Below the pieces are notes generated by a model, which saw nothing but the letters and a program-made list of their open reading frames with translations, was not told where the DNA came from and ran no database searches. The translations under genes and the position numbers were made by a program. Positions 1-64,000 of a stretch of 64,000 nt of DNA are shown one piece after another; the first letter of the stretch is position 1; each line of letters begins with the position of its first letter. The stretch covers positions 54,910 to 118,909 of the forward strand of contig JAAOMT010000474.1 in assembly GCA_016748015.1 (NCBI GenBank), written 5' to 3'. This DNA comes from Geosiphon pyriformis uo1 (Eukaryota > Fungi > Glomeromycota).

Positions 1-162
1 CTTCACTCTTGTAAGAAATTTTAAACTACTCCCCTCCCACTCTTTATTCTTGCCAGGCATAAATAACAGACTAACAATTATCAATTCCTTACCACCTAAC
101 CCTAAAATTTAATTCAGTTATTTGAGGATCGATTGTTCATGAGTTTCTATTCTGTATTCATT

Positions 163-465
163 GATTATTCGAATGTTGAATTGCAAATTGCCGGTGAGTG
201 TGGTTATTTGAATGTTAAGTTGCGAGTTACTGTTGGGTGATGGTTATAATTGAATGTTGAATTCACGCATTTTTGGTGGTTGGTGGTTATTTAAATGTTG
301 AGTTGTGAATTATTGGTGGGTGGTAGTTATATTCGAATGTTGAAACACAAATTATTGGTGGGTGATGGTTATTCAAATGTAGAAGCATGAATTATTGGTG
401 GGTGGTAGTTATATTCGAATATTGAAGCACAAATTATTGGTGGGTGATGGTTATTTAATTGTTGG
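163..465. repeat. Tandem minisatellite of about 40-bp units; the right half is an 82-bp higher-order dimer (42+40 bp)
   Basis: AATTATTGGTGGGTG recurs at 308, 350, 390 and 432 (spacing 42/40/42), with more diverged copies back to about 163. Confidence 0.9.
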
Positions 466-574
466 TGTCAAACTAGAGTCAATCTCAATAGGGTCTTCAT
501 TTTCCGCCAATTTCGCCAAGCCTATTCCATTCACTAAATAGTAGATAGAAACAGTTTAACCCATGATGCACATC

Positions 575-840
575 AATAACCATAAGTGGAAACAAACATT
601 TAGCTAGAATGCGGCAAGCACAGAGGTTAAATAACAATTCATGTCATTGACCATAAGTGGAAGCAGATATTCAGCAGAATGAGTACATGTACAGAGATAT
701 AACAATTCATGTTATTGACCATAAGTGGAAGCAGACATTTGGCAGAATAGGTACATGCACAGAGATATAACAATTCATGTTATAGACCATAAGTGAAAAC
801 AAACATTTGGCAGAATGAATGAATTTCAAGAGGCACAGAA
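575..840. repeat. Tandem repeat, about 68-bp unit, 4 copies
   Basis: CATAAGTG recurs at 581, 652, 720 and 788, with shared ATAACAATTCATGT and CAGAAT-like blocks between copies. Confidence 0.9.
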
Positions 841-956
841 CTATCATGTGTGACCAAACTCTTTTTTTCCATAATTACTCTGTACTTAACCCTAAACATT
901 CACACCTCAGTCCAGTGAGCCATCTTTAAACTTTTTATTAAATTAATTATTTCACA

Positions 957-3900
957 ATTGGCAACTTTAACATTATCAAAAGAGAATACAGCCTTCAAAC
1001 ACTATTTCTTAAACACAATATTTTTACACAAAATAGTATACAAGACACTATCAGAAGCACACAAATAGAACATCTGCAAAATGTAAGATAATAACAAGCT
1101 CAAATTTAACATGGCATTTCATTAAACCATACATAATTTAAGCAAGTTTTTATGAGCATTTGAATTTAATAAATACACAAAGGAGTGGTTAGAAGTTTTT
1201 ATCTTTCTACAGTAAAAGCACAGCACACTAAAATATCTTCTATTATACAAATGTTTCTAAACAGTAATTGGCAAATAATGATGTAGTGCTTTCATAAAAT
1301 ATGAGCACAAACTAGCAGTAAACTTACTCATATAGCCAGCTGTCATATACAAATCAGGGTGCTAAACTAAAGCAGTCCAAATCTAATCAATATTTTTTTT
1401 CATATTAGCATTAATAATATCAAACTCTGATCCAATCTCTCAATGCACTTAATAAACAGCATTGAAAATATCTTGAACAAAATAATGAATATTACCAGAA
1501 ATTGTCATATTACTAGTACTAATATATTTCTCATTAACCAGAACAAAGAAAACCAAATTCAAACATGAAGCCAAATTGGCCAACTTGTCAGTATGCTTAT
1601 TGTCCACCACATCTGAATGTTCTTTGACCTTATTTTAAAATACATTAAGCCTCTTATTTCTAATTAAGTTTACTATATAACATTTTTCCAACCAGCAACT
1701 ATTGTAAAAGTCTGGCAAGACCAAGTCTAGTTTTACAGCACATGTATTTAGTGTAGCCTAAATGTTAGAATAAACCATAACAATGTTGTAAACTAAGACA
1801 CACTCTAAAGCCAGAGCAATAGTCTATTATTCTGTCATTGTAAAAAACATTAATCCACCAATTTTTACTTCAATACTCACATTTAAATCAGAGAAAAACA
1901 CAGTCACACCACATTTTATCTCACATATATCCAAGTCTATTAAAGACTCATCTATATAAACATTAATGACATTCAAATTAGTATTAAAAAGATTACACTA
2001 CACCACAGAAAATCCATCAGAACTGGAAATGTTTAAAAGCTGAAATTTAATACTAAAAAATTGGGCAACAGAATAAAAAAGAACATTGGCCAAGTAATCA
2101 CAAGCCAGCCTAAACTAAACATAAACTGCACCCCTAAAATCAAGCTGCTTTTACTAATAAAACCTTTTTTAATTAAAAATTGACCCCTTTTTATCATACA
2201 ATTGGGTAACAAAAGCAAGACCAAACTTTTTAAATGACTTAAAAACATCATAAAACATTGAATCCTCTAAAACAAAGAACATAGGAGTGCTATTCAAAAA
2301 CCAAAAAACAGAAAAAAGACTAATGTCAAGGAACATATCATAGTCCAAAAAAATTTTAATAATACCAGCCAAAAAGTTGTTGACTGAACTAATCTTTAAC
2401 CTGACAGGAATTTGCAAAGAATACACAGGAGACCAACTTAAAATCTGCAAATCCAAAGATTTATAATTAAAGAGATAACCAAAAATACTACCAGTATTCG
2501 AAAAACTCAACACAAAAGCAGTCTTATTCTTAGTCTGCACTTATTCAAAAGATTTCAAATCATATAAAAATAGATAATAAATAGTTTTGTTAAGAAAGTC
2601 TTTAGGCAAACCAGCCTTCATTTTCAAACTCTTCCTGATTATTGTATCCTATTTATAGAATATGCTCTTAAAGACAAAACTGAATTGAATTCTGTAATTA
2701 ATAATAAAGTGCAGCACTATTGAGACTAAATAAAAAAACTGCTTATTCAAAATAGCTTTCTTTAAAACCACATTAGTAAAGAACTTAATATCTGAGTGTG
2801 TCTTTACTAAGCTAGATTTAGATAAACTTTCAGAAAATCAGAAAATACTAAGATATTTATAAAATTTTCTTTTTCATGCAACTGATATCAGCAGATTACT
2901 TATTGACAGTAAGACATCTTTAACTCTCAAATTAATGAAAATAACTACTGTTTTTTTATTATTGATTAAAATATTATTAATCCTAAAAAAATTATTTGCA
3001 ATGTCCAAAATATACTAAGTAGTAGCTTGACTATTTTTCACCCAAATTGTGTTATTAATAAAAGTCTCAACAGCCAAATATAAAGTCAATCTGCTCTGAG
3101 CTTCTATTCTACCAGTTTTGATAACAAATTTAATATCAATGTGGTAATCACACAGGTTTTTGTGTCTTTTAACTTTACACAAAAGAGGATCATAAAAGAT
3201 CCTTCAGAGCAAAAGTGAAAAAACCTTACCTTGGTTCAGATTATTAAGTACATAATATCTATTAGTAAGTCCAAAATCTGTCATGATCTAGTTTACTCTA
3301 TTATTGTGAATGCTACTGAAAAATTTTATAAAGCATTCACATATTTTAATCTGAACCAAACTGTTTCTAAGATAATACCAGCCAACCAAATCATATGTCT
3401 TTTGTATATTCTACAAAACCAATTAGAATTTACTTTCTTTTTCCAAAGCATCTTTAACAATTAAGCTCACTGCAAAAATAGGAAACTAAGTAGTAGTGTC
3501 TTTTAATGCAGAGAAATTGTCACCATATAGCACATTAAATTTACTATATGCTAACAAAATTTTATCAGAAAGCAACTTAGAAAAAATTTTTTGAACAGTC
3601 TCAATTAAAGCAATTGGTTTGATATTAGTCAAAATTTTTTTCCACTTATAAGACTTAGAAATCATTAAAACTCAAGCTTTTTTTAAAGATGAGACACTAA
3701 TTTATGCATTAAACAAGAGTTTAAGAGATCCAGAAGTATTACAAAAACAGAACTATCACAATGTTTCCAAAGTTCATTGGTAATACTAAACAGATCAGCA
3801 GTTTTTTTATCAGGCAAATACTTGATTACTCACAACAGATTATTAAAAGTTATGATGTTCATAACTCTAAAAAAGGCAGCATTATCAACATAAGCCAGTG

Positions 3901-5364
3901 GTGAATATTGATGGCTTTATTAATTAAAAACTCTACTCATAACCAATTTTTTCCTTGTTTAATCTTCTATTATTTTATTTACCTTAGACTTAACATTATC
4001 AGGATTCAGAACCAACTTATTATTCACTATTAGATGATCTAAAACCACTTTCTAAAAAGAATGCTCTAGTACATTTCTAATTGTATAACTCTTATTGACT
4101 GTAAAACTTTCTATTTTTTTATCAATAGCTGGTCTAATTTTTGACTCTTTAGCTTGCAAAAATTTAGTAAACTTAGGGGCACAATATGATTTCTTTACAT
4201 TAAAAAAAACTGAGTGTATACTATTAAAATCTATACCAGAATCCAAAAGAATCTGAACAAATAAAGTTTTATTAATGTCTAAAGAAATCCAGTAGGTTAT
4301 TAAAGACTCAAATACATCATTAATATACTTACATAAAGTTTTGAAAATTCTTAAAACCAAAATTTTAAGCTTATAAAACCTAGAAAAAATCTTGATAAAA
4401 ATATTGTTAAAGTTTTTGAACTATTTTTTCTTAAAAATTTTATTCTTCAAAAGACACAATATTTTGTGAACAGTATTTCACATAACATTCAGATCTGAAA
4501 ATCTCTTGGCCACAATAAACTCATTAGAAAACATTATCATATTAGCTGCCATAGATTTTTTAAACTTGTACTACTTTGCCTCATTAGTATTTTTAATGTT
4601 GAACTTCCAGCAATCCCTATTTACTTGTTTGTGAAGAGAGTTCAACTGCACATTTAACAATCCATTCAAACTCACAGACACAGAAACAACTTGGTAATCA
4701 GTGTCAAAGTGTCTATTAATATCTAAAACATTGTGATATACTATTGTATTAGCCAAATTTAAAGAAATAAATACATAATTAATTGTTTTCTTAGCATCTT
4801 TTAAATTTTTTTAAGTAGAATTTTTTATAACTAAACTTCCTGACAAAGAATTAACCAATTCCAAATTAAAGCATTTCTTAAAACTAGCACATCTGTGCAA
4901 ACTATTTTTATTGAAATTTTTATCTAAGATGACAAAAAAAATTTGTATACAGCTTTCGCAATTAAAGAATTGATCTTACCAAATTGAAACAAATATACAG
5001 CCAAAGTGGTACCAGTATACACTCCCAAAATTAAAATAGATAACTTATTTTTGAAAAGCAGCTTAATAGACAAAAGTCTATTAACAACTTCTAAAACTTT
5101 ATACACATGTTTTGTCAAATCAATATTTATAATAACTATAATATCAGAATTCAAATAACCAGATTCTAAATCAGAAGTGAACACACAAACTTCAGCAAAC
5201 TTGTCAGTAATCTATGGATAGACTTTTCCTTTTAACTTTGTCTTAATAACAATAGAAATTAAATTGTTTATATCTTTATGTCAATAAATAACATCTGCCT
5301 ACTTGGCAAAAACATTAATACCTTACACATTACACATAGCTATTTTCTAAACAAGACCTGTTAT
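957..5364 (-). pseudogene. LINE ORF2 pseudogene: APE endonuclease (about 5364-4600), RT (about 3700-2900), RNase H (about 1980-1570), C-terminal Cys/His motif (about 1220-1170)
   Basis: Minus strand reads *KIAMCNV*GIN (APE start WKIATCNVRG type), TK*PIALIET-like and *QGKVFSLLL RT motifs, FINNTIWV (eroded FVDDTIWV, about 3040-3062), and VYIDES / KVKEHSD..NKHTDKLA (RNase H). Many stops. Confidence 0.88.
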
Positions 5365-6891
5365 TGAGAAGAAAAAGTATTTATACCCAAACCAGCATTG
5401 TCTAATTTGGCTATCAGACCCATAATTGTGTTTGATAAACTGTTCAAAGTCACTTTAAGTCTTAAAACAACCAAAAGATCAAAACCCACTACTTTTATAA
5501 TAGTTTTACCACTAGTAGCTACATTTAAACTCTCACTCATTACTGTATTCACTTCATAATTCTGTGATGAAAGGGTCACCAACAGCTGAAATTTAGGATT
5601 AGACTGGGAAACTATTGGCTTAAGTGTATCCAATCTCTTAGCCAGCTTGTTTACTTTTTCTGTAAGACTGGTAAGACTGTATTCAAAAGTGACAAATCTA
5701 TTATTTATTTTCACAGAAACCAACTGAAAAGATTTAACATCCAAAAATAAACTAACACCAGAAGAAACCAAAAACACTACATAAGAAGTGAAACCACCAG
5801 CAACTTGAGTCCAAGTTTTACTATCAAAAAACACTAAACAGGCAATTGGCACCTGCTTTTTTTTATATATGCTGGCCAAATAAGCCTGATCTTGAATAGT
5901 CACTACATGCTTATCACAAACACCAAAATTTTCACTCACAAAACAAACACCAGAAACATAACCAAATTGTTTATATTGACTATAGCAAGCCAAAAAAAGA
6001 CCATTCTAATGCAAATTCACATTCTTAAAAACTGAAACAGAACTAATAGCAATCAATTTAAATGTCTCATTAAAAAAACAAATTACTGCACACCTATTAT
6101 CTACATATAAACTTAAATTGTGGCCAATAAAGCAGGTTTTTTTATCATAAGATTTCAATAGACCAGTAAAATTATGGACAATAGTACTAACAGACAAAGT
6201 ATATAATAAAGTCTGATGTTAAATTCTTAAATATTCATATTTGTTTATCATCAATTGCTTTTACCACTTAAACAGAATTTTTTTCTATGAGCACAAACTA
6301 TTTAGCTATGACCAAATCAGCTATCTCAAATGATTCATATTCTACTAAGGTTTTTTGTCAAAGACCAATCAATTGTATTTTAATTGATACAATTTTACTA
6401 AATTTAGAAAAAGTTGACTCCACAGCCAACTTTGGAAGATTAATTGAAATCTTCTTGATGATTATTTCCTGATCTGAATGACTATTTATCTTCTTAATAT
6501 TATTATTGACCAAAATTTTTTTACAGATTGCCAATTTTTTTATTTTATTCAAACTAAGTTCTAAAGTAAAAAATAATCTGATAATCTCTGGAAATTTTGA
6601 GAGAATAGAAGCTTTTTCAAAACTATTTACATGATAAAAAAATTTTTTTACACACAATAACTTATCACTAAAAGTCTTACCAAACACTACAGAAAAGTTG
6701 ATATTCAATACAAAAGATTTAGTCAAATTAAAACTTTATTTATTTTCCAAGCTATATAATTTAAACACCAAAATTTGCCTAAAACTATTGAACTTAAGTA
6801 ACAGAAACATTAGCATGTTATTGTTATTGCTCAAATTAGTGAATAAAAAAGCTTTTGGTGGCTAATCCAATACATATGTTTAAGTGTATGT
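5361..6891 (-). pseudogene. LINE ORF1 pseudogene, first assembly copy
   Basis: ORF-track fragments 6358-6726, 6006-6197 and 5361-5993. The last has an eroded zinc knuckle (CYSQYKQFGYVSGVC) followed by a coiled-coil-like segment. Confidence 0.8.
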
Positions 6892-6972
6892 TATTACTTG
6901 AAGAAAGAAAGCTTATCAAAGAAAAAAAGAAAAAACATGACCTAAAAAAAAANNNNNNNNNNNNNNNNNNNN

Positions 6973-9622
6973 TCCAAAAGAATCTGAACAAATAAAGTTT
7001 TATTAATGTCTAAAGAAATCCAGTAGGTTATTAAAGACTCAAATACATCATTAATATACTTACATAAAGTTTTGAAAATTCTTAAAACCAAAATTTTAAG
7101 CTTATAAAACCTAGAAAAAATCTTGATAAAAATATTGTTAAAGTTTTTGAACTATTTTTTCTTAAAAATTTTATTCTTCAAAAGACACAATATTTTGTGA
7201 ACAGTATTTCACATAACATTCAGATCTGAAAATCTCTTGGCCACAATAAACTCATTAGAAAACATTATCATATTAGCTGCCATAGATTTTTTAAACTTGT
7301 ACTACTTTGCCTCATTAGTATTTTTAATGTTGAACTTCCAGCAATCCCTATTTACTTGTTTGTGAAGAGAGTTCAACTGCACATTTAACAATCCATTCAA
7401 ACTCACAGACACAGAAACAACTTGGTAATCAGTGTCAAAGTGTCTATTAATATCTAAAACATTGTGATATACTATTGTATTAGCCAAATTTAAAGAAATA
7501 AATACATAATTAATTGTTTTCTTAGCATCTTTTAAATTTTTTTAAGTAGAATTTTTTATAACTAAACTTCCTGACAAAGAATTAACCAATTCCAAATTAA
7601 AGCATTTCTTAAAACTAGCACATCTGTGCAAACTATTTTTATTGAAATTTTTATCTAAGATGACAAAAAAAATTTGTATACAGCTTTCGCAATTAAAGAA
7701 TTGATCTTACCAAATTGAAACAAATATACAGCCAAAGTGGTACCAGTATACACTCCCAAAATTAAAATAGATAACTTATTTTTGAAAAGCAGCTTAATAG
7801 ACAAAAGTCTATTAACAACTTCTAAAACTTTATACACATGTTTTGTCAAATCAATATTTATAATAACTATAATATCAGAATTCAAATAACCAGATTCTAA
7901 ATCAGAAGTGAACACACAAACTTCAGCAAACTTGTCAGTAATCTATGGATAGACTTTTCCTTTTAACTTTGTCTTAATAACAATAGAAATTAAATTGTTT
8001 ATATCTTTATGTCAATAAATAACATCTGCCTACTTGGCAAAAACATTAATACCTTACACATTACACATAGCTATTTTCTAAACAAGACCTGTTATTGAGA
8101 AGAAAAAGTATTTATACCCAAACCAGCATTGTCTAATTTGGCTATCAGACCCATAATTGTGTTTGATAAACTGTTCAAAGTCACTTTAAGTCTTAAAACA
8201 ACCAAAAGATCAAAACCCACTACTTTTATAATAGTTTTACCACTAGTAGCTACATTTAAACTCTCACTCATTACTGTATTCACTTCATAATTCTGTGATG
8301 AAAGGGTCACCAACAGCTGAAATTTAGGATTAGACTGGGAAACTATTGGCTTAAGTGTATCCAATCTCTTAGCCAGCTTGTTTACTTTTTCTGTAAGACT
8401 GGTAAGACTGTATTCAAAAGTGACAAATCTATTATTTATTTTCACAGAAACCAACTGAAAAGATTTAACATCCAAAAATAAACTAACACCAGAAGAAACC
8501 AAAAACACTACATAAGAAGTGAAACCACCAGCAACTTGAGTCCAAGTTTTACTATCAAAAAACACTAAACAGGCAATTGGCACCTGCTTTTTTTTATATA
8601 TGCTGGCCAAATAAGCCTGATCTTGAATAGTCACTACATGCTTATCACAAACACCAAAATTTTCACTCACAAAACAAACACCAGAAACATAACCAAATTG
8701 TTTATATTGACTATAGCAAGCCAAAAAAAGACCATTCTAATGCAAATTCACATTCTTAAAAACTGAAACAGAACTAATAGCAATCAATTTAAATGTCTCA
8801 TTAAAAAAACAAATTACTGCACACCTATTATCTACATATAAACTTAAATTGTGGCCAATAAAGCAGGTTTTTTTATCATAAGATTTCAATAGACCAGTAA
8901 AATTATGGACAATAGTACTAACAGACAAAGTATATAATAAAGTCTGATGTTAAATTCTTAAATATTCATATTTGTTTATCATCAATTGCTTTTACCACTT
9001 AAACAGAATTTTTTTCTATGAGCACAAACTATTTAGCTATGACCAAATCAGCTATCTCAAATGATTCATATTCTACTAAGGTTTTTTGTCAAAGACCAAT
9101 CAATTGTATTTTAATTGATACAATTTTACTAAATTTAGAAAAAGTTGACTCCACAGCCAACTTTGGAAGATTAATTGAAATCTTCTTGATGATTATTTCC
9201 TGATCTGAATGACTATTTATCTTCTTAATATTATTATTGACCAAAATTTTTTTACAGATTGCCAATTTTTTTATTTTATTCAAACTAAGTTCTAAAGTAA
9301 AAAATAATCTGATAATCTCTGGAAATTTTGAGAGAATAGAAGCTTTTTCAAAACTATTTACATGATAAAAAAATTTTTTTACACACAATAACTTATCACT
9401 AAAAGTCTTACCAAACACTACAGAAAAGTTGATATTCAATACAAAAGATTTAGTCAAATTAAAACTTTATTTATTTTCCAAGCTATATAATTTAAACACC
9501 AAAATTTGCCTAAAACTATTGAACTTAAGTAACAGAAACATTAGCATGTTATTGTTATTGCTCAAATTAGTGAATAAAAAAGCTTTTGGTGGCTAATCCA
9601 ATACATATGTTTAAGTGTATGT
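6973..9622 (-). pseudogene. LINE ORF1 plus APE region, second assembly copy
   Basis: Matches 4242-6891 at the 2731-bp offset. Confidence 0.85.
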
Positions 9623-10547
9623 TATTACTTGAAGAAAGAAAGCTTATCAAAGAAAAAAAGAAAAAACATGACCTAAAAAAAAATGTGATAAAACATAAAA
9701 AAACATAAAATAATACACAATAATATTGGATAACATGTTATAATGCAGGATAATACAAAATAACACATTATAATGTAGAATAACATATTATAATGCAGGA
9801 TAATACAGAATAACATGTAATAACATCAGATAACATGTTATAACACAAGATAATTAGTTAGAACATAAAAAAAATGAAGTAATAGCTAGCAAGAACAGAT
9901 GATCCAAAGCAATCCTATAAAACTAGAAAATATGTATATATAGCAGTAGCATGAGAAACAGAAAAGGGAGAATCCTCAAATAAAAATTCATTAGTTATTG
10001 TTCCTTAGTTAGAAACCATATTATTTCAAATATTAATAATATACTTATTCAGCATTTCAAATCCAATTGCTTACTATCAACTCTAAATATTGATAGTAAT
10101 TAATACTTAAACCACACAGGAACAATAGTTCTTAATCATGACTATTGATAGAATACTAACTTGTATTGCCTTGGCTTAATTTTCTTTATCTTTTTTTATT
10201 TTTTAGTATCTTGTTAATAGTTTACTAAACTTTTTAAGAATCAAGTGCTGAGTTATTAACGTTAAAAATTGCCTGGTAAAAGACTCTTGTGAGTGAATAG
10301 AACACATAAAAATTACAGATTGCTTACCAGAAGATTGCTGGCCACCAAGCTAAAAAAGAAATTGACAGAATTGCAATTCTAGAAAACTACAGATAAAACA
10401 ACACAAAAATCTTTGTCTATTATACAAAAGACTCAATCAAAACCTTTAAAACACAAAAACCTTCAGATTATTACCATCCCATATCAATTAAGTACCAAGT
10501 TATGAGTTTTTTATTTACTCCAACTACCCAAATAATTACCTGTAACA
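9623..10547 (+). repeat. Element A 5' LTR
   Basis: TATTACT (eroded TGTTACT)...TGTAACA, TATA-like TGTATATATAG at about 9932, aligns to 27433-28378. Confidence 0.9.
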
Positions 10548-10566
10548 TTTGATGCTCCTTATGTGA
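10548..10566 (+). promoter_or_regulatory. Primer-binding site of element A
   Basis: TTTGATGCTCCTTATGTG directly after the LTR, a variant of TGGTGCTCCTTGTGAGG. Confidence 0.8.
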
Positions 10567-10609
10567 TATAATCTTACAAAGAACTAGCACCAAAAGCAGT
10601 TATCCAAAA

Positions 10610-13600
10610 GTGACAGAATCAGAAATAATAGAGACAATCTATTTAGGATTTGCCAAATTCTTATTTTAACAGTATAGCCAACAATTGGGCTTAACCAACA
10701 ACCATTATTCAGCAGAATTAGCCTTTAACTTTTACATCAAAGAAAAAATCACAGATTTTCTAAAAAGACCAGTTGACATTAAATCAGTAAGAGAAAATTT
10801 CTATACAGAATTAATCCAATACATTAGCTTACTACAAAATCACAGTTTTACACCAATTATCAGGGAAATCAATCAAGAAATTGAAAGATATATTCAACAA
10901 TAATTCCTCATTATCTATCTAGATAAGAGTAAAAGAAAGTTACAAACACCAGCTGCAATCCTAAAAGGAATAAAATTATTAATGTCAAAGAAACAAAGAA
11001 TTAAATCTCTACTATATTCATTATATTATCACACATCTGAAAGTACTATTAATATTACATCAGTAAGCATGTTCACATTAAATGCGACATCAATATTTAA
11101 ATAACTTCTATTTCAAAGTAAACAAAAAAAAACAGAATTATTAGGAACTTATAACAATTATTTTGAAGGATTAAAATTGTGATTACCAATACCATCAGAA
11201 TTTTGATCACCATCAACTCAACCAGATTTTGAAACTGCAAGTCCCTAGGAGATAACAAAATTGGAAGAAGAGAAAAACAACAATCAAGAATTTAATTATC
11301 AAAACCCAATTGTAGAAAACCCAGAAATTGAAACTTCAAGTATTTAAATATAGCAAAATCAGAACAATCCCAAATTCGATACTATTAATTAACACTTACT
11401 TTCAGCAATTATGATCAATCAGTCACCAATTGAACTGATTGCTGAACTAATTCAACAACCACAAGTACTATTTCAACAACAACCATAACAACCACTTCAA
11501 CAATTGCCACAACAAATAGCATATGCACCAATCACCAAAATTGAAAAGTTTACTGACAAAAAAATGATGTGCAAATGTAACTGAACAATATGGAAAAAGC
11601 CATTGCAGCTAATGGATGAAATGATACCAGAGCTATGCAAACTATTCCATATTTTCTTTAAGATACTACCAATTTATGATACCAAAGCTTAGTAAACAAA
11701 CCCCAAGATTTTAATGCATTTAAGCTCAAGTTTTTAAGATATTTTAGCAACAATAACAGCATCAATTACTTGGCCAATATCTTTACCAATATTAAACAAG
11801 AAGACACCAAAGCAGTTACTACCTACTTAGAATGCTTCCACAAAAACCTATGCCAAATTTAGGCAATACAAGCTGATTATTTTACAGCACCACAAATCTG
11901 AACCAATTTATCCATAGTCTGCACAATAGCATACTTTAATGTATACATCCACTACACCCAGCAGATCTTTAAGCTGCCATCACAAATGCCAGAGATTTCG
12001 AAGCCACTAAACTTAAAGCCAATCATGCCCAAGCCATAAATCTAGTAATGAATGAATTATTTGAATGGGAATCTAAGCTGAAACAATTCAGTGATTCCAT
12101 TAATCAGAAAATTGAAGGTGTTATTGGATGGTTTTCTTGTTATATTTAATTGTTGATATTCCATTTTAATGGCAATCAGTCTTTCGTGAGTTTCTCAATT
12201 CTATTTGTGTTATAATGTTACTGTTATACTGAAGGCTTTCTTTTTAATGTTGTAATGTAAGTTATTTTTCAATTCCTGATTGTTGTGTGTTTTTATGTAC
12301 TCCTTCTCAGAGGCTGAACTGAAATCTACCCACTGTTTGGGGTCTTCTCTGAGGCTATCCTTGCAATTGTCTGATGTGTTTCTCTAATCTAGAAACACAG
12401 AATGTTAATGGTCTTTAGAGCTTTTTTTTCTAATTTTTACAATAAAGCTTTTATCAATTAGTAACAATATGAATAATTTTCATCAAGGATTATTCTTCCA
12501 AAGGATTCAGTTGATGAATGATAGTTTCATTCAATAAATAATACAAGTAAGTTTCTTAATACTTTGGGTTGTGATAATTCAGTTTTAAATATTCTTTTTC
12601 ATTTCTTTTTGATTTAAAGGTTTCTTGGGATATTTAATTTGAAAGTATGATTTAAAGTGGAGTTTGTTGGATAAAATTGGATCTATTGCTTGATAAGTTA
12701 TGATTTTTATTACTTGATTGTTTTTTTCTCAATATTAAAACTACTGTATATATACATGTTTGTAGTTCTATGAAAAAAAACATTGTAATACTTTTTTTTT
12801 GATATTTCAACCTGGTGTTTGCTGCTATCACCAGTTGGTGTTGGCTGCTATTGTGAACTGGTGCTTGCCACTATTGCAAGATGGTGTTTGCTACTATGTT
12901 AATCATTACCTTTCTAAGATTATTACTGCGTTATATTATGATTGAATAGTTTGTATTATTTTTATGATTCTTTTTGCTAAATTCTTAAACTGTAACAAAG
13001 AGTACTTAGCTAACAACAATTAGTTTATTTATCAATCCCCACAATATTATAACAACTTAGAAAACTCTAGTTGGCCTTAAAATCAGATGTATTTATCATT
13101 ATTAGTCAATTAACCATGACAATAGAAGATACATGTTTGTTACAATTGTGGTAAACAAAATTATTTCAAAGCTAACTGCAAGGTATATTGCAACCAATCA
13201 TGATTAGAGAATCAATATTGAAACCTTGATTACAGATTTTAAACTTTAAATCACTACCCAAATCAAGATTACTATTAACCATATTACACTTAAGTAGCAC
13301 AGCAACCAATCTACCAAATCCCAATCTATCAAACTTCAGCACCAGTTATCTACCAACCACAGTCACAAGTAATATATCAACCCCAACAAATTTAAACCTC
13401 ACCATAAAATCTAATTTAAACATTACCCAGAAACCAAAGACTAAGAATCATTCAGCAAAACTGGAGATCAGTGATGGTTGTTCATTAACCAATCTCTAGT
13501 TCATTTAACCATATCTTAAGATCATGTTCCAGAAATTTGGAAAATAGGTACAACCAAAATCCAAGTTCTCAGAACTATCTAAGTCTCTTGATTACCTCAG

Positions 13601-14650
13601 AAGATGCCTCAATCAACAATCTGAAAATCTCCCCAAAGCAAACAATTAACAACATATCTCCAGCCACTGTTATCAATGACAAATTGTTAGCAGCCATTTT
13701 TTTTTTTGAAATTGAGGGACCAACCAAAACCCCACATTTTAGTGGAGCCACTCTTGATACAAAACCCATCACTGCTATGTATACTGACACCAAAGTCAAT
13801 GAACAGACCATCAAGCTGATTCTAAATAGTAGTTCAGTAGATAGCATCATTACATGACAACTTATGAACCAATTAGGTTGCTGAGTTAATTGTATTGTCA
13901 GTGCCAAAATTATTACTGCTAATAGAGCTACCAAAACTCCAATTGGTGAAATCAACAATTTTCCCATTGAAGTCAATAGTATCATTGTATCAATTAAGGT
14001 TTTAGTCATGAAAGCCACTCAATATTAAGCTTTTATTGGTAATGACTGGCTGTCTAAAACCAACACAATGCTTAACTAGACTATGTAGAAGCTCAAGCTT
14101 AGCCAACATGGTTACCACATGTGAGTGCCAGCAATCTGTGGACACTTTAAGCCAACCATCACACAACCACTAATTGAATTCAAAAACAATAAAAAAACCT
14201 ATCTGAGAAGCCTACCAAGTCTCATGAGCTAATAAAAACCACAATGAATTACCACTCATACTTTTTTGGAACAACAAAAGAAAAGGAAAAAAAATAGAAA
14301 ATAACTTATTACAAGCAAGCATCTCCACTTATACTCCATACATTACCACTACATAAAACCAGCCAAACTACCATTAACCAAAGCTAGTATGCATCAACTG
14401 TCACAAAAAATTGTCATCAATGGGTGCATGTTGTGGCAACAATGAGGAATGACCAACAACAACAAAGTTTTATTGTTATCTCTGCATTTTCAAATAGTTT
14501 GAATGACCAAAGAGACAAAAAAAATGGAACAACAAACTATGCATGGCTTGTAGAAAAACTCTGTTGAATAAAGAAATATGGAATAATATCCCTGGATAAG
14601 AAGAAACTTGTAACAAATTGTGCCAATACATGATTCTAATCAGTAACTGG
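10610..14650 (+). pseudogene. gag: Element A gag-protease region (N-terminal domain, capsid, zinc knuckle, aspartic protease, start of Cys-rich domain); interrupted by the solo LTR
   Basis: IEKFT..., AIAANG*ND, CYNCGKQNYFKANC (about 13138), and LILNSSSVDSIIT (eroded DSGS protease motif). Confidence 0.87.
12119..12997 (-). mobile_element. Solo LTR of a different family inserted in element A gag
   Basis: TGTTA...TAACA termini and 4-bp TSD AAGG/AAGA. Gag reads KIEG|YLANN across it. Internal TGGTGTTTGCTGCTAT-like repeats at 12812-12897. Strand is inferred from the TATA orientation. Confidence 0.88.
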
Positions 14651-15486
14651 TGTTACAAATAATTATTTGGGGTCTTAAATCAAATAACAAATCCGTAACT
14701 TAATGCTTTGGTATCTTGATAACATGAGTAATATTAGTATGTTATTGTTATCTAAAGGTTTTATGGTTGAGTTTTTTGTATAATAAACAGAGATTTAATA
14801 GTAGTTTCAGTAGTCTCCCAGAATTGCAATTCCATCAAATTTTTTTCTCAGCATGGTGGCCAGTAATCCTCCTGGTAAGCTATTCTCAATTTTATGAGTG
14901 TTCTATTCTTGTTTCATGGGTCTTTTATCAGTCCTTATAATGTCTTTTAATTCAGCGCTTTAATTTTTAATCAGTTTTAGTAACCAACAATAAAATAAAA
15001 GAAAATAAAGAAATAAAAAAGTAAATTAATGCAATTGCAAGTTAGTATTCCATCAATAGCCATGATCAAGAACTATTGTTCCAGCATGGTCAAGTATTGA
15101 TTACTATCAACATAAAGTATTGATAGTAAAGAGTGAAATTAAGATAACAAATAGTTATTTATTGATATTTGTAATGGAGAAAGTTGCTTAGATTAAATCT
15201 AAATGGAGAGATCTGTCTTTTCTATTTCTAATGCTATCACTATATATACATAATTTGGGTTCTATGAAATTGCTCACATTCTTGAGCAATGTGCTATAAT
15301 TTTTCAAGCAATGCTTACATTGCTAAGCAATATGCCATATTTTTTTGACATTGCTCTATATTGCTGAGCAATGTGCTGTGATTTCTGACATTGCTCTACA
15401 TTGTTGAGCAATGTGTTTACATGCTAACTACTACTTTTTTATTGGTCTACTCTTTTTCTATATCTGTTTTCTTTTTATGAGTAACA
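14651..15486 (-). repeat. Element B 3' LTR (PPT at about 15487-15501)
   Basis: TGTTACA...GTAACA with adjacent TTATCTCCTTCTTTT, the reverse complement of the polypurine tract. Confidence 0.92.
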
Positions 15487-15499
15487 TTATCTCCTTCTT

Positions 15500-16136
15500 T
15501 TAATATTAAGCTCTATCAAAATTCTTGTTTTGTATTAATTCTAATACTTCTTTTTCAAGTATTGTTTGTTTAACTCTGTTTCTCACGTTTTCTACTTGTG
15601 TATTGTTCATTCTTCCCCATTGGTTAATGGTTATGGTTTTTATGTCAGAGTGTAACAGTATTTCTGGATAGTTCCGAAATATGTTGTGTAGTCGGTATAT
15701 TGTTTTAACATATAGTGTTGAATTTGTTTTCTTTCCAATAAATTCTTCAATTTGTTATATTATGTCTTGGTTGAATATTTTCTTGGATTTGTCGATATAC
15801 AACTCCTGAATATTCAACTTTTGACCTAACTGGTAGTAGCAATACAATATTGGAAGTTGTTCTGTTCATTGCTTTCAATTTTTTTTTGTAAGTTTTTCTG
15901 TTGGTGCCATAATAGGTATTTTTTCAAAAAGTGTTTTTTACTTTTTCTATTAAGTTATTTGTCCAGTTTTTATTATTCTTTGGTGGCTGCTGATATGGTG
16001 TACTCTTTGTCTTTCTTTGGGTGTTTTGATATCAAATTATTTGGTTGTTAATGACAATTTCTATGTCTAACTGTTGTTGACTTAAGACTTGGAACAATTG
16101 TTAAGCTATGATGTAAATATAATCTGGTATTTCCAT
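15500..16136 (-). pseudogene. Element B accessory ORF3 (unknown function)
   Basis: MEIPDYIYII...LGQKLNIQELYIDKSKKIFNQDII*QIEEFIGKKTNSTLYVKTIYRLHNIFRNYPEILLHSD..., homologous to the same position in A, C, G and H. Confidence 0.7.
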
Positions 16137-16219
16137 TTTTCTTGGTTGCTTTTGTCACATATACTGTGTCTTTTATATACTCTTTTTGGTTGTTCAATTT
16201 GATGTGTTTGGTTCAATAA

Positions 16220-19200
16220 CTATGATTGGTTCCAGATCTCATGGAATCTCATCTGGTTGAACTAGTATTTTTTGTACTCCCAGTTATAAAATATTATTAG
16301 TGGATGATGATGTTATCTGGTAATATGGTTTTAGTCGATTACTATGTGCTGTTTTGGCTAAGATTTTGTTGTTTCATCTTAATTTATAAGCTCTATTTTT
16401 TAGAACTTCTTCTATGTGAAATGGTCTATCTTATTTAGGGTTGAATTTTCCACTCCATTGTTTTTCTACTTTGGTACAATGTAAGAGTACTTTGTTTCCA
16501 ATCTTAAATTCAACTGGTTTATCTGATAGTTGGTTATCATGTTGTTCTTTTTGCTTTTCTTGTGACTTTTGGATGTTATCAGCTGCTTTTTATCATCTGT
16601 TTTCTAGTTTTTTATTAAGTCATATGTTCTTTTCAACAATGTTTCTTGGAAATTATCTTTTGTTATTGGTTCAGTTAGATATGTATTGATCTTTATTTCA
16701 ATTGGTAATGTTGCTGTTCTATCATATATCAATTTAAATGGTGTTGCTTGTGTGGTATCTTGCTTCATTGTCTGATAAGCAAATAATACTGATGATATAA
16801 ACAAATTCCATTCATCCTGGTTTTTTTAACTGATTTTGGCAATTGCTTCATACAATGTTTTATTAAATCTTTCAACTAAGTCATTTGTTTATGAATAGTA
16901 TAGTAATGATAATGGTTTTTTGATTCCAAATCTTTGGCTTAACTTTGCTAATGTGCTATTCACAAAGTGAGTTCCTTAATCAGATAATAATTTTCTTGGA
17001 CATCCATGTTGACAGATCAAGTCTTGATGAATAAATTTGGCAACAGATTCTGCATCTGCTCTTTGAATGGCTTTTGCTTCTGACCATTTTGTAAGATAAT
17101 TCATGGCTACTGCAATATTGTTGTTTCTGCTGGTGATTGTTAATGGTCTGACTAAGTCAATTCCAATGTAATTGAATAATTGCCCCACTTTGATTGGTCT
17201 CAATAGTTTACTGGGTTTTGCTCCTTCTCTTCTCTAACAAGCATTACAATTTTGAACATATTGGATGATATCTGGATATATTGATGGCCAATAGTATCTT
17301 TTTCTGGTTCTTTCTATGGTTGTTTCTTTATGAAAATGTCCTGTTGTTGGATCAGAGTGCATGTTGAATAGTATTGTCTCTTTTTCTGGTTCTGTAATTA
17401 CTCTGGTTGGTTGATCTAGATTTTTTCTGTTTTTCCGATAAAATATATTCTGGTGGATAATAAAATATTTTGATTGTTGTTTAATGCTGTTTTGTTTATT
17501 TTGAGATAATTTCTCCTTGAACTGTTGAGTATTTATATAATGTTGGAGTTGTTGGTATTTTTGTGTGTTCATTTTTTGTTATATTTTTGTGTTTAATGGT
17601 TGGATTTTGTTATATTTTTGAGTTGAAATGTTCAGATTTGTTTCATTTATGACAAACTGTTAGCATTTTTATTGTCTTTTTCCTTTTTATAGTGTACTGT
17701 AAAATTACATGGTGAAAGTGCTATTTTCTATTTTGCATGTTGGTTGTCTCCAAATTTTTGTTTCTGGATTGAAGTCAATCCTTTGTGATCAGTGTGTACC
17801 TCAAATTTTTGGCTTAAGTACTCTTTCCATTTTACAACAGCCCAGTAGATTGCTAAATGTTCCAGTGCTGGTGTTCCATAGTTTTTTTTGGCTGGCATTA
17901 AGCTTTAACTGGCATATGCTACTGGATGTTCTCTTCCATCCAGTCTTTTTTGTAATAGTACTGCTCTTAATGCTTGGTCTGATGCATCAGTAGTAATGAT
18001 GAATGGTTTGCTGTGATCTGGATAGATCAGTACTGGTGCTTGGATGAGCTTTCTTCTTAATGTGTTAAAAGCTTCTTGTTGGGCTTCTGTTTATTCATAC
18101 TTTACATTTTTTGTTTGAAGCTGGTAAAGTAGTTGAGCTATTTTAGAAAAGTCCTTGATAAAGCAGTAGTAATATCCAGCCAATCCCAAGAATGCTTTTA
18201 ATTTTGTGAGATTAGTTGGTACTAAAAAGTTCTTAACAGTTTCTATCTTATCTGAATCTGTTTTGATACCATCTTTGCTCATAACATGTTCCAAAAATTT
18301 GAGTTCAGTTTTTCCAAAGAAGCATTTGATGGCATTTAGCTTCAATTCTGCTCTTCTCAACTTTTTGAACACTTGTTGAAGATAATATAGATGATCATCA
18401 AATGTTTTGAAGAACACATTAGTGTCATCTAAGTAAACAACTACTGATTTCTACAGTAGTCTAGTGTAAACAATTTTTATAAGCCATTGGAATGTTGTTG
18501 GTGCATTCATCAAGCCAAATAGCATAACTTCAAATTCAAAATTCTCTTCTCGTGTTGTGAAAGCTGTTTTCTTTTTATTTTCTGGTTTCATGGTTACTTG
18601 CCAGTAACTGCTGTCTAAGTCTAAAGTTGAGAACCATTTCTTTCTACTGAAAACATCGAACAATTTTTGGATCTTTGGGGTTGGATAGCTATCATCTTTA
18701 GTGACTCCATTCAGTTTTTGGTAATCCATACAAAAGCAAATTTTTCTATTCTTCTTATGGACCAGTACCACTGGTGATAACCATGGGCTCATTGATAGTT
18801 GAATTAACCTGTTGTCAAGCATCTGGTTGATTTCTTGACAAATGATTTCATGACTGGCTGGTGGTACTCTGTATGCTTGTTATTTGATTGGAATTGTATC
18901 TTTGGTCTTGATTTGATGCTGAATTATGTCAGTTCTGCCAAATTCATTTTCACTGGCAAAGATATCATTGAAATTGTTAAGTAACATCTTAAGTTGTATA
19001 TGTTGAAATGGGTCTAAGTTCTCCATATTCATCTGTTCCAACTGTTTTGGTTGGAGCAGATAACATTCTTCTTGTCTATATATGGTTTGTAATGTAATAT
19101 CCACATATCTGCATAGTTGTGAAAAATCTGGAATGGTGTTTGGCAGTTAGTCTTCAATTTTGATAGTTAAATAGCTGATGATGGTTCTTTCTGATATTTC

Positions 19201-22200
19201 TACAACATTTTTAGTGTTGTTGTAGATGGAAATTTTGATGTGATTATGGTTCTTGGCTGGTATGTGAAGATTGATGAGTTCAATCTCTCCTAATTCACAC
19301 AGTGTTGCTTCTGCCTCAAAAATTTGAATCTGATCCTTACTTTCCTTTCTATAACCACTATGTACTGGTCATATGGTGGAATGGAAATTGGTTGATAAGT
19401 GGAGATAATTTCTCCCTTGTCAATAATTTTTTCCTCTGCCATATTAACTGGTACATCTATTCTATCTGTGAATCCAAATCTCTGTATCTCTCTTGCTGTA
19501 ATTCCTAATTCTTCTCTATTCTCTACTGCTACTAATTGAGCTACTTTAACTAGAGGCAGAAATATTGCCTATACTATCTTTTCATTTGGTTTTATAATAT
19601 AGGCCTTTTTTGAGTCATTTTGTAGCATAGCAATGATATTTTCTACATATTCTACATCAATTATTCCTCTTCTGATGTTGATTCCTTTTTTTGCTAGGCT
19701 ACTTCTAAATGCTAATTGAACTATAGTTATTGCTAGAATTTCCAGTGCTATTTTGAGATCAATGCATATGTGTGAATGTGGTTCCAATTTGATGGTATGC
19801 TTTCTTAGATATCTCTGATCAAATCCAGCATCAGTATCATGCATGCGTTCTGACATAATACCTTCATTATTATCACTGAACTATTTAAGTTCTTACTTTT
19901 TGGTGAGATTAGGGAATGCAATATATTTTTTGGAGTTTAAATCTGAGTTTGAATCATTACCATTTTGATTGCCATATTAAATAAAGCTAAAACCATTGTT
20001 TTTGTTGTCATTATTGTCAGAGTTTGAATTGGGATTGAAATTTGATTCTGATTTTGATGCATAGCTGCTGATTAGTTCTTCTTCTTCAGGAATCGTGTAG
20101 ATCATATATGGTGGTAGATTGTAAATAAAGTCACACTCATTACAATATTAGAAGTCACATAGGATCAAACAGTGGTCACATAGTTGAGTGTTTATTTCTT
20201 CCAGCCATTGTTCTTGTTCTTTTTGAGTGGGTGCCAATTCTTGGTAGTGTTCATGGAATTGTTTTAGATCCAGTAGATTTATGACTGGTTCTGGGTACCA
20301 GTCAAGCTCTATGGGTTTTAGTGGGTTATTTTTGATTGTCCTTATTTCTTTTGGTGACACTCCTTTGATTTTGGTGAGAGCCATTCACCAAATTTTGTCA
20401 TCATCATGTGGACATCCATTCAAGTGTTTGATGGTTTGTCTCCAGGCAGCATCTATGGATGTTTTTTTTCTTATCCAGTTGCTTATGAGAATTATGTATT
20501 GACATGATTTATCATCTATTTCTCCTTTCTCAGGAATGTCATTCCACATTTTTTCATTAAGGAGAGTTTCCCTACAAGCCAAGCATGGCTCATTATCCTA
20601 TTTTCCAACTTGTTTTGGTCTTCCAAAGCATTCAATGAGGCATAAATGGCAATAAAACTTAGTTGCCATCTGGTATTTCTCATCATTGTCATAGCATGCA
20701 CCCATTGATGACAATTTTTTGCCACAATCAATGCATATCAGCTTTGGTCAGCAATAGCTCAATAGTTGTGGTGATATATATATATAAGGGGTGTAACTGG
20801 CAGTTGGTAGTGGCTCTTCTTCTTTTGCTTTTCCTTTCCTTTTTTCTTTTTCATCCCATTCCTAAGTTGGCAGTTCTTTTGAATTATGGTCAGTTTTTCA
20901 GGCTTGGTCAGCATTCCAAGTAAATTTTGTTTCCTTCTGTTTTCTTTTGTTATTGTCATCCCAGAATAGTATGAGCAGTAGTTTATTGTGGTCATCTTTG
21001 GTCCACAATACTTGATAGGCTTTCTAAGTTGGTTTCTTCTTGTTTTCCTCGAACTTGATTAGTGATTACATAATAGTGCTGGGCTTGAAGTGACCACAAG
21101 TTGCTGGTATCTGGATGTGTTAGCCATTTTGGCTGAGTTGTAATTCTTGAGTGGTCTAATCAAGTATGGCATTAGTTTTGGATAACCAATTATTGCCCAC
21201 TAATGCTTGATATTGGGTTGCTTCTATTACTAGAATTTTGATAGGAGTAATGATGTCATTGACTTTGAAAGAGAAGTTATCAATTTCACTGATTGGAGTT
21301 TTAGTCACTTCATCAGCAGTAATAATGCATACACTGGCAATATAATCAACTTGGCAACCTAATTGGTTTATAAGTTGTCATGTGATGATGGTGTCAGCTG
21401 ATCTACTATCTAGAATTAGTTTAATGATGTGGCCATTAACTTTTGTGTCAGTGTACATAGCAATAATTGGTTTGGTGTCAAGAGTGGCTCTACTGAATAA
21501 TGAGACTGGTATGGTTTTCTCGAGTTTGAATGGAAAAATTGCTACTAGTGATTTGTCATTGGTAATGGTGACTGGAAGTATGTTGCTGGTAAGTGATTGT
21601 TTTTGGTTGGTTTCTGAGTTGTTGGGTAAGGTGTCTTTTGGGGTAACCAGAAGACTTAAATAGTATTGAACATTCAGGTTTTGGGTGTATCTGGTACCTG
21701 AATTCCATTGTCGAAATCCTAATGGCTAGGTTGTGGTACTGGAGATTGGTTGATGAACTACCATTAACAATCTTTAGTTTTGTTGTGTCAATTTCGACCT
21801 TTGGGTTCCATTTTGAGGTAAGTTTTGTGGCAGTGTTTGGATTTGTTGGGGTTAATAGATTACTTGGGACTGTAGCTGATAAATGGGTTAGGGCTGTGGT
21901 TAATAAATAATGGGTGTTGTTGGCTGATAAATTGGTGGTTGATAAATTTGCTGCTGTGTTATAGGTATGTAATTCAGTTAATATAGTTTTGGGTTTAATT
22001 GATAACTCGGAGTTTGAAATTGGTGATCAGAGTTTCAATATTGATTTTCTGATCATTGGTTATCTATTCTTAACTTGCAATTAATCTTTAAATGTCTTTG
22101 TTTACTGCAGTAGTGGCAAACACACATCTTCTGTTACCACTGTTGATTGGTAGAGGATGATAGACACAACTAATTCTGGAAACAATTTGCATTCCCCTGA

Positions 22201-23755
22201 TTGTTGCATCATTATGGTGGTTGATTGAATTACTGAATTGTTTCAATTTGGAATCTAATTCAAATGATCTATTCATTACCAAATTTACAGCTTGGACATG
22301 GTTAGCTTTGAGTTCTGCTGCTTCAAAATCTCTGGTATTTGTAACTGCTGCTTAAAAGTCTGCTAAATGCATTGAACATACACATTGGAGGATGCTACTG
22401 CACAATCCGCAAATAAACTGATTCAGTATCTGGGCTACGGTAAAATAATCAGCATCAATGGTTTGTATTTGGTGCAGATTTTGATAAAAATGTCTTAAAT
22501 AAGTGATAACTGCTTTAGTGTCTCCCTGTTTCATTGTGGTAAAAGTATTGGCTAGGCAGTTGATGCTGTTGCTGTTACTAAAATATCTTAAAAATTCCAA
22601 TTTAAATGCATCAAATGTCTGGGGTTTCTGAGCTAGGTTATGATATCATAAGTTGGCAGCATTCTGAAGAAAATAGAGGATTGCTTGAAGAACTCTGGTG
22701 TTATTTCAGTTATTGGTAGTAATGGCTTTGGTAATATTGTTAATTTACGTTTGAGTATTATCTTCTTTGCCAGAAAATTTCTCAATTTTGGTAATGGGTG
22801 CATATGTCATTAATACTAATAGTAGTTGTGGTTGTTGTTGTAGTTGTTGTTGTGGCTGTTAAAGCGGTTGCTGTGGTTGTTGAAGTAATTGTTGAATGAA
22901 TTGCTGAAGTGGCTGCTGTAGAATTGGTTTAAGAATTGGTTCAATTGGTGGCTGATTGATGACAATTACTGGAGGTAAGTTTTGCTGATTAATGGTTTTG
23001 GGGTTGGGATTGTTTTGAGTTTGCTGAGTTTGAATGTTTGGAGTTTCAACTTCTGGATTTTCTAGGATCAGGTTTTGTTTGCTGTTTTCCTGATTGCTAC
23101 CTTCTTCTTCCTTGAAATTAGTTAATTTCCAAGGACTAACAGTTCCAAAATCTGGTTGTGGTAGTGGTAATCAAATTCCTAATGATATTGGAAATTGCAA
23201 TTTAAATCTTTCAAAGTAATTGCCATATGTTCCGAGTAACTTTGTTTTCTTTTGGAACAAGATTTTGTTCAATACTGTTGTTGTATTAGTGGATGTATCA
23301 GTTGATGTTATGTTGATAGTGCTTTCAGGCATATAATGATAAGATGGATTGGTAGGTGAATTAAATCTTTGCTTTTTCTAAGTGGATAGTTAGATTTGCT
23401 TTGGGGTTTTTGCTAGTGTTTGTAGTTTTCTTTTCTTTTTGTCCACAAATGTAATAGGAAATTTTTGTTTGGTGTATTTTTCAATTTCTCTGTTTATTTC
23501 TGTGATTAGTGGTGCAAATAAATAGTTTTGCAAAAGGGTAGTACTTTGGAATAGTTTACTGAAGAAATTGTTGAAGGCAGATTCTGGATCTCCTTGGCCT
23601 TCTAAATGATATACAATTTTCTTGTTGACATAGCAGTTAAAAGCTGATTCTGTTGGCCAACTATTATTTGTTAATCTGAGATGGGTGTGATAATGTTGAA
23701 ATAAGAATTTTGCAAATTCTAAATGGTTTGTCCCTGTTTTTTCAGATTCTGCCAC
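16220..23755 (-). pseudogene. gag-pol: Element B gag-pol: gag (about 23755-21950), protease (about 21460-21080), Cys-rich domain (about 20740-20120), dUTPase (about 19860-19470), RT (about 18890-18090), RNase H (about 18040-17660), integrase (about 17572-16220)
   Basis: ORF track and manual translation: LILDSRS, DAGFDQRY / RSSLAKKGI, SPWLSPVVLVHKK, VYLDDT, TDASDQAL, and the integrase H...H...CNAC zinc motif with GIDLV. Confidence 0.93.
19470..19860 (-). pseudogene. dut: dUTPase domain of element B
   Basis: Motif 1 AGFD, motif 2 RSSLA, motif 3 RGIIDVEYVEN (eroded GGIIDAGYVG), motif 4 EKIV*A, and an eroded motif 5 GFGF. Confidence 0.88.
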
Positions 23756-23821
23756 TGTTTCGGATAAATGTTGTGTTGGTACTGGTTTTTTGTAAGATTA
23801 TACCTCACAAAAAACACCAAA

Positions 23822-24653
23822 TGTTACAGATGATTATTTGGGGTCTTAAATCAAATAACAAATCTGTAACTTGGTGCTTTGGTATCTTAATAATATAAGT
23901 AATATTGGTATGTTGTTGTTATCTGAAGATTTGATTAATCTGAAGGTTTTATGGTTGAGTTCTTTGTATAATAGACAAAGATTCAATAGTGGTTTCAGTA
24001 GCCTCCCAGAATCGCAATTCCATCGAATTTTTTTCTTAGCATGGTGGCTAGTAATCCTTCTGGTAAGCTATTTTCAATTCTATGAGTGTTTTACCTTTGT
24101 TTCATGGGTCTTTTACCAGTCTCTATGATGTTTTTTAATTCAGTACTTTAATCCTTAATCAGTTTTAGTAACCAACAATAAAATCAAGAAAAAAAAATAA
24201 AAGAAAAAAAAATAAAGAAATAAAGAAGTAAGTCAATGTAATTACAAGTTAGTATTCTGTTAATAGCCATAATCAAGAGTTATTGTTCCAGTGTGGTCAA
24301 GTATTGATTACTATTAACATAAAATGTTGATAGTAGAGAGTAGAATTGAGATAACAAATAGTTATTTATTAATATTTGTGATGGAGAAAGTTGCTTAGAT
24401 TAAATTTAAATAGAAAGATCTGTTTTTTTTATTTCTAATGCTACCACTATATATACATAATTTGGGTTCTATGAGATCACTTACATTCTTGAGCAATGTG
24501 TTATAATTTTTCAAGCAATGCTTATATTGCTGAGCAATGTGTCATATTTTTTTGACATTACTTTACATTGTTGAGCAATGTGCTCACATGCTAACTACTA
24601 TTCTCTTATTAGTCTACTCTTTTTCTATATCTGTTTTTTTTTTATGAGTAATA
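23822..24653 (-). repeat. Element B 5' LTR (PBS at 23803-23821)
   Basis: Aligns with 14651-15486. The PBS reads TTTGGTGTTTTTTGTGAGG on the minus strand. Confidence 0.92.
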
Positions 24654-27050
24654 CTGAGTAAGAAAAAAAACTCTCAAAGAAGCCATCTGACAACAAGCAG
24701 TTAAACATCTAAATAGTTGTTTATATAATGATAACAAAATTTGGTGTATGGCTCTCACCAAAATCAAAGAAGCATCACCAGAAGAAATAAAAACAATTAA
24801 AAACAACTTACCAGAATCTATAGAACTTGATTAGGGCCCAAATTCAGACATTGTCCTAAACCCTATAGACCAAAAACAATTCCATGAACATTACCAAAAA
24901 TTAGCACCTACCAGAAAAAAACAAAAACAATGTTTAGAGCAATTGAATACTCAACTGTATTAATATTGCTTAATTTTCTGTAACTTTCAATATTGTAATA
25001 AGTGTAATCTTATTTATAATCTACCATCATGCATAAGCTATACGATTCCAGAAAAGGAAAAACCAATCAGCAGCTGTGCATCTGAATCAGAATCAATGTT
25101 CAATCCCAATTCAAACTTTGACAACAATAACAATGATAACAATAAATCCAGCTTTGTTCAATATGACAACCAAAATAATAACAATTCAAACTCCGATTCA
25201 AACTCAAACAATACATTACACTTTTGGATCTTTCTAAGAAGCAAGAACTTAAGTGGTTTAGCAATAATGATAAAGATATTATGTCAAAACATGTGCATGG
25301 TACTGATACAAGGTTTGATTTAAGATATCCAAGAAAAAAAGCCATCAAATTGGAACCACATTTGCACACCTACATTGATTTCAAAATAGCACTGAAAATT
25401 TCAGCAACTATTATGATTCAACTAGCATCTAAGAATAGTTTAGTAAAAAAGAAAATCAATATACAAAGAAAAATAATTGATACAGGATATGTAGAAAATA
25501 TTATTGTAATACTACAAAATAACTCAGAAAAGATCTACATTATAGAACCAAATGAAAAGATAGCATAGGCAATATTTCTGTCTTTGGTTAAAGTAACTTA
25601 ATTAGTTTCAGTAGAAAATAGAAAAAAATTAGAGATTACAGCAAAAAAAATAAGTGGATTTGAATCCATAAATAGAATAGACATATTAGTCAATATAACA
25701 GAAGAAAAAGTTGTTGACAAAAAAGAAATTATCTTTATCTGTCAACTAATTTTTATTCCATTATATGACTAGTACATGTTAACAATAGAAAGAAAAGTAA
25801 AGGATCAAGCCCAGATTTTTGAAGCAAAGCCAACTATTTGCAAGTTAGAAAAGATTGGACTTATTAATCTCTATATACCAGTCAAAAACTACTATTATAT
25901 CAAAATTCTTATTTACAACATGACTGGAGACATCATTGAAATACCAAAAGAAACTATTATTGAATATTTAATCACTGAAGTTGAGGACCAATTACCAAAC
26001 CACATTCTAGACTTTCCACAACTATATAGATATGTGAACATCACATCACAAGTTATATACAAACAATATAAATGCTATTTGCTTTAACCAAAACAATTAG
26101 AACAAATGAACTTGAGAAACTTAGACCCACTGCAATGTATGCAAATCAAGATACTACTTAACAATTTTACTAATATCTTTGCAAGTAAAAATGAGTTTGG
26201 CAGAACCAATATCATTCAGCATTAGATCAAAACAGAAAATATTATGCCAATTAAACAAAAAGCATATAGGGTACTACCAGCCAGCCATGAAATCATCCAA
26301 CAGGAAATCAATTGGATGCTAAACAATAAGTTAATTCAACCATCCATGAATTTATGGTCATTGTTAGTGGTACTAGTCCATAAGAAGAATGGAAAAATTC
26401 GCTTTTGTGTAGATTATAGAAAACTCAATAGAGTTACTCATGGAGACAATTATCTGACCTCATGAATCCAAGAATTATTTGATGCTTTCAGTAGAAAGAA
26501 ATGGTTTTCAACATTAGATTTAGATAGTGGTTATTGGCAAGTAGCCATGAATTCAGCCAACAAAGAAAAGACTGCATTCACAACAAAAGAGAGAAATTTT
26601 GAATTCAAAATAATACTATTTGGTTTAATAAATGCTCCAGCCACATTTCAATGGCTAATGGAAATTGTTTACACTGGACTACTATGAAAATTGGTAGTTA
26701 TATATTTGGATGACATTAATGTATTCTTAAGAACATTTGATGATTATTTTCATTATTTACAGCAAGTATTTGAAAAATTCAGATAAGCAAGATTAAAGTT
26801 AAATGCAAAGAAGTGTTTCTTTAACAAAACAGAATTAAAATTCTTAAGACATATCATGAACAAAGATGGCATCAAAACAAATTCAGATAAGATTAAAATA
26901 GTAAAGAAATTTCCAGTACCAATTAATTTGACTGAATTACAAACATTTTTGGAATTTGCAAGTTATTACTACCACTTTATTAAAAACTTTTCCAAATTGG
27001 CTTAACCATTTTACCAACTTCAAACCAAAAATGTCAAGTATAAATAGACA
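24654..27050 (+). pseudogene. pol: Element A pol continuation: Cys-rich domain, dUTPase (about 25260-25670), dUTPase-like segment (about 25750-26030), RT (about 26240-27050); RNase H and integrase missing
   Basis: DTRFDLRY, SKNSLVKK, IIDTGYV, PIKQKAYR, RFCVDYRKLN and YLDD (about 26703). Homology ends after NVKYK*T. Confidence 0.9.
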
Positions 27051-27420
27051 CCAGACAATGCCCAAAAGTGGAAAAAAAGACTCCTTTCAACATATTGGTT
27101 TTACAAAATCAGAAAACAACTAGACTTAAAAAATCTATATAGAGACTACAATTAGAAAACTTTCAACAAAGAAGCAATACAACAAGTAGAAAAATTTGTA
27201 AGAAGAAGTAACTTGACATTATACTACAAAGCAGTATATCAATTATATGTTGTTTTCTGACATTGTCTAAACATACTATTGGATAAATTTTTAAAAAAGA
27301 TAACAGTCAACAACATAGAACAAATGACCAATCAACATAGTTGACATAATTATTAAACATTACACGAACAAAGTTCTATTAATAGACACAACTGATTTCA
27401 CAGAAGCTCAATATTAAAAA
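27050..27420 (+). pseudogene. Element A ORF3 C-terminal remnant
   Basis: FNKEAIQQVEKFVRRSNLTLYYKAVYQLYVVF...KITVNNIEQMTN aligns to ORF3 of B and G. Confidence 0.65.
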
Positions 27421-27432
27421 AGAAGAAAATAA

Positions 27433-28378
27433 TGTTACTTAAAAAAAGAAAGCTTATCAAAAAAAAAAGAAAAAAATGTGACCTAAAGAAAAACATAATG
27501 AAATATGAAGAGATACAGAATAATGCACAATAATGTCGAATAATGTATTATAATGTAGAATAATGTGTTATAATACAGGATAACACAGAATAACATGTTA
27601 TAATGTAGGATAACATGTTATAATGCAGGATAACACAGAATAACATATAATAACGTCAGATAACATGTTATAATATAGAATAATTAGTTAGAACATAAGA
27701 AAAACAAAGTGATAGCTAGCAAAAACAGATAATCCAAAACAATTTTGTAAAACTAGAAAATATGTATATATAGCAATAACATAAGAAACAGAAAAGAGAG
27801 AATCCTCAAACAAAAATTCATTAGTTATTGTTCTCTAGTTAGAAACTATATCATTTCAAATATCAATAAATATATTTATTCAACATCTTAAATTCAATTG
27901 CTCACTATTAATTTTAAATGTTGATAGTAATTAATACTTAAATCATGTGAGAACAATAACTTTTAATTATGGCTATTAATGAGATACTAACTTGTATTGC
28001 CTTGGCTTAATTTTCTTTATCTTTTTTTATTTTTTGGTATCTTGTTAGTAGTTTATTAAACTTTTTAAGAATCAAGCACTAAGTTATTAACATTAAGGAT
28101 TGTCTGGTAAAAGACCTCTACAAGTAGGTAGAATGTATAAGAATTATGGATTGCTTACCAGAGAATTGCCAGCCACTAAGCTGAGAAAAAAATTGACAGA
28201 ATTGTGATTTTGAGAAGCTACAAATAAAACAACATGGAAATTTCTGTCTATTATACAAAAAACTTAATTAAAACCTTCAGAATGCAAAAACCTTCAGATT
28301 ACTACCATTTTATATTAATTAAACACCAAGTTATGGGTTTGTTATTTATTCCAACTATTCAAATAATCATCTGTAACA
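27433..28378 (+). repeat. Element A 3' LTR (PPT immediately upstream)
   Basis: TGTTACTT...CTGTAACA preceded by AAAAAAGAAGAAAATAA. Confidence 0.92.
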
Positions 28379-28757
28379 ATATTTTCTGTGGCATAGTGTT
28401 ATTTATGGTCTTATCAACTACTAAATTATCTGAGTTTACATAGCTCATTTCTTTAACAACTGTGTTTTTGATGTTTTTAATATTTAACAGACTACTAATA
28501 CTACTAACTTTGCTGTCAACATTACTATTTCAAGACACCACAGATTTTTCACTAGCACTAATTACACTCTTAAGACTTAAGGGACCAACAGATGAATTAA
28601 TTATGTTATCATTTACAACAGGCTTTTTTGGTTTTTTGTGAGATGTACTGCAAGAATACACACTCTTTACATAATTTTTTCTTGCATTTAAATGAGTTTC
28701 CAATCCAGCTAAAACTGAATCAAAACTATCAATAGACAAGTCCACCAGTTTTATCAT
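28379..28757 (-). pseudogene. LINE ORF1 N-terminal segment
   Basis: ATG at 28757 (MIKLVDLS...KKPKKP). It continues across the element A insertion into the ORF1 sequence ending at 9622. Confidence 0.8.
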
Positions 28758-28859
28758 AGTAAAAAGGAATGTATTAGAAAAAATAACTTAAAAAAACAAA
28801 GAAAAAAAAAGCAATTTCTCTAAATATTTCTTTCACTTTCATCATAGTTAGAAGATTAA

Positions 28860-30840
28860 CAAAAAAAAAGATAAAATAATAAATAATATCTTGTTAATAA
28901 TTATAATTAAAAGCTATTTTTTTAACATTATTAAGTAGTTATTATAGATATTAATAATATTAATATTATAATAATATAAATTTTAATATAATGATTAATA
29001 ATATCAAAAAAAAGTAAAAAAATTTTTGATAACAGTAGCAATAATAATTTAATTTACTTACTTTTAGATAGTTATGACAATTATTATAACAATACTAATT
29101 AAATTTCTGAATAATTATTTAATATTTACTACTAAAATCAAGTAAAATATATTATTTTACAATAATTAATATGTTATAATCTTAGAATTATATCAATAAA
29201 ATAATAATTTATAAATAAAACAAATAATAATAAATTAATATAAATTTTATTATTGTAATACTTAAATACAAAATAAAATTAATATATTAAAATAATATTT
29301 AAACACTTTTATAATTAAAAACACTTTATAATATTTAAAACATTTTATATAATAATATTTAAAACAAAATAAAGCATAATATATCTAATATTATATGATT
29401 ATAATATGATTATAAAAAATAAAAATTATTTATATTCTGCTATTGTGTTTGAAAAAATAGAAAATATTAAGAAAAATACATAGTAAATGTGATTATAAAG
29501 AAATAATATTATATATAAATAGTTTTGGTTTTTAAAAAAATATAATTATAAGAAAATAGTAAATATAAAAAAAGTTTATTATAATATAAAATAGTATTAT
29601 CTATGTTTTTATTATTCTTTAAATTATTCAAATTAGCATAATAAATTTTTTTAACAATTAAATTATTCAAATTATTGGCTTTTAAATTTTATTTGTATTA
29701 CTTATTTTATTGTTCATTTTGCTTCTTTAAACTTTACATAAAATGTGTTTATTTTTTTTTAAAATACCAAAATTTAAAAAACCAACAGAAATATTAATTA
29801 CAATAATAATTGTGTTAAGTTTTTTGGTTTTTTTATTAGTATTTTTATAAATAAAAATAAATAAAAATTAATTTTTTTTACACTAAGATAAAATTTTATA
29901 TTAGTCTTTTTATTATTAAAAACTTTAATTAAAAAAGTCACTAATTTTATAATAACAAAAATATTAGTATTAATAAAAATACTTATAAAAGTATAAAATA
30001 AAATATATAAAATAAAAAAATCTGCAATAAATTTTTTGCTTTTATTATAATTGAAAAATTAATAAAAAAATTTTTTGGTGTTTTTTATAAAACATATTAA
30101 ATTATTAAACAAAATAAATAATAAAAAATAAACAAAAATTAATACAATAGTATTTTTTTTATTATATAATTTATTTTAATTAAATAAAATATTATATTAT
30201 TATAGTTTAAAATTAAATATAATTCAAATTGTTAATTTTAAAATAAAATAAAACTTTAAATATTTATATAAAATTTTTGAATTTATTAAACTATATTAAA
30301 ATTATTAATAAATAAATACAAAAAAGTTTTTAAATTAATAATAAACATTTTTGTTTGTTTAATACTTATTTTTTTAGTTTTAAAATACATATTATACAGT
30401 TTTTTTGTTAATTTATTTATAACGAAAAAGAATTATAAATTTTATTAAAAATTTTACTTTTTATTATAAACAGGTATTTATTTTAATAAAATTAAAAGCA
30501 ATATTTTTAAAATTAATTTGTTTTTTAATTTTAAAAACAATAATTTTATAAACAAATTAAAAAAAATAAAAATCAGAACAAAATTAATAATATAAAAAAA
30601 CAAATATAAAATAAAATAACAAAAAAAAACAAAAATTACTAATTAATTTATATAAATAAAATATTGTTTTTTTTGAATTTACTATAATAAAATTTAAAAA
30701 AAATTTGTAAAAATAACTTAAAAAATTTATTAATAAATATTATTTATATAGTTTTTTAATATATATAAAAATAATAATAAACTTTTATTTTCTTAAATTT
30801 ATAATTAAAGCAAAGAGTAAAACAATTATATCTAATATTT
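28860..30840. other. Extremely AT-rich low-complexity tract
   Basis: Very few G/C by inspection, no ORFs in the track, no recognisable homology. Confidence 0.8.
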
Positions 30841-32224
30841 TTTTTAAGATATCTAATAAAGTTTTAATCAAAAAAGTTTTTTTTATTGTAAAAGTTGTTA
30901 AACAGAATATTTTAGAGATTTTTTTTTAAATAATAAATAATAAAAAACTGTTTTTAATGATTATTAAAATATTTTTCTAATCTTTGGCTGGTTTTTTACC
31001 CATTAAATTTCTTTAAAAAGACATATTTGAATCAATTCTAATGTTTTTTCTACCTTTACTAAGAGTTCAAAAGTTTTTAATAATAGACTAATTAATAAAC
31101 TGGTTTTTTTAACTATTGCTGTTATTCTTAATACTATTAACATTATTTTTTTTAAAATAGCCAAAAAAACTAAAAATTCTAAAAAACAGAAGCAGTTATT
31201 TACTTCTGCTATTATTATACTAAATTTTTTTATAATTCTAAATAAAATCTTAGATAAAATTTCTATTGTATTATTTGACATATTATTTAAAATAAGCCAA
31301 AATTAACTACTAACTGTATTGCTAAATATAATATCTTTTAGCAAATTTTTGCTGGTTTTAAAAACAAAACAACAGTTTTTTATTGAATTATTTGTTTTTA
31401 GAAATTGGTTTAACTAAATAGAAACTAATTTATCATTACTTTTTTTGGTTTCAAATATTATTATTAGTAATAATTAAGAAATTATTACTAATTATCAAAT
31501 ATTTATTGAGTAGATAGCCTCTACTTTAGTCTTTAATACTAATTTTAAGAATAAATTAGCTTATATTAAGACTGTTTTTTAGTCTATACATGTTTTTTTG
31601 TGTGTAAAATCAGTTATAAAAAACAATATAAAGCTTTTTTATGTAAAATTTGCTTTTTAATAGTCTTTAAAAACTGGATTTTTGGTTAAGCTTAAGAGCT
31701 TTATTTGTTTAACTATTTTTAAAATTGCCAAATTTTTGGTGGTTTCTAAATCTGGTTTTTTTTACTGTTATTGTATTATATAATATGTCTTTAAGTATAT
31801 TTGTTATTAATATTAAAATAGCACTTAATATGTTTAGAAAAGTTATTTATATTGTACTGAAGTCTATTAATATTTGATAATATATAATTGTTTACTTTAA
31901 AAATTTAAATACTACTATATTTGCTTTGAATTATTGATTAGTTTTATTAAATAAAAATAATATTAAAATTTTTTTTTTGGTAAATTAAAATAAAACTATT
32001 TTGTTTTGTAATAAGTTCAAAACCAAATTGGTTAATTTTTTTTTAATTGCACTGTTTATAAAATTAGTAATATAATTTTTCAAATTAATGATCAGATTTG
32101 TTTTATTTTTTGTTTACCTGATTTTAATTGTTATTTTCAATTTGCTCTAATTATATTTAATTTACAGAGTAATTTAGATGTTGCTATTATTAGAATTAAT
32201 ATTTTAAAAAAATATTGTATTTGG

Positions 32225-33200
32225 TGTTACAAATAAAATTTTAGTTATTAATTAGCATAAAATTTTTTTATAATTTCTATTATTAATTAGCATATATTAT
32301 TATTATTCAAATTATTACTTATTGTTTAATCAAAAATTATTAAAGATTATTATTTAATTAATAACTTAATTTGTACAATAAAAATTAGAATGATTAAATT
32401 ACACAATATACTGAACTATATAATATCCAAAAATTTGCTAAAATTTGTAAAAATTTACCAAAATAGTTAATAGTTTAACAAAATAATGTGTAATTTATTA
32501 AAATATATTTTTAATTCATCAAAATTATAGCAAAGAAAAAAAGTTCAAATTTACAAACTAATACTATAATAAGTTGTATAAAAAAAAAGCTTTTTTCTTT
32601 AAGAAAATTTATTTTACCAAGAATTATCTTAGTTAAAATTAATTAAAACTTTTATATATTTTTACAAAAAAAACAAATAAAAATTAAAATAATTTGAAAG
32701 CCAAAAATTTTTAAATTATTTACACTTAAAATTCTTCAAAACTCAACTAATATTTTAAAATTAATTAACTACCAATTTCAGTAAACAATTAGTCTTTTCA
32801 AGTTTGAATTAAAAACAATTTTTGTAACAAAATCTTATTTCTTTTACTTTTTTTTAATTTTTTTTATTTATTTTTTATTTTTTTATTATAATTATTAAGG
32901 TATTCTACAGAAAAAATTCTGTAAAAAAGTTGATTTTTATAAAAAAAAGTATTTATACAATTTAGTAAGCTTTCAAACAAGCAATTCTTGAGAAAAAGTT
33001 GATATTTATTAGAAAATAACTATATAAAATAACTGACACAAAATTGGCCATTTTACTTATAAGTCCAATAATTTAAATTATAAGAGATAATTGGAAAATA
33101 AATTCAGTTATCAGAGATTTATTAGCTTTCAATAAACATAAATTAATAGCAAACTAATATTAATAATATTTAAAAAAAGAAACAAAAATCTTTAATAATA
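32225..33200 (+). repeat. Element C 5' LTR
   Basis: Starts TGTTACA. Its first roughly 190 bp match 41041-41232 and it aligns with the reverse complement of 54813-55792. Confidence 0.85.
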
Positions 33201-33244
33201 TTTAGTGTTCTTCCATAAATTAACATAATAACAACAACTTCAAA

Positions 33245-36200
33245 GTAGCAATTACATTTAACATAACAACTTTAAAATATTATTAGTTGATTTATACTTA
33301 CTGCAAGTAAAGATTTAATATCTAAGATGGAATTGAAGTTTTTAAGAAATCATTATACTAATATATTGAGAACTGTGTCAACAATTATTTTTTTAAAAAT
33401 TATAATATTTAAAAGTTAGAAACCACTTCTACAAAAACTTACTATATTATTTCTATTTAGAAACAAAAAACTTTAATAGTGAAACACTCAACACTTATTT
33501 TCAAGAACTCAACTTTAATATCATTTAATATTGTGAAAAAAAATATTTTGTACAATTCAAATTTTCTTTAGATATAAAATTAGAGCCTGAAAATAACAAT
33601 AAAAGAAAGCAAAAACAAAAACAAAACCTAAAAACAATCTACAACATACTAAAAATAACTGTCAAATACTTGTAAACATCTAAACAAGGAACCAGTATTA
33701 AATTATCATTCTTTGTTACACTATTTTCAATTTCATTTGCTTAACTGCAAACATCTAATTTATTTCTTATTCGATTTTTAAGACCAAAAAACTTTATTTT
33801 ACCAAAAAGCTCAATACAACAGCCAAAATTATTATCTACCAATACCAATCTTCTTGATTTTTTAGTAAAAAACCAAAATAATCACTTTAATAACAATAAA
33901 GACATTTCTGAATTTACAAAAAAAAAATATCAAAAATAAAGATATCAAAAATATAGCAACCATCTATATCACAAAAATTATTGAATTTATTGGAGAATAT
34001 ACTAATACAAATTCACAAAAATGGCTCAACAAAGTCTAAAAACAGGAGATGCAAATAAATAAAATGCAGTAAGAATGTTAAAAGCAATTCTATACTTTCT
34101 TTAAAAAACAGTAGACAAATAGTTTAAAAACTTGGCCAAACTCTTTAAAAACTGGCAAGCATTCAAAAATGCTTTTTAAAACAATTTGCTAATAATAATA
34201 TCTTTATTATTTTCTGAAATTAATTTCAAAACATTAAATAAAAATCTTTTGTATCTATTATAACCTATCTTAGAAAATTCAACAAATTTTTCTGACAAAT
34301 TTAACAAATTAAAAACCAATAGATATTATTCTAATGTTCAAATTTTGGATCAATTTATAGCTGCATTAAAAGATAAACTAATCAAAAAAGTTTGTTTTCA
34401 TGCTTTAGCAGACTTAATTATAGCCATTTAACATATAAAAAACTATAAAATAGCAATGAAAGAAGCAAATTACACTAAACTTATTATCCTTGCAATAAAT
34501 AAAACCAGCTCAGCAGCTAAAAAAAAAATTGATCAACTTGTAAAAAAAGTTGAAAACTATTTTACCAACCAATAATAACAGCAATAATAGAAATATTGAT
34601 CATTATAACAACAAAACTCAAACAACTTCTTACTATCAAACAGCCAAAACCAAAGTTGTCATTGTTGTAAAATTTCAGAACATTAGAAACAAGATTGCTG
34701 AAAAATATAACAAAACCAGTAGCAAAGAAATAATTAACATTATTCTTAACCACAACAAATCTATTATTAATCTTTACTATTATTTTACAATCTACCAAGA
34801 CCTTAATACCAGAACAATTATTATCAACTTGTTTTATAACCTAGTTAACAATAGTATCAACAATCACTAATTCAGTAATATTAAGTACTTGTTCAAAAAT
34901 TGGTTTAATAAAACCAATTTGCATTTTAGAATTAATTTATAACAAATAATAATAGATTTAATTTCAATAACTAATTAGTTTTCTGAAATCCAATTCAACA
35001 AAGACTTACATATTATTACACTCAATTTAGCTATCTTACAATACTAAAAAAATCAAATTTTTAGCAAACTGTATTTTCTGAAAGTAAAACTGCAGTCTTA
35101 AAACAAAACCTTTTTAGTAATACTATTTTACCAGCCCAAATTACCCAAAATATCAACTTTTTCAATATTTTTTTATTTAAATTCAAAACCAATAAATTAC
35201 TATTTTTATTTAGTAATATAGCAGTTATAAAACAAAAACCAATTACAATAATATACACCAAAGTTAAAGTTGAAGAAAAACCAATTTAATTAATTTTAAA
35301 CAATAAATTTGTCAAAAGCATTATTATATATTAATTAATATAACAACTTAAATAAAAAATTGACTAACTAGCCTGAACAGTTATTGTTACAGCCAATAAT
35401 ATAAAGAAAACTTTAGTAAAAAAAATTGATAATTTTTTTTATAATTAATAAAATTACTATTCCAGTTAAAGTTCTTGTCATGAATACATCTCAATACTAA
35501 GTTCTTGTTGAAAACAACTGGCTTTTCAAAGCCAATGCAAATTTAAATTAAAAAATCCAGAAATTCAAAATCTTATACCAAAGACAATACATCAGAGTAT
35601 TTGTTACTTATAATATTTTTAACAAATAATTGGAAAAAGCCTTTGTGTTTAAATTTAAAGAGGAGAAAAAAATGCTAATTACTAAAACTTATATGGCTTT
35701 TAAATTAACATCCAATTGGACTGAAAAAATAAAACAAAATTTTTTTAAAGAAACCAGTAATTTAAACAAAATTCAGTATTCCAAACCAGAACTACAAAAA
35801 CAGCTATCATATATTCTATTCAAATTCAAAAATTGTAACAAAAAACTTTTATTAATAAAAGTTTGTATATTATCAAAAAAAGAATATGAAATGTGTACTT
35901 GCTATTACTACAAAACCTACTACTATGAATAATTAGGATACTTCAAATAAAATAAAAAATAAAACAACACTTCTTGTCTGACTTGTGGAAAACTATTATC
36001 TAAAAAATATAACTGAATTAATGTTGCAATAAAAAAAAGATATGCAATTAAATCTGTCAATATGCTTTTTGAATATTAAAAAAAGTTTACAGAGAAATTT
36101 TTTTTGATGTAATATATAACAATATGCTCAACAAACTTTATTATTATCGATATAATGCTAAAATAATTTATAAACTAATCATAGCTTTAATTAATAAAGA

Positions 36201-39200
36201 AACTCAAGAAGATATTCACCAAATAAAAAAAGCTAAATATATTGAATACACTTTAGAAATTGTTAGATACAACTATGAAGATAAAGTAAAAGTATACTAC
36301 CAAATCACAAGTTACACTTATCTACCCAAAAAAGTTTAAATTTACTAATTAAAACAAATAAATATTTAACTATGTAAAAAATGTGTTATGTTTTATAATA
36401 ACTAATAGTGTCCAGAATATTATGTTTTTAGCATTTTCTTGTTTAGTGAAAATAACAAGCACAAAATTGAATTTAGAAAACCAAAACCAAAAAAAAAATT
36501 ACAATAACTCTAGTTTATTTTATTAAAAATTAGCTTGCTATACAACTTAAGTATTTTGACAATAATAATTAAGAAATCAAGTCAAAAAAACTCCATGAAA
36601 TTGATGCTAGATATAATCTACAATATCCAAACAAAAACACTTTAGTCTTCTAATCCAAATCTTTAATAAAAATTAATCTTAGAATTGCTTTTGAAATACT
36701 ACCAGAAATAATAGTCCAAATTGTTTTTTGATTATTTTTGGCCAGCAAAAAAATTAACATTAGAAAAAAGTTATCAATGCAGAATACATTAGAGACATTA
36801 CAATTATGCTGCAAAATAAAACTAAAAAACCATTAAAAATTGAACATGCTGAGAAAATTGCTTAAGTTATTTATTTATTTTTAATCAATATTTCGAGTTT
36901 ACAATTAGTTACAGCAAGAGAACAATTAGGAAAAAGTGAAAGAAAAATTCAAAATTTTGGTTCAACCAAACGATTTATAGTTTTAGTAAATATAGCTTTC
37001 AAAATACAAAATAAATCTTACTAATTATTATCTTATTTTTTGGAAAACATCATAAAATTTACATTTGTCCAAAACTTATTACCACTCAACAAATTTTTGA
37101 ATTAAATAAACAAATCTGTTTGAAACATAAAATTTTAATTTCAAATATTTATATTCCAAAAAGAATAAAAAAATTTCAGATTATTTTCTACAATCCTAAC
37201 AAATATTTTATTATTTTATTAAATAGATTAGAAATTGAAATTATATATAACAATATTTTCCAAAATAAAACCTCTCAAATTGTCTTTAATTTTATTAAAA
37301 TTGTAAGACATATACTATTTTCAAATCTAAATATTATTTCTAGTACCAAAAACTATCATATTATTGAAAAAAAACTTTCTTAAATCAACATAGATTCTTT
37401 GGAACTCCAACAACAAAAACAATTAAAACAATTAATTATTGAATATACTAATATATTTGTTAAAGATAACATGATCTTGAAAAAACAAATATTGTCCAAC
37501 ATAAAATTCATATAAGTGATACTCTACCAAAATACTAACAAGTTTACTGAATACTACCAACCAGCCATTAATTTATTAGAGAAAAAGTTCAACAAATGTT
37601 TAATAATAAATTCATCTAACTATTAAAAAGTTCATGGGCCTTATCAGTAGTTTTTATTAAAAAAAAATAACAAGATTAAATTCTATGTAAATTATTGTCA
37701 ACTTAACAGTATAATAATTAGAGATACATACCTTTTATCAAGAATAACAATATGTTAAATACATTAAAAAAAGCCAAATTTTTCTTAACTTTAGACTTAG
37801 AAAGCAAATATTAGCAAGTTGAAATAAATCTCAAAGACTATTTTAAAACATTATTTACAACACAAAAAAAACTATGAGTTTAATATTATGTTGTTTAAAC
37901 TTTACAATGCATTAACAATATTCCAAAAACTTATAGATATTATTTATAAAAAACTTTTATGACAATCAATAGTTGTTTATCTTAATAATACTAATATGTA
38001 TTCTCCAAATTTCAAAGCTTATTTAATTTACTTGCAAGAAGTATTTCAATAATTTCGAAAAACAAGATTAAAATTGAATATTAGAAAATGTTATTTTAGA
38101 AAAATAAGTTTGATTTTTATTGAATATATTGTTAGCAAGAATAGAATTTAATCCAATTCAAGAACAATTAGTGCTGTCAAAAACTTTTAATGTCACAAAA
38201 TACTAGAGAACTAAGAGAATTTATAAAATTGGCTTTTTATTATTAGAAATTTATCAAAAAATTTTCAGAAATTGCCAAACTACTTAACCATCTAACCAAC
38301 AAAAACATAAAATATTAATAAATATAAACCCAACAACAAACATTTAACACTTTTAAAAAAAAACTCATTACAACTCTAATTTTTGCTTATTTAGATTTTA
38401 GTAAAAGTTTTAGTTAACCATTAATGTTTCACATACAGCTTTTGGTGCTATTCAATCATAATTGAATAACAATAGCAATAAGTAAGTAATTATATATATC
38501 AATAAAACACTCAAGCCAATAGAACTCAAATATAACTCCACTAAATTAAAAACAACAGCTGTTATCTAGATTTTAAAATATTTTTAACAATATCTGCAAA
38601 ATAAAAAAAATTTTGATATTATAATTGACAACATTAGTCTTAAATAGCTTAATAAAAAAAGCTCTGAACTTAATGTAAAACAATTTCAATAGACTGATTT
38701 TTTTGTTAATTACAAATATATTGTATATTACAAATTAAGAAAATTACACACCAATGTAAATAGTCTTTTAAGAATAAGACAAAATTGATATTAACTTTAA
38801 CTCTACTAACTTAATAACAATAAACAATTAACAAACAATAGATCTCGAAAATTACAATAATATTAAAAATTATTTAAAGACTCTTATTATGTTAAAAAAC
38901 TTGTTCCAATTAAAAAACAGTAATTACAATACTAATTAAAACAATATTTCTTATACTACAACAAAATCTATTAATGAAATTACACAAACTTAACAAATCT
39001 ACTCAGATTAGTTCAACAAAATAAAAAAACTATATTATATAACATATATACAAATCTTTTATCAGCACACTTAGAAAAAAATAGTAAAATTTAAAGAACA
39101 CTTGAATTTTATTTTTGGCTATATATATATCAAAATATTTAATAATATATAAAATCATATAATAGTTATCAAAAAAGAGAAAACCTTAACTTATTAAATC

Positions 39201-40200
39201 TTTAAATCCAATTAAAGTTGAATAATCTTTTAATAAAATGAAAATCAATTTAGTTAGACCACTATTTATTACAACTTAAAAAAACTGTTATATTGCAGTT
39301 ACAGTAAATTATCTTATCAAATAGTCTAAAGTCAGAGCCATCTAAAAAGCAAACACAAAATTAATAACAAATTTAATTTATAAAAACATTATTTGTAAAC
39401 ATAAATATCCAATTAAACTTTTATTAAATCAAGAAATACACTTTGTAAATAACTTAATACAAAAAATTTATAAACAATTTAATATTAGAAGACTTTTATT
39501 ATTTTTGTATTACCTATAAACAAACGAACTTGTGGAATATTTTAACCAAACATTGTGTGAATTTTTAGCCAAAGTTTTAACTAATTTGAGCAAGAATAGA
39601 ATATTTTTATTCTATCAGTATTATTAATATATAGAACATTAAAACAAAATACTATAAAACACATATTATTTGACCTTATTTATAGAAAAACAGCAATATT
39701 ACCAATTAATTTTACTGTAAAAACATACTCAGCACAACTTATTACAGAAAAAAACTTTTAAAAAACACTTTAATAAAGAGTTTATACCTTTTTGAGTATA
39801 TTAGAAAGAAAACAATAAATTGTAATCATTTATATTAAACATTTTTAAGCTTAATAAAAAAAATAGCATAATAACAAATTGCTACCAGTTATCAACAAAT
39901 TTAGAATTAGAAACAAAGTTTTTATATACAAAACTAAGAATAAAAACCAATAGAATAAAAAATTCAAGCATAAATAAAATGGATCATTTTATATTCACAA
40001 AATTTTAGACAATAGATCATATAAATTAAGACTTAATAACAAAATTTTAGCCAAAGTTGCACATAGAAATTGATTGAAACATTATCATTTTAAAAACAAT
40101 TCTGAATTGTTAATTCTACAAATTAGTACATATTTTTTTTAATTAATTTTGAAAATATTTTTCAATATTTAGAATCAATAGTTATATTAAAACAATAACT
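33245..40200 (+). pseudogene. gag-pol: Element C gag-pol (gag, protease about 35250-35620, Cys-rich about 35820-36430, dUTPase about 36590-36970, RT about 37520-38350, RNase H, integrase about 38840-40200)
   Basis: ILDQFIAALKDKLIKKV, HEIDARYNLQY, NFGST, VYLNNT (eroded YLDD), and *NGSFYIHK (GPY/F). Confidence 0.85.
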
Positions 40201-40355
40201 AAACCTAAACATTTAATTTATTATTATCATAATATTTTTTTAATAATATACAAACATAAAAACAAAAATAGCAAATAATTACAAAAAAAACCCAAAATAT
40301 TTCTTTATTTTTTAAATTTTTTTCAAATTTTAATTTTAATTTAATTACTTTTATT

Positions 40356-41006
40356 ATGATTATTTTCCAAAACATTCAACAAATATCTCAAAAATTAATA
40401 ATAGTATTAAAAACACTCTTTGACTTATTTATAATAATTAATAAAAATCAAATTAATTACACTCAAAAAAAACTATGACACTAGTAGTTAATAATTTTCA
40501 AAATTATTATTTTTATAAAAAGAACACAAAAAGTTTTTCTAAAATTCAATTGTCAAAACTTTTAAAGCAAGCTTTAAAAAAGATTTTTATTTGCTTCTAT
40601 TAATATTTTACCAAATATTACAACTTAAAAAAAGCTATAACTATAGATTAGTAAACAAAATCATAAATATACTCCTATTTTTAGATATTTTCATATTAAA
40701 AAAATATTTTATAAACAAAAACTGGAACTTAAAACAACCAATCTTACTTTTAAAATAATACAAAAACAAATTTACAATAAATTCAAGATAACAGCTAGAT
40801 TAATAAACACTTATTACAAATTTAGAACAGTTCTTAGACTCTATGATTTATTTAATACTTGTAAAAATATTTTACAAAATTTAATACTTTAATTAAAAAA
40901 GATTCAATACATTGGCAAACTTATAGAATGGAAATTTCAACAATTTTCAAACCAAATCACATCAATTATTTTGGATCATTATTTTAATATCATAAAAAAT
41001 ACTTGA
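40356..41006 (+). pseudogene. Element C accessory ORF3
   Basis: MIIFQNIQQISQKLIIVLKT...QYIGKLIEWKFQQFSNQITSIILDHYFNIIKNT*, colinear with H ORF3. Confidence 0.68.
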
Positions 41007-41040
41007 ACTTTACTAAAACTTAGTCTTAAAGAGAAAATTA

Positions 41041-41232
41041 TATTATCAATAGAATTTTAATTATTAATTAGCATAAAATTTTTTTATAATTCTTATTATT
41101 AATAATATTTTATCATCATTCAAATTATTACTTATTATTTAATTAAAAATTTTTAAAGATTGCTATTTTATTAATAATTCAATTTATACAATAAAAATCA
41201 AGATAATTAAATTACACAATATATTAAACTAT
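41041..41232 (+). repeat. Element C 3' LTR, 5' portion
   Basis: Follows the eroded PPT, matches 32225-32419, and breaks at the element D insertion. Confidence 0.85.
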
Positions 41233-43549
41233 TGTTATTTATAAAATATAGAAATTATATATTAGTATACAAATTAGCCAATCAGAATAAGATGCAGTAA
41301 AAGTGGAATTTTAGAATTCCAGAATTACAGGATTCTAGTATAAAAAATTGTAGGATTCTAGAATTCCAGAATTTCTCTCAAGGAATTACAGGATTTCAGA
41401 AATTCTAAAATTTCTGGCTAGAAAATTGAGGAATTTAAGGAATCTCATATAATAAAATTTATGTATATATAATAATAGCATTGGAAATAAAAAAGACAGA
41501 ATTTTTAGTTTAGAACATCCAGTTTTAATTTTCCATCCATTTTTTCATACAATAATATTCTATGACTTGAAATAAAAACATCAAATATTAATAAAATACT
41601 TATTATTATTACAATCTATCTTTTTGCTGTCAACAAATTTATGTTAATAATTACTAATACTTAAATATACTGGACTAATAACTTTTGATCATGGCTTTTA
41701 ATGAAATACTAACTTTTTTTGTCTTGAATTATTTCTTTATTTTTTTTTCTTTATTTTTTTTAATTTTTTTTTTCATTGTTAATTTACTAATTGATTAAAA
41801 AGGATTAATATGTAGAGTACTAATGTTAAGATATAGTATTGGTAAAAGACCCAGAAATAAGAATAAATACTCAGAATTGAAAATAGCTTACTAGGAGATT
41901 ACTAGCCACCAAGCTGAGAAAAAAATTAATAAAATTGTAATTCTGGAAGACTACTGAAAACAAATATTAAATCTTTGTTCATTATACAAAAGACTTCACC
42001 AAAATCTTCAGATACAAAAATTTTCAAAAATTACCAACAATATTAGCCATTGAACACCAAATTACAGATTTGTTATTTGATTTGAGACCCCAAATAATCA
42101 TCTGTAACATTTGGTGCTCCTTGTGAAGTATAAATTTACAGAAAACCAGCACCAATAACAACTATTCAAAAGTGGCAGAATCTGAAAGAAAAAAAACAAA
42201 CCATCTAAAATTTGCCAAATTTTTATTTTAACACTACTGTCAACATTTGAGATTAACCAACAACCAACTATTCACAAAATCAGTCTTCAACTTTTACATC
42301 AACAAAAGAATTAAATATTTTTTGGGAGAACTAGTAAATACCAAATCAACAAGTGAAAATTTTTACAATAAATTAATTCAATACACCAGCTTACCAGTAA
42401 CTCATAATTTTGTTTTAATTATTATTAAAATCAACAGGAAAATTAAAAATCACATCCAATAAACATTTCCTATTACCTATACAGAAAAAGACAAAAAAAA
42501 ACTACAAACACCAACAGAAACCCCAAAGCAAATACAATTACCTACTTGAAAAAAACAAAAAATTGATTTATCTACTAATCTATCATATCATTATACACTC
42601 AGAAGTATCATCAATATAACATCAATAGGCATGTTCACAGCAAATATAACAACACCACTAAACAGAATTCTGTTTCAAAAAAAGCAGAATTATTAGAAAC
42701 CTATAATGATTATTTTAAAGGATTTAAATCATGATCACCAATGCCATTAGGATTTTGATTACCATCACCTTAACCAAATTTCAGAACTGCTAGTTTCTGG
42801 GAAGTAACAAAATCAGAAGAAAAAAAAGACAAAGATCAGGAATTTAATTATCAAAACATGATTTTGGAAAACCCAGAAATACAAACCCCAATCATTCCAA
42901 CTCAGAAAAATCAGAACAATCCAAACACTGCTCTTATTGTTCTCTACAACTTATCTCCAGTAATTGTGATCAATCCACTATCAATTATATTAATTGCCAA
43001 ACAACAATAACAGCCACAACTACTATCTTGGCAACTATTTCAACAACAACCACAACCACAATAACAACCATCATTATTAGCACTGATGGTCTATGCTCTA
43101 ATTGCCAAATTCAAAAAATTTACCAACAAAAAAGATAATGCTTAAGTATGGCTCAATAATGTGGAAAAAGCCATTACAGCCAATAGATAAAATAACACCA
43201 GAGCATTACAGACAATTTTATATTTTCTTTAAAATATTGCCAATTCATGATATCAAAGTCTGATCCAGAAACCCCAAGACTTCAAAGCATTTAAAATTGA
43301 ATTTTTGAGATATTTTAGTAATAACCATAGCATTAATTGCCTAGCAAATACTTTTACAATCATTAAATAAAGAAATACTGAAGCAGTTACCACTTACCTA
43401 GAACACTTCCATTGTAATCTATGCTAAATTCAAGCCATAGATACCAATTATTTTACAGTAGTGCAAATTTTAAATCAGATTATTTGCAAACTATACAATA
43501 GCATTTTACAATATGTACACTTATTATATCCGATCACCTTTTAAGCTGC
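41233..43549 (+). mobile_element. Ty3/gypsy element D, left part (5' LTR 41233-42109, PBS 42110-42128, gag 42172-43549)
   Basis: TGTTA...CTGTAACA, PBS TTTGGTGCTCCTTGTGAAG, gag homologous to A and B, cut by LTR E. Confidence 0.9.
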
Positions 43550-44158
43550 TGTTATAGGTAATTATTTGGGATTTCAAATCAAATAACAAATTTGTAACTT
43601 GGTACTTAATAGCTAAACTAATTGGTAATTTTTGAAGGTTTTCATATCTGAAGATTTTCATATCTGAAGGTTTTGGTAAAGTCTTTTGTATAATAAACAG
43701 AGATTCAATAGTTGTTTTCAGTAGCCTTTTGAAATCACAATTCTGTCAATTTTTTTTGGCTTGGTAGCTGGCAATTTTTTAGTAAGCTATTATCAATTCT
43801 GAGTATCTATTCTTATATCTGAGTCTTTTACTAATACTATATCCTGATATTAGTATCCTATGTATTAATTCTTTTTAATCAATTAGTAAATTAATAATAA
43901 AGAAAAAAAATAAAATAAAATAAAAAAAATAAAATAAAAAAATAAGCCAAAACAAGAAAAGTTAGTATTTTGTTAATAGCCATAATTAAAAGCTATTGGT
44001 CCAGTATAATTAAGTGTTGGTTATTATTAACATAAGTTGTTGATAACAAAAAAATAAATTATAATAATAACAAGTATTTTATTAATATTTTATGTTTCTA
44101 TTTCAAGTCTTAAAATACTATTGTATAAAAAAATAAATGTGAAATTAGAACTGGGCAT
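43550..44158 (-). mobile_element. LTR E (D-like family, inverted) inserted in D gag and interrupted by F
   Basis: Starts TGTTATAGG and its reverse complement aligns to about 41518-42109. Whether it is a solo LTR or the 3' LTR of a full element cannot be told here. Confidence 0.85.
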
Positions 44159-47100
44159 TGTTACTTGAGTAGAAAATTAATCCAAAGTTATGAAAAAATG
44201 TGACCAAAAAAAAAAATGTAACATAAAACAAAATAGTGTACAATAGCACAGAATAATATATTATAATGTAGAATAATATAGAATAACATGTAATAACACC
44301 AAATAATGTGTTATATTATAAAATAACTAAAGATAATATTGAAAAATGAAACAATAACAAAAATAGCAAAGCAATAGCTAGCAATAGCAAAACAATAGAA
44401 AGCAATTCTATAAAACCAAAAGAATGTATAAAAACAAGTAGTTATAGAAGTTGGAAAAAACAGACAGTTAGATAGTAATCAATTTTATTTTGTATTATAT
44501 TTATTATATTCTATACCCATATTTCAAAATGCAATAATTATTAAAAAAACAAATCCAAATTACCAATGCATGTTTTCCAGTCTTGCAGATTTTAATTGAG
44601 ATTAAAATCAGTGTTTTCTATCTTTTGTTTTAGGACATATGCCATTAGCATAAACATCTTAAACCATTAATAACATAAACCAATCACTCTTGATTATAAC
44701 AATTGACAGGAATTAACTCTTTTCTTTTCTTTTTTTCCTTTTTTTGGTGGAGTGGCAATATAGAAAAATTGATTGTCTGGGAATAGACTTTGTAATAGCC
44801 TGGTAAAAAAAGGAAGCTTCCCCTAGGTTTTGGATATTAACATTATTTTGATAGCTTATCAGAAAGACAAAAAAACAATACTAGACCTTAACAACTGTGC
44901 TTATTAGCTCAGAAAGAATAACTCACATTTACAAACAAATTACAATCAAGAAATCTAAAACTCTGTGCCTTATAACCAAAAAATTCAACAGGTAAATTCA
45001 CATTTAGGAATAGATCTTCAAAAACTAATAACAATGATACTGTCAAGAATATACCACTTAAAAATTACTAAATTAGAGCACCAAACATTACTACCATACT
45101 CTACCAAGTTTACTCATAACATTTAGTGCTCCCTATGAAGTTATAAAATCCACAGAGACAGAGCACTTCCAATATTTACAAAAATGATGACTATTAAAAC
45201 AGTAAGAAAGGACCACTCTCCATATAAAAAAGCATTATTTTAATATTTGCAAGAAAACCTAGGAATACCAGCCAAAACCACTATTACAGAAAGTGATTTT
45301 TGTAACTATATCAATGTGAAAATTGACTGCTTATTAGACCAGTTGACAGATACAAGAAAGCTTGATAAACAGATCTACCACAAATTATTAGGATACTTAA
45401 CAAATATCATGACACAAACCATCACTGAAACTCTTCACATAATTGATATGGACATTAAACATTATGTGGAAAAACGTTTCCCTCAAGTAAACTAACCAGG
45501 AGAATTAGACTCTGAAAAAAACAAGTTCAAATTCAATCCAACAACCAGAAAAGAACAAGTCAAGTCTATGATCACCAAGAAACCAAGGATTCTCTCCCCA
45601 ACAACTCCATCATATTATTAGATACTCCAAAGTAGAATTGTATTCAATCCACTTCTGGAAACCCAGTCAAAAATACTACAAACTCCTGAAAATTTACACT
45701 CTTGAAATTACCACAGTTGAACCAAATTCCTAGGAGAATATGAATTGTTGTTTGGAAATCTGACCTCCACAATTTGTAAAACTAATAAGAATACATCAAC
45801 TTAGAAACCACTAACAGCACAAACTTCAGTAGAATCAGCAACTTTTTCTATAAAAAGAACAGCTATTTCTTAACTTATTGGTTCTAATAACAAAAAAAAA
45901 CAACCAGAACTAAAACCAAGAGAACTCTCTAACATGCAAACATCAATTCCCTCAAACCCTCTACCCATCAACCAGACTATGGCTTACCAAGATATCACAA
46001 AATTGGAAAGATTTTCTGGTGAAGAAAACAATGCATACTTGTGGATTGCAGAAGCTAAGAAAGCAATTACTGTTAACAATTGAGATAATAACAGAGCTAT
46101 CTAAGTGCTGCCATTCTTTCTAACAGAAACTGCAGACTTGTGGTATCAAAGTTTGACAGAAAAGCCAACCAACTTTGCCACTTTCAAGCTTGTCTTTCTA
46201 TGATATTTTTGTGACTCTAATACTCTAATCAGATTACAGAATCAGTTCAGTATCATAAAACAAAAAGATTATGAAACAATGACCACTTATTTTGGATGAT
46301 TTAATCAAATGCTTTGTCAAATACAGGTCATTAAAAAAGACTATTATACTACAGTACAAGTTCTTAACCAATTCATCAAGGGGTAAAGAAGTAGTATCCT
46401 AAGATCCATAAGACTCTAATATCTAACAAATCTGCAAGACACTGTTATCTTGGCATGCAATTTTGAATTAGCCAAACAAAAAGCTAATCATACTCAAGCT
46501 GTTAACTTAGCCATTAATAAAATCTCTGACATGAATACAAAAATAACTTAATTAAGTAAGAAATTAATTCAGAAAATTGAGGAATTTTTAGCCAGTACAA
46601 TAGAAACCTATCAACTACCTTAGAGAAGAGAAAATAATAACAGCAGCAAATATTCACAGTAACAGAACCACCAACAATAACAACAACCTTGGAGAACCAA
46701 TTCTCATAATTGCTATTATTGCTAAAAATCTGAACATATTGTCTGGAATTGCCAACAGAAATTAGCAGACCAGAATTGGAAAAATTAATATTAACAACCA
46801 AGATATCTCCAGGCCAGAAAATCCCAATATTTTGAGTCTTAATATCTACTGCCTTTATACTCACAACCACTCATGTATAACTAGTAACTGCCTTAGAACT
46901 ATTATTAGCTATTGCAGCCAGTAGCTCAAGTAGCACTCTATTATCAAAACTCTGATTATAACCAACCTAGATCTTATGCAATAGATTACAACCAAGGATG
47001 GAGGAACTCTAGCAACAATCAGATGCAAACAAACAGTGGACCAGCACAACTCATGAATTGTGGTCATGTCTCATCTCAACCTATACCATCCGAATATTTG

Positions 47101-49777
47101 AATCAAGCCTCTTATCTTGGTCTTAACAAAACCCAGAATTTTGATAGCTCTATACCTTTAAAAAAAAAGGAGATAGAAGAAATTTCTAACTCTTTGAGTT
47201 AAACACTTACTATTATTATGAAAGACACCACCCTTGTCATTATCTTTCCTTTTGACATAGATAATATAAATACCTCTAGTTTTTTTAGTAGAGCTGCCAT
47301 TAACTAGAATAAATCTATAATGGCACTATACACTAATACTAAAGTTAGAAACATAGACATTAAATTAATCCTCAATAGTAGATTAGCAAGTAGTATAATT
47401 ATGAAACAATTTATAAATCAATTAAGTCAATGAGTAAACCATACAGTGACTGCTCAAATCATTACTGCAAATAGCAATACCAAGACTTCTATTGGAGAAA
47501 TTGATAATTTCCTCTTCAAGATTAATAGAATCCAAATTCTTACTAAAGTTCTGGTCATAAAAGCCACACAATATTAAGTCCTTGTCAGAAATGACTGATT
47601 AGCCAAAGCTTATGCTATTCTTAATTGGAATATGCAAAAACTGCAGATCACCTATAATAAACAACACACCTAAGTTCTGGCTACGTGTAAACACTTCAAA
47701 GCCCAGAGTCTAAAGCCACTACTAATAGAATTCGAAGAAACAACCCTATCATTAACAATAAAAACATACCAAGTTTCTTAGACAGATGACTTCCAAATAG
47801 AGTTACCACTACCACCACCTGAGAAGAAAAAAAAAAGAAAGAGCCAAAGAAGAATTTCTATTATTATCATTAGATCATTTAGCTTTAAGTCAAAAAAAAT
47901 CTATTTTATTGACCTCCAAAGCTAATTTGTGTTGATTATAAGAAGAAGTTATCCTCCATGAGTACATATATAGAAGACAATAAAGAATGGCCAACTGCCA
48001 CAAAATACTATTGCAAACTATGTATACTGAAAAGATTTGGAAGACCAAAATGACAAAACAAATAGAACAATACACTATGTTTTGTTTGTGATAGAATCCT
48101 GCCAGATGAAGAGTTCTGGAATGATGTACCTAGCAGAGGAGAAATGTGTAACAAAGTATGTTAATACACCATTTTAATCAATGATTGGATATAAAAAAAA
48201 ACTCTGATCAAGATCACTTGGTAACAAGCACTGAATAAATTGAATAGCTACCCACACAATGAACATAAAATATGGAGAATGGCAAGTGCCAAGGCTAAAG
48301 AGACCACATTTAGTGAAATACAAAAAATCAAAAAAAATCTGTTTGTACCTGAATACGAGGGACCCAATTATATCACTGAAAATTTTTTTACTGATGACCC
48401 AGACACATTTCAGAATTGATATTAAGAATTAGCCCTGACCCAAAAAGAACAAGAGCAAAGATTAGCCAACTTGAATACTAAACTGTATGATCACTGTTTA
48501 ATTCCCTGTCACTTCCAGTACTGTGACAAATGTGATTTTATGTTCAATCTGTCTCCAAAAATACTGTTCCCAATTATTAAACTATCTGAGCCCAAGAAAA
48601 AAAAGAAATTAATTACTGAGGACATATTGTTTCAAGAGTCACCTAAGGCTGCCAAAACAGAACAGTATCTTGTATATCCTGATCTCTCCAAAAAATTAGA
48701 ATTGAAATGGTACAGTGATAATAATAAAAGAATTTGACCCAAAAGAGCACATGAAACTGATGCTGGCTTCAACTTATAATACCTAAGACAATCACTCATA
48801 GTTATAGCCCTATACTCTCTAATAAAAGTAAATCTCAAAATGGCACTAGAAATTTCAATTAGTATGATAATACAAGTTGTCTCTCAATCTAGCTTAGCAA
48901 AAAAAGGAATCAATGTAAAAGGAGAAATCATTGATGCCAGTTATATGGGAAACATTATCATAATGTTATAGAACAATTTGAATAAATCCTACAAAATAGA
49001 ATTACATAAAAAAATAGCCCAAGCTATTTTTCTGCTCTTAATTAAAATATCACAATTAGTTCTAGTCACTATTTGTGAAGAGTTAGGTCTTACTATTAAA
49101 GGAATTAATGAATTTGGATTAAGTAGAAGAAAAAACATACTGGTCAATTTCATGGAGAAGAACAGTAACAAAATAGAACTTATCTATATTGATACTGTTA
49201 TTTTCATTCCTTTGTACTGACAATATGTTCTTAAAGTGAACCAAAAAATTCAAAATCAAGCTCTGTTATTCAAAATAAATTCTGAAATCTGTTCCCTAGC
49301 TGACATCGCTAACTTATACCTACTTGCAATGACTCATAAACACTTTAAAATTCCCATCTACAATCTGACTGAAGACATCATAAAAATTCCAGAGGGAACT
49401 TTCATTAGTTCTATATCTCCAAATATTCAGAATTCAGAAAAACTTTAGCCCATTCCAGATTTCATGCAATTGTTCTTGTTCTGTAATATTATCTTACAAG
49501 TATGGAATTTGCCAAAAAAAAGTTACTTGTTTACACTAGAGAAAATTAATAAATTGAATTTAGGAAACTTAAGTACTCTGTAACAAATGCAACTTAAAGT
49601 TCTTCTAAATTAGTATGTTGATGTTTTTGCCAGCAAAAATAAGTTTAAACATACAGACATTATAAAACACCAAATCAATACAGAAAATGCTTGATCTATT
49701 AAGCAACAAACTTACTGAATACTCTCATTTGGTGATAATCTAATTAAGGAAAAAGTACAACAGATGCTATATAATGG
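44159..49777 (+). mobile_element. Ty3/gypsy element F, left part (5' LTR 44159-45121, PBS 45122-45140)
   Basis: TGTTACTT...CATAACA, PBS TTTAGTGCTCCCTATGAAG, coding remnants up to the start of RT, cut by G. Confidence 0.9.
45184..49777 (+). pseudogene. gag-pol: Element F gag-pol: gag, protease (about 47320-47700), Cys-rich domain (about 47920-48560), dUTPase (about 48735-49130), RT start
   Basis: LERFSGEENNAYLW, DHCLIPCHFQYCDKC, AHETDAGFNL, IIDASYMG, KIAQAIF, IKQQTY. Confidence 0.87.
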
Positions 49778-50555
49778 TGTTACAAGTGATTATTTGGGGT
49801 CTTAAATCAAATAACAAACTTATAACTTGGTGGTCAAAAGCTATGTATGTCAATGATGATCTGAAGATTTTGGTTGATAAGTCTTTTGTATAATAGACAG
49901 AGATTCAATAGTGATAGTATTGGTAATTTCTTTTTAGTTGTTTCCCAATTTTTTTCTCAGCTTGGTGGCCAGATTTATTCTGGTAGTTGTGCCCTTCTGG
50001 TAAGCTATTGGTTAATATATATATAATGTTACTCTTATTTCTGGATCTTTTACCAGGCTATTCATAACATCAATAACTTAGTGCTTTAATCTCTTAATCA
50101 ATTAGTATATAACAACAAAATCAAAGAAAAAAAAAGAAAAGAAAATAAAAAAAATAAAATAAATTAAGCCAAGGCAATAAACAAGTTAGTATTTCATCAA
50201 TAGCCATGATCAAGAGCTATTGTTCCAGTGTGGTTAAGTATTAGTAACTATCAATATAAAATATTAATAGTGGAAGTGGATTGGAGATAACAAATAGTTA
50301 TTTATTAGATGATTGTAATTTTGAAGATTGTTTAGATCAAATCTAAACTGAGAGATTTGTCTTTTTTGTTTCTAATGCTATTACTATATATACATAATTT
50401 GGGTTCTATAAGATTACTTATATTCTCGAGTAATGTGTTATAATTTCTCAAGCAATATGTTTACATGGATTACTACTACTTTCTTATTGGTCTATCTGTT
50501 TTTTCTATTATTTCTTGTATGCTTTTTCTTATGAGTAATATTATCTTCTTTTTTT

Positions 50556-51188
50556 AATATTGAGCTCCATCAAAATTTTCATTTTAAATTAGCTCTAATA
50601 CTTTTTTTTTAAGTATTGTTTGTTTAACTCTATTTTTTATGTCTTCTACTTATGCATTGTTTATTCTTCTCCATTGGTTAATGGTTATAGTTTCCATATC
50701 AGAATATAACAGTATTTTTGAATAGTTCTGAAATATGTTGTGTAATTGGTAAATTGTTCTCACACGTAGTGTTGAGTTTGTTTTTTTTCCAATAAATTCT
50801 TCAATTTGTTGTATTATGTTGTGGTTGAATATTTTTTTGGATTTGTTAATATACAACTTCTGAATATTCAACTTTTGATCTAATTGATAGTAGCAGTATG
50901 ATATTAGAAGTTGTTTTGTCTATTGCTTCCAATTTTTTTTGTAAGCTCTTCTGTTAGTGCCATAATAGGTATTTTCTCAAACATGTTCTTTACTTTTTCT
51001 ATTAAGTTATCTGACCAGTTTTTATCCTTTTTTGGTAGCTGCTAATATGGTGTATTCTTTGTCTTTCTTTTGGTGTTTTGATAGCAAATTGTTTGGTTGT
51101 TAATGACAATTTCCATGTTTAACTGTTGTTAACTTAAAGCCTAAAACAATTGTTGAGTTATAGTGTAAATATGATCTAGTATCTCCAT
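50556..51188 (-). pseudogene. Element G accessory ORF3
   Basis: Contains ORF-track 50650-50871 (NIQKLYINKSKKIFNHNIIQQIEEFIGKKTNSTLRVRTIYQLHNIF...). ATG at 51188. Confidence 0.72.
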
Positions 51189-51249
51189 TTTTCTTTGTTG
51201 TTTTTGTCATGTGTACTGTGTCTTTATATATTTTTTTATTTTCAATTTG

Positions 51250-54200
51250 ATGTGTTTGGTGCAATGATTATGATTGATTCCAGATTTCATGAGATCTCAT
51301 CTGATTGGACTAATATTTGTTATACTCTCAATTGTAGAATACTACTGGTTGATGATGATGCTATATTGTGGTATGGTTTTAGTCAATCACCATGTGCTGC
51401 TTTGGTTAAAATTTTGTTGTTCAACCTTAATTTATAAGCTTTATTTCCTAAAATTTTTTTTATGTAAAATGATCTATTCTATTTGGGGTCAAATTTTCCA
51501 CTCTATTGTTTTTCTGCTTTGGTACAATATAGAAGTACTTTGTTTTCAATCCTAAATTCAACTGGTTTATTTGATAATTTGTTATTATGTCTTTTTTTCT
51601 GTTTTTTTTGTGACTTTTGAATATTATCAGCTGCTTTTTGTCATTTATTTTCTAGTGTTTCTATTAAGTTATACATTTTTCTCAATAATGTTTCCTAGAA
51701 ATTATCTTTTGTTATTGGTTTAGTTAGATATGTATTGACCTCTATCTCAACTGGTAATGTTGCTGTTCTATCATATACCAATTTAAATGGTGTTGCTTGT
51801 GTGGTATCTTGTTTTATTGTCCGATAAGCAAATAATACTGATAGTATAAATAAATCCCATTCATCTTGGTTTTTTTGGCTGATCTTGGCAATTGCTTCAC
51901 ACAATGTTCTATTGAATTTTTCTATTAATCTGTTGGTTTGTGGATAATATGGTGATGATAATGGTCTCTTTATTTCGAATCTTTGGCTTAATTCTGCCAA
52001 TGTTCTATTCACAAAATGAGTTTCTTGGTCTAATAATAATTTTTTTGAACATCCATGTTGACAAATCAGATTTTGATAGATGAATTTGGCAATGGATTCT
52101 GCATCTGCTCTTTGAATTGCTTTTGCTTCTGGCCATTTAGTGAGATAGTCCATGGCTACTGCAATATATTTGTTTCTTTTGCTGGTGATTGTTAATAGTC
52201 CAACTAAATCAATTCTAATACAATCAAATAGTTGTTCTACTTTGATTGGTTTTAATAATTTACTGGGTTTTGCTTCTTCTCTTCTTTGACAAGCATTACA
52301 ATTTTGCACATATCAGATGATATCTGGATACATTGATGGCCAATAGTATTTTTTTCTGGTTCTTTCTATTGTGAAAATGTCCTGTTGTTGGATCCAAGTG
52401 CATGTTAAACAGTATTGTTTCTTTTTCTGGCTCTGTAACTATTCTAGTTGGTTGATCTGGATCTTGTCTATTCTTCCAGTATAATATATTTTAATGGTTG
52501 ATAAAATATTTTGATTGTTGTTTAATGTTGTTTTGTTCTTTTTGAGATAATTTCTTCTTGAACTGTTAAGTATTTATATAATGTTGAAGTTGTTTATATT
52601 TTTGTGTGTTCATCTTTTGTTATATATTTTTGTTGTATTGTTCTGGTTTTGCTATATTTTTGGGTTGAAATATTTTTAGATTTGTTTTATTTGCAACAAA
52701 CCATTAGCATTTCTGTTGTTTTTTTCTTTTTTATAATGTATTGTGTAATTGAATAGTAATAGTGCTATTTTCTATCTTGCATGGCAATTGTCTGCAAACT
52801 TTTGTTTCTGAATTGAAGTCAATCCCTTGTGATCAGTGTATACTTCAAATTTCTGGCTCAAGTATTTCTTCCATTTTATAACTGCCCAATAGATTGTTAA
52901 GTGTTTTAATACTAGTGTTCTATAATTCATCTTAGCTGGAGTTAAATCTCAGCTGGCATATGCCACTGGGTGTTCTCTTCCATCTGGTCTTTTCTGCAAT
53001 AGTACTGCTCCCAATGCTTGACTTAATGCATCTGTTGTAATAATGAATGACTTATTGTAATCTAGATAGATTAGTACTGGAGCTTAAATAAGCTTTCTTC
53101 TTAAAATGTCAAAAGCTTCTTGCTGAGTTTCTGTCCATTTGTATTTTACATTCTTGGTTTGAAGATGATTGAATGGCTGAGTTATTTTAAAAAAGTTTTT
53201 AATGAAACATTGATAATAGCCTGCAAATCTCAAGAATAATTTTAATTTGGTCAAGTTGGTTGGTACTAGAATTTTCTTTACTATCTTTATCTTGTTTGGA
53301 TCTATTTTGATTCCATCTTTGCTCACAACATGTCCTAAGAATTTCAGTTTTGTTTTACTGAAAAAGCACTTGGTAGCATTTAACTTTAGTCTTACTTGTT
53401 ATAATCTTTTGAACACTTGTTGTAAATAATGGATGTAATCATTAAATGTTTTTGAGAATATGTTGGTATCATCCAAATACACGACTACTAATTTTCATAG
53501 CAGTCCAGTATATACAATTTCTATTAACTATTGGAATGTGACTGGTGCACTCATTAAACTGAATGGCATAACTTCAAACTCAAAATTTCTTTCTTTTGTG
53601 GTGAACACCATCTTTTTTTTGTCAGCTGGATTTATGACTACTTGCCAGTAACCACTATCCAAGTCTAATATTGAGAACCATTTCTTTCCACCAAAAGTGT
53701 CAAATAGTTTCTGAATCCATGAAGTTGAATAACTGTTTTCATGAGTTACTCCATTGAGCTTTCTATAATCCACACAAAAGCGAATTTTTTCATTCTTCTT
53801 ATAGACAAATACCACTGGTAATAACCATGGGCTCATTGATAGCTGAATTAACCCATTGTCAAGCATCCAATTGATTTCTTGACAAATAATTTCATGGCTT
53901 GTTGGTGGTACTCAGTATGCTCTTTGTTTGATTAACATCACATCTCCAGTTTTGATCTGATGTTGGATGATGTCAGTTCTGCCAAATTTATTTTCACTGG
54001 CAAAGATGTTATTGAAGTTGTTGAGTAACATCTTAAGTTGCATCCATTAAAGTGGATCCAAGTTTCTTATGTTTATTTGTTCCAATTATTTTGGTTAGAG
54101 CAAATAACATTCATTCTATCTGTAGATTGTTTGTGATGTGATGTTAACATATTCATACAGTTGTAGAAAGTCTGGAATAGAGTTTGGTAGTTGGTCTTTT

Positions 54201-54812
54201 ACTTCTGTGCTTAGATATCTGATAATAATTTCTTCTGGTATTTCTACAACATTTTCTGTGTTGTTGTAGATGAGAATTTTGATGTGATTATGGTTCTTGG
54301 CTGGCATGTGAAAATTGATGAGTCTAATTTTTTCTGATTCACAAATGGTTGGTTTGGCTTCAAAAATCTGCATTTGATTTTTCACTCTCTTATTTATCGT
54401 GTACATATACTGGTTATATGGTGGAATAGAAATTGATTAATGGATTGAAATAATTTCTTTTTTGTCAACAATTTTTTCCTCTGTCATATTGATTGGTACT
54501 TCTATTCTATCTGTTGATCCAAATCCCTATATCCCTTTTGCAGTAATCTCTAACTCTTCCCTATTTCTCACTGAAACTAATTGAGCTATTTTTACCAAAG
54601 ATAAGAATATTGTTTGTGCTATTTTTTCATTTGGCTCTATTATATAGGCTTTTGCTAAGTCATTTTGTAGCATAACAATAATATTTTCTATATATTCTGT
54701 GTTAATTATTCCTCCTCTGATATTTATCCTTTTTTTTGTTAAACTATTCCTAGATGCTAGTTGAACTATTGTTGTTGCTGAAATTTCCAGTGCTATTTTG
54801 AGATCTATGCAG
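51250..54812 (-). pseudogene. pol: Element G pol (dUTPase fragment, dUTPase-like segment, RT, RNase H, integrase)
   Basis: RFCVDYRKLN, LDLDSGYWQ, VYLDDT, TDALSQALGAVL, and integrase core DYLTKWPEA...EKFNRTL. Confidence 0.92.
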
Positions 54813-55792
54813 TGTTACTGGAGGTTTTTGGTCTCTTCTTAGCTCTTGTAAACTGTGTTGTAATGCTGTTAATTCATGCTTATGGGAAGTGCTTGAACCT
54901 CTGATAACTGAATCTATTTCTTCAAATTATCTCCTATAATTTGAACTGCTGGGCTTATAAGTGGAATAGCCAATTCTGTGCCAATTACTTTATGTAATTA
55001 TGTTGTAGTAAATGTCAATTCTTTCTCAGGAATTGCTTGTCTAAAAGCTCACTAAAAATATGTAGTTACTTTGTTGTGAAAGTCAACTCTTCTACAGGAA
55101 TCTCGTCTGTAGGCTATCCTAATGATTATAATAAGAAATAAAAGAAAATAAAAGAAATGTAAAAGAAATTGAATTCTGTTAAGGGAAACGTTTTCTATTC
55201 AGGCCTGGAGTCATTAACAGTTTACTGAAATTGGTAGCTAATCAATTTCAAAATGTTAGTTGGGATTTTTAGGTGTTATTGCAAGTGTAATAATTAAGAA
55301 TTTGATTTTTCAAATTGATATTTATTTCGTTTTTGTGTGTATAGAAATAATTCTAATTACTAAATCTAAAGTAAGATACATTTTCTCGAAAAGAGAAGCT
55401 CCTTTTTTATACAACTTGTCGTAACACTATTCTATGAACTTGAACTTTTGCTATTTCTACAATTTCGCTGAACTAAAGATACATTTCAGCAAACTACAAG
55501 TTATTTCTGCGAACTATTAGATATTTTAGTGAACTATCAATTATTTCGACAAATTTCTACAAATTTTGGCAAACTTTTAAATGTTACATAGTTTGGGGTA
55601 TTGCATGATTGATTGTCGCAGTTAGATTACATTTGTATTATGTACAACTTGGATTATTAATTAAATAATAATTTCGGATATTTTGCTAATATAATAAGTG
55701 ATAATTTGAAATGATAATATATGCTAATTAATGATAGGAATTTATAAGGGTAATTTTATGCTAAATAATATCTCTAATTTTATCTGGTAACA
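54813..55792 (-). repeat. Element H 3' LTR
   Basis: TGTTAC...GGTAACA, matches 63718-64000. Confidence 0.92.
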
Positions 55793-55826
55793 TAACCTCC
55801 TCCTCAAGACTGAGCTCCGTCAAAAT

Positions 55827-56484
55827 TCAAGTACTGTCTGTAATTTCCAGATAGTAGTCCAAAATGATTGAAGAAATTTAGTCTGAAAATTGTTGAAATT
55901 TCAGTTCTGTGAGCTTTCCAATGTATTGAATCTTCAAGGGTTGTAAAATTGGGTTTTGTAAGACATTTTCACAGGTGTAAAATAGGTTATAAAGTCTAAG
56001 AGCAGCTCTTAGTTTATAGTGGCTGTTTGTAGGTCCAGCTGTTGTCTTGAATTTGTTGTAGAGTTGTTTCTGAATAACTTCTTTTGTAAGGTTTGCTGCT
56101 ATAAGCTCCAGTTTTCATTTGTTCATAAAGTGTTTTTCTAATGTAAAAATATCTATATATTGGGGGGTATTTGCTGTTTTCCTCATTAAGACACAGTTGA
56201 AATTTTTGTTAAACAGTAGCATTTGGTGGAATACTAATAGGGATGAGCAATAAGTTTTCTCTTAAAGCAAGCTTTAAAAGTTCTGGTAGATGAATTCCAG
56301 AATAACTTCTTGTGTCCTTTTTATAGGGGTAATACTTTCATGAATCTGGGGCTAGATTTGTAACTATTTCTGTTTGGGTATAATTAATATGTTTTCCTGT
56401 AATAGTAATAAATAATTCGGGTATTGTCTTTAAAGCTAGCATTAATTTTTGAAATAATTGTTAAATGTTTTGAGGGATAGTCAT
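55827..56484 (-). pseudogene. Element H accessory ORF3
   Basis: MTIPQNI*QLFQKLMLALKTIPELFITITGKHINY...KLRAALRLYNLFYTCENVLQNPILQPLKIQYIGKLTEL...YYLEITDST*. It has stops and at least one indel. Confidence 0.72.
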
Positions 56485-56639
56485 TATAAAGGAATTGAAA
56501 TGAAAGAAAAATAAATTGAAATTATTTTTGGTGTGTGGGTTTTTATGTTTATTTTTGATTTTGTTTTCAGTGTTTTTGTTATGTTTTTGTGGAATCATTT
56601 CTAAATTATAAGAGAATAACTATAGTAAATTTAAATTAA

Positions 56640-59600
56640 GTGTTCAAGTTAAGAGGTTGTTCAATAACAACTATTGGTTCTAAGTTTCAGGGAATATCTT
56701 TAGGATTGATTAAAGAAGAATGTGTACCAATTTGTGGAATTAATGGTTCAAGATTGTTTCTGGAATTATACTGTTTCAAACAATCTCCATGTGCAACTTT
56801 TGCTAAGATTTTGTTATCAAGTTTTAGCTTGTATAATTCATTGCCTAGAACTTCATAGATAAAGAATGGTCCATTCTATTTATTTTCAAATTTTCCACTC
56901 TATTGTTTTTCAGTCTTAGTTCTATGTAAGAGAACCTTGTTTCTAACTTTAAATTTGTTGGTAACTGGTGGCAATTTGTTGTTATGCCATTCTTTTTGTT
57001 GAGCTTGGGAGTGTTCAATGTGGGTTGCTGCTATTTGTTGTTTTCCTTCTAATGTGCTAAGCAGCGTGTAGGCTTTTTGTTATAGTGTTTCTTAAAAGTT
57101 GTCTTCATTAATTGGCTGTACTGGGTATGTTTCCACCATGAAACTAATTGGTAACGTTGCTGTTCTTCTATAGGTTAAATCAAATGGTGTGTGTTTTGTG
57201 GTATCTTGTTTTAGTGTTCTATATGCTAATAATACTGATGGAATAAAGATATCTCATTCTTGTTCAAAATCAGTTGAGACTTTGGCTAATAACTCACATA
57301 ATGTTCTGTTAAAATGTTCTACAAGTCTATTTGTTTGTGGATAGTAGGGCGAAGACAGAGGTTTTTTGACATTGAACTGTTCACAAATTTCTTGTATCAA
57401 GTTGTTCACAATATGTGTTCCTTGGTTGGATAAAAATTCAATTGGGCATCTATGTCTACAAATAATGTCTTCATAAATGAAGTTTGCTACTGATTTCGTA
57501 TCTGCTTGTTGAATGGCTCTGGCTTTGGGCCATTTGGTAAAATAGTCTACAGCTACTGCAATATAATGATTTCCTTAATTGGTGATAGGTAGTGGTTCAA
57601 CTAAATCGATACCAACTCAGTCAAAAGGCTGTCCAACTTTGATTAGGTTTAAAGGTTTTGTAGGGCGAGTTTCTCTTTTTCTTTGACAATTTTCATAAGA
57701 TTTGACATATTTATGAATGTCTCTTCTCATTTGGGGCCAAAAGTAGTGTTCTAATGTTCTTTGGGTAGTGCTATTTTTTCCTAAATGTGCTGATAAAGGG
57801 TTTGAGTACATGTTGTATAAGATAGTTTCCTTCTCATTTTCCTGTATTAATCTGAGTGGTTTGTCTGAGTTTCTGAAGTTTTGATAATAAATGGTGTTGT
57901 TGTGTAGAAAATATTGTTTGGTTTTTTGTTGTAATTGGTGTTTTTCATCTGAAGACCAATCTGTTGCGATTGTTAGTGTCTCCAAATATTGTTTGAGATT
58001 GTTATAGTTTTCAGAGTTCATTGTTTGTGGCTGTCTTTGTTGGTTGAGTTGAGTGTTGGCTTGTGTTTTTCTAATCATGCCTCATTCTTGAGAGACAGTC
58101 AACATTGGTGTGAAGTTTTTCTGGTTTGTGATGCACTATATATTGATAGTTTGCTAAAAATCCTATCCATCGGGTTTGTTTTGCATTGAGTTAGGTGTTT
58201 TTGTTCTGAAGCCATTTAAGTCCAATATTATCAGTAATAATATCGAATTCTTTGGATCTGAGGTAAAGGTTGAAGTGATATAGGGCCCAGATTACTGCTG
58301 CAATTTTTAATTCCATTGCTGGATAGTTTTTCTTGGCTGGTTTTAGTGTTCTATTGGCGTAAGCAATTACTTGTTCATTTCCATTGTCATCTAACTGTAA
58401 TAGGATGGCACCAAAAAGCAGTATAAGAGGTATCTGTTGCTAACCAAAATTGGTTGCTGAAATCTGGGTAGGCAAGAATTGGAGCTGTTGTGAGTTTTTT
58501 CTTAAGTATTTCGAAGGCATTTTGATGTTCTTCTGTCTATTTGTATTCGACGTTTTTGGTGGTCAGTTGGTTGAGAGGTATTGTGATTTCTGAAAATTCT
58601 TTAATGAATTTTCAATAATAGAATGCTAATTTAATAAATCCTCTTAATTCTGTGATGTTTCAGGAAGTCTTGAAGTTTTTGACTGTGCTGATTTTTGCAG
58701 GGTCAGGTTTAATTCTATCTTTGCTAACAATATGACCAAGAAAGGCCAGACTTGTTTTTCCAAAGTAGCATTTTTTAATGTTCAGTTTCAATTCTGCTTT
58801 TCATAATCATTGAAAAACTTTTTGCAGGTGAATTAAATTTAACTTAAAAGATGGTGAATAAACATCAGTATCATCTAGATAGACAACTACTGATTTCCAA
58901 AGGAGGCCTTTGTATACAACATCCATGAGTCTTTGAAATGTTGCAGGTACATTGTATAATTCAAAAAGCATTATGTTGAACTCGTAATTTTCTCCTTGGG
59001 TGGTGAAAACTGTTTTGGGGCAATCTTTGGGATCCATGGCAACTTGCCAGTATTCGCTTTCTAGATTTAGTGTTGAAAAGTATTTGGACTTTCCAAGGGC
59101 ATCCAACATGTTATCAATTCGGAGAAAAGGGTAGGCATCTCCAATGGTGACACTGTTGAGTTGTTGATAATCAACACAAAATCATATCTTTCCATTTTTC
59201 TTTTTAACTAGGACCACAGGTGAGGCCTATGGGCTCATTGATGGTTGAATAAGCCTGTTGTTAAGCATTTGTTGTACTTCTTCTCTGATAAATTGGTGAC
59301 TTTCTGGAGCAACTCAGTAGGCTTGTTGTTGTCTTGGTTTGGCATTTCTTATATAGATTTGGTGTTGAACCAAATTGGTTCTTCCTAAGTCATTGTTGTT
59401 TTCAGCAAAAATATCAGCAAATTCTGCAATTAGCTCTTTGAGCTGGCTCTGTTGTTGTGGTTCAAGTTGTCTCATGTTGATTCGAGATAGTTTTTCCATA
59501 ACAACATAGTAGTTTTCAGAACTGAAGTTTGGGTTGTTTTTTGGTAGTGAATGTCCAATGATCTCCGAGAAATTGAGAACTGTCTAGGGTAATTCTTGTT

Positions 59601-62600
59601 GAAAGATGTTACTGTAAATGACTCCAATTTCTACATTATTTAATAAAACTATCAGATAATTGTTGAGATTGTAAAAAGTAACTCAGACTTTCTTTGTTCT
59701 TTCTGGAATATAAATGTTTGGGATCGAGATATTATGTTTCAAGCAGATTTGCTTATTGAACTCAAAAATTTGTTGTGTGGTTGTTGGCTTTGGGCAGGTG
59801 TAGATTTCCGGATGTTTTCCAAAGAGTGAAATAGTAATTAGTTGTGGAAGTCATAGAATCTGGTGAGATTCACTTTGTTCATTAAGAGCTATGTTTACTG
59901 GAACTGTAAATTATCCAGTTGAACCAAAACCATTGGTTCCTCTTTGATTGACTAATTGTAAACCCGAAATGTTGATTAAGGGTAAATAAATAGCTTGAGC
60001 AATTTTTTCGGTATGTTTAATTCTAAACGGTTTATCAGTTTCATTTTGTAACATAATTGTGATGTCTCCTGTATATCTGGCATCAATGATTTCTTCTCTA
60101 ATACTGATTCTTTTGCTTGCCAAGGATGATTGAGAAGCAATTTGAATCATTGCTCTTGGTGAGATTTCAAAGGTGATTCTGAAATTGATTTTTGTAAGAG
60201 ATTTGAGAACAAGAATATCCTTGTCTGGATATCTTAGGTCATATCCAGCATTAATTTCATGTGCTTTTTTGGGTTTTATTCCTTGTCTATTGTTGTTAAA
60301 GTATTTGAGTTGTAAGGCAGGCTGATTTTCGATGAAATAGATGGGTGTTGTTTCAATTTCTTCTGTTGCTTCAGGTTCTCCAAATTCAATTTCATTTTCA
60401 TTGTTTTCATTAGGCAGGAGAATGTTAAGAGCATAGCATTTAGGGCACCATTGCTCATCACAAGGCATTATGCATTCTTTACACAATTTAATGTTCATTT
60501 ACTTTAGCCGTTAAGCTTGAGCTTTTTTGGTCAGGTAAGTGTGACTGACAATTTGGTAATATACTTCTATTTCATCTTTGTAGTTGTATCCAGCAATTTC
60601 AAAGATGTATACAATGTATTCTGATTCTTTCATTTGACAAACATTTTTTTGAGTGGCTCCATTGATTAAAGCCATTGCTAGATCAAAAATCATTTCAGCA
60701 TTGTGAGGGTAATGATACAGTTTGTTGAGGGCGCTGTTGTAAGCAGCATCGAAAGGAGTTCCTCTTTTGACTTTTTCTGAAATCGATAAAGCATATTGAC
60801 AGGTTTGATCGCAGACTCCTCCTCTCATTGCTACATCAATCCAATTGTATTCTTCTGGTAGTATATTTCCACAAGTCAAACAAAGGGTGTTGTTCCATTT
60901 TCCACTTCTTTTTATTAGATGACCTCATCATTCTTTGTGACAAGCCTTGCAGTAATAACAAGTATGATTTTTATATTCTTCTTCAGGTAAAATACAGGCT
61001 CCTATTGATAAGAGTTTTTTGTGGTAATCTTTGTATTTGAGTGGAATATAAGAGCATTGTTTCCATGGTTTTGGTTTTAAATAGGGAACATTCCATCTGG
61101 GTGTCACTGGTTTTTTTGTTTTAAGAGGATTGTTTGTTAAAAAATACTGTTGTTCAGTTTCATCAGCCCAATTGGAGGTTGATCCAAGTGCCATAAATGT
61201 TTCAATAATGGGCTTTTCTTCTTCTGGTTCGAATTCAAAAGCCGAGGCTTTTTCAAAGCATTTGTTGAATGTACTACAAGTGGCAGATATCCAGACGTGT
61301 TGTCCTTGATAGAAGATTGTTAACTCTTGTATTTTCCAATTCAGATTAGCATTGGCTTTTTGGAGTCAATCATTTCTGACGAGAGCTTGGTATTGGGGAG
61401 CATTCATTACAAGAACTTTGACTGAAATGGTGATTCCATCAAGAGTAAATAGAAAATTGTCAATTTCTCCTATTAGAGTCTTTTTCATGTCATCAGCAGT
61501 AATGATTACTGTTTGAGCTGATTGGTTGACATTTCTCTTTAACTGTTGCATTAACTGGTAGGTAATAATGCTTCCAGCGGATCCACTGTTTAGGATCAAG
61601 TGAATTGCCTTTCCTTCGACTTCTGCTTTAGTGTACATAGCAGTGATTGCTTTTTGTTTGTTGGCGGCTGCATTGCTAAGCAGGAATGGTAACTTATTTG
61701 CTTCAAACTCAAAAGAGAATATATCTGAAAGGTTGGCATTTTCAGTAATTCTGGCTGGTGGAATTGTGGTAGAAGTATAAAAAGGGTTTTGTTGTGCTGC
61801 AGCTCTACCTTCCGAGAGTGCAGTATGGTAAAAATTCTGTTCTTTAGGTATTGTAAGATAGCTAGGTTGAGTACAATAATAGGTGGATCTTGGCTGAACT
61901 GGATTTTGGGGAATTAATTGGTTATTTAGATTGATTTTGTTGTTGTTTGTTGCGAATCAGTTTTATGGTGCAAATTGGTTTTGTTAAACCAATCTTCAAA
62001 CAGATACTTGGTAATGTTGAATGGGTTGTCAATACTGTTGTTGCATTGGCTGTGGAGCAGGTTGATAGTAGTTGGTTTGATATTGTGGTCTTGGTGGATA
62101 GTAAGCTGGTAGTAGTGATGGTTGATAATAAGATTGTTGTGGTGAAGGGTAACGTTGATTACTCCTGTTTTGTTGGTCTTGTTATAGCTTTCTGCAATCT
62201 CTTTTCCAATGGCCAGAGATTCCACAGTAATGGCAATTCTGAGGCTGGTTATTAAAGGATGATATGAAGTTGTTTTGATTTCGTTTTTGGGGTGGTTGAT
62301 ATCTTTGGGGTTGCTATTGTTGTTGGTTGGTGAAATAGTTTTCAACTTTCTTTGTAAGTTGGTCAATTTTCTCTTCAGCTGCTAAGCTGGTTTCTCCAAT
62401 AGCTAAGTTCACGAGTTTTGTATGATTGGCTTTTTCTATGGCCATTTCATATCTTTTTGCATGCTGAATGGCAGAGTTTAAATCTTCTGGGACATGTGGA
62501 CAAACTTTTTTAATTAGTTTATCCTTTAAACCAGCGATAAATTGTTCCAAGATTTGAGCATCAGAATAATAATCATTTGTTTCGAGTTGGCGAATTCATC

Positions 62601-63672
62601 TAAGAAGTTTGTTAAATTTCCCAATATAAGTCATAACAGATTCGGAGGGTTTTTGTTTGATATTTCGAAAACAATTACGAAGGGTGATAGAGGTATTATT
62701 GTCAGTAAACTGTTCAAGAAAGGCTGCTTTGAAAGCATTCCAATCATTGAATGGGACAGCCAAGTTTTTAAACCATTCTTCTGCTGTTCCTTTAAGAAAG
62801 TAAAGAATTGTTCTTAACATTCTGGCAGCATTCCATCCATTTGCATCTCCAGCTTTAGTAACTTGGTCGAGCCATTCTTGGGGACTGGTCTTAATATCTT
62901 CTCTATTGAATTCAGGGATTTTTGCAATGTATGTTGTCATTTTATCTTCTTTGTTTCCACTGTCTATTGATTCTTCTTCAGTTATTTCAGAGTTGTTTTC
63001 TTTGTTTGCTGCTGTCTCAGAGTGTTCACTTTGATTTTCAGCTAGAAAATCAAGGAGATTGGAACTAGTTTGAAGGGGTTTTTGTTGTCTGATAGGACTT
63101 CTGAATGATGTAAAATCTTCTGGTCTTGCAAATCAATTCAAGGGTGAATTAGGTGTTTGTGCTTATACAAGTGAAGCTAGAAAAGATGTGATAGTAAGTG
63201 GAAGTTTTGAACTGGTTCCTTGTTTAGATGTTTGTAAATGTTTGGCAATTGTTTTTGGTAGTGTTGGAGTATTTGGGGTGGTTCTTGAATATTGCTTTAA
63301 TTTGTTTTTGTCTTTGTTGCTTGTTTCTGTTTCCAATTCAAAATCAATAGTGTATTGAGACTGTACTGGATATGTTTCTTCACAGTATTTGATAATGTTA
63401 AAATTAAGTTCGTGAAAGTAAGTGGCAAGTGTTTCACTGTTAAGGTTTTCAGTTCCCAACTGTGAATAGTGTGTTAAATTATTGTAAAAGTTGCTTCTAA
63501 CTTCTGAGATATTGTAATTTTCAAAAAGATAATTGTTGATGCAGTTTTCAATGTATTGGTATACTGATCTCTTGACAACTTCAATTCTGTCTGGAATGTT
63601 GAATCTTTGCTTGCAGTGGGTGTAAATTGATTGGTAATACTCTAGAGTTGTTGTGTCTGGTGTGGTCACCAC
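56640..63672 (-). pseudogene. gag-pol: Element H single-ORF gag-pol: N-terminal domain, capsid, zinc knuckle, protease, Cys-rich domain, dUTPase, RT, RNase H, integrase (GPY/F, no chromodomain)
   Basis: Nine ORF-track fragments from 63672 to 58807 share one frame. Motifs: IPEFNRED..PQEWL, CHYCGISGHWKRDC, LILNSGSAGS, AGYDL...GFGSTG, YLDD, NGPFFI. Confidence 0.93.
59911..60275 (-). pseudogene. dut: dUTPase domain of element H
   Basis: AGYDLRY, SQSSLASK, IIDARYTGDI, EKIAQAI and RGTNGFGSTG: all five trimeric dUTPase motifs. Confidence 0.93.
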
Positions 63673-63717
63673 TTTGAAGTTGTTTTTGCTGTGTTGTTTC
63701 CATGAGAGAGCACCAAA

Positions 63718-64000
63718 TGTTACCAGAGATTTTTGGTCTCTTTTCTTAAATGTTGTTGATGCTTGTTTGCTGTGAATTCACATTTTCTGGATGTGGTTGA
63801 ACCTTCAATAACTGAATTTATCTTCAAATTATCTCCTATAATTTGAACTGCTGGGCTTATAAGTGGAATGGCCAATTCCGTGCCAGTTACTTTATGTAGT
63901 TATGTTGTAGTAAACATCAACTCTTTCCCAGGAATTGCTTGTCTGGAAGCTCACTAAAATGTATAGTTACTTTGCTGTGAAAGTCAACTCTTCTACAGAA
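63718..64000 (-). repeat. Element H 5' LTR (partial)
   Basis: Starts TGTTACC next to the PBS and aligns with 54813-55098. Confidence 0.92.

Follow-up and report, generated by a model that had tools for sequence, protein, structure and literature searches.

A third gene behind the integrase of Ty3/Gypsy elements in Geosiphon pyriformis and its possible role in regulating the LTR

Several of the LTR retrotransposons in a 64,000-nt stretch of the Geosiphon pyriformis genome, referred to here as the window, carry a reading frame in the env position, behind integrase. The questions raised by this locus are whether the frame, designated ORF3, is a gene, whether divergent families share it, and what its product might do. 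An earlier note, made from the DNA alone, had proposed a soluble accessory protein kept by selection.

The LTR elements of the window are decayed and stacked one inside another. The host elements belong to Ty3/Gypsy (Metaviridae), with gag, protease, RT-RNase H and integrase in that order and with flanking LTRs, PBS and PPT. Element H, which lies on the minus strand, encodes gag, protease, dUTPase, RT-RNase H and integrase. Its gag region (62185–63777; PF03732, E 4e-12) and its RT and RNase H region (58083–59445) are broken, and the dUTPase (59911–60276; PF00692, E 2e-17) occupies the interval between protease and RT. The integrase (56693–58024) comprises a zinc-binding part, core and SH3 tail, and starts past the stop that closes RNase H. 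The 3′ LTR (54813–55792, 980 nt, TG...CA) has an end that matches the 5′ LTR end at 63718–63998. Closure of RNase H by a stop, with integrase in its own frame, is seen both in H (58024–58083, minus strand) and in an independent element, L002. Frames resembling dUTPase were noted, by look only, in other elements near 19569–19880 and 25182–25568. Between the protease and dUTPase of H, positions 60511–61365 (minus strand) hold approximately 280 codons with Cys-rich stretches and no Pfam match above noise, possibly an unknown domain within pol. At 4242–9683 a direct duplication of 2711 nt with 100% identity, its copies separated by a 20-N gap, is probably an assembly artefact.

ORF3 copies and their intact relatives

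An ATG-led homologous frame follows the integrase stop in elements H, C, B and G, and element A retains a C-terminal remnant. Five elements with a separate ORF in the env position had been claimed. This description holds for the first four; in A an internal deletion has taken out integrase and leaves only the remnant, which abuts the RT/RNase H region at 27044, so that its post-integrase position is not visible within the window. The copies of H (55761–56484, minus strand, 239-aa type) and C (40356–41060, plus strand, 235-aa type) belong to family 1, those of B (15500–16136, minus strand, 211-aa type) and G (50554–51188, minus strand) to family 2, and that of A (27048–27417, plus strand) to family 3. 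The length of about 210 codons given in the earlier note fits the B/G family (211 aa), whereas the H/C family has 235–239 codons. The frames of family 1 also reach further than had been supposed: instead of stopping before the PPT, the real frames of H (56484–55761) and C (40356–41060) cross it and end inside the 3′ LTR. The quoted peptide VRTIYRLHNIF turned out to be a mixture of B and G sequences.

None of the five window copies is an open frame; all carry stops plus frameshifts or slips. The H copy is interrupted by five internal stops and, near codon 122, by one frameshift, and it matches residues 1–122 of the Geosiphon protein P0104 at 80% and residues 123–239 at 84%. The C copy, heavily AT-shifted, is broken by frame slips and, in the frame that was read, by 10 stops; it aligns with P0100 at 52% over 239 columns. 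Six stops and one frameshift interrupt each of the B and G copies, that of B terminating just ahead of the PPT, and the A remnant contains stops and one slip.

A protein search with ORF3 returned 220 matches. The best 120 of these 220, together with 41 from another search, are all Geosiphon pyriformis gene models, and they reach 90% identity to the H ORF3 fragment among the matches listed. Ungapped 239-aa proteins of the H type number 23 among the best 120 of the 220 matches; intact proteins likewise represent the 235-aa C type (P0100) and the 211-aa B/G type (P0050). Conserved stops or frameshifts, which the earlier note had named as a sign against a gene, were thus not encountered. A whole-library profile search yielded 73 representatives at E ≤ 0.001 and added two Geosiphon lineages (P0182/P0183 and P0204/P0214) and three metagenomic lineages (P0201, P0203 and P0225, with P0231 as a full-length cluster member of P0225). 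The ORF3 protein is common to at least five Geosiphon and three metagenomic lineages, between which pairwise identity is mostly 20–37%, several of the alignments being weak or short. No ORF3 relative was detected in the viral contigs or plasmids searched. The protein atlas provided no usable match for the H fragment; for P0050 its top match, at 0.94 but with low recognition, was a cluster made up mainly of Mucoromycota, which is a lead only.

Direct tblastn comparison of the broken window copies gave no link from H/C to B/G/A at E 0.05 among the matches listed, and intact relatives are therefore needed for the cross-family link. P0050 (B/G type) aligns with P0104 (H type) at 23% identity over 211 aa (E 1e-7) and with P0036 (A type) at 38% (E 3e-26), and P0104 aligns with P0036 at 28% (E 5e-8). 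A profile built from ten non-Geosiphon proteins placed the five window copies at ranks 1–5 (H 50, B 41, C 27, G 25 and A 17 bits); as controls, the best match elsewhere in the window scored 11 bits and the reversed window 6.6. A profile without family 1 recovered H at 23 bits and C at 21 bits, and a family-1-only profile recovered A (9.8 bits) and B (8.4 bits) weakly and missed G. The claim that ORF3 can be aligned across families is borne out by the intact relatives and by the profile devoid of Geosiphon sequences, and, as judged by these sequence comparisons, ORF3 is homologous between the families. The N-terminal part of the non-Geosiphon profile gave 9–11 bits on the RT start at 59116–59445, 18757–18996 and 26139–26342 (reversed control 6.6); these matches are probably due to chance.

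Position, gene end and flanking DNA

Of the chimeric gene models, 29 include an integrase piece, and in 27 of these it lies upstream of the ORF3 part. A metagenome scan, for which a DNA motif at the PPT/LTR border served as query, returned eight loci, two of them real: L002, and L008, which shares its LTR. No ORF3 was found by profile in the other six, most of which hold bacterial or phage-like genes. The layout of L002 is RT-RNase H, stop, integrase, a 316-nt spacer, an intact 230-aa ORF3, PPT and LTR. Its RT-RNase H is closest to Ty3 RT (E 6e-47) and its integrase has one internal stop. The placement of ORF3 in sense orientation within the interval from integrase to the 3′ LTR is general.

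The end of the gene takes two forms. In families 2, 3 and 5, ORF3 ends just ahead of the PPT. In family 1 and in L002 the bases at the PPT border are read in another frame and ORF3 runs through the PPT into U3, with the family-2/3 ending and its stop still encoded in the alternate frame. These bases are kept in two reading frames, and the last bases of ORF3 are therefore conserved as DNA. A short motif with a palindromic core is located just ahead of the PPT at 55788–55818 (minus strand, at the 3′ LTR border of H, a segment that includes the PPT at 55796–55805), 15488–15515, 50540–50570, 27400–27437 and in L002. The sequence pattern suggests a cis element adjoining the PPT, possibly for plus-strand priming or RNA handling.

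The spacer between integrase and the ORF3 ATG of H (56485–56639, minus strand) is AT-rich and consists of a C/A-rich tract followed by a pyrimidine tract, a layout similar to that of L002. No splice acceptor was found directly before the ORF3 ATG in the spacers of H or L002. In L002 a GCCCT-containing motif has two copies in the spacer between integrase and ORF3, five in the LTR and another three in pol, and was not found in the H spacer; it is a weak hint of an internal promoter in L002. In the 3′ half of the H LTR (54813–55150) there are coding-looking stretches into which some Geosiphon gene models (e.g. P0161) splice and which could represent a first exon or a small ORF. This half has no match to the ORF3 profile, and within the window no LTR-embedded ORF3 copy was detected above noise.

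Repeat arrays in the LTRs next to ORF3 lie upstream of TATA-like boxes, and their unit differs from family to family. The array of H (55443–55575, minus strand) has a 10/20-bp period and offers candidate binding sites. That of B (15265–15415, minus strand) is composed of 41-bp units with palindromic 17-mers, that of A (27513–27684, plus strand) of about 17 copies of a 10-bp unit, and the array in the 5′ LTR of C (32428–32525, plus strand) again has a 10/20-bp period. A 10-bp period was detected in five of six U3 segments (matched by at most 9 of 200 shuffles), in none of six coding controls and in both of the LTR 3′-half controls; the U3 of G has no such period. Repeats in U3 are common among LTRs and may bind host factors.

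Selection, decay and the predicted protein

Selection was estimated from the window pairs H/C and B/G. Over 215 codons of ORF3, H and C show a transversion pN/pS of 0.31 (45 non-synonymous and 21 synonymous changes), compared with 0.20 for pol and with 1.34 and 2.28 for the shifted frames; the binomial p is ~ 5e-5, calculated from rounded values. B and G differ by four non-synonymous and three synonymous transversions, too few for a selection test. Transitions between H and C are near neutral, with pN/pS of 0.76 in ORF3 and 0.90 in pol. Among the 23 full-length copies, a single C>T or G>A change accounts for 381 of 572 departures (background share 14%), and CpG is depleted in the coding parts of the elements (observed/expected 0–0.32). 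The near-neutral transitions, the C>T/G>A excess and the CpG depletion fit decay after insertion. The transversion constraint combined with the later decay therefore assigns selection to active lineages and not to the window copies. ORF3 is a real gene under purifying selection, as had been proposed, with the qualification that selection acted while the lineages were active and that the window copies are now decaying. Across 29000–42000 the G+C content drops to 9–22%, and C>T/G>A mutation is far heavier in element C than in its relative H, which suggests that methylation-driven or RIP-like decay was locally heavy around C.

The highest 19-residue Kyte-Doolittle mean ranges from 0.27 to 1.29 in the 11 ORF3 proteins compared, and by this hydropathy measure none of the 11 has a transmembrane or hydrophobic signal segment, in agreement with the earlier note. 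Pfam gave no family at its cut-off over the ORF3 part, including 50 members (25 of 53 families among the matches listed), and NCBIfam and PHROG gave only weak, single-lineage matches. NCBIfam FtsQ (11 of 50 members, 19.5 bits against a cut-off of 366) and phrog_23683 (13 of 50 members) were matched in family 1 only and were taken as chance, and Pfam TTC3_9th (19 bits against 27) was matched in family 2 only. Profile searches against PDB sequences yielded nothing below E 0.08. The match to a described Env or accessory family that the earlier note had contemplated was not found; no described family was matched.

AlphaFold2, with a 50-sequence alignment as input, produced a full model with a mean pLDDT of 76 and pTM of 0.62, in which residues 91–210 form a confident helical core (pLDDT 84–95 per block). 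The predicted core corresponds to P0104 residues ~ 91–215 and, modeled alone, has a mean pLDDT of 84 and pTM of 0.73. The N-terminal helix and β-hairpin are of low confidence, and residues 39–60 are disordered. The protein thus appears soluble by hydropathy and largely helical by AlphaFold2 prediction, and not Env-like, much as the note had envisaged. Foldseek searches of PDB and viral libraries gave no match at E ≤ 0.001. VIA-align reached a Z score of at most 4.3 with the full model and 6.0 with the core, in both cases under the tool's meaningful level, and the N-terminal 80 residues were barely covered. Fold searches with the predicted models neither exclude a known fold nor show a new one.

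Conserved over eight lineages are the hydrophobic core, an aromatic cluster (Y110/Y112/F113) and G116, as well as K150, N152, R/H156, R/K158 and R162 within one turn and helix. No catalytic set of Asp/Glu/Cys/His or Ser-His residues is conserved over these eight lineages, and an enzyme is therefore unlikely; among the Pfam matches listed for 50 members there was neither a DEDDy exonuclease nor a GDSL esterase. The overall charge varies, with a pI of 8.9–9.3 in three Geosiphon proteins and 4.9–5.9 in six others.

Several weak matches involve helix-turn-helix (HTH) or DNA-contacting domains. DUF1016_N scored 12.9 bits, weak and below its cut-off of 32.8, and was matched weakly in two of 50 members (E 0.03–0.12). 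The ORF3 model aligned with Spo0J at a Z score of 3.4 and RMSD of 5.4 over 93 aligned residues, and the core with the Orc6 C-terminal domain at a Z score of 6.0 and RMSD of 3.8 over 73, both under the tool's meaningful level. In the alignment of ORF3 with the DUF1016_N/ParB-type HTH (PF17761, PF17762), similar spacing is seen for four features: a helix with the aromatic-x-I-G pattern, the helix after it, a turn with Gly, and a basic helix closed by an aromatic pair. Profile comparison with ORF3 was, however, not significant. Using hhalign profiles of 36 DUF1016_N and 30 ParB sequences, with 23 close relatives left out, the ORF3 core scored 21.1 over 59 columns against DUF1016_N (probability 6%; best of 40 block shuffles 20.9) and reached 0.4% against ParB, whereas the positive control, DUF1016_N against ParB, reached 80%. 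Because the core scores approximately as the block-shuffled controls do, homology to DUF1016_N/ParB is not established.

Possible functions of the ORF3 protein

Extra ORFs in the slot between integrase and the 3′ LTR are already known; the ORF3 protein itself is uncharacterised. In the available part of Vicient and Casacuberta (2020, PMC7264820), the extra sense ORFs that lie downstream of pol, before the 3′ LTR, are env-like, and some encode transmembrane domains, and Grande gene23, RIRE2, Retand and Boty have soluble nuclear aORFs in antisense. ORF3 resembles the aORFs described there in being family-wide and 3′ internal, in having no host-gene similarity and in its proposed accessory role, but it is sense, soluble and fungal. 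The ORF3s of bdelloid rotifers encode Env, small membrane proteins, GDSL esterases or DEDDy exonucleases, according to the portion of Rodriguez et al. (2017, PMC5408684) at hand. Those elements also bear dUTPase and a non-Env third ORF, but the Geosiphon ORF3 matches none of the Pfam families given in that portion and is without a conserved catalytic set. For fungal Gypsy elements, the legend to Figure 3 of Novikova et al. (2010, PMC2864245) mentions additional ORFs of unknown function, and PosPlaTy3-5 of that survey has, like H, a dUTPase between protease and RT. In its accessible sections the survey spans 25 species without Glomeromycota, and its 'add. ORF' is set beside ORF3 by description only. 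No account of the ORF3 protein was found in the literature, repeat databases (Repbase/Dfam) and subscription papers being outside the scope.

We favor, with a probability of roughly 35%, the reading that the ORF3 protein binds nucleic acid and regulates the LTR of its own element. The protein would be expressed separately from its own ATG, through an internal promoter, splicing or re-initiation, and would bind its own LTR, keeping the element expressed against host silencing. Nucleic acid may be bound via the basic helix 153–167, past the conserved turn 149–152, and the family-specific U3 arrays might be recognised in the manner of VANC or of foamy-virus Tas. The conserved aromatic and basic pattern points to nucleic-acid binding: the conserved basic residues lie on one helix, and the weak HTH and DNA-contact hints all have one direction. 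The family-specific arrays and the CpG depletion are consistent with this reading, as is the action of methylation and small RNAs on TEs in the related Rhizophagus, reported in the available part of a preprint (bioRxiv 10.1101/2021.03.30.436303). Nonetheless, the HTH link is not significant, the structural matches remain below the meaningful level, overall charge is not conserved across lineages, and the 10-bp signal is present in the LTR 3′-half controls and absent from the U3 of G. A more specific form, in which ORF3 binds the LTR sequence-specifically as a transactivator or anti-silencing factor, perhaps with a new fold, and co-evolves with family-specific U3 arrays whose units are one helical turn apart, is doubtful. 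VANC proteins are the anti-silencing proteins of VANDAL elements (Hosaka et al. 2017, PMC5735166, as far as its available text extends). They likewise diverge fast, are element-encoded and stand beside family-specific tandem repeats, a likeness that is a functional analogy only; VANDALs are plant DNA transposons, and binding or demethylation by ORF3 would follow solely by analogy.

ORF3 might instead be a protein partner of the particle or pre-integration complex, such as an integrase cofactor, a targeting factor or a nuclear-import aid replacing a chromodomain. It lies directly behind a separate integrase ORF that has an SH3 tail and no chromodomain match, the aromatic cluster and long C-terminal helix of the model would suit a protein interface, and ORF3 and pol rank alike (L002 against H/B: integrase 59/52%, ORF3 30/25%). 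However, the conserved residues of exposed type are mostly basic and on one helix, and the divergence rate of ORF3 is roughly double that of integrase (20–37% compared with 52–59% identity), for which an arms race is a better fit than a fixed enzyme partner; we regard this role as unlikely. Basic and aromatic conservation fits RNA equally with DNA, and an RNA-binding factor, whether a small-RNA silencing suppressor or a Rev-like export or packaging aid, might read the motif by the PPT, which is kept as DNA in two reading frames. The targeting of TEs by small RNAs in Rhizophagus (10.1101/2021.03.30.436303, available part) and the fast divergence of ORF3 would agree with such a factor. Yet no RNA-binding family was matched in Pfam, NCBIfam or PHROGs, and the N-terminal helix-hairpin-helix is of low confidence and without a conserved basic second helix; we hold this role to be about as unlikely as that of a protein partner.

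Small helical retroviral accessory proteins act in various host-range or housekeeping ways, and the overlap of family 1 with the PPT and U3 resembles the position of nef. By such analogies ORF3 could be a degradation adaptor, an aid to nucleus-to-nucleus movement in coenocytic hyphae or a copy-number restriction factor; no tool result singles out any of these, there is no supporting motif and no signal or membrane segment, and roles of this kind are less probable still. The env position and orientation of ORF3 would suit a degenerate Env or Env-like fusion protein, but none of the 11 proteins has a hydrophobic segment, and ORF3 measures only 211–276 aa, has no conserved cysteines and matches no Pfam Env family. 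Given the lack of a transmembrane stretch and of any family in Pfam, NCBIfam or PHROG, ORF3 is not taken for Env, a reading we hold to be very improbable. It is just as improbable that there is no gene and that a conserved non-coding 3′ region translates by accident. All five window copies are broken, and at the last few codons it is the DNA, not the protein, that is constrained, but the excess of synonymous transversions is frame-specific, full-length copies are ungapped, similarity of 20–37% persists at the protein level, and the ORF3 of L002 is intact though its integrase has a stop. For the body of ORF3 the non-coding reading is refuted.

Accessory genes other than env are known in LTR retrotransposons, though most of them lack an explanation and few come from fungi. 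ORF3 is old, as indicated by 20–37% identity over at least eight lineages, and selected, and the intact natural proteins, the confident core model and the candidate target arrays make its function directly testable. Well over a hundred Geosiphon 'hypothetical proteins' (at least 161) are transposon genes or chimeras and not host genes. If the ORF3 protein is a nucleic-acid-binding regulator, it would represent a new type of accessory factor among retrotransposons. If it is an LTR transactivator, it would be the retrotransposon counterpart of VANC and of the transactivators of complex retroviruses, and could explain the expansion of these elements in the heavily methylated genomes of Glomeromycota.
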